Positions 1-64,000 of a DNA stretch of 64,000 nucleotides are shown in pieces. How positions within the stretch are numbered: position 1 is the stretch's first letter; every line of letters starts with the position of its first letter. The notes below the pieces were generated by a model, which was not told the origin of the DNA, searched no databases, and saw nothing but the letters and a program-made list of their open reading frames with translations. A program made the translations under genes and the position numbers. The stretch comes from Magallana gigas (Eukaryota): the NCBI RefSeq assembly GCF_963853765.1, contig NC_088858.1, positions 39,866,001 through 39,930,000 on the forward strand, given 5' to 3'.

Positions 1-619
1 ATACAAGTACAAGTACTTTTTTGTTGAGGCACATTACAGGCTTAATCATTTATTTTACTTATTTCGTTTATTAGGCAATGATGTCGTGTTACACGGAGAT
101 GGGGTTCAGTTTAACTTGGATCATTCTTTACCTCACTAACCAGTCGGCGAGTCAACATCGAGAGCTGCTTTCAGTATTGTTTGCTTTCCACAACAACATA
201 GCTTGTAGATTTGTATTATACAAATGTATAGAGACAACGAATAAAGAAATATTTTTACAATTACATATTAAGATTTGTGCAATCCATTTTCGTAAATGCT
301 CTTATTCATAGCTATTAAAACTAAATAAGGCAAAGAAAAACTATTGTATCATCGCCTGTAACAAACACGAATAAGCGCAGAAAGGACCAGGACAGTCGGC
401 CATGACAGTTTTATGGTCCAATCTCCATGATCTGGTTAGCGGAACTCGGACAGCAATGCGTCGTTACAAATAGAGCTGACAAGTCGTGTTTTTGACTAAT
501 TGTTAATCCATACGCGAACAATAAAAACATGTTCAATTGTGTGAGTTTCTTCGTTGATAGCGACAAACATCGCACGGGCAAATACACGGCGTGTGCTTTT
601 TTCCCCTCCTGTTTGAACG

Positions 620-3600
620 ATGTATGCAGTTGTGTTTTGTCTTGCATTTTTTGGACTAGTGCAGGGAATTCAACATAGAGATATTTTGGATCTTTACAAA
701 TATAGATACCATGGGAATGTAAGTGATTAATTTTTCGTCTTGTTCATTTTCAAAAATCATTCATCGTACGAATTCAAAATGATTCTGATGGGTGTATACC
801 AAACCGCCAGTTGCTGTGTTGACTCTGTCTAGGTTTTAAAAAAGATTCATAGTTGATTTCTAATCAATTTTATGTTTATCTTCAATTTTTGTCGTATCTA
901 TAGTTGCTATTTAAAATGATTTTTTTTTAAATCTAATATTTTGAATTTAGAAACGAAATGTTTCCAAAATTACAAAACAATATGAATAAACTTTATGGAT
1001 ATCAAAGTATTGAAAATATGTTTATACAGTAATATCCTATCAAAAAAAATATAATTGTTTTACACATTTTATCAATTGTTGATCGAAAAAATAATGATGC
1101 ATAAATGATAAAAATATATCTTGTATTATATACAAGTAGAATCCTATCGTATTGACTATGAAAAGAACAAAACCTACATTTTAAGCAAATCAACAGCATT
1201 TTCAAGAATCTATAACAAAATTTATGATCTTTCAAACAAATTCATCAGTCGTCTCTGCAATATGAATATGCATAAATCAACACTACTATCAAAATCCAAA
1301 TTAACAACAAAAGTAGATCCAACATTATCAATGCAAAACACAACACAAACTTTACAATCATTTACATCAAACTTAAATACCAGGTGGCGTTATAAAATTA
1401 AATCTAAGCATTCGACTAACATTGGAAGACTCCAAACAAATCTGTCAAGCGAGTACTTCAGACGGAAGCCATTCGAGGCACATCAGAGGCATGTTCCTGT
1501 TTACACTTGGCGATAAATAGTGATCATGGCCAAGAATACATAAAAACATCATGCATGCATAGAACATTTAGGATAGACCAGTGATGAAGCTGTGTTTGAT
1601 TTATTAACTACAAAATTTAAGTCATTTTTAAAGAGAGGCAACTCTACTAGCCAACAGTCGAGGAAACTAAGAGCATTTTTGGGAGTCTTGGTTACAGACA
1701 ACCCCACCCCCTTTGGATATATCACGACAAATATTTTTAAAATATTTTATCCCCTCCTTCTTAACAGAATGAGGAGGATTTTTATTTTTTTTTGGGGGGG
1801 GGGGGTTGTAACGCTGTACACCCCCCTTTTGTTTTGTATTGATGTTTGTTTGTTTGTTAAAGGGGCATGGTCACGATTTTGGTCAAATTTTATTTTTCTG
1901 TTTTTATTATTTGCAATACTTTTTGAATGCATTTCTAATGATCAAATGAAATTTGGGTGCCAGTCGTTGAGTTTTAAGCAAGATACAGGGCTTACAATTC
2001 TTCGTCATGTAAACAAGGCTCATGCCCTGTTTTTGTTTACATAGGCTCAAAATCCAGTAAAAAATCTTTTTTAAGCTGGTTTGTGTATCTTATAAATAAA
2101 CAGTTCCTAACGATTATCACATTTATTTTAGGTCTAAAACTGGAATTTTCACTTCAACGTTCAAAATGTAAACAAACGCTTTGTTTACATAACGAAGGAT
2201 TGTAAGCTCTGTAACTCGCTTATAACTCATCAAATGACACTCAAATTTTGGTTGCCTATTAAAATGCCTTACTAAAGCATTGTAAACATTAAAATCGTAA
2301 AAAAAAATGTTGACCAAAATCGTGACCATGTCCCTTTAAGACTATTTAGCATATTTGTTTATTTTGTTGTTATTTGTTTAAGATACTTAACGTTATTAGC
2401 ATGTATATTAATATTGCAGATAATTACGTTTGTTTTATATTCAGAGCCATATATAATGGGGGTTTTTATGAATTGTGAATTAAAAATAGAATTGTTTTAG
2501 AAAAATATACGTATTTTAGTCCTTTCGGTTGTCCATAGGTACTGCAATAACTCGCATCGACTTTTTCCAAATATTTTAAAGATAACCTAGATTTTCATTT
2601 CTGTTTAGGGTATATTTTTTGAAGCTACGCACGGAGGAACGTGTAGCTACGACCCCCCGAGCATGCCCCCCGTGGCCCGGTACATAGACAGGACCATCGC
2701 CATCAACCCCCGCCAGTTCTACCGGGGATACGCGTGTGGTGTTTGCTTTAGGGTACGATTTTTAAGATAAAAAATACCATCTTTTTCATGTATTTGTTTT
2801 CAAAGAACATATGTACAGATATTTTCATAACAAAAGTAGATAGTATTCTTTTTTTATCAGTTCATTTGATATTATTTGCAAAATTTATGAAGTATCTTTA
2901 AAAAGAAATTTTCGAAATATGATGCCTAAACATAGGTTTGGGTCTATGTTTTATGAAGCAATCAAGTAATATATGTGGAAGCATGTTCTTAAGTTTAAAG
3001 CATCAGTTTTGTGATGAGACAAACATTTTTGACAGAAATTCTTTGTTCACTCGACGGTTTTGTAGATAGCAACGCAAGTAGTTTATTCAAGAACAGTGTA
3101 CGCTTATATTTCTTGTATAGAAGACACAGTGAAATGAACACTGTATGTATTATTTACAAAAGTGTGTTTTAAACACCTGTACTAAGTGATACGAATGGAT
3201 TAAATTTTATGAACTTTATAAACTGGTCATGGTTCACTCAATTTTTCTATATTATGCGATAAAGATTAATTTTAGGTAAACATAGCTGGCAAATCTAATG
3301 GTGGGGCTCAAGTCGATGAGACATTTACCGTATTTGTTAAAGACTACTGTCCAAATTGTATGCCAGGTAAGGTGGAGCCAAAATCAAGCATGAAACGAAT
3401 CCTTCTTTGCGCGAGTATGCATTACAATAAAATAAATATATAAATGTCTACATCTTAAAAGATTTTATAAAAATGTTAAAAAGTGCAACATTTCCAATAA
3501 TTAAATGTTACATCTGGTATTTGGTGTGAGGAAATATTGTTTTATAAATCAGTGAATTTGATTTATATGTATGAAAATATACATGTATGTATATTGCATA

Positions 3601-4323
3601 TTTTACCTTAAGGGATACCCCTTTTAACGGATGACGTTGATGGAAGAATGTGGATGGAAATGCAGGCAATACAGTGCCCAGTAGGAAATACAACACTGGA
3701 GTACAAATTTCAGGGCAGCGGTCCTTACTATATAAAGCTTCAAGTCAGAAATGCAAGGTAAATCTTTGGGATTTTTCGATATTGTACAACAGCTGAATAC
3801 AAAATTCCTTTGTAAATTTAATTAACACTGCACATATTTGTGAGGAGTAGTAATTGTTATATTAACTAAGTTAATCGTCTGAATATATATAGAATTCCTC
3901 CAACAAAAGTAGAAATATATCAACCGAAGTGGCGACAGTGGACACCCTTGGCTCACACCACTGATGGCTTTTGGACATTTGGTACAGAACCTGTTGAAAG
4001 ACCAGTAAAACCACCTTTCCGAATTCGTTTGACTGCAGCAAATGGAGAAAGAATAGTTGACAGTGTTCCCGATTTAGGTAAGCATACCATATTAATCAGC
4101 AAACATATGAACTAACTATTAATGTATCGGCCAATAAACTTAAAAATAGGTCCTAATCATGCATTGATATTTTTGCTATTTGTTTTAATTTTTTTAATGC
4201 ATCATTTATTTGTTTCTGGCAATTATTTATACTATTTAGTGTTTCATTTTTATTTCAGTCAACGGAGTTGTAATGCAAGGTGATGGAAAACAATTTAAAT
4301 TTGATCCAAACTTACCAAAATAG
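620..4323 (+). CDS. Secreted expansin-like protein (EXLX/YoaJ-type: DPBB domain + CBM63-like domain), 6 exons, 242 aa
   Basis: Exons 620-718, 2609-2752, 3276-3366, 3613-3757, 3893-4077, 4259-4323. All introns are GT-AG, phases match and the total is 729 nt. Signal peptide MYAVVFCLAFFGLVQG. Expansin motifs: GGTCSYD, AINPRQFYRGYACGVCFRV, VKDYCPNC, QAIQCPVG, FQGSGPYYIKLQVRN, PFRIRLTAANGE. Confidence 0.92.
1861..2335. mobile_element. Non-autonomous TIR element (Kolobok-like MITE) in expansin intron 1
   Basis: TIR AGGGGCATGGTCACGATTTTGGTCAA ... TTGACCAAAATCGTGACCATGTCCCT, flanked by TTAA at 1857-1860 and 2336-2339. Related copy at ~19335-19809 and an end fragment at ~46600-46638. Kolobok assignment is inferred from the TTAA TSD and RR..YY ends. 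Confidence 0.85.
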
Positions 4324-5159
4324 ATTACCAGAAAAAGAGATACAGCACCGAGTTTGGAAAGTGAAAATTGTCTACTTCTATGTTCATCAAATATCCATTG
4401 TTACTTTACATTAAATTTACTGAACTATTCATATATTAAAAATCTAAAAGGCATACATGTGTACGTCGTTTGACTATGCATAAGTTTAAAAATGGGCACT
4501 TGTAAGAAATATATGCATGGTTACTTTTATTTTTATTTAATGCTCGACAAATACTAATAATTGTGTTTGCAAGGACTAAAATGTTTCAGCATATATGTAC
4601 AAAGAACACATACGCTGCTTTGATATCGCACAACTTATAGCGTTTTAAATAACTCCTAACATACTAATGAAAATTCGAACTTGAAGTGCCATTTTGCGAA
4701 ATGGCGAAATATATCTATTTATTATATCAAAACTTGAAATATGAATAAAGTATGAGTCAGCTGACAAATTCTTTATCTTGATATTAAAAGATTATAAAAA
4801 AAGTATTTACCGTTAGCACCTGACAAGTTTGCAATAAGGAAGGATTTTAGGCTCGAGTATAGTTTCTTTTTATGTAGTTGATTTTAATGTAAAACAATTT
4901 TTGTAAAAAAAATTCAGCCAGCCTTTATATCTTTTTACTGATTTAGATTTCCATTTTTATTCAACATCTACATGTAGCTGAAGTAAACTATTTTGAATTC
5001 ACACACCTCTTTGTCTATAATTGTTGTTTAGTGCAATTTTGTCATTAGATGAGTTTTATAATATATTACAAAAACACTCTATATTTGACAACTGCTTTGG
5101 AATTTTATTCCTCTACTAGCCGATTAACGTCATCATATGATATATAAGTACGTAACATT

Positions 5160-6020
5160 TTATTTTCCAACCAAAGGGCACCAACAACAAGTCTTATCCT
5201 CCGTCATGTGACATGGCAGATGGCAATGTGTTTCGTCGTATCCAAAACAGGGGAACGCTCTCTTTCCTTGTAAATACAAAAATGATTATGTTTGTCGAAA
5301 AAAGTAACATGACAACTATCTGTACCGGTTGAAAAAGTATGTAAGCAAGTACATGTAAGTTATTGTTTAGCATTGTGCATATATGACATTCAGAATACAA
5401 GTGAATTGTCATGTTGTAAATTTTAGAATTTTCTGGATAGGTGTACATACAAAAATTTAAGACATGACAATTACTGTATGACAGAATACATTGAAAATAA
5501 ATTATTTGCACCCGGTCGATCAGACATATAAGTCATTTCATATAAATTGTAAATATCCGCGTGCATGCTTTCTAGTAAAGAACAATTATCTTCAATTCTG
5601 CATATTTTCCGGTATGATAATTTTCTGAAAAAATAAACGCAAAATTAATGGAAACATAGTACGAGTGGGATTTTACAAGTGTAACGGACAGACGCCTTAC
5701 CTGGAAATATACGCGGACAACAACACCTGCTGTCCTCTACCGAGAAGTGACAACGGTAGCCGAGGTACACCGACTTACAGGCCTCCTCCGACTCCGCATA
5801 GTGACAGTCCTCTCGTCTCCTGGGGACCAATAAATACTCCATTACAATTGGTCAAAAAAAACTCATTATCACATACAGTATACAATGTTTGCCTGATGAA
5901 ACGCCTTATTCAAAGATGTCATTCTAGTATATAGAGAATGTTGTACATGACTTACCATTTCGCTGCGTTCGCCCATGCAACAAAACTCAAGAAAATCAAG
6001 AAGTTAGCGACTAGTTTCAT
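5160..6020 (-). CDS. Small secreted two-peptide cysteine-rich precursor, paralogue B, 3 exons, 96 aa
   Basis: Exons 6020-5956, 5819-5701, 5266-5160 (GT-AG, intron phases 2 and 1, 291 nt). Product MKLVANFLIFLSFVAWANA-AKWRR-EDCHYAESEEACKSVYLGYRCHFSVEDSRCCCPRIFP-GKR-AFPCFGYDETHCHLPCHMTEDKTCCWCPLV-GK*. Confidence 0.9.
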
Positions 6021-6581
6021 GGTCTCGAGCAGTGTCTCGTGTAGAGATTACACACGACCCTTTTCTGTAACTTGGCCCATTTTCTTCACTTATACAAGAT
6101 AACTAGCTTTGGATACCAGGATTCACGTACATAGAGCACAATACCAAATTTAGTAGATGCCCTTGGTCTTGCATAAAATTCAATTATTAATGGTCAGGAT
6201 AATGCATCTTGGCGCATTAGCATTATTATAAGGCGCAATGTTATTAATTATATAAAAGGTACATGTAGCTTTCACATTGGAAAGCAACCTCCAAAGAACA
6301 GTAACATTTGGGGTTACATATTTTAACTTTGAACGTTTTCTAATGAAAGTCGATGAAATCTATTAAGTCGTCGTTAGATTTCACCTTTCTTGTTCTTCAA
6401 AACAAAACTAAAATTTGCATATTTTATTTTACCGTAATACATATAGTCTTAAAAAATCTTGGGATTCTTGACATACGCACATTTACATTTTCTGATGAAA
6501 AAAAAGAAACGCAACTCCTATTCAGGCAGTACAAGAACATGAGAACATATATCGGATTAACTCTCTTTTATTGGTCTAGTA

Positions 6582-7741
6582 TCACTTTTGAGCCCCGTGG
6601 GAGGTGCACCAGCAGCAGTACTGTCCAGGGGCGCCACACCTGTCCTGACAATCCGTCACCATGGTACAGCCCGGGGGACAGTTCCAGTCCCAAACCATGG
6701 CACAGTGACCCACTTCTCTCTTCCCTGAAAATCAAAATCAAATCATAGTTTCTGAATAGCTTACAGTCTCCCATCAATACCCAGTACGGAAAATATGATA
6801 CTTGACACAATTTGGTTTTTTTTAATCACTAGCAAGTAGCAACACCGTATCTACATGTACATTGCAGTTGAGCAGTTGTTCATCGAGCAAACCCTTGTTA
6901 TTATTTTCTCTAAAATATTTTTTGAAATAAATCTACCCTCGCTCCAGAAATGTGCTTTTGGAACTTACATACATGTATTTGTAATGGACATGTATTAACT
7001 CAGTGAATAACTTCATTGTAAGATACAAAAAGTACGTGTACCATTTTTGATGACGTCATACCTGGGAAGATAGGAGGACAGCAGCACATGCCGTCATGCA
7101 TGTGACAGGAACCACCGAGGATACCGGTGTGACACTCTGTCTCTGTGTCTACGGGGCGGCACCATTCTCTCTTCCTGATGAAAAATTGAAAAGGTGCGGT
7201 AAGCCAAGCAGCAAAACCATTTAAACATGAAAATTTTATAAGGTACGCTTACCAAATTACAATATCCAGACCTTAGTTTTTAATTCATTCGAATTCTAAA
7301 GGCGTGATTGTTTGTTTGTATATACATTAAGGACCCGATCGAAATGTTTAATAACGTTTTAGTATAATAGTAGAAGTTTTTTTGGTTGAAAATCTACACC
7401 TTTTGAATTTATTGATTGAGGTTTGTTCTTATCAGAAATGCCTTCGAATAAAAAAAAGATTCCTTAACAATTAGGAAATAAATATATATAAAGACCCATG
7501 CATTCAATGCATTGGAAACAATGACATAGCAAGTCTGTTCCAATGGTGCATTAAGTGTTCTTTAACTCTGATAAACAGGCAATATATGTATACAATAGAT
7601 ATACACTCAATGACATGTGGTCATTATTAAGAGGTGTTTCAAGTCTGCAACGTTACACTTAACGAACAAATACTACCTTCTTGCAGCTTGTGAAACGGCA
7701 ATACAGCAGAAAAACAATACAAAGGTTTGTAAATGTTTCAT
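6582..7741 (-). CDS. Small secreted two-peptide cysteine-rich precursor, paralogue A, 3 exons, 106 aa
   Basis: Exons 7741-7677, 7174-7062, 6724-6582 (GT-AG, intron phases 2 and 1, 321 nt). Product MKHLQTFVLFFCCIAVSQA-ARRKR-EWCRPVDTETECHTGILGGSCHMHDGMCCCPPIFP-GKR-EVGHCAMVWDWNCPPGCTMVTDCQDRCGAPGQYCCWCTSHGAQK*. Same 65-nt first exon length and intron phases as paralogue B. Confidence 0.9.
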
Positions 7742-10224
7742 GTTGCCCGATAACAAAAAAGAGTTGGACGCGGAGATCTACGAATGACTCGGTCCTTATC
7801 TAGGAGGTCGTCTGTGGTGTCTCTGTAGAAAAAGTACCATATCGACCTATAGAGCGCTAGTTAATGGACGTCATTGTACAAAATTGTCAATTTCTTTCAC
7901 GCGTATTTTAAAATAAAATCCCACAAAGGACTGGAATTCTAACCAGAAACTAGGAGTAAAATTAAAACCAAAAACACACACACACACACAGACTGCAGAT
8001 AATTAGAGCAACAGATGAAGAGACAAGATACAACGAAAGATAGAATGAAAAATTACTTTTCATATGAATCGATTTAAAATTGCATAAATATTGAATTTAT
8101 CTATAAATATATATCCTCAAACTGTTTCAAGTTTAATTTCCTAGTACTCAGCATTTTCTTGTAGACTATGATTAATAAACAAAATTGGAACTTAATTAAA
8201 TAAAGATTAAACCTAAAACATGCTAATATTGATTCTACAAAACGTGATTAATGGTCTTTCTTGCGATTTTGTAAAACCCGATACAATTTCGTGTCACTTC
8301 GGTATAAAGGAGCTCTATTTGCACAAATACAGTCATTCAAATATTTCTTTACTTGCATGTAGGTCTTCCTGTTTTCAATGAAATCAGAAATTGGACAAAC
8401 TGGTTATTGCCATTGTAAATCAATGACGTAGTTTTTCTTCGTTTCTCGGGATGAATACAGTCTGTCTTGTATTGGTTTTCGCATTATGTACATGTATACA
8501 CTAACATTATTGAAGCTAAATTTATAGAAGAAATATCTCGTCTTTATCGGTTTGCAATACATGTGATTATAAAACTCTTATCAATTATTTTTTAGATATT
8601 TGAGTCATGAATTAAAAGCACCTTTTTAGCTCTTTTAAAGTATCGTTTCACAACTAGATGACAATTTCTGCATTGTCGGTGCATTACTGGTTGTTTTAGA
8701 TCTGCATTGTGAATTTAAAAAAATACATTTAGACTATAAAAACAAGTTAATGGATCAATTTGTATTTAGAACGACAAAAAAATGGCACTACGTGGTGATC
8801 TATTTATAGAACGAAATTAGATTCTAAACAGTAGCAAACCTTTGATTTATTTCCCTTTAAACAAAAGTATTTTTGTGAAAATAAATATCGGAATATTCCT
8901 GCACATGTGATAAATATGTTTAAATGATATTAAAATAAACCCACAAACAATCGGGGAAGTGGAGTGTTCTTTCTATACATGTATATAATTTCATGTCGGA
9001 AAGAGTGATTGAAATCCTCAGAATTAGAGTGCATCAAAGATCTATTCTTTTAATTTAAACTCCTGTCAGTAAGGGTTGGGGTATTTAAAAGTAATAACAA
9101 ACTCCCAGTAAAACTAGTGATTAAAATACAACTCTTTGTGTTACACGTATTTTGATCCCATTTCTTGACAATTTCCAAGGTACAGTTTGTACCCGCCTGA
9201 AATGCGTTGAGAAGCAAGATTTGCTGATGAGCAATCCTACCTTTTTATCTTAAAGATCAAAAGTTTCTTTAATTTCATATATGAATTTTTTGTCTCTAAA
9301 ATAACCTTTATGTATCCATGACTAAAAACAACATAAAAAAAACACAAGCTTTTTTTTTTTTTTTTTTTTTTAAGTTTGAAATCATCGCATGAAAAATCTG
9401 TATTTTTTATAATTCGAAGAACTTTATCATTGAAGAAATTTTGTGTATTTGTGGAAAATGAAACTGCAGTTTAAAGAAGTAAAGTATTTGAAATATTTTC
9501 GAAGGTGTTATTCTTTCTTATTTAGACGCCACAAAATCCAAATCATTAGGTTTTGTTTGCCCTTCGATGTCCTTAAGCTCAAAAGTGAGAGACGTTTTCA
9601 ATTAACTTTTAATGCTTGTAGGTTAATTAAGGGGAAAAGCTTACGTTTGCATTTTGATGCTATTTGGGTTTTTTTTATATTACAGTTACTCATCTAAAAT
9701 AAAAAGCATTTGATTAGAAACAAAGTTCATGCAGCAAAGCAGAGTGAATAATAAATATTTAATCATACGATTTAATACTCTCTTGCTTTCACATAAAACA
9801 TCAAGGTTGGCCAAAAATCGAACCCAAGTCAGGACGGCATGAAAACAACATGGGAGATTGAACACCGACTTGATTAGTCTTTTTTTTCTCGGGAAGCGTG
9901 GGTCAATATTTTTATAAGTCTATACCTACGTATTAAATAGATCTATCTTTACATCTTTGTATACGCTCGAGCGAGGTCGATACCCCATACAAGATCGGAG
10001 CGCTGTGGTCTCCGCTCCTCCAATACAGAACGGATTTATAGGAGGTGGTAGGGACTGCTCTTTATCTCAGGGTATTTATCTGCCTCAAAGCTGTTGTGTA
10101 TACACTCGTCAGCTCTTTAAATGTATTTTAAAGACACAGTCTAGTGTCTTGACAATAAATAAATAGTATATAGGATAATTAAGAGTTTTGTATCGATGTT
10201 TCCCCAATATATTCAGAGGAATTT

Positions 10225-10291
10225 TAAACTCTCTATCTAGAGCGTTGGGACGTGTGTGTGTGTGTTAGTGGATATTCACACCTAAATCAAG
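10225..10291 (+). other. Probable non-coding 5' exon of the gene whose CDS starts at 13683
   Basis: Strong donor CAAG|GTAAGT at 10291/10292. A matching acceptor (atttcatttcag) lies at ~13562, just upstream of the long ORF. The pairing and the exon start are inferred. Confidence 0.4.
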
Positions 10292-13000
10292 GTAAGTGAT
10301 TTTTCTCATTGTGTGTTCTAAATTTTAACGAAATGTTGAAAGGGTCATCAATGCAAAGATAAATTACTAGATGATACTAAAACATTAGATAAATAATCTG
10401 ACCTTAAAGAGCATTTTGCATCATAATTCCAAATAATGTTCAGAAAGTTAAGCTAACTCTTGTTCTGTACAAGTTTTTAGCGTTCATGTTAATGGGTCTT
10501 AATGTATTTACGAACTTAAAAGTCTGCTCCCTTCGTACACTTCGACGGTAGCTTGATTAAACATCTCATGTTTCTGAAATCTATAAAAAGACACCCGCGA
10601 CAAAAAACGGATTAAAACCAAGTATATGAATTTATTTTAATGATATGTAAATTATCCTCTGGTACAAATCCTGCATGAAGTGGGTAAGTATGTTTGCCTA
10701 TCATTTAGTGCTGGATTCTCCAAGTCTAAAAAGCCAAACTACACTTATACTGTAATACTTAGTGTTAGTCAACCTCGTGCTGTTTCTTTATTTAACGATC
10801 CCGCGTATTTGTACACAATTACTGACAAATTATTTACACCTGTGCTATTTGTATTCGACTTATTAAACACCGTAAGGCTTTATAGCATTCAGAATTGTTT
10901 TTATAACTCTTATTTGAATCTTCGGATTGTAAATATAACTTTACCCGACATATATCGAGTTTTATCAGCTTTTTATTGTGTATTGAAAATATAAAAAAAA
11001 TTAACGGAAGAGAGTACTGAATCTCAAGGTCTTTAGCTTATACTTGTGCATGACCCCCCCCCCCCCCCCCAATTTGTTTTTCTTAAAACAACGTCGCGGA
11101 TTATACAGTAGAAGCATTTTGGCCAAGTATGAATAAGTAAGGTTTATCATGTCCCATAGAGCTGTTTCTAGACAGTGTACATGTATTATAAATGCATGAT
11201 AGACAGGTGAGATTTTTAAATTCGATGAATTTCCAACGAGCACATTAATTATTGTGATTCCTTGGTAGGAGGCCCACGCATTTAATGAAGAAGAAAAATG
11301 AAAAGAAATTTATATGGTTTTTTATAGAGAATCAGTGCAAGATTTAAAGTGAAGAAATGATGATGAATTTGTTGTTCGTGCATACAAAATATGCGGTTCG
11401 GGTCCAACACCATAAACTGAGAATGAACTTCTTCAATTGAAATTAAAACTTTCAATAATTAGATGAAATTCCCGCTGTGCGATTTTAGGTCTTAATACTA
11501 ATGTCATTGTTCTAGTCAAAATACTAAAGAATGGGATTAGTCTTTTATTAAAATTATTTATCTATAGTAATTCAAAAAAATCCCAATCATATTTTGGTCT
11601 TTCATTTTAAGTATGATCTTAGTTTTTGACCTCAAAGCCAAATCCAAATAATTACATCATAAGTATGCAATTTCATGCAATGATTTGAGAATGCGCTGAT
11701 ATACCAGGTATTTTCGAAGCGGATTACAGTTTAATTTCTCCATTCATTTATCTAAGACATTTATTAAATAAAGTATGTTAAAGGTACTTTTATATTACTC
11801 ATATGCAAGAAAATAGGGGTAGAGAGCATATTTACCAAAACAATGGATATTTTGATAGTCATACATGATGTTAAGGACAGCAGACTTACTCCTGCATTTT
11901 AGAATAAGAAGACTGTTTTTATATGTTTTAACTTGTACTATTGTTTATTTTCTAAATTTCTCTGTATTTGGCTTTTCCCCGTACATTAGCTAGAGATTTA
12001 CATTCTAAGTTATAGTTGAATTTGTCGGCTAGTTCACCAGTATTAAATACAGTGTATTACATAGTGTGTTACATCAATCAGTTGAATCTACCTGTTAAGA
12101 GGGTTCGATAGACGTGGCCATTTTTAGACCGTGTTATTCTCCTTTAAGAGAAGAGCTCTACATAAAAATACAGGAAAATACCCAAATTTAACAATTAAAA
12201 TTTACGGAAGTTTTCATTGGTTAATAATAGTTTATAGGTAAACAAACCATGAAATCCTAAAATTTTAGATAGCCCTGACGGTTACTTTGTTGACCACTGA
12301 GAGCCTCTTTAATATGGTCAAATGTTGTTTAATATTCTAAATTTAACAAGGGGTTACCGATGCCGCTTGCTTATTCCATATTCTTTCCTAAACACAGGTG
12401 TACAGAGATAATCTTTCCTATAAATTCCACCGGCGAACACCCGTTGTCCCTTCAATCAAGTGAGACTTTTGTATGGAATCGAAGAGTATATCTTTCAATA
12501 CTCGAAATCAATCTCCGGCTTGTCTGAGGAATCTTTTCAGTTTAAACACAAGGCAAGTCGAGGGTCCTCTTAACGCGTTGACAGCTTTCTGTAAGATTGT
12601 GTTTTTATGTTCGAACACATTTGATGCTTTTAGTGAACTTAACCATCTCACTCACTCACGTCAAAGTAGGCCTGAAAGGCCGACTCCATTGATTCGGATT
12701 CGTCTGTGCTTTCGATAGACAAAAATCCCACCTTCTCATTCAAGTTTTATACCTAGTACTTTATCCCTGTTTCTTCTTAAAGTCACTTTGATCCTATATA
12801 ATGCAAAAATTTGGTTTTATCTCGTATACAAAATCGCCTACATTGTATACTGACAACGATTAAGATATAATTGTATTCATAAGTCGCGTAATTTCAAAGA
12901 ATGAAATGAAGTAGATATTTAACAATTAGAAAATATATCAGTATTTGAAGAGTATTGAATCAATAAAATTAATTAAGAATATTCTATCTTATATTGTGTA

Positions 13001-13005
<5 letters not shown>

Positions 13006-13076
<71 letters not shown>
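13006..13076. repeat. (CT)n microsatellite
   Basis: Uninterrupted CT run of about 70 bp. Confidence 0.98.
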
Positions 13077-13079
<3 letters not shown>

Positions 13080-13682
13080 GGCATCAATAATTCAGTGTTA
13101 CTACAAAGGTAATTTCGTTTATTTTAATCTCGAATCTCCAAAATAAAAGAAGATTCTTAATTAAAAGACGACGAAAAAATAAATTAACCGAAGAGATTTG
13201 CGCTAATTACCCCACTTAATCATTTCTACCAAAAAAAATTAATTACGTAAGAGGGAACCGTGTTCTTTAACCCGAAAGGGGGCTTATTCTTCAGAAGTAC
13301 ACTGTACAAAGAAATAAGACCCCCAGTCAAGTATTATATTAAACATGCAAAGACATTTCCTTCATCACTCTGACATGCATCCAATGGAAGGCTGGATACG
13401 ACCTTGTAAGATATAAATGAACATTTAAAATTCAGGAAATAGAATACCAAGTTTTGTCAGATCTGAATGGAGCCATTTCGTGATCTTTATTTATCTTAGA
13501 TAATCAAACCTGCCTATTGTTATCATTAAGCTTAAACAGAAATATACATTATTTCATTTCAGATTAGTTTGTCGCAGTGTTGTTACAGAAGTTAGAAGAG
13601 CGTTCCATTAATCAAAACATGGCCCTGGGAACACAGGGGAGATGTCATATACAGGACTTGGGCACGACTTGAGTTGTTGACC

Positions 13683-14915
13683 ATGTCTTCTTCGTCCAGT
13701 TCAAGTAGCTCTGGAATTTTTCAAACGGAAAACCGTGCCACAACTCAGATTTCACGTTTAAAACAAGAGTACGATCGACGACTTCTGCATTACGAAAAAG
13801 AATTCGATGTGTCTCTTTCTAGGATGGTGAATCGCGAACGAGGACTGAAGGAGTCCATGTTGGCCTACACAGAACGTATGCGCAAGATTACGAACACCAA
13901 ACATAGTATGGATGGAATGTTGGCTCAGGAGTCATCGCCATTATACGTCAGAGCCAAACACATTCCAAAGTTCCCTGTCACAAAAAATAAGACAAGAAGA
14001 CCGGCATCTTTTGACGAACTCATTGGGAAAAATGCAAATTCAAACTCAAATAAACCGAGGAGAGAAAAACCGAAGTCGGCTTCGAGACTTTCGCTTCCGT
14101 TGCTACCGGACCGCTACAAAAAGAATTCCCATAACGTGAAAATAAGTTTCGTCAGTGCTTCTGATTTGTACGATATAGTGGATTTCAGTATACGAAATAA
14201 AGGAAACAAAGAGGAAACTCTAAGATATTTGGGTATGGAAAGTTCAAACAGTCAGTCTTCGCCATCGCCTACCGACCGCCCCGCGGCAGGCGGGGGAAAC
14301 CGGAAGACGTCAAGGAACGGAAGTAAACTTGCCAGTTTATCCCCGACACCCCAAAACAACAAAGGATTCAGTGCTCTGCCGACTCTACCGCCGATTGAAA
14401 GCGCTGAGAAAGACAGTAACGATGAAGCTGACAATTCGGACACTGATAGTGACAGTCTAGACTTGAATAAAGCAAGTGTGGAAGCTTTCAAAAGGAGACC
14501 GAACCGTGCTAAACGAATGCAGATCAATAAACCGGGTCTTGATGACATCCCAGAAAATGACGTCACTTCTCAAAAGAGATCAGCAAAAAGTGAAAGAACG
14601 TTGCCATCTCCACCCCCGAAGCATTCCCCGAGAAATGTGATCAATATGCAATCTCATCTTATGTCCATTCCGGAACACGATGCGTCGGGCGATGAACTAA
14701 TGGCCCCCGACAGGAAGAGAATGGGTAGACTTAGCCGCCGTGAGATTGGAGGACAGAATTCGATTCGGCTTGAACCTTTCTCTGTGTCTGAAAGGAGCAC
14801 GGTCAAAGAACAGGAAGAAACAGACCAGCATTTAAAAATGAAATTGAAAGCGCAGAAACGTTTTAAAAAGTTGATCTTTCTTCGGGATGTTCCGGAGAGG
14901 CATCATCGATTTTGA
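13683..14915 (+). CDS. Uncharacterised 410-aa protein: N-terminal predicted coiled coil, long Ser/Pro/Lys-rich disordered region, basic C-terminal helix
   Basis: Long open frame with GC well above the flanks. First in-frame ATG at 13683 (accATGT), downstream of a splice acceptor at ~13562. No recognisable domain. Confidence 0.85.
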   Translation: MSSSSSSSSSGIFQTENRATTQISRLKQEYDRRLLHYEKEFDVSLSRMVNRERGLKESMLAYTERMRKITNTKHSMDGMLAQESSPLYVRAKHIPKFPVTKNKTRRPASFDELIGKNANSNSNKPRREKPKSASRLSLPLLPDRYKKNSHNVKISFVSASDLYDIVDFSIRNKGNKEETLRYLGMESSNSQSSPSPTDRPAAGGGNRKTSRNGSKLASLSPTPQNNKGFSALPTLPPIESAEKDSNDEADNSDTDSDSLDLNKASVEAFKRRPNRAKRMQINKPGLDDIPENDVTSQKRSAKSERTLPSPPPKHSPRNVINMQSHLMSIPEHDASGDELMAPDRKRMGRLSRREIGGQNSIRLEPFSVSERSTVKEQEETDQHLKMKLKAQKRFKKLIFLRDVPERHHRF

Positions 14916-17900
14916 CACCTTTTATGATCTTTAATATACCGTTATTTAATTTTGTTAAATCATTAAAAATCGTTATATATTGTCCGTTAGAGATTGTTAT
15001 CTTTGCACGGGTTTTCTTGTAAATATTTGTTTGACTACACCAGCTCCGCCAACCAAACCAAACACCCTGTGAGATCGACGTTTGGAGATATGCACTAAAG
15101 TGCACTCTACGATGTCCCGCCATAGCTCTGCGGGCAGTTTCAACTTTTGATAACATCGCACAATTAGGGGGTCATAGTCGTAGTAACGAGATTATATGCA
15201 TTATTTGACAAAAAGTAGCGTCGATTTATCTTGACGAGTCTGCATGTTTAGCAGCGTAGCGTGCAGAAATGTTCACCCGATGTATTGGGGTGCGCTACTC
15301 GGGTGTTATCTCGACAATTAACCGGCTGATGAATTTCCTCGTTCGTCTAACCAAATCAATTTTAATTTCACTTTTATTACGCAGAAGTCGGGTACTATTC
15401 TTCTCATTTAGGCTGTTTTGCACGGTGCTAAATGAAATTCCAATTTCCAATTACCTTTTCAGATATCGCAAAGAATTCAATACAGTGGCGAACTTTCTCA
15501 GATCATTCCGATATTTAAAACTTACCTTGCTCTATACATTAAAAAGAGGTTTTTTTTCTTGAGCAAGTTCAGAGAGTAGCTCGTTATCTTTAAAAATGCA
15601 CGAAAATTTATGTTTGTATATAGTTTGAAGCCTTTATTGAATAAAGTGTTAATATACATGTATATATCCCCAAATATTTCAGCAGTAGGGACATCTGGTA
15701 TCAAACGGGTTTATATTTACGACCTTTAGTATAGATGATATATTTGATTGTTCTTAGTAAAAAAGCACTTTCGAACAAATAATGATAAACCCTACAATTG
15801 CTGAAAAGAAGGGATTAAGACTTATAAAGGGCGGGTCTAAAAAGATCTTGTCTGAAATCTTAAAGATTAGAAATGAAAGAGTTTCTATATACAAATTGAA
15901 ATCTAATTCGATCAGATTTCGACTGTTATCCTGCATTGGTCCACTTTATTTTCTAATCATTTTATTGTCATCGCATTATTTCCTCATATCAGTCCCAAGT
16001 TTGTAGGGATTTCTTGAAGAAAACTATCAATCACTACACGTATCTCCATCTTTTATTGTGATGTCAACAACTCTCAAGATTACGTAATCCCTGCCACAAA
16101 ACTCTTCTATCGAGTTATTATTTCCTTTTTTCATTGATGTCTAATCTAACTGACATTCGAATCGACAAAAACGTTTCTTAATTCCTTGCAAATGAGCCCC
16201 GAAAGTAAACTGGCATTTCCGTTGGAGTTCTGTAAATACGTTTTATTGGACGTTTTCAATGCAACAATTTAATGTAATGCATTAGTTATTCTCCTGCATT
16301 ATATCTGTAAACATTCGTGCAAGCCTTTGATATCAGCGGGATATCAGCCAGATAAGACTCCTTAGATTACTCATATCCGACATTATGCCTCTATTTTTAA
16401 AGGGTTAGATCACTGTCAAATTATATAATAATAAGTCGGAAAGGTAGAATCTATCGAAACCAAGTGCAATCGAAATGTACTGTTCTACATCAAGTATTTG
16501 GCATAAATTTTAAAATATTTTCGATTATAACATTTGGTATTTGAAAAACATTGCTTTATATATTCCTTGTTCACAGACAATCAGTATACATGTTCTGCTT
16601 CCAAACGATAAATATTGAAGTTGGCTTCTGGTACTTACTTCCTGTGACGTCTTGTTGAATTGATAGCTACCTTTCTTTTGTTTATCTTTTCCGCAATGTT
16701 TCATCATCTCAGAAGCATAAAATACATAAGTGACTTAAAGTAAATATTTCTTTTGATATAAAAAAAAAATCAATCAATTGAACCTTATCACCTACTGTAA
16801 AGTTTATACACCAGTGCTTTTAGAATATTGGAGGATTTTGGTCAATGTCAGAACTGTTCAACCTTTCTAAAACGCACTGTGAATCAGTACTGGAGTATAT
16901 CGTTTTAATTTTAGCGTGACCTTGAAAATCAAACAGAGTGATATACGTTGGGTACGCCTCATTCATGTAATATTCATTGCAATTTGTATTCTGGTCGCTG
17001 TGTCTAATGATCTACAAACTAATTGCAGCAATTACTAACACTCATTATTTTTTCCTAAAAGTAAAGAATCTTTGTTGTTGATGGCTTATCATTTAAATTT
17101 TTTTAACGAACAGAACCTTTTAAAAATTGGAAATCTCATTACCTGGTAGTTAAAAAATATCCATTTTGTAAAACCAGGTCAATATATTTTAGCAGTGGCA
17201 ATCTTCGTTTAAAACTTGTTTAAATCCAAAATCAAAAAACTAAATAACAAATTCAAAATACACACACCAATAGATTTATTGCTTCACGGCTGTTTATTTA
17301 AAGGTAACAGGTTGATACTATAGAGCGTGTGTTTCAGTAGACCCGTTACTTCTTAGAATCAGCATAGGAATCCATAGTAAAGCAAATCAAGGAATGAGCC
17401 AACTGAAAGGAAATGTAAATGCAAAATTTGTCAGATTTAAAGATGTTGGCAGAGGAAGGCTCGTGTGATGCGTAACAAACTTAGGCTAAAAAGATTTTAT
17501 TTAAAGGTTTCTGGACACGATTTTTAAATGAAAATTTTATTTTTGATTTTTATGTATAAAATGCTTTACTTGTGTACAAATGCATTTTGGATGATACACC
17601 AAAATCTGAATGTTAAAAATCAAGTTACAAGCGAGATACAGAGGAAAAGTCGTTGTAATGCAAACAACGCTCGAGTCTTATATTTGTTTACAAATAGTGT
17701 AAAGTAAAAAAAAAATACCATTTTTGACAAAATAACTCTTGGCAAACACGACAAATGAATTAAATGTGTTCATAAGTAATCAACTGTTACAACAAAAAGC
17801 AACATTATATTGAAACTTCTACCAATACAACACGTACATGTACATTGTATGTTAACAATAACAGGACTCGATCTTTGTTTACCAAAAAAAAAAGAATTCT

Positions 17901-19334
17901 AATTCCTGTTACTCGCTAGTAGCTCGATATTTGACTTTCTAATTTAAATATCTTAGAACTATTTCGTAATATAATAATATGATACAATAATTTATATGTT
18001 TATGTCTAAAATGATATACATTGTTTAAAAATAGGTTGCAAATGGTCTTCGATATATTTTTAGTCGCAATGTAGTTTCAATTTACAGCAAAGTGCTTCAG
18101 TGCAAATGCGAAAGAAACACGATTCCCTCACAAGACAAGTTTAGCTTTTTAAAAAAGCTTACCGTCTTTAGAGCAAACTCTTAACAGCAATAAGATATCA
18201 AAGACAATTTAATTATTTTTATATGAATGTCGCCTTCTTCTCCATGCAATAGCGTGCCTAACTTTTTTAAAAATATGTGCCTTTAAAGCGTGCGTGCTTA
18301 AAATTAAAAATTATTTACAGCGTGTTATCTATTTGAAATCGACTGTAGCAGGTAAAAAGAGTTCTTAGGAAGGGTTGTATCACTGTAGTAAAATCAAAGT
18401 TAATACAACTGCATTCAGTATCATTCAATTTTACTGATATTAGTTTCACCGTTTCTAATATGCAAACTTGTTTACTGATATTAGCCATACCTAATGAAAT
18501 TCCATTGGTATTTGTATAATCAAAACAAAAAGAAAAGAACAAATTATTTCAAGAAATGTTACAGAATATTGCTTTTAACTAGTTAACGGAAAAATGAATG
18601 CCTGAATTTCACTTAGAGCCATTTTTATTGTTCTTTCGTTTTCTCACTTTTTAAGATTTGAAATCTACGAAAAATTTTAAGTTGTACGTAAAAACAACCA
18701 TCAGAAAAATTATCTCCCTTGTGCCGAACAGTATATCAACCAATGAAATGATTGTAAATTTTCACATCATGTATTTTCTACCAATCACAAAGGAGAGGAA
18801 GTGCACAGCCCGGAGACTGTAAATTATTTCAACTCTTTATACCGTCTTCCTTGGAAGACGGTAATTAGGTGCTCGGGCTGTAAAACTTTTTAATGTTAAG
18901 AGGAATATCCCGATCCTGTTTTTCATGACAAAGTCTCTGGTTATTGAATTTTTTATCATTCTAACCTTCGTCTTGTTTTTCTAATTTTCAAAATTAGATA
19001 TTGTTCGTTCACAAAAATATATACAAGGTTAATGCTGTAAATTAGTGAAGAACATCAAAATGCATCGACGCTTTTGATTTTCAGTGCAAACCTATTCTTT
19101 CGAATATTAGTTTCCTTGATAGATAACTTAATCAATACTTCATTTACTATCTAAGTTCCATTCTCTTTGAAAACAATTTTTAAAAACCCATTGGAAGGAA
19201 ATTTATAGATTAAATAATTTAATGGAATTTTATCCGACCACAGATTTAACCCCAATTTTTAACAAAGAAGACTTGATATAGCTGAACGTTCATAGATTTG
19301 TTTCTCTCTGGATATTTTACTTCTTATGTATTTA

Positions 19335-19809
19335 AGGGGCATGGTCTTAATTTTATTGTTTGCAATACTTTAATTAGTATATGTAATGCATTTATGATAA
19401 ATAATCAACCAAAATTCGCGTGTCGGTCGTAGAGTTATAAAAAAGATACAGAGCTCACAATATTTTGTTATGTAACATGACTCGTGCCATATTTTTGTTT
19501 ATATCGGCTCAATATATTGGTAAGAGTTCTTTTTCAAGCTGATTTTTCTATCTGAGAATTCGCTATGAACAAAAATAAACATTCCTTTTAGGTCTAAATC
19601 TAGAATTTTCTTGTCCACATTCAAAATGTAAACAAAAACATGACCCAAGTTTTGTTTACATAACAAAGGATTGTGAGCTCTGAATCTCGCTCATAACTCG
19701 ACGACTAGTTGTCGCTCAGATTATGGTTGACTATTTGGTTTCTTACTGAAACATTATTTAAACATTAAAAAAGAAATAAATTTTGACCAAAATCGTGACC
19801 AGGGCCCCT
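19335..19809. mobile_element. Second, more degenerate copy of the Kolobok-like MITE
   Basis: TTAAGGGGCATGGTC left end and GACCAAAATCGTGACCAGGGCCCCT right end; internal similarity to 1861-2335. Confidence 0.75.
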
Positions 19810-19902
19810 ATAATGAATATGATGATGATGAAGAAGTGGTTGAGAATTGGTCTATGATGATAACGGTAGCGGTGGTAGTAGTGATGATTGTGGCTGTGTG
19901 GT

Positions 19903-20643
19903 ACATTATATAAATAGTGCCTGTTTGGGAGGGTAACAGTTGAAATTGACACCCCGAGAAAACCATTGTCAACCGACGCGAAGCGGAGGTTGACAATGGT
20001 TTTCGAGGGGTGTCAATTTCAACTGTTATCCTCCCAAACAGGCACTATTTATTTTGTTATACTGAATGTCTTAATTTTTAAGAAAATTTTACTGCTTTTA
20101 TATAGGAATAACGTGAATTCTACAGCGAACCGTACGCGCATAATTTTCGCGCATGTAACAATTTTTATTGTTATACTTTCATGTTAAATACTGAAATCTG
20201 ATTGGTTTAGACGCAGTTCATAATCTATTCTATTACCCTCAGCGTTAGCAACGCACTTAACAACGGGTAACATAACAAATTGTTACATGCGCGAAAATCA
20301 TGCGCGTACGGTTCGCCCTAGAATTCACGTTCTTCCTATCTAAAAGCAGTAATGTTTTTTTTTTAAATTAAGACATTCAGTATAACAAAATAAATAGTGC
20401 CTGTTTGGGAGGATAACAGTTGAAATTGACACCCCTCGAAAACCATTGTCAACCTCCGCTTCGCGTCGGTTGACAATGGTTTTCTTGGGGTGTCAATTTC
20501 AACTGTTACCCTCCCAAACAGGCACTATTTATATAATGTTACCCGTTGCTAAGTGCGTTGCTAACGCTGAGGGTAATAGAACGGATTATGAACTGCGTCT
20601 TAGCCAATCAGATTTCAGTATTGAACATGAAAGTATAACAAAT
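19903..20643. mobile_element. Fold-back element with nested palindromes (possibly Crypton-type non-autonomous)
   Basis: Arms 19903-~20162 and ~20278-20538 are inverted repeats. Each contains a ~139-bp near-perfect hairpin (19912-20050, 20392-20530) centred on CGACGCGAAGCGGAGG. The spacer ~20163-20277 is repeated inverted at ~20537-20643. Family assignment is inference. Confidence 0.75.
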
Positions 20644-20644
20644 A

Positions 20645-20987
20645 GAGATTGTGATGGCGGTAGTGAATATATACAGTCATGATAATGATTGTATCGTGAT
20701 AATGATGATGAAAAAAGAAAATAATGATACATGATCATAGGGGTATTGGGGTAATGATGATGAGAGAGGTATCCATCATAAGTGATTATGGTGATATCGT
20801 GGTAATGATGACAGAGATAATCATGATACATAATAATGATGGCATCGTGATAATGAAAGAGTTGACGATTATTTGAATGATAATGGTGGTATCGTGGTAA
20901 TGATGATGAGAGAGGTAACCCTGATAATGGTTGTTGTAGATGATGACGATAATGATGATGATATAGATACAGAAGCAGATGCAAAAT

Positions 20988-21044
<57 letters not shown>

Positions 21045-21060
21045 CTACAATAATCAATAT
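20645..21060. repeat. Degenerate (GAT/GGT/AAT)n low-complexity tract ending in perfect (GAT)n at 20988-21044
   Basis: Direct reading. It explains the poly-His/poly-Met/poly-Ile ORFs. A similar tract at ~19815-19900 lies on the other side of the fold-back element. Confidence 0.9.
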
Positions 21061-21178
21061 GATAAAGTTCAAAATCCTCTTCCATTCAAATATGAAATTA
21101 ATACTGTCGATTTCTTAACTTTATCGATTTTTATGTGAGATAATATGTATACTGTATTGTTAACAGCTATCAAATTAA

Positions 21179-21496
21179 GGTGGTATGGGACACCTGTCGA
21201 TATTAATATGGCTAAAAGTGCATTATAATCAAAATGCTTTCATCGTTTTAGAATTTTCATATTTTATAATATTTGATTAAAAAAAATGTTTTAAAAATTC
21301 GGAAAATGTGTAAAAATTTATAAAAGCCTCAGAGGGATTCGAACTCATGACTTGCAGATTCTTAGTAAGCACTCCCGTTACACTATGCTGTTGTGTAACA
21401 ATTCTGTGTAAGAAAATATTTATAAAATTATACTTGATTTTATATAATTTATTTCGATAGGAAGTACGTCACAATATGGAGGTGACCCATACCACC
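21179..21496. mobile_element. TTAA-flanked MITE carrying a tRNA-like segment
   Basis: TIR GGTGGTATGGGACACC ... GGTGACCCATACCACC, with TTAA at 21175-21178 and 21497-21500. Confidence 0.8.
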
Positions 21497-23374
21497 TTAA
21501 AGTTGCGAGTAAAATATTTTGGTTTTGGGTTTGGGTTTGAAACAAACATGTTTTCGGGTGTCGTCGATTTACAAAAAGGAAGGCATTTTTCTTTAAGAAA
21601 ATCTGAAACTTAAATTATTTTGCATTCGTATATCTGAATATATATATTCTTTTCAAATCGATCTTTTGCCTCCTCTCTTAAAGGAATTGAAGGGGAATGA
21701 TGATAAATATCCGAAAATGGATGGTTTAGGGTAAATGGGTTGTCAAAATTATCGATAAGTTACCCTAAACAGGGTATTGAAATATTGATCTGACAAGTAA
21801 TTAATAAGGTTAGTCCAGACTGTAGTTCCCAAAATATCTTGTCATCGACGTTTTCTTTTGTCTTGGTCTTCCATTTTTTCCTTAACAAGATGCCTTTCAG
21901 ATATGTCACAAACCATGGCTCTAATAAGTCGTATTTTTTGTTGAAATTCCGATATCATTTTTTGTTGATTGATTTGATTTTCTTTGTAAACTATTGATTT
22001 AACTTTGCCAAGAGTACTAATTTGACACAAAACGTCAATGCTTCCTTCGCTATGATTGTTTTGTTAATTCAAATATAATTATATAATTTGATTCTGACGG
22101 AGTAAATTGATAAAGATGTCGGGAGGTGGTGGGGGCAAATCAAACATTCAACATTCATTAGTGACAGGAGGAGGGACGTGAATAATCTTGAATGTAGCAT
22201 GTTTGACAAACCTTAAGCATAGACTACTCAACCGCAAGCGATTGAGAGGAAAGAATTAGGTCTCTCGGTGTGACTAATGAAACCACAGATTTTTTTTTAA
22301 TGCATTCTAATTTTTAAAAAAATTCTTTCAGAGAATCATCAGTTCCAAGACTTTTTAGGCCACTTGGTACATGTACATAAAACATTGCTCCTAAAAAATA
22401 TCTAAATATCCTTTTGTTGTTGTTTTTGCTGTATATATGTCTTTGTAAAATACTGTACACTATGATTGATGGTCCAGATTATCAGAATCTCACAAACATC
22501 TTACATAACAAACTTTTAGATTTTAGTGTAATTTCAAAGAATACTGCGATCGCGCACTCGACACTAAGATACAATCAAAGACACAAATACTGCACACATT
22601 CTATATTTATTCTTTTTGTCTATGTACCATAATAAATGTTTATTTATATCTATTTTCAATTCTAATAAACATTTATCTAATTATCGTAAAAGTACAATTT
22701 TGCGTTGGAGTTTTCAATGTTTACAACCATTTATACCTACTTCAGATATCTCTGTTCTTGAAAAAAAAGATAGCATCTTTCTAAAAATATACCCAAAGAT
22801 TATAATGTTTTGTGTCAGTGTCCAAGAATGTTTGCATGCACTCCCGCGCAAAATGTGAAGCTTCCAATAGAATGTGAGCTGATACTTTCAAAGACAGACT
22901 GTCTATGACACAGCATGCAGCACTGATGGGGTGCCTTGATCCATGCCAGGCATACTATGTCACGTACACATAACACATTCTTATCATTTCAAGAAATCTA
23001 TTTGCAGTCTCTGATTCATCCTAAAATACTACTTGTTTACTACGAAACACAGCTTTTCAACCGAAGAATGTCATTATTTTTTTTCTTTATTTTTTGAGGC
23101 ATATTTTCCAGCTTCCGATAGATAATGTTACTCCATTCATAAAATATGTTTACTACGCCTAAACAAAAATTTCGAGAAGTTTTGAAACTTACGTAATTCA
23201 TTGAGATATGTTTAATCATACTTATCTTTTCTTCAAATGTGTTTTTATGTTAGCGTCGAATGCTCCCTTTTTGGTAAGAGACCCTTTGCAGTGCTTCCTT
23301 CCGCCATGTAAATTGTTGGGGAGGCAGGAAATTCCTTCTTGTTTGTGGGTGACAAAAAGTGACTAAACCTTCAG

Positions 23375-23386
23375 TATATATAAAAC
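23375..23386 (+). promoter_or_regulatory. TATA box of the vWA gene
   Basis: TATATATAAAAC about 25-30 bp upstream of an Inr-like TCAGAA (~23406) and ~150 bp upstream of the ATG. Confidence 0.6.
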
Positions 23387-23534
23387 ACAAGATACATCTC
23401 AGAAATCAGAACACTCGCAGACGACAGTTCAAAAAGAAACAAACAGCCAGAAAGAAAACTTACAGTCTGAAAGGAAACTAACAGTTCGAAAGGAAACATA
23501 CATCGGTTTTTGAAACTTACGTTATTTGACAACC

Positions 23535-26500
23535 ATGAAAGTCTACGCAGCCTTATTAATTGTAGGTGTTTTTGGATTATTTATTTACTAGACTAAGTGC
23601 TTATTCATTTTATTTTAACGTTGGTCTTTATCGTTTATTTTTTTAACCTTGACAATCTTTAATTTTTTTAGAAATGTAATCTAACGTAATTTCATAGGTA
23701 ACCAACTTCAGGTTAAACTTATTTTTTGCTGGCAGGGTAGTTAAAAGTTAAAATATAAAATTAATACAAAATAATAAATCCACAGAAAAAAATTTACATT
23801 GATTGTTCTTTGAATTTCAGATAGCCTTTGGATCGGCCTTGACAACGTCTAGTCCCCTAAAAGGTAAGACCTGTCAGATTTATCGCTATTTGTCTAAAGG
23901 TATTAGCTTTCTAGATAACGATAATCCAAAATCATTACAAGATTGTGCTATCAGTTCAATATCCTTAAAAATCAATCGAAACAAATCGAAATAAGCCTGA
24001 CATTTTTGACTCGGAAATATTTTCATAACACCGAGATATAATACAGATTTCGTTATTCTCGATTGAAAAGAAACGCCACTGTTTCCAGTTATATCCGAGA
24101 GATTCATTAGGAAAAATATATCAAAAGAGACTAACATCAAAATGCAAGGACGAATTCATAATTAAACAAAAGCCAAAGAAAAATCCATATAAGCATGTAT
24201 TTTCGAACTGGTCATTTTGAAATCGTAGTATGGGTTAAAACGTAATTTTAAAAAAGAGAAAGAACGAAATAAGAATTCAAGTAAGCAAGCAACTTAGCGC
24301 AATTGTTCTTAAGACTTAAACTTTGATATATTATTCTATGTTATTCTAGATTTCGGTATAACAGAATGTCAAGACAGCATGGCAGATGTTGTCTTTGTCC
24401 TGGATTCCTCCGCTAGTATTTGGGAGCCTGATTTTAACAGACAGGTGGATTTTGTTAAGAACATCGTCAAGCAGTTCAAAATTGGACCAAACAACACGCA
24501 AGTAGGAATCGTAACATTTGGCCAATACAACACGCTTCGGTTTCATCTTAAGAAATACCATGACAGCGAAGAGCTACAGAGAGCTATTGGTTGGATCCGC
24601 TTCAAACCTGGTAGAACAACCAATACCGGAGGTGCTATCAAATATATGTCCAATGAAATGTTCTCAGAGAAAAATGGCGCCAGAGAAAATTTCCCTAAAG
24701 TAGCCGTTGTCATTACGGATGGAAAATCTACCGAGACGAAAAAAACCATCGAGGCCGCACGAGTTGCGCGTGAAATGGGGATTCATTTGTTTGCCATAGG
24801 TGTGGGAAAGAAATATGACAGAAATGAATTAGAAAAAATTGCCAACAAACCATCTGATGAATATGTTTTCACGGTTGACAACTACAGTGCTTTGAAAAAC
24901 ATCCTGAACGTATTTGCAGTCAAAACTTGCCAAGGTATGCTATAACCTACAGACTGTCTCCTATTTAGTCATTCTACATTAAATTTTGTGATTAATCAAT
25001 TATGTGGTTGTGAGTTTGTTCTGTAAGAATTGTTTCTTTTTCTTTCAGTGACAACAACACCGAAACCGACAACCACAACGACAATAGCCACAACAACCAC
25101 CACAGTACCTACCACTACCACCACAGAACCTACCACTACCACCACAGATCCTACCACTACCACCACAGAGCCTACAACTACCACTTTTTCTTACAGAATT
25201 GGGGAGCAGAGTGATCATCCCTTCGTTAAAGGTATGCTTCCTTAAATAGAATAGAATACTTTGCAAATGGTTTAAAGCATTTTCTCACGCTGTAAATAAT
25301 TCATATTTCTTCCTAATATTTACGTATGTGCTTTTGTTTATTTTCCAATAAAATCCTTTATTTTAGCATGCAATGGAAAACCAGCGGATGTGTACTTCGT
25401 AATGGACTCCTCAAGGAGCATCGGGTCCAGCAACTACCAGAAACAGAAGATGTTTGTCAGCAAACTCCTGAGTGCCTTTGACATTTCAAACTCCAACACT
25501 AGAATCGGGGTTGTGACGTACAGCAATGACGTCAAGGTTGACATTCCTCTTGGTTCTATCTCAACACTCCCGGAACTTCAGAAAGCTGTTAACAATCTCC
25601 CGTACCATGCAAGAGGTACCAACACGGGAGATGCCATACATTTCGTAAGAAAAGTCGGATTCGTCAAAGGCGTTGCTAGACCGGAAGTAGCCCATATAAT
25701 GATCGTTCTTACTGATGGCCTCTCGATGGATTCCGAGAAAACACGCAGAGAGTCTTCTCTGGCTCACGATGCTGGAATCTATGTGTTTGCCATTGGAATT
25801 GGCAAAGGGGTCGACACAGTAGAACTCGGTGCCATTGCCAGCAACCCGGACAAAAATTTCCTTTTCCATGTCGAGAATTTTGATGCCCTAAGTTCCATCA
25901 GAACACTGCTCGCCACAAGAACTTGTGAAGTGTTGCCAAAAGACGAAGCAGTTTCAACCAGTGGTAAGAATCTAAAAGCAAATTATATCGATGCATTTCA
26001 CTTGATAAGAATGTCCAATCCTCGTAATAGTTATTAAATCATATCAGTAGTAACTAATGATTTCTTTCTTCATTTCAGTTGTACCACTACCGAAATATGG
26101 ACTAATGGACATCGTTTTTGTTTACGATGTATTCGGAATTGGAGCCCAGAAGACTCTTATCATCAACAAATTCATCTCGTCCATCGTAAGAAGGATAACT
26201 ATTGGAATGGGAGACATCTGGGTTGGTCGTCTGATTGCGGATTGTCCGGATATGACGCAAAATGGTCTGGTTCCGGTAACATCCTGGAATGATAACTCCA
26301 AGATTACGTTCCCGGGACTAGGAAGCCTCATTGAGAAACTGGATGTCTTCTTTGACAGTAATGGCGGCCGATACAACGCGCGGCGTACAGTGGTTGTGTT
26401 TGTGGATGAGCAGGAACAGAACGTAATGGACGTGGTCTCCAAGCTCCACTCTCTCCAAAACATGAACGTCATCACCATCATCCTGGGGGAGGAGGAGAAA

Positions 26501-26614
26501 TACATCCTGGAGGAGACCAGCACCAGGAAGTATTTCTATGTTCCCAGTTACAACGAACTTCTCCAGTTCACGTTTCCGTGTTTGAAACAGCTTTGTTTCT
26601 GTGATTCCGTGTAA
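23535..26614 (+). CDS. Secreted triple von Willebrand A domain protein with Thr-rich linker (matrilin/collagen-VI-like matrix protein), 6 exons, 656 aa
   Basis: Exons 23535-23561, 23821-23863, 24350-24934, 25049-25231, 25367-25963, 26079-26614 (GT-AG, 1971 nt, in frame). Signal MKVYAALLIIAFGSA. vWA1 DVVFVLDSSAS, vWA2 DVYFVMDSSRS, vWA3 DIVFVYDVFG (degenerate). PTTTTTE repeats in exon 4. Confidence 0.93.
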
Positions 26615-27282
26615 TCCTGTGTTCATTAACTTAACACTGTAAAACTGTGATATTACATTCCGATATTTTTTTCTTTCTTTTTTGTAAATTATTACTTTAT
26701 TTTAAAAATGTCTATTGTGTTCTATGATATACAATATGTTCGTTCACTTTTTATACAGTTTACAAATGAATGTTGTTATATATACATTAATATACACTTT
26801 ATATTTATTTTTAGCTTTTTCAATAAAAAATAAGAAACAAAATATCTTTCAGTTTTCTTGTCGTTAACCCAAAATGATTTAAAATACATTTAATATCTGC
26901 AGGTACTTCGATTGTTTCTTGGCAATGGTTATCATGATCGGTATCTTCAAATTCATCTTTTTATAACTAATACGTATATATATACAGATAAAATAATTCA
27001 ATGCATGTATTGCTTTAAGTAAACTACCTGTATTTATATTATGTATTAAAATACTGGTCTTGAAAAAAAAGAGTTAAATGTTAGAAATACAGGTCTTTAT
27101 CCCTACCTCCATAACCTTGTGACACGTCGCCAAGGTCTCTATTAGTGATGCACAAACTGATTGGGATGCTTCTGACTCAATAACAGTCATTTAGCATCGG
27201 TCAAATTTCTACTATATAATATGCAACAAGATATGCAGTTTCTTTAACCGAGGTGAATTTAACAATTCTGATTGATCTAAAG

Positions 27283-28947
27283 CATTGGCGGATCCAGAGG
27301 GGGGGTTCCGGGGGTCGGAACCCCCCCTTTCTCTGGGATATATGATTTTTTTTTAAATTTGCAATGCCTATTTAAAGGTTACTTTCCCATTTATAATATA
27401 AATACTGTAATTATCTCAAAGAAATGCTTTTAAAATTGCTTATTTACATAATTTCTTACAATAAACCGTAATTTACATGTATTTCTTATATGATAAAACC
27501 CTTATGATTTTTTATCGAAAAAAGTACTCCCCTCCGGCATCCTGTGTTCACTTCCATGAGTAAACATGTGGAAAATAAATAAAAAAAGTACATAAACTTT
27601 AAGGAGAAGTATCGCTAAAAACACAGATACATAATAACATCTAGAATATGTATTTTCTGCTCTATTTCTCCAAAAAAAAATCGATTATGGTTCATACAGT
27701 TTTGAACTAACAATCCATCGAGTAAAACGACGTTCAAGTACGAGTACAAGCATTCGTTTTACTTAAAAATGCTGCTTTCAAAGGTAATGTTTAGTTAATT
27801 AACTAATAGAAAAGTTTTACTCCGTTTCATTCGAAAAATACAAAGGAAATTACATGACCCGCTTATGCGGGTTATGCTATTTTCTGGAATGCTAGCTTCC
27901 TCCATACCCACATGAAACACAAAAGAAAGCCCTTCTTTGTTTCCAAGAAAAGGAAATTATGTCACAAAAATACCGTGTAAGGGATTTAAACCATTATGAA
28001 ATGCACAACTTTTCAAAACTTTCCTGAATATGATCGCATCTATAGTTCTGTACTAGTCAGGCACGTAGCATCGTTTTGAAAGTAGGGGGGGGGGGGGGTT
28101 GGCTCATCCAAAAAATCTTGACAAAGAAAAAAATAAAATCTAAAGTGTCCCAAAATCTTCAAAATCGTAATCCGGGGAGGGGGGATGGGGGGGGGGGCTA
28201 GCGTAGTATATAACTTCAATTTCACTACTCATTTCCTTCTTTTTATATTAATTTTTTACATACTTCAAAGAAAGTGGGGGGGGGGGGGGCAACTCCAAGA
28301 TAATTCAATTTTTTATATGTAAATTTTAAAAAATTGGTTGCTGCGAGAAAAATCCCCCCCCCCCGATGCTACGTGCCTGCTAGTAACGGATGATGTGGTG
28401 CACCTTTTATGGGGGCAGACTGGGACTACTAAATGCTATTGCTTGTACAATTGCATTACACATATCCCATCTATTCAGCAGATAAACTATCCCCATTTTT
28501 TGTCATATCCTATCATTTAAACCTTTATTTAAGAAAGCAATCGATAGAAATCCAAATCGATAGATAATTCAGAATTTAAACATCAAAGACATTAAAAATT
28601 ACCAAAAAATTCATAATAGCTTGTCGTAATTAGTCTGAATTATATTTTTGTTTCTTAGTGTTTCTTTCTCTTAAGCATAGACGCACGTTCTCATTGCTGG
28701 AGACTTGGGGTTTTTTTAAGGCCAGAAATTATGCAAGTGTTCCTTACCTAATCCAAAACGCTCAATAATGCAGTGCACTCTGATATAAAAAAAGATATGA
28801 AAAAGACATTGACGAGATAAATGTATATTAAATTTACGCACGGAAAACGTTCAAAATGCCTTGTTTATTGACAAATAATGGATTTTGCACCTATTGATTT
28901 TCATCAATTGGAACCCCCCCTTTTCCAAATTGCTGGATCCGCCTCTG
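27283..28947. mobile_element. Non-autonomous TIR element with CA..TG ends and 5-bp TSD
   Basis: CATTGGCGGATCCAGAGGGGGG ... CCCCCCTTTTCCAAATTGCTGGATCCGCCTCTG, with TAAAG directly repeated at 27278-27282 and 28948-28952. Confidence 0.8.
28058..28379. mobile_element. MITE nested in the 27283-28947 element, 5-bp TSD
   Basis: TIR CAGGCACGTAGCATCG ... CGATGCTACGTGCCTG, with CTAGT at 28053-28057 and 28380-28384. Related fragment at ~34633-34820. Confidence 0.85.
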
Positions 28948-28974
28948 TAAAGTACATTGAATTTATACGTCTTT

Positions 28975-29690
28975 TAAAGAAAATGGGTGGATAAGGCGTG
29001 TAAAGTACCTATGTAAGGACGGATAACATACGAAAATTTAAAATATCAGCAAAATTTATTATTTTCAAAAACATCATTCAAAGCAATGTATATTTAATGT
29101 AACATCGGTTTGTAATACTTAAGAATGTTCAATATTTGCAGTGTGTTGATTTAAACTGGCGTATGCGTATCAAAACCTCCAAATAGTGTCCTTTTTTAGA
29201 ACGTCAATGCCTTTTCTTATAGAGTGGGTCTGTACTCCATATTTTTGTCATAGTCTAAATAAGGTCTAATGGAAAAAAAACCCGATTTCAATTAACAAAA
29301 ACGTAGAGATATGATCCACTCTACATTAGAAATACTATTTCGTATTTCAGCAATTGAACGTTGTTAGAAAAATAATACTAAGTCCGTTAATTCGAGGCCA
29401 AAGTCATACATAGCATTTTAACAACACCTTCTGTTGTGACTGAATTGGCTCAGTGGTTAGAGCCCCAGACATTAGGTCACCTTAGATGACTAGGATTTAA
29501 GGTTAGTGGGTTCTATATCACCAAAACTTGAGGCAAAAAATTTTTCTAATACGATTCTTACAACATTCAAAACTGAATATAATCAGAAATTGCGCTTTTG
29601 CAAACTTGTGTAATAACATTATTAAATAGAAATAGATTTGGAAAAATGAAATTTGAAATAGCATTTTACGACTAAACCAAATCTTAATTA
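28975..29690. repeat. Dispersed repeat (copy 1) containing a tRNA/SINE-like A/B-box segment
   Basis: Colinear with 51725-51780 plus 52985-53600 (shared GATTTAAACTGGCGTATGCGT, CAATTGAACGT, TTTTACGACTAAACCAAAT). A-box-like TGGCTCAGTGGTTAGAGC at ~29446. Confidence 0.75.
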
Positions 29691-30129
29691 TTATGAGCCC
29701 GACATAAACCAAAGTCGGGAGTAATTATCTAGTCGATCAGATGAACTTTGAAATCTGCACTTGAAACTTTTTTTTTAAGGAAAAAATCATTTTCTCTAAG
29801 TATACACGTACGGTAAGCTAGAATTTTTATGGCATATTCAAAATACGGGAAATCCGGTTTTTTATCAAGGGATTTGTGAGAAAATAACTTGCATCAAAAT
29901 GATCTATTTAAAAAATGTACTTTTCTAATAGCTTTCAATAATTTTTATCATTCAAATTATTTTTTAAATTCCAAAGGTTATACAATGTAATCTTTGTTTT
30001 TTGATAAACCCTTTAACATGTTTAAAACCACACTAAAATTTTAGTGATCAAACTTACGATCTACTGATTAGATTTGAAACATGATAGTAATGAATGAAAT
30101 ATTAGTACCTTAAAGAAAAATTCGAATCT

Positions 30130-30160
<31 letters not shown>

Positions 30161-30195
30161 CTTAAACTTGATACAATCCTCACTAACCCTCCCCC

Positions 30196-30277
30196 TATTC
30201 TCTTTTGAGAAGTGGACAGGCATAGCCTACATCCACATGGATGTAGGCTATGCCTGTCCACTTCTCAAAAGAGAATA
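30196..30277. repeat. Perfect 82-bp palindrome (40-bp arms, 2-nt spacer)
   Basis: TATTCTCTTTTGAGAAGTGGACAGGCATAGCCTACATCCA-CA-TGGATGTAGGCTATGCCTGTCCACTTCTCAAAAGAGAATA. Confidence 0.95.
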
Positions 30278-30558
30278 ACCCTCTCCCCCCCCCCCCCCCT
30301 CCGGAAAAAAATTTTGGATTCATAAATGGTGTTCGATTATGTCCGAAATGAATTTTATTTCATAAATAGCATTCAGTGTCTCTTATAAATAGTTGTAGTG
30401 GTTGATCAAAAAGTTTCGCCTTTTTCAATCGTTAATCCGGAATTTTCACGTCTTGTCTCTTTTATTAGATCATTACCATAAGATCCTGTGTTGATTTTCT
30501 AGAGAATCTAGGTATCTTTTTTGTTGTTGAAATTTTAGATGACATTCATGCATAAGTT

Positions 30559-31936
30559 ATGGAATCAAAAGTTCAGCAACGTTCAAAGGAATGGTTTCAA
30601 ATTCGTAAATCTGTGTTCCTAACATCATCAAAGTTTGGAGATGCTCTTGGTGTTGGGATGGGAAAGCCGTATGATTTCTTTCTCTCTCTAATTTCTGAAG
30701 ATACTGACGAAGAGGAGGAGGAAGAGGAAGAAGTAGAGTCCTCCAATACAAAGCATGGACTTACTATGGAGGAGATCATCCTGGAATGCTATCAATTGCT
30801 GACAGGACACAAAACCCGCGATTCTGGGTTTTGGATGTCTAAAGACAGGATTCTTCAAGATTTGATTGGAACTTCTCCCGATGCCGTTGTTGTTGATGAC
30901 GAAAATAAAGACATTGGACTTTGTGAATTCAAGGCGCCCATTTTTAGAATGTACAAGAAAGAAAATTCAGTACATGGTAATATTTTAAATGTATTAGTGA
31001 AATCTTCTTGTTATAGTGTAGTATTACTTGAGATTCATTTTGCATTATTTTATTTATAAAGGTATTCCAAGACACTACATGGCCCAAATTCAAGGACAGC
31101 TTGCCATAACTGGATTACCGTGGTGCAATTTTTTAGCTGTGTGTAAAAATACTAAAGAAATAATGCTTAAGAAAGTGTATTTTCATTCAGAGTACTGGGA
31201 CAATGTAGTGAAAATTCTCAAGCAGTTTTGTTATGCTCTTCAGGTAAGTAGCCGGATTCCCTGGCACCAGCATTCTTCAGGTCAATATTCAGTCTCAAGT
31301 CTGCGATTAGCACATGTATTTCTATTTCGGTTTTGAGTTGAGATGAACTGAGGGATTTGAATGTGTTGGTGACAGTGGAACCTGTCATGATATTGTAAAT
31401 TCAAAAACATAGATCCAATTCCTCATCACAATGCAACACAAAGAGAGAAATAATATGTAAACTTGGTAATTTGAATCTAGGTATCACTATAGTATTAGCT
31501 CAGCAACATAACGTGAACCTTTGTTTTACTGCAGTGTTTTACTGTTAATAATTACAAATGTACATATACTGGGAGTAATCCTTTTTTGTAGGATGCAAAA
31601 TTAAGAAAAGAATTGGGATATGACCCGTTGGATTTTGAAGGAGCAAGAAAACTACAAACTTGGCCGGTACAGATTGATTACCTGCCAGGCGAGCTGTCAA
31701 TTCAAGTTGAAGATATTCTCCAAATAGATAAACGTGGCCGATTTAGTGGACCATCCAGAGTTTGGTTGTCGTTTGACTTCCTTGTTGGACAGTCATATTC
31801 TTTACCCCAAAGGTTAAAAGGATATGCAGACAAGATGATTCTGGATGTGGATGAACAAATTAGTTGTAAAAAAAGGAAGACTGAAGAAGGAGAAGGAAAC
31901 AGTCAAAAGACATTTACATCCAATGGACATTCATGA
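30559..31936 (+). CDS. YqaJ-like viral recombinase / lambda-exonuclease family (PD-(D/E)xK) protein, 3 exons, 314 aa
   Basis: Exons 30559-30976, 31062-31243, 31592-31936 (GT-AG, 945 nt). Motifs QRSKEWFQIR..LTSSKFG, HG..mE, GTSPDAVV, LCEFKAP, HYMAQIQGQLAITG..WCNF. AATAAA at ~32083. Confidence 0.92.
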
Positions 31937-32647
31937 GAGTTCTTCTTCAAAATAATTTTTGATAGAAAATGCGACAAATTTTCATTTTACTCAACTACTT
32001 GCTTAGGATTCATACGTTATTGTATTACTTTCACATTGTGTATTGATGTTCAAGCATCTTTAAAAACTGTTATATTTAATTAATAAATAAAGTGCTTTAA
32101 TTATTTGAAGAAGACTTTGTCATTCTGCATTTACTTAAGCATGTACAACTAGACATCAATCTAACAGTTTATATTATAATATAACACGTAACAGTAATCC
32201 ATGATAAGCTATACGATATGTTTACAGAATAGCTTATTGCAAAGAAGATTTACAAGTTTTATAATTTTATTCAAATTGGCATGTACATGTACTTGTTATA
32301 CATACATTGTTTAATTGTACATGTATGTATTACAAATACATAATATCAATGTACATTGTACATTATTATCTTGCATACCATTAACATGATTGAAGTCTGT
32401 TTCTTAATGACAACCGTTCTTGTAAACATGTTCCTTGTGTAAAAATTATGGCTTTTTTGTTTCTTATATTTCTGATAAACAGATACATGAATTTGGATGA
32501 TCACCTCAACAATGATCAATATACAGAAAAGAAACGTAAACAACCCTTTCAAAATGACTTGATGATTTTATTTTGTGATCTTTAATTTACATACAATATA
32601 GAGACAAACATTTCATCACACAGTGATTAAAGTGACAAATTTGGAAT

Positions 32648-35600
32648 TTATCGCCTGTAACGATAACGCTTGAAATGAAACCAGAGCTGGAAAATGTTAT
32701 TCTGAAACTGACACCGAAATCCATGTTTATAAGAGTACTCCCATTCCCTGTGGACAATCTTGAATGCAATGTCCTGAAAAGTTAAAGTTTATGAAAATAA
32801 TGACATACTTTATATACTACATGTACACATGTATGTGTACATGTACCTCATCTAATCTTACACAAGAATGTCCTGATTAAAATTTTGATTGCTTTATGAA
32901 AATATAAACAATATTTCAATTATACTTTGTATGTTTTGGATAAATTAAAAAAAATATTGTGTCATTTATTTGTCAAATTTGTATAGGAGAACCAGTTAAA
33001 AATCAAAATGAAGAAATAGACCATACATTAATATTTTATTGACATGTCCTCTGTTTTGACACAGTCATGTTAGCATATGATAATAGAATCTAGGTAGTAA
33101 TGTTGTTTTAAGAAAGTATATAGAGTATTTACTAAATATTCCAAATTTTCATATTCTTAAAAAAAAATCTATTTTTATATAAATCAAAACCAATTTAAGA
33201 TTTGATAATAAATCTTACTTCATAAGGTGGTCCGGCATGGAATTTTAGGATAGCAAAATCTTTGTTGCCTTCAATTGGAGTCTACAGATAAAGGTTATTT
33301 TTTTTAAATAATTTAATTTACATTTTAAAGATTGAACATTAATTAACTTTCCCAGTAAATAATTCTTTTTCATTTTATCAAGAATTTTTTAATAACCTAC
33401 ATGTACATTGGTATCCAAGATAAGAAATAATCTTTTTTCACAATAATTATAAGTTCTGAGAAAAGAAAGATGACTCACTAAAGTGTATTCTGGGGTATCT
33501 GTCTTGTCAATCAAATCAGGATAAAAAATCTGGAAAGGGACAAAAGAATGCATTAGTATCACTGAGATGATCAGATGCAGTGGTCTAAAGTAATATACAG
33601 TCTCAACACACTTTGGTCTGATTTATAACGTGATTCAGCTTTTTAATTTGAGTATATACACAGCTCTCTTTCTTAGGAAGCTCATCATCTTGAAGATAGT
33701 CTCAAGCAAGTTGCTGGAAGATGCTACATGTACCTGAATATGTGTGCATACTTTTATAAATCCAAGGTACACCTTTTAGAACAAACATACGACTTACATT
33801 GAATTTGTATCCCTGCACAATTTTGGGTGGTGGATTATCGATGTCGTAATGGGTCTGGTTGTACTTGTTCCACTCGAACCCAGTGTGTACTCGATTGAAG
33901 AATCGTGGTTTGCGGGGTCGGTACTTGTCTGACCACAGAAACTTCTGGTGTTCAGTCGGAACCTCCACGCTAAACGTCGCCTCATCATCATTCATTCCCT
34001 CCCTGGCCTTCTTTTCAAACTCTGTTTCTCCATCCAGCTGGAAAACACAATACCATAAAATTTTATTTTACCAATACAGTACAACTCGGTTATAGCGAAG
34101 TCCTAGGGACCAATGGAATTACTTCGCTATATCCGTAGTTTGTTTTATCCGTATAACGAATTCGTAATAATATCTGTAGCGAACTCACTATATACGTTTT
34201 CTTTCACCAGACTATAATTTTTGCAAATTGAGGCTTAAGACATTACTTTGATACCTTTTTTTAATTGGATTGTGAATTGAAAAAATTATATGAAAATAAA
34301 TTCATTCAAACTATTTTGTTAAATGGTAGTGCACACTTTTTCAAACTGTAAAGAAATTCGCTATAAAAGTGTCAAATTTTGTTATTATTCACCGCTACGT
34401 TCGCTATATCTGTAAATTCATTATATCCTTATTCATTATGACCATAAAATTTTTCAAAGATTTGTTAAGAATTTTACCAGGAACTCAAAGAAACTTCACT
34501 CTATCCGAGAATTCGCTATATTCGTGTTCGTACTAAACGAGTTTTACTGTAATTACATACATGTAGTTTTAAGAATAAGTTACACGTTTCACTACTATGT
34601 ATAATTATCTGCAGATAAAATGACTCCTTTATCAGGCATGTAGCATCGTTCCTCAAAATGGAGGGGTCAGACAAAATGCAGTGGGTCAAATATGGCTTGT
34701 TAAGTATTTTTCTGTAGTAAATATAAGAAAAAAGTTGCATTTTTATTAAAAAGTGGAGGGGCCATCCCCCCCCCCCCCACCTTGCCCTGTGTCCTTTCCC
34801 CTCCCCATCCCACTTCATCATCACTATGGGCTGTTTATACATGCACTAAAGATATTTATATTTTCTTGTTTGTGTTAATAATCAATCGTAGAATGCAAAA
34901 TCCTAGGAGGTGAGTCCTTACCCTGACTCGTCCTGTGGACAACACTTGCTGCCGGGCCAGCTCCAGTTTCCTCATGTCATCCGTGGGGTCATACACGACA
35001 GAATCAATCTCCAGATCAGCCTGCCTCAGGAGTTTGGGGGAATACCCCCCAGTGTCATAGTCCACATAGGCCTGGTCCTCCAAGTCTTCCTCAGTAATCA
35101 AGGCTTCATCACTGAAACATAAAACATACTGCTAATAACATTTTGTCTGCAAATAGAGTCATATTCCTGATACTTCATGAGTATAAAAAAATGAATATGA
35201 ATTAATCTGTACTTTTCAGGTACCAGGTATACAAAACTGTCTGAAGATTTAGTGTTCAGTTTGCTTACCAAAAATTACAGATTGGGTTACAATTGCATTT
35301 TGAAAGCAAAAGTCTTTGTTAAGAGCAAACTACCTGTTGAGTAATATGTGTGTCTATATGCAAAAACAATATGTATTTACACTGTATATTTAAACATATG
35401 TAGGTTTTTAATGTTTTAAAGGTACAAAAGAATTACTCTTCGTCTTCTTCTGCTTCAACACTAGGCCCCGCCTGATCTCCATCTTCCTCTGCTTCTACAT
35501 TTATTGCACTGGTGGATGGCCCGGGGGAAGGCTGCTTCTCTCTGCTATCAGCAGGTGCTGGTGACTGGTTCTTGCTCCTAGGGGGTGCTGGAGACAGTCT

Positions 35601-38600
35601 CCCGAGAGCTGAGGGGGCGGGGGAGTTCCTCCTGTCAGGGGTGCTATTGTTGCTACTCCCCCGAGACAGCCCAGCAGGGAACAATGGACCTGAGTCAATA
35701 CCTTGCTACAAATATCCACCAAAAATACATACAGTAATATTTCAGACAATGTTAAATTGTTTTATCAACTGGGAGGGTAGAATTAATTTTCAAGAATTTT
35801 TCTTATCAACAGATTTTCAAGCCAAACTCTCTTATTGTTTAGTGCCAATTTAATGGCATTAAAATCAAAAGGAATGTTACTTAGATTTAATAAAATACCA
35901 ACCTCCTGTTTTAATTTGAAAAGTTTCAGCTTCAGGTTTTCTTGATGCCTCTCACTTAACCTTGTTCTGGCCATGTGTGCTTTCAGCTGCTGAAGTAATG
36001 ACTCCCAGTAACCTATAAAGTATCAACAACATTGTAACTTCGATATTGTACAGTTATGTAGATCCCTCTAATGTTAATGGTTCTAAGAGAATCTGTTTAT
36101 CAATATTACCTCTAATTCTATCACAGACTTTTTATCCAAAATGTTGGTTTGGTTTTTTTTTGGGGTTTTTTTCGAAATTGACATATCGTCATATATATAT
36201 TGTATCATTATATTTACTACAATTCTACAATTCTAAATACAAGTTATGAAGTACAATGTATTCTATTTGAAGGATAAGACAGCTAGAACTACACTTCCAA
36301 ACCTTCATTAGTATTTTGGTAAATCAAAAGTTTGATAATTTTTGCTGCTTTGAATAAACATTTCTCATGATCAGTAAGTGACATTCTTCCGTTTTTGTTA
36401 TGATGTCATCTCATCCACTGACCTACATCCACTCCTTCTCCACCCTGTAACTTCTTCTTTATCTGTTCCTCCAGTAACAACAGCTGATTTGTCGTTTTTC
36501 CTTTGAAGATGGACTGAACTTCATGACTGACCGATTCATTGATTCTCTCCCTTCTATCCTGAAAGTCTACAATACAAAGCATCTGAAAACCACTCATTTT
36601 CTCTTCTCTTTTTTTTAAATAAAAGAATATGGTAAATGTATTTCCTTTTTAACATGTACATGTATAAATCAAAAGTTATTTTTTGGACTTTACATAAAGT
36701 TAGGGAGAATTTATCTCTAAGTTTCTTTGGAGAATTTGATTTGTCAAAAATAAACCATTGTTAACAGCACAGAACCAAACAATTCTTGCAACTTGGAAAA
36801 TTTTTCATTATGTCAGTTACACGCATGAGAATAAATGAAATTATTTATTACAAGAGTTAAGAAACAAGACTGCAGGGAAACATATTTGTACCTCTCTGGC
36901 TTGAGTCCAGTTTCCTCAACTGGGAGAGCTCATCATTGGCAATGGTAATGATATCTCTCCAGTACTCTACATTTTTGCCTTGTTCCAGTTCCAGGTAGAC
37001 TTTGATATCTTCTAGTAAATCTTCCAAGTCAGCTATTGTCAATCCCTATCAAAAAAGAAATTTTCCACATTTGGCACTCTGATGTGTACATGCATGTGTT
37101 ACTTATTAGGAGAAAGAAAATAAATCCAATGCTCAACTCCATGGAAATTCATATTACACTCGCACTCACGATACATTGTACATGTAATCATGTTTGTGAA
37201 ATTATCATATATGGCCTATGCTGGTAAATTGGTGATACAGTATCACCGAGGAAAAGTTTTTAAATACACTGGTCAAACAAATAATCAACAACACAAATCT
37301 CAGTTATTCTGAAAAATTCACTAGTCTGCATAGCTTAGCAAAATCATTCAGCTAAGCCATTTTTTCATAATGAGGACATTTTTAAGTTGACTTACATAGA
37401 GGTATGTGTATGGCTCATGCATTTCTACAGCAAGATCATCTTCCTCTGAACTGATGTACTTGGCCAATAAGTCAATTGGTTTGGCTGAAAAACAAACCAT
37501 CATTTTATTCTTATTAATCACCAGGAACCATGTTTACATACAGTTGAACTTTGATATCTCCACCACTGATATCTCGAATACATTCAATATGTTGAAGTTT
37601 TTAAGTACCGGTACCAACCATTTATTTTAAAGTATTTTACCCTTGATATCTCAAATACCGTACTCAGATATCTCTCAGTTTTCAAACAGTCCCATCTAAT
37701 TCGCGATAACAAAGTTTGACTGTAACATATATAATAAACGGTATCATAAAACCATGTTTTGTAATATTTTGCAGAGTAAATATTCCAAAATACATCAAAA
37801 TATGGAAAGAAATCAAAAGTTCAAAATTATATAGACAGATGTTCCTATGATGCATGCTATTCACAGCATAATTCAGACTTTAATAAATTGATGTAACTTG
37901 TAATATGAAAGCTAATGCTACCTCTTCCATCTTGAATACGAATCTGTGACCGGAGTTTTGCTTGGTTCAGATGAAACTGAAATGAACATTAAATACAAAA
38001 CATAGAATTTCATATGAATTGCAAACACAAGTACAAAATGTATATAAAAGAACTGCATTTGATATTTGTAAATCAATGTTAATCATAATCAATCTTTTAA
38101 AGATAAATTTTGCTGAAAAAAAATTGATCTCTGGTCAACCCTGTACAAATTTTGTTTACTTGGATGGACGAACATAATGATTAATTACCAATGCAATGTA
38201 CTTAAACTTAATTATTTGTAATAATTGATGATCTTACATAATCTTCCTGTTTTTCCCATTCTCTGTAGTACTCAGATTCTTTTTCTCTCTGCATAAGCTC
38301 CTGTGAAATTAAACACTAAATGTAAGTGACTGTTACAATTGATCATCTACGATTCCAAAATGATAATCATTTAACATCCTGGCTTCCAAAATAAAAATGG
38401 CATTCAATCAAAAACAGATATTATGTCTTAGTTAAAAAAAACTGAAATGCATTGCACAAATTGTTTTGTTTTTTAATTTAAACCAGTATATACATATCTC
38501 ATATACTTACTCTTTCTTGATCCCTCTCTTCCATTTGTCTTTCTCTCTCTAATCTCCTTTTCTTGACTTTTTCCAACTCTCTCTGCAAATTTTCAAAAAA

Positions 38601-40551
38601 TAGTGTATGCTTAAAATTCAAATTAGCTGTCTTAAATAATACCCCAAAAAATTAATTACATAGGAATCAAAATACCAACCAAACAAGAGGCCCAGGGGCC
38701 ACATCGCTCACCTGAGCAACAATTGCCTTAATTCTGATCAAATTAGCATTACAGTATCAAAATATCTTGACAACTAAGTACAGTAGATCTTGCTAAAAAA
38801 AAATAGAAAATCTGCCAATTTTTATCCACCTCTTTTTTTTGGTAAATACCAAGCCCCTTTTGTTGTTGTACCTGTAAGAAGATTTTTCTCTATTCCAATT
38901 TACCCCCCCCCCCCCCCTCCATTTCGTGGCCCCCCTTTTCTCTAGGGAATCATGGTTTCATCAAACTTAAATCTGCATAACCTGTGCTTTCACACTAAGT
39001 ACCGAGTTTTGGACCGAAAACTTTCCCAAAATATTTTTAAAGATTTTTCTCTATATATTCCTATGTAAAAATTCAAACCGCCATCACGGCCCAGCCCTAT
39101 CACTAGGGACTGTGATTTTGCAAACTTGAATTTACACTATCCGAGGATGCCTCTACACAAGTTTAGGCTTGTCTGGCCAAATAGTCTTTAAAAAGAAGAT
39201 ATTAAAGATTTTCTCTATATATTCCTATGTAAAAATTCATCCCCCATTGTGGCCTCACCATACCCCATGACTATTATTTAAACAAACTTGAATCTTTACG
39301 ATCTTGGGATGCTTCCACTTAAATTTGGGCTTTCCTGGCCTTATAGTTTTGAGAAGAAGATTTTTAAAGATTTTCTCTATATATAAAAATTTATCCCCCA
39401 TTGTGGCCCCGCCCTACCCCCAGGGACCATGATTTGAACAAACTTGAATCTACATTATCTGAGGATGGTTACAATTTGAGCTTCCTTGGCCATAAAGTTT
39501 TGAAAAGAAATTTTTTTAAAGATTTTCTCTATATATTCCTGTATAAAAATTTATCCCCTAATTGTGGCCCCACCCTACCCCTGGGGACCATGATTTGAAC
39601 AAACTTGAATCTACACTATCTGAGGATGCTTCCACTCAAATTTAAGCTTTTCTGGCCCGATAGTTTTTGAGAAGAAGATTTTTTTAAAAAAATTTCGATA
39701 TATTCCTATGTAAAACTCTTGTGGCCCCACCCTATCCCCGGGGACCATAATTTGAACAAACTTGAATCTACACTACCTGAGGATGCTTCCATTTTAATTT
39801 GAGCTTTTCTGGCCCGATAGTTTTTTAGAAGAAGATTTTTAAAGATTTTGTCTATATATTTCTATGTAAAACTTGATCCCCTAATTGTGGCCCCACCCTA
39901 GCCCCGGAGACCATGATTTGAACAAACTTGAATCTACACTACCTGAGGAAGCTTCCACTTTTATTTGAGCTTTTCTGGCCTCATAATATTTTAGAAGATT
40001 TTTAAAGATTTTCTCTATATATTCCTATGTAAAACTTGATCCCCCCATTGTGGCCCCACCCTACCCCTGGGGACCATGATTTGAACAAACTTGAATCTAC
40101 ACTACCTGAGGAAGCTTCCACTTTGATTTGAGCTTCTCTGGCCAAATAATTTTTTAGAAGAAGATTTTTAAAGATTTTCTCTATATATTCCTATGTAAAA
40201 CTTGATCCCCCCATTGTGGCCCCACCCTACCCCCGGGGACCATGATTTGAACAAACTTGAATCTACACTATCTGAGGAGGCTCCCATTTTAATTTGAGCT
40301 TTTCTGGCCTGATAGTTTTTTAGAAGAAGATTTTTAAGGATTTTGTCTATATATTTCTATGTAAAACTTGATCCCCCCATTGTGGCCCCTCCCTACCCCT
40401 GGGGACCATGATTTGAACAAACTTGAATCTACACTACCTGAGGATGCCTCCACACAAGTTTGAGCTTTTCAGGCCGAATAGTTTTTGAGAAGAAGATTTT
40501 TGAAAAATACCAACAAATTTTCAATAATTCTCAATTATCTCCCCTTTAAAG

Positions 40552-40594
<43 letters not shown>

Positions 40595-40642
40595 TAGTGG
40601 TGCTTTGTGCCAAATTTGGTTGAAATCTGCCCAGTGGTTCTT

Positions 40643-40673
<31 letters not shown>

Positions 40674-40722
40674 ACGCCAACGCCGACGACAACGACAACG
40701 ACAACGCCGACAGACAACGGAC

Positions 40723-40754
<32 letters not shown>

Positions 40755-43700
40755 TGGCTCAGGTGAGCTAAAAAGAGATGTTTTGAGATGTTTGTTGATA
40801 CATGTATCAGTTTCAATATCAAGGAAAAATGACAGATATAAATTGTAAGTTACATGTACATACATTAGGGGTTGGTAGATTCAAGAAATCTATCATGATA
40901 ATTATGAAATAGGTAATCTAATTTTTAAAAACAATGACCAAAAATATCAGAAATCATATTATTGTGAAAATTGTAAATTTGGTTGTTTACATAAATAGGC
41001 ACAATATCTGTAAGCCAGTGCTCACTAGTAATACCCCCCACTCTGATATGAATAAACAAAGTAAGCACAGCTGACATTTAACAGAAAGTTGACTTTGTCA
41101 CTTCTGATTGGTACTAAAATAGATCCCACTAAAAAGCATGCCTAAACAAACATTCGTGATTAGTAGTTGCTGAGATATCTTTGATGAAAATTTGAAAATC
41201 TATGGTAATTAGGCTAAAAATAAACAAAGTTGTCATTTTACAGAGAGTTGGCATCCAATTGGTACAAAAATGTAACCCACCATATGGCATGCCTAAACAA
41301 AGAATGTGTTCAAATTTTAAGCACCTGCAATGAATAGTTGCTGAAAAAAATGCAACAGAAATTTTTGTTACAGACAGACCGACAGACCCACAAGGGTAAA
41401 ACAGTATACCCCTTCTCCTTCTGAGCAGGGGTATAATAAACACATAGAATGTCCAAGTACATATATTTTGAGTAAATGATTATTAACATATTAATTTTAT
41501 CGTCCTAGGTGTGCAGTTCTTTCACATTCAAATTTGACCTACCCTACTCTCCTCCAGTTTCATTTTCTGATGCCTATGTATTTCCTCCTCATTCAGATGC
41601 TTCTTCCCTTCTTTTTCCATTTTCTTGCCCCAAACAAATGTGTTTAAAAGACTTTCATCCCCGAAAGGATTATCTGAATTTGTGTACCCCTAAAACAACA
41701 CAAAAGTTTCTCATAAATATAATTTGGATCATGGGAAGTACTCTTGTATAGTTATAATGTGCTCATGAATTCTAGTTTCTTGAACAATAAAATATAGATA
41801 ATATACCAAATAATCTTTATCCCAGCCCATTTTCTCCTTACGCCTTCTCTCTTTGGCTTCTTTCTTTGCCAATCTTCTAGCACGTTTTTCCTCTGGTGTT
41901 TCCATTTGTTTCAGTAACTCTTTTTCTTTCCTAATTTGTATAAAATACATGTACATGTATTGATATTATGTGTCACTGAAAAGCGTACATATAAATAACT
42001 TACAAGAGCTGGATGACTGGGGCCATTTTTAGACTTTATTGGTATCTTTAATAAGAAAAGAACTCTACATGAAGCTATAAGAAAAAATTCAAATTTTAAA
42101 GCAAAATTATATGAAATTTTTCTTTGCTTAATAATACAGTAAAACTCGTATAGTATGAACATGCATATAGCAAAATCTCGAATATAGCGAAGTTTTTTTG
42201 AGTCCCAAGTTAATTCTTTACAAATCTTTGCAAATTGTTACGGTTATAACAAATTCAGATACAAAAAATATACGAGTATAGCGAACTGATTTTGAGTCCA
42301 GTAGAGGTGAATAATAACAGAATTGAACACTTTTATAAGAAATTTCTTTACTGTTTAAAGTTTGCATTACCAATTAACATGATAGTTTGAATGATTTTAT
42401 TTTCACATAAATATTTCAATTCACAATCCGATTATTAAAGGTATCAAAAGAATGTATTTTCAATCTAAGCCTCAACTAGCAAAACTGTAGTCTGGTGAAA
42501 GAAGACATTTATGTCGTGAATTCGCTACAGTTATTTTGACAAATCCGTTATACCAAAATAACGAATTACTGATATAACAAAGTATATCCATCAGACCCTA
42601 GGACTATACTATAACCAAGTTTTACTGTAGTTCACAGCTTAAAAATCATAGTTAAAAATTTAAGATACCGGTAGATCATTTGACTAATTTGTTGACAATC
42701 CAGCCTCCTTAAGGAAAATTATCAAATCTTTGGCCACTTTAAAAAAAAAAAATCATTTTTTCTTTCAATTGAGAATATTTATTGGACTGTTGTAATTCTA
42801 ATCATGGTTTTGAACAACTTAAAGGTTTGAAACATTTTAAAAGAAAATCAATGGCGAAGCGAACAGCATGGTTTCTTTTGCTCATTATATTCTTTATACC
42901 ACTTTATAGCGCGAAGCGAGCTCTACCGGCAAGGCGTGTGTGAATAGAAAATTCGGACTAGTAGCACATTCATTCAACAGATTTTTTGGGCGTAAGTAAA
43001 TCAGACCAGTAATGCATTGTTGCAATCACTTTAAAAGAGGAGATAGAGTGCAATGAACATTTATATTAAAATCTTATTATTCAACAACAATGTATTTGAG
43101 ATTGAAATATTGTTCTACCTATAAATAAGACCTAAGAAAAAAAATGGTTTGTTTCCGGTTTCCCGACCGACCCTAGCTTTTACCCCCCGACTCAAAACTT
43201 TTTTAAAAGGATTTTTGATGGAAAATCGTTTATTTCCCTTTTTATCCGATTTGGAAAAAAATTACTCAACATTTTGGTCACAAAAACGCTTGAAGCAGTT
43301 AGATCTTTTCAAATTAGTGTAACTCAAACATTTTGTTTCAAAATGGCTGTATGTTTCCATGTGTTGTAGATTTTACTAATGCCCTCATCGCTGGCAGAGG
43401 AAGTACCTGATATATAATATCATTTTTGTGTTTTCTTAAGACCAGCTTAATAGTCAGGAATGATATTAAAAGTATTTCTCATTTAATACCACTCAGCAGT
43501 GTCAGTATCTAACCGGCATGTATGGATACTGCAATATTAAAGGAAAAAAATATTTGAAAAAATAAAAAAAAATTCCGACCGACTGACCCTACTTTTTTTC
43601 AGCATGAAACCTGAAACAAACCATTTTTTTTCTTAGGCCTAAATAAATAAATAACAAATCTTATAAACTATGAATAATGTAAATTTACTGAAAAAAATAG

Positions 43701-44395
43701 GTATGTTTTTTTTTTATTTGGCAATCAAATTTATTTATGTTGTTAATTTTATTTTTATTTGATCACATGCTGCACTCGTCCCAACGGTTGCACCGTAAAA
43801 CATATTATTCTCAAATGGATTGAAAAACCTGTGGGATAGTGAGATGATTAAAACATCTCACAACTTACTTTCTTTCTTCTTTACTTTTTATAATTTTCTC
43901 AATTTTTTCTTTTTCAATGTTTTTAATTCGAGATGACCCTCCATCGTAATCTGACTCAGATGAAGAACTCGAGGGTGATCGTCGCCTTTTACTTTTGTGT
44001 GAACTCTTGGATGACCCTTTATACTTGTCCTTTTTTCTCGAGTCTGAGCGAGATCTTGATCTTTCCCTGATCACTGGTGATCTAGATCGTGATTTACGTC
44101 GTCTGGTTGGGGACCTGGAGTAGGATCTGTACCTCCGCAGTGATTTCCCTCTTGAGGAATCAGACTCTGAATCACTGTCTGATCTATCACAGAAAGAATA
44201 AGACAAGAAATACAACAAATGAAAAGATTTTCAACTGTTCTAATACAAGCATAAATCGTCTACTCTAAGATTCCAAATGATCAAAATATAAATAATCTTT
44301 CAGAAAGCCAGTTTCATAATTCTTGAATTTAAATACCTTCGCTTTTTATCCTTTTTATGGCGGTGTTTATCTTTAGATTTCTTTTTGTTGCCCAT
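32648..44395 (-). CDS. CACTIN: Cactin (spliceosome C complex-associated factor), 17 exons, 756 aa
   Basis: Exons 44395-44337, 44183-43869, 41930-41807, 41689-41543, 38582-38511, 38300-38238, 37976-37922, 37484-37396, 37045-36892, 36566-36423, 36012-35903, 35705-35437, 35111-34922, 34037-33798, 33529-33479, 33281-33219, 32773-32648 (2271 nt, in frame). RS-rich N-terminus; ETPEEKRARRLAKKEAKE; GYTNSDNPFGD; DKYRPRKPRFFNRVHTGFEWNKYNQTHYD; FQLWFHFKRYRYRR*. Confidence 0.97.
34077..34549. mobile_element. Tc1/mariner(pogo)-type MITE, copy 1 of 3
   Basis: TA|CAGTA(C/A)AACTCGGTTATAGCGAA ... GAGTTTTACTG|TA. Homologous to 42137-42627 (inverted) and 61124-61612. Confidence 0.85.
37541..37722. mobile_element. 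Short Tc1/mariner(pogo)-type MITE
   Basis: TA|CAGTTGAACTTTGATATCTC ... GATAACAAAGTTTGACTG|TA. Confidence 0.7.
38681..40774 (+). mobile_element. Non-autonomous Helentron/Helitron-type (HINE) element carrying a ~160-166 bp satellite array
   Basis: 5' AACAAGAGGCCC..CGCTCACCTGAGC; 3' hairpin GCTCACTTGAGCC-TTT-GGCTCAGGTGAGC (40740-40768) then A-run; (ACAACG/ACGCCG) microsatellite at ~40670-40720. About 9 tandem units at ~39040-40590, marked by recurring AACAAACTTGAATCTACAC, resembling the oyster Cg170/HindIII satellite. Confidence 0.9.
41001..41440 (+). mobile_element. Short HINE/pearl-like element in cactin intron 4
   Basis: ACAGACAGACCGACAGAC microsatellite followed by GGTAAAACAGTATACCCC..GGGGTATAATAA terminal hairpin. 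The 5' part (ATCTGTAA..GCTCACTAGTAAT.CCCC.CTCTGAT) recurs at ~50820-50880. Confidence 0.7.
42137..42627. mobile_element. Tc1/mariner(pogo)-type MITE, copy 2 (inverted)
   Basis: TA|CAGTAAAACTCG ... AAGTTTTACTG|TA. Confidence 0.8.
43129..43639. mobile_element. PIF/Harbinger (Tourist-like) MITE
   Basis: TIR GACCTAAGAAAAAAAATGGTTTGTTTC ... GAAACAAACCATTTTTTTTCTTAGGCC, with TAA on both sides (43126-43128, 43640-43642). Confidence 0.75.
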
Positions 44396-44684
44396 TTTCA
44401 CACTTTTTCTTCAAATTCGTAGATCAATCGTACATACAGGAACTTTGAGATAGAATACTAAAATTAAAACTTAAACTGGTGCACTACTTTTTCCCGGTTC
44501 TGAATAACGGAAAACGATCTTTTAAAAAATTAACCCCACGGTGATTAGGAAGCTAATCCAGGAATTTTCGTTTGGAGATTTCGGCATCTTATGATCAGAG
44601 GTAGAGTGTCTTAGAACTGCCGTGGGTCAAGGGCGAGGTCATTGCGAGGACCCATGCAGGAGCTCTTAGAGATGTTAAAAATAT

Positions 44685-44788
44685 CATATATGCACAGGCA
44701 CTTGTTTCTGAGAAAAAAAATTACCCTATAGTATCATTATACTATAGGGTAATTTTTTTTTTAGAAACCAAGTGCCTGTGCATATATG
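44685..44788. repeat. 104-bp near-perfect hairpin upstream of cactin
   Basis: CATATATGCACAGGCACTTG-TTTCT-(A)n-TTACCCTATAGTAT-CATT-ATACTATAGGGTAA-(T)n-AGAAAC-CAAGTGCCTGTGCATATATG. Confidence 0.9.
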
Positions 44789-46225
44789 GCCATGCAGAAA
44801 TTAGTCCTGACTTTTACCCCTTTCTATTTGTAACCATTATGAATGATTTTCAAACTTTGAAATACAAATATCTAATGAGTTAAAGTAAAGAAAATTGTAT
44901 CCATAATTCTTAATTTTTTTATATACCGGGTATATAATTTATAATTAAAACAGCTTTCCTTTAAACTTGCTAAAAAAAAATTAGTGTACGAAGTTGGCGG
45001 TAATGGACCTAAATAGTCTATATTGTGGAAAATAGTCTATACTTTGGAAATTATAGATTAAGAATAATAAATTTTCCATTTCTTTTGCAAATGTTGTAAA
45101 CGAGTTAAACCATGCACCGACGCTTTTAATTTATATATGGTAAATATGATATTGCATTAAACTCTTTTTAAAAATGCTTCTTACATGTAGAATGCAAGTC
45201 AGTTAATGGAATAGATTCAATTATAAATTACATATACAGGATAGAAACATCATTTGTATACACACATTTGAACTTTATAGACAATTTAATTTTAATATAC
45301 CGGTATCACTGTAAACAACCCCTAACGCGGGGGAGTCGACAAAAAGTAGGGGGGAGTCGATTTCAACACATAGGGGAGTCGATTTTCTTCGCTTCGAAGA
45401 CCGAAGGAATTTAAGTCACGCCTTTTGTAGGTATTTATAAGAAGTATTTCCAAAAAGTATATACCGCACGGAAGACAGTGATAGTCAAACTTTGTGTCGG
45501 TCATTGGTCCGAGTGCTCTATCCGTCTAGTAGTCTCAAACACTTCGAAACTATTTGACAGATTTCAAATTCACTATGATCGGGTGATCAAAATATGCATG
45601 ATTTGTAAAATATACGACTTACTTTGGGATACAGACAGTTGAAACAGTCGAACAAATGATCAACCTTGTAAGTGCAATAATCAAATCTTAACAAACCTTA
45701 GGAAAAAATGAATAATCAAGACATTTTCTGTTTAGATGTAACGGTAACGTAGAGGAGAGTCGATGTTCGGAAAACAACGCACGGGGGAGTAGAACAATGA
45801 AATCCAATTCACTATTAGCATTGTTTACACATTACACAAAAATGTAAGCTCTGCATCTTGCTTATAACTGGATGATTGACGATCACATTTTGGTCAACTA
45901 TTTAAAATGCCTCATTGAAGCACTGTAATTCCAGTATTAATCAAAGTACTGAAGAACTGACGGGAGTTGATTTTGTCGATGTTTATTTATTTTAAAATCA
46001 ATGGTATGTTATTTTGCATGACACGTACATGTAGTTTCTAATTTGTATTTGAATTACGCACATTTTTATAATATGAATTTTTGGACTTTTTCGACAAGAA
46101 TGTCGAGAAACCCCCATATGAATCATGTTAAATAATATTTAAAGATAAAATTTATTCAATCAAACTATGTATCAGTAATAGAAATATTTCTCAAAAATTG
46201 TATGGATCCAAGCAATATTGAACTC

Positions 46226-46339
46226 TAGTCTCGTTCAACCAAACGCTCGGCTGACACCGTAAATTTCCGACAAGCAAGAGAGACTCTCTGTTTGTCGGAG
46301 ATTTAAGGAGACAGCCGAGCGTCGGGTTGAACGAGACTA
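46226..46339. mobile_element. 114-bp MITE with TAG..CTA ends and 10-bp TSD (AcademH-like)
   Basis: TAGTCTCGTTCAACC ... GGTTGAACGAGACTA, with TATTGAACTC at 46216-46225 and 46340-46349. AcademH elements are reported to have 9-10 bp TSDs; the assignment is inference. Confidence 0.8.
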
Positions 46340-47085
46340 TATTGAACTCTGGCGTAGTAATACATACGACTACAAAAATTGTTCGTACCATTTAAAATCT
46401 GACTATTTTCAAGGTATTTATAAATAAGTTTCCTTGAAAAACAATGCTAATAACATACATTACATCGAATTTATCAATTATTTTCAAGAACTAAGTCTTG
46501 TCAGCAGCGATGATTTGTGCTGAGGTCCAAACACTGTTTCACTTTCGGTTTGTCTGAGTAACTGCATAGGAGAGTTGATTTTAAAATCAACTCCCAAAAA
46601 TGAAAAATGTTGACCAAAATTGTGGTCATGCCCCTTTAATTAATTAAATGGGCAATTTAATTGGCTTGGATGGATAGACAGGTGCATGGGCAGAAGACAA
46701 ATCATTTTAAAGCACATCCAATCATTTTGTGAGAGCAAAAGCCAACCTACATGTATATATAACACTTTAAAAATAATTTAATTAAATATTTTAATTACTT
46801 GCTGATGAAAGAAAAGAAAATGATTACCAATAATACAAACCACAATTAATATTAACTTTACTCTGACCATTACATGTAATGAATATTTCTTTATATCCTT
46901 AAAATTTAAAAATAATTAAGAAGACACTAAAAAAATTCAAAAACTAAATAAATTAAAATCTGCCTGATTTTCTTCGAAACTATCGTAACTCAATATATGT
47001 ACATACATGTATATTGCATATTTCTCTCACTGATTTTGAAAAATTAATTTCTACCATTCATCTTGTTTAAAAATCACTTTTCACA

Positions 47086-50000
47086 TTAACAATCAGTCAC
47101 AACCAAAAACATTGCTCCATTTTCATCATAACTGGTTTCCAATTTTCCAGTTTGGTTCATGGTTTCCGGTTCACTTTCGCTGCAGGCATCACTGGAACAT
47201 CTTTCTGCATTGTCGATTTCTATTTCAAATTTTTCTTGATTAGCCTTCTTTAACTTCCCCTTTAAACCGATTAGTGTGTCCTTGTGCTTCTCCATATGTT
47301 TTTTAAGATAATACTTTCTGGAAAATGTACTGTTGCATAAATGGCAAACATGCGGTTTTCTCCCTATGTGAGTAGCCAAATGACGAATATAATCTGACTT
47401 GAATGCAAATATTTTGTTGCAGATTTCACAGTGATGTGGCTGGCCTCCATTGTGCTGGAATCTGTGAATAGAGTACTCCCTCCTTGCACTAAAAGAAAGA
47501 TTACACTCCTTACAGTAGAATTTACCATTTACCATTTTCTGTCCATCTTCTGTGTAAAGCGTTTCCTCTCTTTTCTTTGAATTACTTGCTTGACTATTTG
47601 ACTCTGTAAGACTTTTCACAACTGCATTGACATCAGGCTCCAGTTTATCTGCTGGACTATCCACAGATTTTAAAAATGAAAGTCTCTCCTCATAGCTATG
47701 CAAACTCATATGATCATTCAGTGCATTGGGACGTTTAAAAGATTTCCCACAAATCCTACAGGTGTGTGGCTTTAAGGTGGAGTGGGCTGCTTCATGCCTC
47801 ACAAGGTCTGACTTACAAGAAAACAACTTCTTACAGGTTTTACAGGAATGTGGACTTTCACCACGATGTTCCATCTTGTGAATTCTATACTTGGTCACCT
47901 GCTCAAAGCTTTCACTGCAAATACTGCAAACATATTTTCTACATAGAGGTGAACTGAAAGAGGCTTTGTCTGATTGAAGAGATATACTAGTAGACATTTT
48001 CTGGAATAGGATGTCTGTGTTTTCCTCTTCTTCTTTTGCATTCTGTCTTGGGGGATGGCTAGTTTTTCTCACTCTGTTGCCAGACTTTTCTCCTACAGTT
48101 TTCTTTACTGGTTGAGGATCTTCTCTCGATACTGGGGTACAGACAAATCCTAACTTTTCCTCTTCTTCCTCATGTCGGACCATGTGCGTCAAAAATCTAC
48201 GTCTGGTATGAAATCCTTTCCCACACATTTGACACTTATGGGGATAGTGGCCAGTATGGATCCGAACATGCTCTTTTAAATTGGATGGGCGATTAAAAGC
48301 CTTATCACAAAATTCACATTTATGTTTTCGACGGTACTTGTCCCATGGAACATTTTCTGGTTTTAGGATGAGCAATTTCTTACTCTGTGAAGCTGATATT
48401 ACTCGCTGCCCAAAGTGCAGAGCCTTATGAACATTATAGTCTTCTGTACTCTGAAATGCAGCATCACAAATATGGCATGTAAGTATTTCTTTGCAAATAA
48501 GACATCTATCTCCGCTAGAGCTAGTTTGCTTGGATTCTGCAAGATTTGTAAACTCTTTGGACTGTGTTTGTGAGCTTGTATCTTCATCAGTTGATGGATA
48601 GCATTCCTTTTCTAAGACAGGTGGGGCATCATGATTCTCGTCACTGTAGTCATCATAATTGGAATCATTCACTTCCTTCTTTGGTGATAATACTGGAGGT
48701 AATCTGTCCGTTTCTGACTCTATTACCTCCTGTTTAATAATTGGTACCGATTGGTCAGTCACATCCCTCATTTCATTATCAGGTTTTCCAAACATGTGAC
48801 TGTCATCGTATTCAGGATAACACACCTCTTTTTTGACGGACAAAGTTTTAGAAGAATTCCTTGATTCTTCATTTTCTACATTTGTCAGTGAATCCACTTG
48901 TACTTTTTCACATTTTGGTTTAGAAACTGACTTTATCATAGAGCTTCCTTGCATAATACGAGTCAATGCATTTTCGACATTTGAGGCAAAATCTTCTGGG
49001 ACATCCCCATACTCTGAATCACAAATCTCCTCTTTTATTGATTTCTCTGTGGGATTTTCTACTGTATTTTCTACATCTGAAAAAGGAATTGATGAAACAT
49101 CTCCATAGTCTGGATCAAGGACCTCTTGCTTGACGACAAAATAGTTTGGTGTTTCAACTCTACCAGATTTCTGTATACCACACCTCTCAATACTTTCGCG
49201 CTCAACAGAATGATGTTCGGGGTTGCTGTCTTCTTTTTCGATGAACTTATCGAAGTAGTTCTTTTCATCCCGGGAGACAATGTCTGGTTCCATTTCATTA
49301 CTAGTATCATAATCCAATGCAGAATTTAAGAAAAATTCATCATAGAAATCAGATTCCATTTCATCTTTCTTCATGGGTCGCCTTCTTTTATTTGGTTTTG
49401 AAACATTGGACTCTTTACTGTTTAGTCTCCTTTTCAAAATCTTTTTGTCATTAGCAGAAGTATCAGACTTTTCACATGATGTGTTCGGTTTACTAGAACA
49501 TTCTCCATTTTTGTCGTCAATAGACATTGCTGAAGAGAAAGTTTTGCCATTAAGTAATGAAATCAAAGTAGCGGACTTTTTAGTGTTGGTCGGTTTGGGT
49601 GTCAAATATCTTTCAATTTCGTGCGACTGAACTAATCGAGGCTTAAATCCTTTAGAAAGAGGAGCTTGGTTTAACATGTTTAACAAAGATACCGAGTAGA
49701 TCTTCTTCTTGTTTAGAGCTTTCTTCTCATCAGATGACGGAGTACTCCCTAACACAGATTTACCATGAAGCTCCTCTGCCTGGCTTTGTTGCATGGTGAT
49801 CTGGGGTTGCTGAGAGTTTTGCTGTTTGCTTGCTAATATAACTAAAGAACTCAGGTCTGAGTCCAAATTCACTATAGGCAATATAATGTCTTTCATCTTA
49901 GAAATTGATGCTGATGAAACTGAAGTATCACATGATGAAGAACCTGCATTGCCTATTTTTTTCAGAATAGACACCCAAGATTTTGTTTTTTCTGGTTCAT

Positions 50001-50586
50001 CTTTTATTTTGGTTTCGCTGCTCTGTGAGGAACAATTTGATTTTTTAGTAGAAACATCAGCAAATTCTTTTTCAATCATAGTATTTCCATTTCCTTTATC
50101 CATTTCATCAGCCAAAATTTCTTCTTTACAACTGTCTGCTCCACTCTCTGCAATTTTATCTTCTCTAGAACAAGTCTTTTCTGATCCATGCTTAACTGCC
50201 TGCAACTCTTGGTCTGAACCAGCAATACTTGAAACACATTTCTCTGACAATACATTTTGATTATGGGGAATAAGCTCTTGTTGATCCAATTCCTTCTTTA
50301 TTTCAGTGGAGGTGGTTTCCATCTTTCCATTTTCATTTTCTTTCTTTGGCAATTTACTAGTATTTGGCTTGTTGAGGATAGATACTAGTTTAGATCCACC
50401 TTTATTTGTAGTCTGTATAGATGATCCATTTTCATTCGTTAATGAATCCAGCTCAGTTTCTTGTTTTATTTGAAGTCCAGCACCAACTCTAAATGAGTTG
50501 TCTGCCCACTGTATCTTAATCTTGCTGTTCTTCGCTGGATCACCTAGGATTACTGTCTTTGGAAAATCATCATCATCTTCCATCAT
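47086..50586 (-). CDS. C2H2 zinc-finger protein, 1166 aa, nine fingers in three clusters of three; single coding exon
   Basis: Nine CxxC-x12-HxxxH fingers (e.g. KCEFCDKAFNRPSNLKEHVRIHTG, TCRICGKSFKRPNALNDHMSLH, VCHLCNSTFSRKYYLKKHMEKH). Long acidic disordered N-terminus. A splice acceptor at ~50614 indicates an upstream UTR exon. Confidence 0.95.
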   Translation of the reverse strand: MMEDDDDFPKTVILGDPAKNSKIKIQWADNSFRVGAGLQIKQETELDSLTNENGSSIQTTNKGGSKLVSILNKPNTSKLPKKENENGKMETTSTEIKKELDQQELIPHNQNVLSEKCVSSIAGSDQELQAVKHGSEKTCSREDKIAESGADSCKEEILADEMDKGNGNTMIEKEFADVSTKKSNCSSQSSETKIKDEPEKTKSWVSILKKIGNAGSSSCDTSVSSASISKMKDIILPIVNLDSDLSSLVILASKQQNSQQPQITMQQSQAEELHGKSVLGSTPSSDEKKALNKKKIYSVSLLNMLNQAPLSKGFKPRLVQSHEIERYLTPKPTNTKKSATLISLLNGKTFSSAMSIDDKNGECSSKPNTSCEKSDTSANDKKILKRRLNSKESNVSKPNKRRRPMKKDEMESDFYDEFFLNSALDYDTSNEMEPDIVSRDEKNYFDKFIEKEDSNPEHHSVERESIERCGIQKSGRVETPNYFVVKQEVLDPDYGDVSSIPFSDVENTVENPTEKSIKEEICDSEYGDVPEDFASNVENALTRIMQGSSMIKSVSKPKCEKVQVDSLTNVENEESRNSSKTLSVKKEVCYPEYDDSHMFGKPDNEMRDVTDQSVPIIKQEVIESETDRLPPVLSPKKEVNDSNYDDYSDENHDAPPVLEKECYPSTDEDTSSQTQSKEFTNLAESKQTSSSGDRCLICKEILTCHICDAAFQSTEDYNVHKALHFGQRVISASQSKKLLILKPENVPWDKYRRKHKCEFCDKAFNRPSNLKEHVRIHTGHYPHKCQMCGKGFHTRRRFLTHMVRHEEEEEKLGFVCTPVSREDPQPVKKTVGEKSGNRVRKTSHPPRQNAKEEEENTDILFQKMSTSISLQSDKASFSSPLCRKYVCSICSESFEQVTKYRIHKMEHRGESPHSCKTCKKLFSCKSDLVRHEAAHSTLKPHTCRICGKSFKRPNALNDHMSLHSYEERLSFLKSVDSPADKLEPDVNAVVKSLTESNSQASNSKKREETLYTEDGQKMVNGKFYCKECNLSFSARREYSIHRFQHNGGQPHHCEICNKIFAFKSDYIRHLATHIGRKPHVCHLCNSTFSRKYYLKKHMEKHKDTLIGLKGKLKKANQEKFEIEIDNAERCSSDACSESEPETMNQTGKLETSYDENGAMFLVVTDC

Positions 50587-51724
50587 TCATTAGATGTTCT
50601 TCTTTCTTGTAAACCTACATACAAAATAAAGGGGAAAAATGCTTTTGAATTTTCTTTACCAAATTATTTTAAATTTACTGCTTTGATTTTAAATACATGT
50701 ATGTGTTAATAATTAACTAAACATGCCACTGAATTTATATGTGTCAATCAATTCTTTGTTTACTAAAACCATATCACTGACATATGAGCCAATTAAGGTA
50801 CTTGTCAAAATACATAAAAACAAGATAACGGTATCTGTAAACCTATGCTCACTAGTAATCCCCCAGCTCTGATGTGTACATACTTAACAAAATAAGCAAA
50901 GTCAGCATTTTACAGAAAGTTTACATCTGACTGGTACAAAAATATATCCCAAAAATATTCACTAACAGTATTCATCAACAATGGCAACCATTCTTCCTTT
51001 GTAAGTTTCAACGCAGTAAATAAAACTGAATTGTTATACTCTCCTCTAATTTTTTAATGCCAACCAAATGTGAATAATAAGACGATTTACAGTACACATT
51101 TTTCCATATCAAAATTAATTGATCATAGAAAAAATAGCATTTTATCAGTTTTATTAGTATTTAATCCTTTGTGTTTTTTGTACAAACTATTTTATATGCT
51201 AGCAGACTAGTGTTGGAAACTTCCTTCTTGTGTATGTTACTACTTGCAGGGTTCATGCGCGTAAAAACATCTTCAGATTGATAAATACCAAAAAAATACA
51301 TAAAATTATTGCTCATTACAATTTACCTACATTAAAGGTCAGCAATCAGAAATATGCCCGCTTATTTATCTACTGGGAAAGCCAACACAGGTCTGGTGTC
51401 AGTTCGTACGGTTGTTGGCAGAATTTTTACAGGAAACTTCCACCGAGTCGATAAATACAAAGTGCCTAATGCTAAGAAAAAATATTTCCGCATTACGCGG
51501 ACCTTGTAGATCAAACATATTGAGTTGTTTTTCAAGTTTGATTATCGGTTGTCTTTCTTGAAATAATTTTTATCGAAAGGCTTTTGGATTCAGAAGGCAC
51601 AGGGTGGCGAAGTAATTGAAACTTCCATTTCCATTTTAAGGTTAATTATGTTAATTTCCCAATAATATTTTTAATACCTCCCTCAAATTAAAGTAGGGGG
51701 TGGGCAACTCCTCCAAAATTTGAT

Positions 51725-53600
51725 TTTAAGAAAAAAGATGGGTGAATAAGGCGTGTAAACTGCCTATATGAGGATAGATATTCTTTATTGACCAAAGGAG
51801 CCATGTGGCTCATAGGCATATAATACATACAATTAACAGGCGAATGGCGGGGGATTCTACATGATATATATATCAAATGGTGTACAATATTATTAATATA
51901 TAATAGATATGTAAATATACGTAAGGCAGATAACATCATAAGTGATTAACATAATAAGTTTTCTCTCAGCTTCGAAGCTTTCAATAAATATTGGCAAAGT
52001 TTCTGAGTAGATTTAAAATTATCATAACTAAACAACTGTATAAATTTGAAAAAGGAAGGTTTCTTATAGTAGTAAGGTTTTATGTATTTTTCTCGAAATT
52101 CGAAAAAGCAGGACATATCAGAACAAAATGAAATTCGTCCTCTATCTCTTGAGAATTACACAAAGTACAATTACGGTCATTTCTAGGTATGTTTTTATAC
52201 CTTCCGTTTTCAACGTTTAAGGAATGCGCTGATATTCTATATTTACATAACAGAGACTTTTCTTTATGTGACAGTCGTTTCAAAAGATATTTCTGTAAAC
52301 AAAAATGTGAAGCTATTTCCTTGTACACTATACATTTTGAAGAATTTTCAAAAACACTATAACAATTCTGTATGAACGCGTCCGTAAGGCGCTGTTCAAC
52401 TAGTAGAACAATTGTTTAACATTAGTAACTTCTTGTTGTTCCCAATAATTTCCAAGTCCCAGACAATAAAGTTCATTTCTAACGAGACTTACCCAGTTTT
52501 TACATTTTTGCTGTTGTTTTTCATATTCATATAACAATTCCTTATAACAGTTCTGAAGTATACAATTATTTGTTGTCAGCAAGCTACACCAGTATTTCAA
52601 AATACGAAGTTTTCTTTGTACATACATAGGATATCTACCAAATTCAAAGTAAACCATAAAATTATTTGTAGATTTTCGAAGCGACATAATTCTTTTCAAA
52701 AAATCAGTATGTATTTTTCAACTTGTGGGGCTTTATGAAAACCCCAAGTTTCACACCCATAGTTCAGAACAGAGCTAATATATGTATCAAATAAAGAGAG
52801 CGTGGTCTCAACATTTAGACTATTTTCTTTAACCCTTTTCAACAGTAAAAACAAACATTTTTTTGCTTGTATTGCAATTGAGTTTTGCGTAGAGTCAAAT
52901 TTGCCATTATACTTGAAATTAACACCAAGATAAGTAAATACGTCAACAATTTCGAGCTCTGTGTTATCATAAAAACATTTTATAAGATAAGATACTATAA
53001 AATTAAAATATGAACAAATCTCATAATGTCTTTCTAAATTATTGAAAACAATGTACATGTATATTTACCACCATAACATCGATTTATAACCCTTAGATAT
53101 GTTAAATAGGTTGATTTAAACTGGCGTATGCGTGTCATAACCCCCAAATAGTGTCATTTTTAGAACTATAATGTCTTTTCTTTGATAGAGTGAGTCTGGG
53201 CTCCATATTTTTGTCATTGTGTATATTAGGTTTAAAGGAAATTAATTTCCTTTGATTTCAATCAACAAAAACGTTGAGAGATGAGCCACTATACTTTAAA
53301 AATGCCATTTTGTATACCAACAATTGAACGTTTTAGAAAAATGCTACAAGTCCGAAAAATTCGTGTTTGAATATAGCATTTAACAATGGAGTTTGATGTG
53401 ACTGATATGGCGGGCTTTTAGATTGTGGGTTCGATACCACCAAAACTTTTTAATTTATTTTTTTCTTATCATCGTTTGTTACCATATTCAAAACTGAGTA
53501 TAGTTAAAAATTGTGCTTTTGTTAACTTGTATTATAACATTATCAAGTATATTTAGTTGGAAAAAATTAAATTTGAAATTGTATTTTACGACTAAACCAA
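51725..53600. repeat. Dispersed repeat (copy 2), interrupted by the LINE fragment
   Basis: 51725-51780 matches 28975-29033 and 52985-53600 matches 29030-29690. Confidence 0.7.
51781..52990 (-). mobile_element. 5'-truncated, frameshifted non-LTR retrotransposon (CR1/L2-group LINE 3' end)
   Basis: Three broken frames: LEIVDVFTYLGVNF..LSLFDTYISSVLNYGCETWG; VYFEFGRYP..ILKYW; CKYRISAHSLNVENGRY..R.CTLC..EIEDEFHFVLICP (RT thumb and C-terminal region). Ends with AATAAAGAAT. Confidence 0.88.
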
Positions 53601-54463
53601 ATGGGCATTTGCGCTATCTTGTTTCCCCATCTTCTTCGTTTACACGCCAAGGTGTGTTGAGGATCTCCTCCTAAATTAATTTTTCTATAAGACAATTTAT
53701 AAAAGTCGTTTGAAGATTTTTTCGTAACTACCTGTGATTTATGTTAAAAATTCAAATCATGTACATGTTTGATAGACATATAAATACCATTATCTTTTTA
53801 CTCGATAAAAAAACTCATTGTCGGCACCTGTAAAATATGATTAATTCTTAAAACCCGTTATTTGAATAATGAAGAATGTTTTAAATAATCATTCCTTATA
53901 ATTGCAAGGAAGCCAAAATATTGATAACTATTTTGTCGAGAGTTGTCAATCTAACAATAATACATTATGTGGATTAGAACGGTATTTCCGCAACTATATA
54001 TTTACTGAACGAGTTATCAAATGATCAAATGGCAATGTCATTCATATTCATTGCCGTATTTTACAAGAAAATAAATAAATGAGACACAGTGTCTAATTGT
54101 CACGTGACCATTTTGTATTAAAATTGTATTGTGTATGTAAAATGGGATAACCGACTTGCATAATTAATAAATGTGTTTCTTTTTTCCAGTCAATTGCTTC
54201 AAAGTTTTCACATTACGAATATAAGTGGGTTTTTTAATTATTGTTTACCCTCCCCCACCGGCCCCACCTTTCCAAAAATACCCCTCATTTCCCCATCATC
54301 GCCACGTTTTGTTAATTGTGTGGATCTTTTATTTTTTACTATCCACAGGCACTCCAACTTACTAGAAAATATCAAAGTACTGAAGTACTGAAAGCCGGGC
54401 TCTTTTGGTGTGTCTTTATGCATACTGTGTAGTAAACGTTGAAAATCTCTCTAAATCTAAATC

Positions 54464-54467
<4 letters not shown>

Positions 54468-54514
<47 letters not shown>
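54468..54514. repeat. (CT)n microsatellite
   Basis: Direct reading. Confidence 0.97.
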
Positions 54515-54517
<3 letters not shown>

Positions 54518-56095
54518 AGACCTAATTTGAGACCTTGCGGCTAACTTAGCAGTCCGTTCAATAGACCTAGATATCTACGACCTAGCGGCTAGGCTAGCAG
54601 CTACGATCTTGAACGCAGCCCAGGACTTTGCTTTCAGCAGAGCCCGGCTAAAAATGAACACCTTGTAGTCCAGTGCTACGAAATAAACGAAGTTAGATTT
54701 AGATTTTATATAAAAGGGGATAGTTATATACATGTATTATTTAATTTCGTATCAAGAGTACTGTTGGAAAACTAGTCTGAAAGGGTTTTCCTCTCCGTTA
54801 GTTGACTAGATTTCTAACGGACAGAAACCCAGATATGTGATGGAGGTTGGGACCGCCTTTTAGGCTTTATATACTGCCAGTTTCCGCGGTGAAAAGTGAT
54901 TTCATGTGATGATGTATATTTCCCTCTCTGAAGAAAACAAAGTATTTGGATTGAAAGCTTTGTATACATTTTTTATACACACTAAATACTTTCTCCTGTA
55001 CTGCTGAATAACTGTCTTACTGGATGACGTGGAATTGTTTTATGGTAGTAATTTTTGTAGGTAATTATCAATTAACAAATTAACTCAAACACTTTATAAT
55101 AAATGATTTTTATTTAAAAATACAACTTTAAAAATACACCAAAAGGTGTAAAATACACTCTTCAACGTTGACAACTTATTCGAATTGGTGACATAACACT
55201 ATTACATGTACATGCATGTATATTGTAGTGTGAAAACAGGAATTATCTTTACCTACAACCACACTGATTGCAATTGTGTATATACTAAATAATGACAATT
55301 TATGACAATAAGGGGCACTTGGTTTTTATTTTGATTCACATGCCCTATTACAAGTGCTATCTTTGTCAGTATTTCCGCCTATATAATAGAAACCACAGTG
55401 TGATGATTTGAATACAAATGAACCAATACCTCTGTAATTATAAATGGCCCGTTTATACGCTTTTCACAGAACTGTTTTCAGAAAATTTGTCATTTTCAGC
55501 ACAATGATGTATATTTTCATTCATCAAACCACATACATAACCAAAACATACCTCGTTTTGGTAAGAATAAATTAAAAAAAAAAAACCCAGTTAATTAGCT
55601 GTAATGATTAATTTTTTTATTTACCAACCATGTAAAATAAATAAAACAAAAGCAAACAATAAAAAGAACCAACTTAAGGTAAATATTACAGTACCACCCC
55701 TCCCCTATATTTCCACATTAATCGCAAAGCTCAAGAACGTTTAACTAGTCATATAAAAAATATAACTGAATCCGGTCCCCTTTTGACCTCGTCATTCTTT
55801 ACTTTTTCACGCCGTTTAGCATCGTCCGCATCGGTATCGTAAATTTGGTGGACAGCTGTTCTGGTCACAAATGCCTAGAAAAATAAATGACAGAATTATG
55901 CAAATTTTGTGTAATCTTTCATAGGTTGTATATTGATAATATTATTAAAGCGTCCAAAATTAAGTTTAAAAAAATATAGGTCTTTTTTTTTGGTTGGTGT
56001 CTTTTTAGTTTCGGTCACATATACTCAGATTTAAAAAAATGCTGAAGAAGACAGAAATAGATTAATTAATTTTTCGAAGCCTAGAGGCATCATTG

Positions 56096-57606
56096 TCAAG
56101 GACGAACTGGTCTGTACAGTGTTCGGAGCATGTCCATACATTCTGAAGAAATTGAATTCCCCCCAAAAAATCGACAGGTTTAAAACGCATGTTGATTGAT
56201 ATATGATTGACGCATGATCGCGAGCGGCAATTGTTGCACGATTATTCTCCCGATTCACGAATTCAGATCAAAGGCCATGAATTGACACATTATACATGTT
56301 TCTTACACTGCACGGTATTTCCGTGTGTGAGATTGATGACGAAACACCTTTCTTACCCGGATGTCCGATGGGCCTTCCCAACAAACTTTTCCTTTCCAAG
56401 AAATTGATCAGTTTGGCGTTAAATGTATAGGAGGCGACAAATTGACAGAGAGTCTGTATGTTGTGTCTGGTAGTATTCAGACCGAGTTCCACTCCATTGG
56501 GGACCCCGTCTCTGTCAGAATCCGCTAAACAGAGCTCCTCGGTAAACTTGTGGCCGTTCCTCTGGAAGTCCTGGAGAAAATTAACCCAAAAAATTCCGTC
56601 AGTCCGTGAATTATAAAACATTTATCTTGATTAAACAGGCATGTTATTTTGAATTTTTCGTAAATAAAAAGAATCTTTTGGTAGATATGTTGAATATTAG
56701 AAATGATTGTGTGTGGGTTGTTTTTTTTTAAATCAATGCTATTTTTTTCAAACCATATACCGTATTTACAGTTGCTTGATGGGGCGGGGGGGGGGGGGGG
56801 GGGGGTTGGTTGCAAAATTATTTTAGTTTTTGACCAGTTTTAAACTGAGATACGACTAAAAGACGAAAATCCCATCGTCTCAATCCACAATCTGGAGCTC
56901 GCATAGTTCTCTCCACACGGAAGAGGATCGAACGTACAAATTGTTGTGATGCATTACCATCAAATATACTAGAAACAAACGTTAAATTAACACAAGCTAG
57001 TGTAATTTCTATCATTGTCGCATGCCACAGCCAGTTTTGTGTCCTTTCAATTTCCGCAAACTAGAATGAACACAAAACCCGTGGCTTGCGACTATGAATT
57101 TCTTCACCATAAAGGAATTTTAATATTGTAAAATGAAATCTTTTATTGAAAAAAAACTCGCACCACACAATCAAAATAAAAGATGTAAAAGAAAAGGAAA
57201 AAAAAGATGTGATAATGGTAACAAAGATAATTGCTATTTTTTCTTTAACTTATTTATTATAATTATTCATTTATTTAATTATTTTTTTGGGAAAACTTAC
57301 TTTTCCAAAAATAAATGAGAATCTAGCAGATTGCGATAAAGAAAAAGTTATCAAAAAATAAATAATAATGATAAATGAGAATGATTTTAAAACGTTTTTG
57401 GCTACTTGAAAACTTAAAAAAAAACTTACTCTTCCGAAGTTGTTAAGGTCCCTAGAGTTTGGAGCGCTGTGTCCAACTCGACCCCAGGTACGTCTAGGGC
57501 AGCAGGGGTCGGGAACATTGTTACCATTTAGAATCAAATTCTTGTAACTTGGCAGAAAGTGCGCCACTGTAAACAACAAAGTTCCCAGAAAGATTGAAAT
57601 CAGCAT
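56096..57606 (-). CDS. Temptin-like secreted protein, 3 exons, ~145 aa
   Basis: Exons 57606-57430, 56570-56357 and probably 56142-56096 (438 nt). Signal MLISIFLGTLLFTVAHF. Temptin motifs: NG.NVPDPC, W..VGH, NNFGRDF..NGHKFT.ELC.ADSD.DG..NG.ELG, ..GHP. The last exon is the least certain. Confidence 0.85.
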
Positions 57607-58121
57607 GTTGTCTGATCTATACTGTCCGATTACAAAGGTAAAATAAAGTTTGTCAGTAACTTAAAAATAGAAAATCCCGGGGCACCACACGTCAATCTCG
57701 TGTGACGTCACGATTCAGCCCAGTTCCTCCTTCATTGTTGAAATGATGAACAGCCATTAATTACTGGTGTGTATAAAGCCACACATTTGAGGGCCGTTTA
57801 TAATAATTTTGACACCTGTATAATTGTTTTCTAATTGTATTCAACATTAGTAACGAACGAAAGAGAAAAAACACTGTCGAAAAAGAGGAGAATGATTTTT
57901 TTTATTAGTTTAACCTACAAGGCACCGTCAACAACGTATATATTTAAAACATTTAACATATTTTTGTGTATATTGGATCTTTGTAACTAAAAATACCTAC
58001 TCTTCTTAGTTTACTGTTGTTGACGTCAGTTTCTTTGTCCTTTATGAAACGCGCTGTCCTTTACCAAATTTAGATTCTTCAAAATCAAAATTTGTTGTTC
58101 AATATTGATAATAACAGGCAT

Positions 58122-59382
58122 TGTTACAACGCACTATGAAATTGCTTTTTTCAAATTGCTTTAACTTCGGGACCAAGTCTACGCACTTTAAAATACATAT
58201 ATTTTTTTTTCAAAGTGCGTTGAATCAGATATTAACGAACTTTGAAAAAAATGTTCAAGGTTTAGTCGAAATAATTGATATTTTTATATACAATAAATGA
58301 TTGTTTTAACCTTGCATAGCTCAATGGGATTATACTATTTTTTTAAAATTGAGCCCACGGCATTCTCAGCTAACTTGATAATCAGTTTCTCGATTAGAAT
58401 ATTTATAATTTCTCATTAGCTTACATACATGTAGTTTGACAATAAACACATGAAAAATAACTCGGGAGATTTGAATTATCAAGATATGACATAAACTGCA
58501 AATGTCTTTTCCTTTTTTTTTTTTTTTGGTATTCCACAAATTTGCTTCTTATCTGGACATTGGGCTATGCCAGAAACGAAACTGATTTATATATATTGAT
58601 AATGGAGATCAATGTATAACATTTTTCTACTGGCTTCAATTGCATGTTCTTGTAAATAAAATGATGTGAAAGAATGATGCGTACGTCTTGTTTTTACGAA
58701 AACATTATGATTTTTTAGACCTAAAGTGCGAGAGGAAAAAAACCCATCCCCTAATGCTTTTTTTTGGTGTATACTTAAATAATGCTTTTCAATGTAAACT
58801 TTTTTCATAATGAAGTGTCGATATATTTGATTATAATTTTAAATGGGTTTATGTTGAAACACTTACAGATTCTTTAACATACCATTTGGGGAAATTGTTC
58901 TTTGGCCAGCTCGTTTTTTTTTCAACATCACTGTGTTTATTTCACGACAAAGCATACTTTAACGTTGACACCAAGTTGCAGAATATCATATATTTTGAAA
59001 GGAAAAATGACGGGTGAGAAACCTTTTTCCTGTAATCAATTAAATAATGTACTGGTAATTGACCTGTATCTTTGGCCCCCCCCCCCTCCCCCCAACACAT
59101 GCAAACCCCATCCACGTTCTCAAACACGGTAAATGAGATTCACTAATGTTAACAAATCATCATACTTTCAACAATTCCAGAATTCGTGATTTAAAAGTGC
59201 GTTAGAAGTCAAGTGTATCGATAATAACACGATAAAAACACGTTGATTTACCTACATAACGCACTTTGAATTTTTTTTCAATATGGGTTAGCTTGGTCCC
59301 TTTAACGCACTTTAAAAAAAAGATAAAATGCGTTGATTTGGTGGTCCCAAAGTGCGTAACTTTTTCAAAGTGCGTTGCCACA
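58122..59382. mobile_element. 1.26-kb non-autonomous TIR element, TGT..ACA ends, 6-bp TSD, subterminal AACGCACTTT arrays
   Basis: Left end TGTTACAACGCACTATGAAA; right end reverse complement TGTGGCAACGCACTTTGAAA. AGGCAT at 58116-58121 and 59383-59388. Confidence 0.8.
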
Positions 59383-59560
59383 AGGCATCAAATAAAATTT
59401 TAAAATTTACATTTGTAAATACATGTATATTTTCTGTTAGGAACCCTCAGATATTTCCGTGTGAACTTTTTCACGGGACAGGTCGTATTTTTGAACGATT
59501 TGACATTATCAAATGCAAATATTTAAGTAATATAAAAGAACAATGTTAAACGATTCACTG

Positions 59561-59561
<1 letters not shown>

Positions 59562-59640
<79 letters not shown>
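59562..59640. repeat. (TA)n microsatellite
   Basis: Direct reading. Confidence 0.97.

Positions 59641-59642
<2 letters not shown>

Positions 59643-64000: not shown

What the first reader, a model, noticed from the sequence alone, without database searches (positions are those of the whole stretch)
620..4323. Intron-containing, two-domain expansin-like gene in an animal
Seen: a secreted 242-aa DPBB + CBM63-type protein with five canonical introns, so it is genomic rather than bacterial contamination. The domain 2 surface aromatics are kept (GSGPYY aligns with GSNRWW of Bacillus EXLX1). Established: expansins loosen cellulose or cell walls non-hydrolytically and are typical of plants, bacteria, fungi, oomycetes and amoebozoa; in animals they are best known from plant-parasitic nematodes. 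Inference: an old horizontal acquisition used by a filter feeder on algal walls, or on its own mucus or matrix. Predicted homologues may already exist in mollusc annotations (not checked).
Basis: partly seen in the sequence, partly recalled or inferred. Interest (0 to 1): 0.7.

Follow-up and report, generated by a model that had tools for sequence, protein, structure and literature searches.

The report
Oyster expansin-like gene, key Asp lost
This is a real, spliced and expressed Pacific oyster gene for a secreted two-domain expansin-like protein; the gene is already annotated, belongs to a mollusc-wide family that shares introns with green-algal relatives, and this copy has lost the aspartate that bacterial expansins need to loosen cellulose walls.

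Summary
Window 620-4323 (+) holds six exons and five GT..AG introns encoding a 242-aa secreted protein. It is identical to RefSeq XP_011442024.3 of Magallana (Crassostrea) gigas, LOC105338541, named "uncharacterized protein". Public RNA-type contigs carry exactly this spliced form, and a DNA run covers the introns. An AlphaFold model (pLDDT 89) matches only expansins over both domains.

The find is not new as a gene. Homologues are annotated as "expansin-YoaJ-like" across bivalves, gastropods and a chiton, and a 2019 preprint mentions bivalve expansins as unconfirmed.

- All five intron positions and phases are identical in oyster, abalone and chiton.
- Three of them coincide in column and phase with introns of a green-algal homologue. 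This argues against direct bacterial import.
- The window gene is the downstream member of a tandem pair conserved in the three oyster genera examined (tandem order shown in Magallana, Ostrea and Saccostrea). The last exon of the upstream canonical "expansin-YoaJ" gene lies at 75-139.
- The window copy has replaced the family-invariant equivalents of Thr12 and Asp82 of Bacillus EXLX1 (I35, L115). It is nevertheless under purifying selection (dN/dS about 0.1).

It most likely binds polysaccharide through domain 2 with an altered or lost loosening function. Tissue and substrate are untested.

The parts
75..139 (+). Last exon (exon 6) and stop codon of the upstream canonical paralogue, 'expansin-YoaJ' LOC105338530 (XP_011442014.2)
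   Evidence: Translating 77-139 gives the 20 C-terminal residues plus stop of P0132. The window starts at L012 position 12763, and the overlapping 10,139 bases are 100% identical to the M. gigas chromosome record.
240..245 (+). AATAAA, candidate polyadenylation signal of the upstream paralogue
   Evidence: Pattern search. Its role is inferred from position only.
366..619 (+). 5' UTR of the window gene (minimum extent; one contig reaches 314)
   Evidence: L001 aligns from 366. The X1 contig starts at 390 and an X5 contig covers 314-583.
620..718 (+). Exon 1: start codon, signal peptide (aa 1-16, 620-667) and N-terminal helix; followed by a phase-0 intron
1857..2339 (.). Foldback or MITE-like repeat inside intron 1 (long inverted arms), very high copy number in the genome
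   Evidence: Inverted arms at 1857-1934/2262-2339 and 1933-2019/2178-2264. Summed contig depth is up to about 4.8e5 here against about 38 in the flanks in a DNA run.
2609..2752 (+). Exon 2: start of domain 1. Codon 35 (2612-2614) is Ile where the family has the equivalent of Thr12 of Bacillus EXLX1.
3276..3366 (+). Exon 3: domain 1, ending in the CPNC motif; followed by a phase-1 intron shared with the green alga Elliptochloris
3613..3757 (+). Exon 4: end of domain 1 and start of domain 2. Codon 115 (3621-3623) is Leu where all 74 aligned relatives outside this oyster clade have Asp (Asp82 equivalent). Y150-Y151 (3726-3731) are the W125/W126 equivalents. The following phase-2 intron is shared with two green algae.
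3893..4077 (+). Exon 5: core of domain 2 (Expansin_C / CBM63-like)
   Evidence: The exon alone hits Pfam Expansin_C at E=9e-4, and also hits Phl p 2 and maize EXPB1.
4259..4323 (+). Exon 6: C-terminus and stop codon
4324..4770 (+). 3' UTR, with AATAAA at 4744-4749
   Evidence: L001 aligns to 4679. RNA-type depth continues into the 4679-4800 bin. AATAAA found. The exact 3' end was not determined.

Best explanation
Identity (shown). Window 620-4323 is gene LOC105338541 of the Pacific oyster Magallana gigas. It is a six-exon nuclear gene, transcribed and spliced as modelled. It encodes a secreted protein of about 226 mature residues with six cysteines. The protein has the two-domain expansin architecture: D1 is a double-psi beta-barrel and D2 is a CBM63-like beta-sandwich. 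It is of the microbial EXLX type.

Family history (shown, origin inferred). The gene belongs to a single mollusc clade found in bivalves, gastropods and a chiton. The five introns of that clade were already fixed before these classes split. Three of the introns sit at the same codon and phase as introns of homologues in trebouxiophyte green algae. The mollusc gene therefore shares an intron-bearing eukaryotic ancestor with those algal genes and was not taken directly from a bacterium.

Tandem pair (shown). In oysters the gene was duplicated in tandem. The upstream copy keeps the family consensus. The window copy is the downstream, fast-evolved one. Seven of its eight clade-specific changes at conserved positions lie in D1. 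They include Thr to Ile at the Thr12 position and Asp to Leu at the Asp82 position of Bacillus EXLX1. The conserved D2 residues and the two stacked aromatics (Y150, Y151) are kept, and the gene is under purifying selection.

Mechanism (inferred). The protein is secreted and binds a beta-glucan-type polysaccharide surface (cellulose, possibly chitin) through D2. It does not perform the canonical Asp-dependent loosening step. It would act as a binding or targeting partner, or as a functionally shifted paralogue, beside the canonical expansin and the oyster's own cellulases. The most plausible setting is the processing of ingested algal walls.
For: - Gene model and identity.
- Spliced transcripts in two runs and unspliced DNA in another.
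- Animal genomic context (C2H2 zinc finger and VWA exons in the window, a host repeat in intron 1).
- Fold: AlphaFold pLDDT 89.4 and pTM 0.85. The twelve best Foldseek PDB hits are all expansins covering both domains, with target TM 0.62-0.80 (0.74-0.80 for the microbial ones).
- Sequence: the family profile against PDB gives 2e-39 to Streptomyces EXLX1 and 4.5e-30 to B. subtilis YoaJ. NCBIfam expansin_EXLX1 matches at 2e-15 over positions 5-190 of 194.
- Mollusc-wide family. Mollusc monophyly is supported at 99/99.
- Intron mapping by exact spliced translation: identical columns and phases in three oyster genes (the window gene, its O. edulis orthologue and the S. echinata canonical gene), abalone and chiton. 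Three are shared with Elliptochloris and two with [Myrmecia]. The chance of three or more coincidences is about 2e-6.
- Tandem pair in O. edulis, S. echinata and M. gigas.
- Substitutions: T35 and D115 are 99-100% conserved in the 74 other relatives aligned there but are I/M and L/A in the oyster clade.
- Selection: dN/dS is 0.07-0.10 in the divergent clade against 0.06 in the canonical one.
- Literature: D82N/A abolishes creep in BsEXLX1, Thr12-Asp82 form a conserved hydrogen bond, and W125/W126/Y157 bind cellohexaose (PMC5072189).
Against: - No biochemical or tissue data exist for any mollusc expansin in the paper library searched. Substrate and physiological role are therefore inference.
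- Pfam domain scores are all below the gathering thresholds, and the NCBIfam score is below its cut-off.
- The third aromatic of the Bacillus platform (Y157) aligns with Asp in this family.
- dS between oyster genera is saturated (1.1-1.7), so the dN/dS values are rough.
- The sister group of the mollusc clade is unresolved (83/46 support). No plant, fungal or amoebozoan expansins could be added to the tree.
- An expansin with Leu at the Asp82 position also exists in a bacterium (Stigmatella; PMC5072189), and its activity is unknown. Loss of Asp does not by itself prove loss of all activity.
Confidence: 0.8

Rival explanations
1. The window protein is still a working expansin. Another acidic residue in the remodelled loop (T-D-D-V-D-G, D118/D119/D121) or a changed groove takes over the role of the lost Asp, so it loosens cellulose or another polysaccharide non-hydrolytically.
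For: Strong purifying selection and expression show that some function is kept. The loop carries one more Asp (D119) than the canonical paralogue. The review cited argues that an electronegative influence, rather than one fixed residue, may matter.
Against: The Asp is invariant in the 74 other family members aligned at that column, bacterial-like ones included, and its hydrogen-bond partner Thr is replaced at the same time. D82N/A mutants of BsEXLX1 are inactive in creep. The model is least confident exactly at residues 31-40 and 111-120.
Confidence: 0.25
2. The mollusc family was acquired directly from a bacterium, as proposed for nematode wall-degrading genes. All five introns were gained later in the mollusc lineage.
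For: The closest solved structures and the NCBIfam hit are bacterial EXLX1 proteins. NCBI names the genes after B. subtilis YoaJ.
Against: Three of five introns coincide in column and phase with introns of green-algal homologues, with chance about 2e-6. Molluscs group with eukaryotic and giant-virus-like sequences that share an 8-residue deletion after the Asp motif and a Gly-rich insertion. The bacterial-like sequences are separated from them by a 100/100 branch.
Confidence: 0.08
3. The gene is inherited vertically from an early eukaryotic or metazoan ancestor and was lost in most animal lineages. No horizontal transfer into molluscs occurred.
For: Intron positions shared between animals and green algae are what ancient vertical genes often show. 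A cnidarian 'Expansin-YoaJ' gene and a tunicate expansin are mentioned in papers. A bdelloid rotifer homologue exists.
Against: Three database searches returned only molluscs and one rotifer among named animals. The rotifer gene does not share the mollusc introns. The tree mixes algae, probable giant viruses, protists and the rotifer without following species relationships. The searches are limited by word index and by length, so absence is weakly shown.
Confidence: 0.15
4. The protein does not serve digestion. It binds non-cellulosic glycans for another purpose, for example chitin in shell or mucus matrices, or microbial walls in immunity.
For: Nothing here ties it to the gut. The neighbouring genes are secreted peptides and VWA-domain exons, not cellulases. 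JGI names relatives 'peptidoglycan-binding protein'. An anemone homologue is up-regulated in the adhesive pedal disc.
Against: In one probable giant-virus contig the homologue sits next to two GH5 cellulases, which links the family to cellulose. The D2 stacking aromatics that bind cellulose in BsEXLX1 are kept.
Confidence: 0.3
5. The locus is bacterial or algal contamination, or a decaying pseudogene copy.
For: None found.
Against: It lies on a 56.9-Mb chromosome record with 100% identity to the window. It has spliceosomal introns carrying an oyster high-copy repeat. Spliced transcripts are present. The frame is intact in three genera, with dN/dS about 0.1.
Confidence: 0.01

Closest known systems
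Bacterial expansins of the EXLX1 type (B. subtilis YoaJ/EXLX1, PDB 2bh0/3d30; Streptomyces Ss_EXLX1, 9ms5; Clavibacter, 4jcw)
   Same: Same two-domain fold and domain order, about 200 mature residues, secreted. The D2 Trp-Trp stacking pair is conserved as Tyr-Tyr. The family consensus keeps the Thr12 and Asp82 equivalents. These are the best sequence and structure matches.
   Different: About 20-24% identity and below the NCBIfam cut-off. The mollusc/algal clade has six D1 cysteines, an 8-residue deletion after the Asp motif and a Gly-rich insertion. The window copy has Ile and Leu at the Thr12 and Asp82 positions. The gene carries five spliceosomal introns.
The canonical oyster paralogue 'expansin-YoaJ' (LOC105338530, XP_011442014.2) and its mollusc orthologues
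   Same: Immediately upstream on the same strand, with the same six-exon structure and phases, the same length and the same cysteines. Identity is about 54% to the canonical copy of S. echinata.
   Different: The canonical copy keeps G-D-G-T-Y-Y-G, the L-D-L motif and G-D-G-R-W. The window copy differs at eight positions that are at least 80% conserved in the family, and it sits on a long stem branch of 0.9 substitutions per site.
Plant expansin-like families EXLA and EXLB
   Same: Two-domain expansin-fold proteins (the model matched cotton EXLA1, PDB 7xc8). From general knowledge, not tested here, they lack the HFD Asp motif and have no demonstrated creep activity.
   Different: This is an analogy only. 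The oyster gene is of the microbial EXLX type: the family profile scores 1e-12 to maize EXPB1 against 1e-39 to a bacterial EXLX. Its loss of the Asp arose independently within oysters.
Expansin-like proteins of plant-parasitic nematodes
   Same: Animal-encoded and secreted, and thought to be of foreign origin.
   Different: According to the preprint read, their domain order is reversed relative to canonical expansins. They were not compared by sequence here.
Green-algal EXLX-type homologues (Elliptochloris bilobata, [Myrmecia] bisecta)
   Same: They share the same indels. Identity is 26-30% to the window protein and about 41% (Elliptochloris) to canonical mollusc proteins. Three (Elliptochloris) or two ([Myrmecia]) introns lie at the same column and phase.
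   Different: The algal genes keep the Thr and Asp, have additional introns of their own, and have about 54-59% GC and short introns.

Membership tests
Expansin superfamily (D1 DPBB + D2 CBM63-like) | Two tightly packed domains, an N-terminal double-psi beta-barrel and a C-terminal beta-sandwich, in that order | tested here: met
   AlphaFold model with pLDDT 89.4 and pTM 0.85. The twelve best Foldseek hits are expansins aligned over 213-247 columns, with target TM up to 0.80.
Expansin superfamily (D1 DPBB + D2 CBM63-like) | Detectable sequence homology to known expansins across both domains | tested here: met
   phmmer against PDB gives 7e-06 to 1e-04 to four expansins. The family profile gives 2e-39 and 4.5e-30. 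NCBIfam NF041144 matches at 2e-15 over positions 5-190 of 194.
Expansin superfamily (D1 DPBB + D2 CBM63-like) | Scores above the curated Pfam thresholds for DPBB_1 / EXPB1_D1 and Expansin_C | tested here: not met
   Scores of 13.5-16.2 bits against cut-offs of 24.6-28.8. The same holds for the canonical mollusc relatives tested, so it reflects divergence of the whole clade.
Expansin superfamily (D1 DPBB + D2 CBM63-like) | Secretory signal peptide | tested here: met
   Residues 2-15 have a mean hydropathy of 2.1, followed by V-Q-G then I-Q. No dedicated predictor was available.
Expansin superfamily (D1 DPBB + D2 CBM63-like) | Conserved D1 groove pair Thr12/Asp82 (BsEXLX1 numbering; the Asp of the plant HFD motif), required for creep activity | tested here: not met
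   The window protein has I35 and L115. The 74 other relatives aligned there have Thr (99%) and Asp (100%). Equivalence comes from the profile alignment to 2bh0. The functional role comes from PMC5072189.
Expansin superfamily (D1 DPBB + D2 CBM63-like) | Linear aromatic platform on D2 (W125, W126, Y157 in BsEXLX1) | tested here: inconclusive
   Y150-Y151 align with W125-W126. Y157 aligns with D184, with F186-W187 two residues away. Model coordinates could not be inspected.
Expansin superfamily (D1 DPBB + D2 CBM63-like) | Non-hydrolytic loosening of cellulosic walls | not testable with these tools
   Needs recombinant protein and creep or paper-weakening assays.
Bacterial EXLX1 subfamily (NCBIfam NF041144) | Score of at least 100 bits against the subfamily model | tested here: not met
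   56.6 bits for the window protein and 80.7 for the canonical paralogue, against 241.8 for a bacterial-like relative. The tree separates the bacterial-like sequences by a 100/100 branch.
GH45 endoglucanase | Single catalytic DPBB domain that matches GH45 structures | tested here: not met
   No GH45 structure is among the 50 Foldseek hits listed, and none has E<=0.001. A D2 domain is present.
Mollusc expansin-YoaJ-like clade | Five introns at fixed positions and phases (0, 0, 1, 2, 1) and placement inside the mollusc clade | tested here: met
   Identical alignment columns in the window gene, two further oyster genes (O. edulis divergent, S. echinata canonical), abalone and chiton. Mollusc clade at 99/99, with the window gene in a 100/100 oyster subclade.

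The most novel reading that the evidence does not exclude
The mollusc expansin family entered the mollusc stem lineage, before chitons and conchiferans split, as a piece of intron-bearing genomic DNA from another eukaryote. The donor was a green alga or a relative of one, which would be a food organism. Three donor introns have survived for more than half a billion years. Oysters later duplicated the gene and converted one copy into an Asp-less, functionally shifted expansin-like protein.
Probability: 0.4. Interest if true: 0.75.

Novelty: new member of a known kind. Interest (0 to 1): 0.55.

Why it matters
A 2019 preprint on expansin distribution left open whether the expansins annotated in marine bivalves are real cellular genes or contamination. 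This locus settles the question for the oyster: the gene is chromosomal, spliced and expressed.

The family is then a clean case of a wall-loosening protein type fixed in a major animal phylum. The intron positions shared with green-algal genes make the route of acquisition testable, that is eukaryote to eukaryote rather than bacterium to animal.

The tandem pair offers a natural experiment on expansin mechanism. One copy has the Thr/Asp pair and the other lacks it, and both are under selection. Expansin mechanism is still unresolved. The pair may also bear on how filter feeders process algal cellulose, and on enzyme cocktails for biomass.

Tried and rejected
- Single exons against Pfam and PDB: only exon 5 gave a weak Expansin_C hit. 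Its Kelch hits came from a short repeat-like motif summed over repeats and were discarded.
A reference was obtained by searching exon 5 against the representative library and then walking to full-length relatives and the exact RefSeq protein.
- A paralogue elsewhere in the window: tblastn found none. The 21-residue last exon of the upstream paralogue was recognised only after the chromosome locus was fetched.
- Rfam over the window: nothing.
- Raw-read RNA run X20: no exon coverage at a 1% sample, so uninformative.
- Tissue of expression: run identities are coded. A paper search for the SRA run and for the gene and protein accessions found nothing.
- Our-findings search for 'expansin': nothing.
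Three single-protein scans of viral contigs found no relatives. The giant-virus link therefore rests only on the gene context of two contigs and an Atlas cluster.
- Positions of the plant expansin introns A, C, B, F and H could not be extracted from the papers' text, so no comparison with plant introns was made.
- Contamination and pseudogene readings were rejected (see the rival explanations).
Full report
**Observation**

I rebuilt the gene from the raw sequence. Exons 620-718, 2609-2752, 3276-3366, 3613-3757, 3893-4077 and 4259-4323 on the + strand join into a 729-nt reading frame of 242 codons plus stop. All five introns begin with GT and end with AG. The exons have 44% GC against 29% in the introns and 34% in the window.

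The product is letter for letter P0119, RefSeq XP_011442024.3, 'uncharacterized protein' of Magallana (Crassostrea) gigas, LOC105338541. UniProt A0A8W8HUY3 calls a near-identical version (two residue differences) an 'Expansin-like EG45 domain-containing protein'. The first 10,139 bases of the window are 100% identical to chromosome record OY970750.1 of assembly GCA_963853765.1.

**Expression and splicing**

- A 1341-nt contig assembled from a public run (L001) encodes a 98.8% identical protein. It aligns to the window in six blocks whose edges are my exon edges, with UTRs from 366 to 4679.
- In the one read-laying run, a 1266-nt contig at k-mer depth 182 in run X1 and smaller contigs in run X5 carry all five joints, each GT..AG.
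- Run X15 behaves as genomic DNA. It covers the introns at about 35x and shows none of these joints.
- The run types are guesses by the tool, and the tissues are hidden. This shows transcription and correct splicing, but not where the gene is expressed.

**Genomic setting**

The window also holds a 1166-aa C2H2 zinc-finger ORF, VWA-domain exons, a YqaJ-type ORF and a DAO fragment. Intron 1 contains a 483-bp foldback element at 1857-2339, whose summed depth in the DNA run is about ten thousand times that of its flanks. Contamination is excluded.

**What the protein is**

Taken one at a time, the exons gave only a weak Expansin_C hit for exon 5. For the full-length protein:
- phmmer against PDB finds bacterial and plant expansins at 7e-06 to 1e-04.
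- A profile of 78 family members reaches 2e-39 (Streptomyces EXLX1) and 4.5e-30 (B. subtilis YoaJ/EXLX1). Maize EXPB1 reaches only about 1e-12.
- NCBIfam expansin_EXLX1 matches at 2e-15 over nearly its whole length, but below its cut-off.
- The Pfam domain hits are all below their gathering scores, as they are for the canonical mollusc relatives tested.
- An AlphaFold model built on the family alignment has pLDDT 89.4 and pTM 0.85. Its twelve best Foldseek matches in the PDB are all expansins, bacterial, fungal and plant, aligned over both domains with target TM up to 0.80.
- The N-terminus is a hydrophobic signal-like segment ending V-Q-G. The mature protein has 226 residues, six cysteines (all in D1), one N-x-T site and a calculated pI of 8.7.

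It is therefore a secreted two-domain expansin-fold protein of the microbial (EXLX) type.

**Distribution**

Two protein-database searches returned homologues in many bivalves (oysters, mussels, scallops, clams, a unionid, Dreissena), many gastropods (limpets, abalone, Pomacea, Littorina, pulmonates, whelks) and a chiton. Many are already named 'expansin-YoaJ-like'. A profile search added a bdelloid rotifer.

Outside animals, the named hits were two trebouxiophyte green algae. Unnamed hits include metatranscriptome proteins with Ser/Thr-rich tails and a C-terminal hydrophobic segment. Two further proteins lie on densely packed, apparently intronless contigs. One contig carries an mRNA-capping enzyme and an SNF2 helicase. 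The other carries XPG, AAA, DUF5754 and two GH5 cellulases. I read both as probable giant viruses, and a Nucleocytoviricota cluster also appeared in the Atlas search.

A preprint on expansin distribution states that expansins are annotated in several marine bivalves, but that it is unconfirmed whether they are cellular genes or contamination. I found no paper on a mollusc expansin's function, nor on these gene identifiers. Two side notes from papers:
- A sea-anemone 'Expansin-YoaJ' with an added chitin-binding domain is up-regulated in the pedal disc.
- An 'Expansin-YoaJ' transcript in a whelk egg-capsule study was assigned to Bacteria. Given the gastropod genes seen here, it may be the snail's own.

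**Introns and origin**

I mapped introns by requiring an exact spliced translation of each annotated protein from its genomic locus. In alignment columns, the window gene, its Ostrea edulis orthologue, the canonical Saccostrea echinata gene, an abalone gene and a chiton gene have all five introns at identical positions and phases (0, 0, 1, 2, 1). The gene structure therefore predates the split of chitons, gastropods and bivalves.

The Elliptochloris bilobata gene has five introns. Three fall at the same column and phase as mollusc introns 1, 3 and 4:
- intron 1, phase 0, between G-D/N and the residue that begins the T-Y-Y-G motif;
- intron 3, phase 1, in the Gly codon after C-P-x-C-x-x;
- intron 4, phase 2, in the Arg codon of N-x-R-I/V-P.

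The [Myrmecia] bisecta gene has three introns, two of them at mollusc positions 1 and 4. All junctions are GT..AG and lie in unambiguously aligned motifs. With about 690 codon-phase slots, three or more coincidences between two sets of five have a probability of about 2e-6. The figure is 2e-4 if only a fifth of the slots are permissive.

The rotifer gene does not share the mollusc introns. The mollusc and algal genes thus descend from one intron-bearing eukaryotic gene, which argues against a direct bacterial origin of the mollusc family.

Trees (79 rows quick, 42 rows careful) show:
- the molluscs as one clade (98 SH-aLRT; 99/99);
- the bacterial-like sequences separated by a 100/100 branch;
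- algae plus one virus-like sequence together (99/97);
- no resolved sister of the molluscs (83/46).

The eukaryotic and virus-like sequences also share an 8-residue deletion after the Asp motif and a Gly-rich insertion that the bacterial-like ones lack. Transfer between eukaryotes and very old vertical descent with many losses cannot be separated with the sequences I could obtain. The narrow animal distribution favours transfer.

**The tandem pair and the lost residues**

In O. edulis, S. echinata and M. gigas the gene lies directly downstream of a paralogue with the same exon structure. In the window, the last exon of that paralogue (LOC105338530, 'expansin-YoaJ') occupies 75-139, ending 481 bases before the ATG of the window gene. 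An AATAAA lies at 240.

The upstream copies carry the family consensus. The downstream copies (window, O. edulis, S. cucullata, S. echinata) form a 100/100 clade on a long stem of 0.9 substitutions per site. An AU test does not reject all oyster copies forming one clade (p = 0.38), which is consistent with a duplication in the oyster lineage.

Against the rest of the family, this clade differs at eight positions that are at least 80% conserved:

| Position | Family residue (frequency) | Oyster clade |
|---|---|---|
| 35 | T (99%) | I/M |
| 36 | Y (99%) | F |
| 73 | S (96%) | G |
| 84 | G (84%) | I/E/M |
| 115 | D (100%, 74 sequences) | L/A |
| 120 | G (89%) | V |
| 124 | W (92%) | M/L |
| 148 | N (81%) | G/S |

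Seven of the eight positions lie in D1; position 148 is in D2. Of the 13 D2-side positions (from residue 133) that are at least 90% conserved in the family, all are retained.

The profile alignment to B. subtilis EXLX1 shows that position 35 is Thr12, position 115 is Asp82, and Y150-Y151 are W125-W126. According to a review of bacterial expansins, D82N and D82A abolish creep activity, Thr12 and Asp82 form a hydrogen bond conserved also in GH45 and MltA, and W125/W126/Y157 stack on cellohexaose. The AlphaFold model is least confident in the blocks holding the two changed motifs.

The copy is not decaying. Pairwise dN/dS among the three genera is 0.07-0.10, against 0.06 for the canonical copy. 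Synonymous sites are saturated, so the values are rough.

**How it most likely works**

Shown: secretion signal, expansin fold, retained D2 core and stacking pair, loss of the D1 Thr/Asp pair, purifying selection, expression.

Inferred: the protein is secreted and binds a crystalline beta-glucan-type surface through D2. It lacks the Asp-dependent loosening step of canonical expansins. It would then act as a binding or targeting protein, a modulator of the neighbouring canonical expansin, or a protein with a shifted ligand. The most plausible setting is the handling of ingested algal walls together with the animal's own cellulases.

I put about 0.4 on 'binds but does not loosen in the canonical way' and about 0.25 on 'still loosens by an altered groove'. 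The remainder goes to other glycan-binding roles (matrix, mucus, immunity). The parallel with plant EXLA/EXLB, and with a bacterial expansin that has Leu at the same position, is an analogy and not membership.

**Verdict**

This copy, however, is the Asp-less paralogue, and the source looks eukaryotic.

The gene and the family are already in public annotation, so the novelty is that of a new, uncharacterised member of a known kind. Two observations are worth follow-up: the introns shared with green-algal homologues, and a conserved pair of canonical and Asp-less expansins in oysters.

Noticed in passing
window 75-139 (+), with AATAAA at 240-245: The last exon and stop codon of the upstream canonical 'expansin-YoaJ' gene (LOC105338530) lie at the very start of the window, only 481 bases before the ATG of the studied gene. 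The space between the two tandem genes is therefore extremely short.
   Followed up: yes
window 1857-2339 (intron 1): A foldback or MITE-like element with inverted arms of about 160 nt. In a DNA run its summed depth is about 4.6e5 against 38 for the flanks, and it is also abundant in RNA-type runs.
   Followed up: partly
window about 1948-2010; protein P0121 (UniProt K1RB98, 230 aa): The older UniProt model of this gene starts with 21 residues read from inside the intron-1 repeat and lacks the signal peptide. This looks like an annotation artefact that the current RefSeq model has superseded.
   Followed up: partly
L005 9939-10085 and 11215-11361 (Haliotis rufescens): The abalone gene has two tandem copies of exon 4 (98% and 100% identical to residues 112-160 of the annotated isoform). 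These are candidates for mutually exclusive splicing at the D1/D2 boundary.
   Followed up: no
L010 (ENA contig of 752,887 bp) and L011 (JGI contig of 35,645 bp): Expansin homologues of the same clade lie on dense, apparently intronless contigs. One contig has an mRNA-capping enzyme and an SNF2 helicase. The other has XPG, AAA, DUF5754 and two adjacent GH5 cellulases. Both are probably giant viruses, and such viruses are possible carriers of this gene between eukaryotes.
   Followed up: partly
L006/L007 (Didymodactylos carnosus assemblies): A bdelloid rotifer assembly carries a homologue (193 aa, probably truncated at the N-terminus) with two introns that do not match the mollusc positions. 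Whether the short contig is truly rotifer was not checked.
   Followed up: partly
window 47086-50586 (-), 24379-26614 (+), 30559-31059 (+), 62018-62560 (+): Other content of the window: a 1166-aa open frame with many C2H2 zinc fingers, three VWA-domain exon-like ORFs, a YqaJ-like recombinase ORF (possibly part of a mobile element) and a DAO-type oxidoreductase fragment.
   Followed up: no
paper PMC10913743 (Kellet's whelk perivitelline fluid): An 'Expansin-YoaJ (EXLX1)' transcript is listed there as bacterial. Gastropods carry their own intron-bearing genes of this family, so the assignment may be wrong.
   Followed up: no

Follow-up and report, generated by a model that had tools for sequence, protein, structure and literature searches.

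Two adjacent oyster genes for predicted secreted precursors, each carrying two distinct cysteine-rich peptides

Two intact three-exon genes, referred to here as A (106 aa) and B (96 aa), were found on the minus strand at positions 5160 to 7741 of the window, the whole 64,000-nucleotide stretch of Magallana gigas (C. gigas) DNA analyzed here. The same locus is present in C. gigas OY970750.1 with 100% identity to the window over 17.7 kb. All four introns are of the GT-AG type, and in both genes intron 1 is in phase 2 and intron 2 in phase 1. The initial annotation had proposed two complete three-exon genes with a 65-nt exon 1 and common intron phases, and its gene models proved exact in their coordinates. 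All features described below lie on the minus strand.

Exon 1 of gene A (7677 to 7741; 65 nt) contains the start codon, the signal peptide, and the first residues of a spacer and ends in a phase-2 donor; it encodes the N-terminus of a protein already in the databases, and its length is 2 modulo 3 in all seven loci compared. Exon 2 (7062 to 7174; 113 nt) contains the remainder of an RRKR site, peptide A1 (coding positions 7063 to 7167; 35 aa, six Cys, C-terminus CCC-P-P-I-F-P), and the first base of a Gly codon. Exon 3 (6582 to 6724; 143 nt including the stop codon) supplies the remainder of this Gly codon, a K-R site (6717 to 6722), and peptide A2 (6585 to 6716; 44 aa, eight Cys, with the motif CCWC). 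An AATAAA poly(A) signal was found at 6567 to 6572, 10 nt 3' of the stop codon.

Gene B is organized in the same way. Its exon 1 (5956 to 6020; 65 nt) contains the start codon, a signal peptide ending in A-N-A, and the start of the spacer, followed by a phase-2 donor, and exon 2 (5701 to 5819; 119 nt) carries the remainder of a K-W-R-R site, peptide B1 (coding positions 5702 to 5812; 37 aa, six Cys, C-terminus CCC-P-R-I-F-P), and the first base of Gly. Exon 3 (5160 to 5266; 107 nt including the stop codon) contains the remainder of Gly, a K-R site (5259 to 5264), peptide B2 (5169 to 5258; 30 aa, six Cys, CCWC), and a terminal G-K (5163 to 5168) directly before the stop codon. The AATAAA poly(A) signal of gene B lies at 5104 to 5109, 51 nt 3' of the stop codon.

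Both precursors are thus arranged as a signal peptide, a 5-residue spacer, a 6-Cys peptide, G-K-R, and another Cys-rich peptide, which contains CCWC. The predicted signal peptides have a basic residue at position 2, a hydrophobic core with a mean Kyte-Doolittle value of about 2, and small residues at positions -3 and -1 of the predicted cleavage point (S-Q-A in A, A-N-A in B), and the signal region of the gene A protein was modeled by AlphaFold2 as a helix over residues 3 to 19. The C-terminus of the spacer is a furin-type site, RRKR in A and KWRR in B, and peptide 1 ends in the common pattern CCC-P-x-I-F-P. In both genes the Gly codon of G-K-R is split by intron 2, and K-R is encoded entirely by exon 3. 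The Cys framework of A2 is C-x7-C-x3-C-x5-C-x3-C-x6-CC-W-C; among the six A orthologues, its tail is variable and lacks a Gly amidation signal. The predicted C-terminus of B2 is a Val- or Leu-amide. All four predicted mature peptides are acidic (pI 4.8 to 5.8; D+E exceeds K+R in each), and a His adjoining Cys (C-H motif) is conserved in all modules. Every predicted peptide has an even number of Cys (6+8 in A, 6+6 in B), so that each would be able to fold alone. The basic sites, G-K-R, the G-K-stop end of B, and the peptide lengths of 35, 44, 37, and 30 aa (the last followed by GK) that had been read from the letters are all present. These features support the view that A and B encode complete secreted precursors, and the conserved basic and G-K-R sites support a predicted substrate of convertase, carboxypeptidase, and amidating enzyme, having the look expected of one.

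Gene A corresponds to XP_011442045.1 in RefSeq and A0A8W8HUN7 in UniProt, with identical exons and a residue-for-residue protein match. It is named "Tie-1" in RefSeq, an annotation artefact: the protein of 106 aa lacks any Pfam kinase, Ig, EGF, or FN3 domain and has no PDB sequence match to a Tie protein at E <= 10, and Cys-richness is the sole trait that it has in common with the Tie-1 receptor tyrosine kinase. Orthologues of gene A, all "uncharacterized," were found in C. angulata, C. virginica, Ostrea edulis, S. echinata, and S. cucullata. The six A proteins share R-R-K-R, G-K-R, and all 14 Cys without exception, and exon 2 is 73 to 81% identical in other genera.

Gene B is annotated in none of the seven loci, yet each of them has it downstream of A, and six of the copies are intact, with the start codon, open reading frame, poly(A) signal, and all four splice sites preserved. 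The initial annotation had described the pair as hidden, which is apt for B; A was already in RefSeq and UniProt with the identical splice model. The exon 1 orthologues of B in C. virginica, O. edulis, and Saccostrea are 62 nt long and of equal phase. Amino acid identity in exon 2 is 89 to 92% across genera (92% for B1 of C. virginica), and exon 3 with its C-terminal Gly is conserved in O. edulis and Saccostrea. The spacer site [KR]-W-x-R and G-K-R are present at all seven loci, and the six intact copies all have a terminal Gly or Gly-Lys in B2. For the two genes together, G-K-R is invariant in the 14 gene copies read, and at every locus both A1 and B1 have retained the Gly that precedes these basic residues. 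In C. virginica, gene B has kept the signal peptide, B1, and G-K-R, and exon 3 is disrupted and B2 gone; the retention of B1 without B2 fits independently folding products, with B1 the essential one. A tblastn match of B exon 3 within the downstream neighbor in C. virginica (E = 1.7e-4) was rejected, as its in-frame reading is not a Cys-rich module. No B-type protein was found among 1.84 billion cluster representatives, and the absence of B from annotations and protein collections may mean that its expression is very low or very restricted.

The A and B pair was found in all six oyster species examined (seven loci), with one A and one B per locus and conserved synteny. The neighboring genes encode proteins of 406 to 410 aa on the upstream side and of 241 to 245 aa on the downstream side. 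In cross-genus blastn comparisons of window positions 4800 to 8200, only the six predicted exons aligned to the Ostrea and Saccostrea loci, and five of the six, all except B exon 3, aligned to C. virginica. The introns of B are unalignable across genera, whereas its exons can be aligned; C. gigas and C. angulata are too close for a meaningful exon/intron contrast. The gene models of A and B are therefore far beyond chance, because A is a database protein and the predicted exons alone align across genera.

Nei-Gojobori pN values were about 0.05 for B exon 2, 0.07 to 0.13 for B exon 3, and 0.10 to 0.19 for A, with pS values of 0.5 to 1.0. Synonymous sites are near saturation between genera, dN/dS is about 0.04 to 0.2, and nowhere at the locus is constraint stronger than in B exon 2. 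Identity between A and B is 46% and 38%. Sequence comparison indicates that the split between A and B is older than that between Crassostrea, Ostrea, and Saccostrea and that each gene is under old, strong purifying selection, not ongoing diversification. The divergence of inter-cysteine residues pointed out in the initial annotation is real between A and B and is not found between orthologues, and the proposal that the peptides are "diversifying on fixed Cys scaffolds" is contradicted by pN values of 0.05 to 0.18 against pS values of 0.5 to 1.0 in single-copy, syntenic genes.

Searches for related families were made with gene A whole, as the database protein, and with gene B exon by exon. In a Pfam scan, neither the four exon peptides nor the six full-length A orthologues had a match better than chance at E <= 10; AKAP28 and zf-like matches were at chance level and below cut-offs. 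PDB matches of single exons and profiles to a mannose-6-phosphate receptor fragment and a spike protein were also attributable to chance, and a match to a WD-40 repeat protein had an E value that sums repeats of about 3 bits each, with no aligned Cys. Profile searches covering 1.8 and 5.8 billion proteins recovered no related family. A profile of the six A orthologues, run against candidates of 57 to 185 aa, retrieved nothing outside its own family at E <= 10, with sensitivity limited by a word pre-filter, and a protein search with the exon-3 alignment gave no candidate within a length window of 25 to 80 aa, longer relatives being outside its scope. Scans for bacterial-type promoters and terminators and for Rfam families were irrelevant or empty at this locus. 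The earlier impression that the peptides belong to no named family has thus held up, with no match in Pfam, PDB, or the profile searches.

The literature, searched by motif and accession, gave no paper on A or B. Their motifs were not found in the supplements of one oyster neuropeptide survey (PMC8398477), nor were motifs or accession found in the main text of another (PMC4200219) or in the accessible text of a mollusc-wide survey (PMC6425005), and the family is absent from the CCWamide and agatoxin entries of a spiralian survey (PMC8557429).

AlphaFold2 modeling of the gene A protein with the six orthologues gave a pLDDT of 58.8 and a pTM of 0.39, with the linker at residues 57 to 66 below a pLDDT of 50; a Foldseek comparison of this low-confidence model with PDB gave no match below E = 3.7. 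For a derivation of peptide 2 from peptide 1, an hhalign comparison gave a probability of 6% over 11 columns. In shuffle tests, B2 against A1 or B1 had z values of 3.2 to 3.7, and A2 against A1 or B1 gave no signal. An origin of the two peptides as an internal repeat is at most suggested by these comparisons.

Signal peptide, conserved basic sites, and a Gly preceding them are the features by which prohormones are recognized, as a functional class and not as a homology family, and A and B have all of these. A parallel in layout is Cragi-EH, a single oyster precursor with two different 6-Cys peptides and a dibasic site between them (PMC8398477). Cragi-EH, however, belongs to a bilaterian-wide family with a Pfam model, whereas A and B have no Pfam match, a different Cys spacing, and G-K-R amidation signals and are lineage restricted. 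Cragi-CCCGS and Cragi-GSWN, as described in the same survey, resemble A and B in being small, secreted, Cys-rich, in some cases predicted to be amidated, functionally uncharacterized, poorly annotated or unannotated, and restricted to molluscs or oysters; by that description they have other motifs and other LOC and scaffold identifiers (PMC8398477). With mussel MgCRP-I and conotoxin-type genes, A and B share a secreted prepropeptide, a basic site before a disulfide-rich mature peptide, and small multi-exon genes. In contrast to the hypervariable mature peptides of those families, the mature peptides of A and B are the conserved part, the pro-region has 5 residues, and there are only two genes.

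The explanation toward which we lean, with somewhat better than even confidence, is that A and B are anciently duplicated adjacent genes of an oyster-restricted prepropeptide family and that their products are predicted endogenous regulatory peptides (hormone-, neuropeptide-, or paracrine-like). Evolutionary mode and chemistry are the sole basis for the regulatory role, the combination of four acidic peptides with single-copy, syntenic genes favoring it over an antimicrobial or toxin function. The biochemistry of secretory-pathway cleavage and amidation is established; for A and B, we infer precursor cleavage, amidation, pyroGlu formation, and any activity. Signal peptidase would cut after S-Q-A in A or A-N-A in B, and furin or a prohormone convertase would take off the 5-residue spacer at R-R-K-R in A or [KR]-W-x-R in B. 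A convertase would then cut after G-K-R at the exon 2/3 junction, carboxypeptidase E/D would trim the basic residues, and peptidylglycine alpha-amidating monooxygenase would convert the exposed Gly to a C-terminal amide. The products would be Pro-amidated 6-Cys peptides A1 and B1, an 8-Cys A2 with a free, variable tail, and an amidated 6-Cys B2, and their receptors would be proteins not yet known. B1 is the most constrained product of gene B and probably the key one. We tentatively suggest, as a possibility that we hold more doubtful than not, a peptide signaling system of true oysters only, with two prohormones duplicated before the Crassostrea/Ostrea/Saccostrea split, two distinct peptides in each, built on a module that may have been duplicated internally (C...C-H...C-H...CC[C/WC]-P), and a near-invariant B1.

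Each precursor might instead act as an uncleaved two-domain secreted protein whose basic sites go unused, such as a metal-binding protein with Cys/His ligands or an acidic component of matrix or shell. This we consider unlikely. Acidity, Cys-richness, and the His conserved beside Cys in all modules would suit such a protein, and dibasic sites are not always cut, as basic pairs can stay uncut in folded proteins; the invariant G-K-R nevertheless sits in a linker modeled as disordered, the spacer after the signal always has a furin-type end, Gly or Gly-Lys closes every intact B2, and a gene B that has lost B2 and kept B1 with G-K-R, as in C. virginica, is hard to fit to a two-domain functional unit. 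Slightly less likely still are host-defense effectors, with antimicrobial or immune peptides like the bivalve defensins, big defensins, mytilins, myticins, or CRP-I. Amidation is common in antimicrobial peptides, and small size, secretion, disulfide-richness, a tandem gene pair, and lineage restriction all point the same way, but A1, A2, B1, and B2 are acidic where bivalve Cys-rich antimicrobials are expected to be cationic, no Pfam match to defensin, macin, or myticin models was found, and in six species the syntenic locus holds a single copy each of A and B. The low dN/dS is also unlike that of mussel CRP-I, for which PMC10138031 describes diversifying selection or presence/absence variation. 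The acidity of the mature peptides thus makes the defense or toxin role entertained in the initial annotation less likely. Much of the appeal of the original case is also lost, A not being hidden and no sign of ongoing diversification being seen.

An insulin/relaxin logic, in which interchain bridges form before excision of G-K-R and leave a two-chain disulfide-linked heterodimer, is quite improbable, although a short linker that could be excised lies between the two Cys-rich segments and neighboring Cys occur in both (CCC and CC-W-C). The number of Cys per segment is even (6 or 8), and the 6+8 and 6+6 arrangements do not match the insulin pattern of two Cys in the B chain and four in the A chain; there is no Pfam insulin match and no C-peptide, the linker being merely G-K-R, and the model has no confident interdomain packing (pTM 0.39). 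C. virginica B, moreover, lacks chain 2 and has kept chain 1 at 92% identity. That gene B is a non-expressed relic and only A is functional would account for its absence from all seven annotations and from protein collections and for the disrupted exon 3 in C. virginica, but we judge it very improbable: the reading frame and signals of B are intact at six of seven loci, its exon 2 has the lowest pN at the locus with saturated pS, and conservation of exons alone across genera near synonymous saturation is not expected of a relic. Least probable of all is that A and B are divergent paralogues of the CCWamide/arthropod agatoxin-like peptides. The two groups have in common a short three-exon secreted precursor with the signal in exon 1, C-C-W in the last exon (here in the 8-Cys A2), a cleavage site at an exon junction, and no known receptor. 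The CCWamide/agatoxin-like peptides, however, have eight Cys arranged as C-C-CC-C-C-C-C, with Cys 6 and Cys 7 on either side of an aromatic residue; in their precursors the last intron interrupts the basic cleavage site, and the middle exon encodes a non-conserved spacer (PMC8557429). A2 reads C-C-C-C-C-CC-C and B2 C-C-C-CC-C, the K-R of A and B lies wholly in exon 3, and their exon 2 carries another Cys-rich peptide that is itself conserved. Family members are basic with an amidated aromatic C-terminus, whereas A and B peptides are acidic with no aromatic amide, and the intron phases are 1 then 2 in the family as opposed to 2 then 1. The true Cragi-CCWamide is a different gene, and the A-family profile, within the sensitivity allowed by its word pre-filter, retrieved no CCWamide precursor at E <= 10. 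With framework, aromatic amide, intron phases, and sequence similarity all differing, membership in this family is largely refuted.

Oysters are of major importance in aquaculture and as ecosystem engineers, and the catalog of their peptide hormones is still growing. The two-gene family described here is absent from the surveys searched, with A carried under a wrong name and B missing from seven assemblies. Given that B1 is about 90% identical across oyster genera with saturated synonymous sites, the peptides, if made, would be good candidates for a lineage-specific regulatory signal and would have a new disulfide scaffold in which a run of three Cys precedes a Pro-amide. As this locus illustrates, annotation systematically overlooks short peptide genes with several exons, which can be recovered from the footprints that their exons leave in comparisons between genera.

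Joining the predicted exons unaltered within the stretch 4800 to 8100 yielded a complete pair of minus-strand genes, namely gene A (exons 7741-7677, 7174-7062, and 6724-6582; 321 nt, 106 amino acids) and gene B (exons 6020-5956, 5819-5701, and 5266-5160; 291 nt, 96 amino acids). All four introns have GT-AG borders; because exon 1 is 65 nt long in both genes, intron 1 is in phase 2, and intron 2 is in phase 1 and falls within the codon for the Gly of a G-K-R site. Both precursors have the order N-terminal hydrophobic stretch, spacer, first Cys-rich peptide (peptide 1), G-K-R, and second Cys-rich peptide (peptide 2). The hydrophobic region has a cleavage motif of the small-x-small type, S-Q-A in gene A and A-N-A in gene B, and after it come five spacer residues, the last four being R-R-K-R and K-W-R-R, respectively. 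Peptide 1, with 35 residues in A (A1) and 37 in B (B1), has six Cys and ends in CCC-P-x-I-F-P, and peptide 2, which includes C-C-W-C in both genes, has 44 residues and eight Cys in A (A2) and 30 residues and six Cys, followed by G-K-stop, in B (B2). AATAAA lies 10 nt past the stop of gene A and 51 nt past that of gene B, and a tblastn search of the whole window with both proteins found these two copies only. The initial annotation had described both gene models correctly in every checkable detail of joined exons, motifs, and peptide lengths.

Gene A is already public but misnamed. When the exon-2 peptides of A and B were combined in a profile and searched against 1.84 billion cluster representatives, one match was genuine, a 104-amino-acid protein of Saccostrea cucullata; the other two were repetitive artefacts. 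Through this match we reached a 106-amino-acid protein identical to the gene A model. Its entries are XP_011442045.1 for C. gigas, under the name "tyrosine-protein kinase receptor Tie-1," XP_052701449.1 for C. angulata, under "Tie-1-like," and A0A8W8HUN7 in UniProt; an earlier model, K1Q485, starts with another first exon. The Tie-1 name is unsupported, as the protein has neither a Pfam domain nor a PDB match to any Tie protein. Orthologues in C. virginica, Ostrea edulis, Saccostrea echinata, and S. cucullata (two contigs) are all named "uncharacterized." C. gigas chromosome OY970750.1 is 100% identical to the window across 17.7 kb.

Gene B was compared at seven loci of six species (C. gigas, C. 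angulata, C. virginica, O. edulis, S. echinata, and both S. cucullata contigs). It was found downstream of gene A by tblastn at every locus, and none of the seven has an annotated gene at its position; the 1.84 billion representatives likewise yielded no B-type protein, despite B exon 2 being part of the query profile. The earlier description of the genes as hidden therefore holds for B and fails for A, whose splice model is public. Exon 1 of gene B is 62 or 65 nt long, hydrophobic, and in phase 2 across loci, and acceptors, donors, and stop are in place, with intact products of 93 to 96 amino acids, everywhere except in C. virginica. There, the first two exons are undamaged and the B1 sequence shares 92% identity with that of C. 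gigas, and exon 3 (L003:13365-13440 in the C. virginica locus) is non-collinear with the other oysters in the one assembly examined; read through the shared acceptor, the gene encodes the signal, B1, G-K-R, eight more residues, and a stop, and a Cys-rich B2 remnant sits in a different frame in that assembly.

In C. angulata, a 4.4-kb insertion (L001:11266-15645) that is absent from C. gigas (window position ~6480) encodes a zinc knuckle, reverse transcriptase plus RNase H, and a tyrosine recombinase of the Phage_integrase family; it is a DIRS-like retroelement that splits the gene pair apart and hits neither gene. Just past the gene A stop in O. edulis (L004:13893-13916), 24 nt from the end of exon 3, around C-C-W-C, occur a second time without change, apparently a small tandem duplication at the gene's 3' end. 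A 413-amino-acid single-exon ORF at 13674-14915 (plus strand), with no Pfam match, corresponds to a gene of 406 to 410 amino acids called upstream of gene A at all seven oyster loci and is thus a conserved syntenic neighbor. The region at ~620-4323 (plus strand) is, by its position relative to locus L002, the 242-amino-acid gene called downstream of B, of which the ORFs at 1121-1516 and 1592-2044 are probably exons; it belongs to a tandem pair (241 to 245 amino acids, no Pfam matches) that flanks the locus in most cases.

When window positions 4800-8200 were compared by blastn with the five loci outside C. gigas and C. angulata, matches fell on the six predicted exons alone; the one exon lacking a match was B exon 3 in C. 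virginica. Nei-Gojobori counts between C. gigas and other genera gave pN values of 0.05 for B exon 2, 0.07 to 0.13 for B exon 3, and 0.10 to 0.19 for the A exons, with synonymous differences of 0.5 to 1.0, which are saturated or nearly so; where dS could be estimated, dN/dS was 0.04 to 0.22. Gene B is unannotated, yet it is more constrained than gene A. R-R-K-R, G-K-R, and every Cys are invariant among gene A orthologues, and those of gene B retain [KR]-W-x-R, G-K-R, and, where B2 is intact, its terminal Gly. Sequence comparison thus shows two real, conserved, constrained genes, whose predicted products are small secreted Cys-rich proteins. A and B are only 46% and 38% identical in exon-peptide alignments, and because their orthologues are so strongly constrained, this divergence must be old: judging from these alignments, it is older than the split between Crassostrea, Ostrea, and Saccostrea, and both genes have been nearly static since. 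The proposal that the pair is diversifying on fixed Cys scaffolds is contradicted by this age and by low pN beside near-saturated synonymous sites.

Neither the A and B peptides nor the A orthologues fell into a Pfam family, and PDB sequence searches with single peptides and three profiles returned chance matches only. A full-length A profile, the sole search of the peptide-2 module free of a tight length limit, found its own family only among candidates of 57 to 185 amino acids in 5.8 billion proteins, and a homologue search with the exon-3 alignment (25 to 80 amino acids) gave no candidate. The gene B protein was searched exon by exon and joined whole only for the splice-model test. AlphaFold2, run on A with six orthologues, gave a low-confidence model (pLDDT, 58.8) with a helix at residues 3 to 19, a pair of small beta/alpha modules, and a linker (57 to 66) whose pLDDT is below 50; for this model Foldseek found no match in PDB. 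The C-C-W element invites comparison with the CCWamide/agatoxin-like family; membership was rejected against the published definition, sequences, and splice patterns, since Cys framework, peptide charge, C-terminal amide, intron phases, and middle-exon content all differ, and the genuine Cragi-CCWamide is a separate gene. A literature search by motif and gene A accession found no paper, and neither motifs nor accession appear in two oyster neuropeptide surveys (for one, in its main text) or a mollusc-wide survey. As far as sequence goes, A and B form an undescribed family, restricted to oysters, of prohormone-like precursors, a new family inside a well-known kind of system. Of the initial interpretation, prohormone-like precursors without a named family stand; diversification and a hidden gene A do not.

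Sites of the furin and convertase type are invariant in both precursors, which also bear Gly-basic amidation signals. Going by established secretory-pathway enzymology, signal peptidase would cleave first, followed by convertase cleavage at the spacer and at G-K-R, carboxypeptidase trimming, and, last, the amidating enzyme. This would yield A1 and B1 with a C-terminal Pro-amide, A2 with a free end, and B2 in amidated form; Glu is conserved at the N terminus of three of the four and could cyclize. In C. virginica the B model has B1 with its amidation signal and lacks B2, which suggests separate action of the predicted peptides, with B1 the most important.

An endogenous regulatory-peptide role appears most likely, given acidic predicted products, single-copy genes whose synteny is fixed, and strong purifying selection. 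The same three features count against defence effectors, which we consider unlikely, slightly more so than a matrix or metal-binding protein, itself an improbable reading. We give very little weight to a two-chain hormone and marginally less to gene B being a relic. All four rank below the regulatory-peptide role.

The two halves of the precursor may share an origin by internal duplication, A2 having acquired an extra Cys pair. MAFFT aligned B2 (5163-5264, minus strand) onto the peptide-1 columns (7063-7173 and 5702-5818, minus strand), and composition-preserving shuffles gave z values of 3.2 to 3.7 for B2 against A1 or B1, as good as those against A2 (1.9 to 4.7); A2 against peptide 1 gave no signal in such shuffles. 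The hhalign match between peptides 1 and 2 was weak (probability, 6%; 11 columns around C-H-M-x-D-x-x-C-C).

Elsewhere in the window, von Willebrand factor type A domains are encoded by three exons at 24379-26614 (plus strand), a region that includes a 21-nt coding repeat (25096-25184). A 166-amino-acid ORF at 30559-31059 (plus strand) has a YqaJ-like recombinase/exonuclease domain, a frequent cargo of mobile elements. A satellite-like tandem array occupies 39033-40501, with a 166-nt unit (also scored at 329 and 495 nt), 3.0 to 4.7 copies depending on the period scored, and 81 to 90% matches. An uninterrupted ORF of 1,166 amino acids with many C2H2 zinc fingers lies at 47086-50586 (minus strand), and part of the FAD-dependent oxidoreductase (DAO) family is matched by a 180-amino-acid ORF at 62018-62560 (plus strand), probably one exon of a larger gene.
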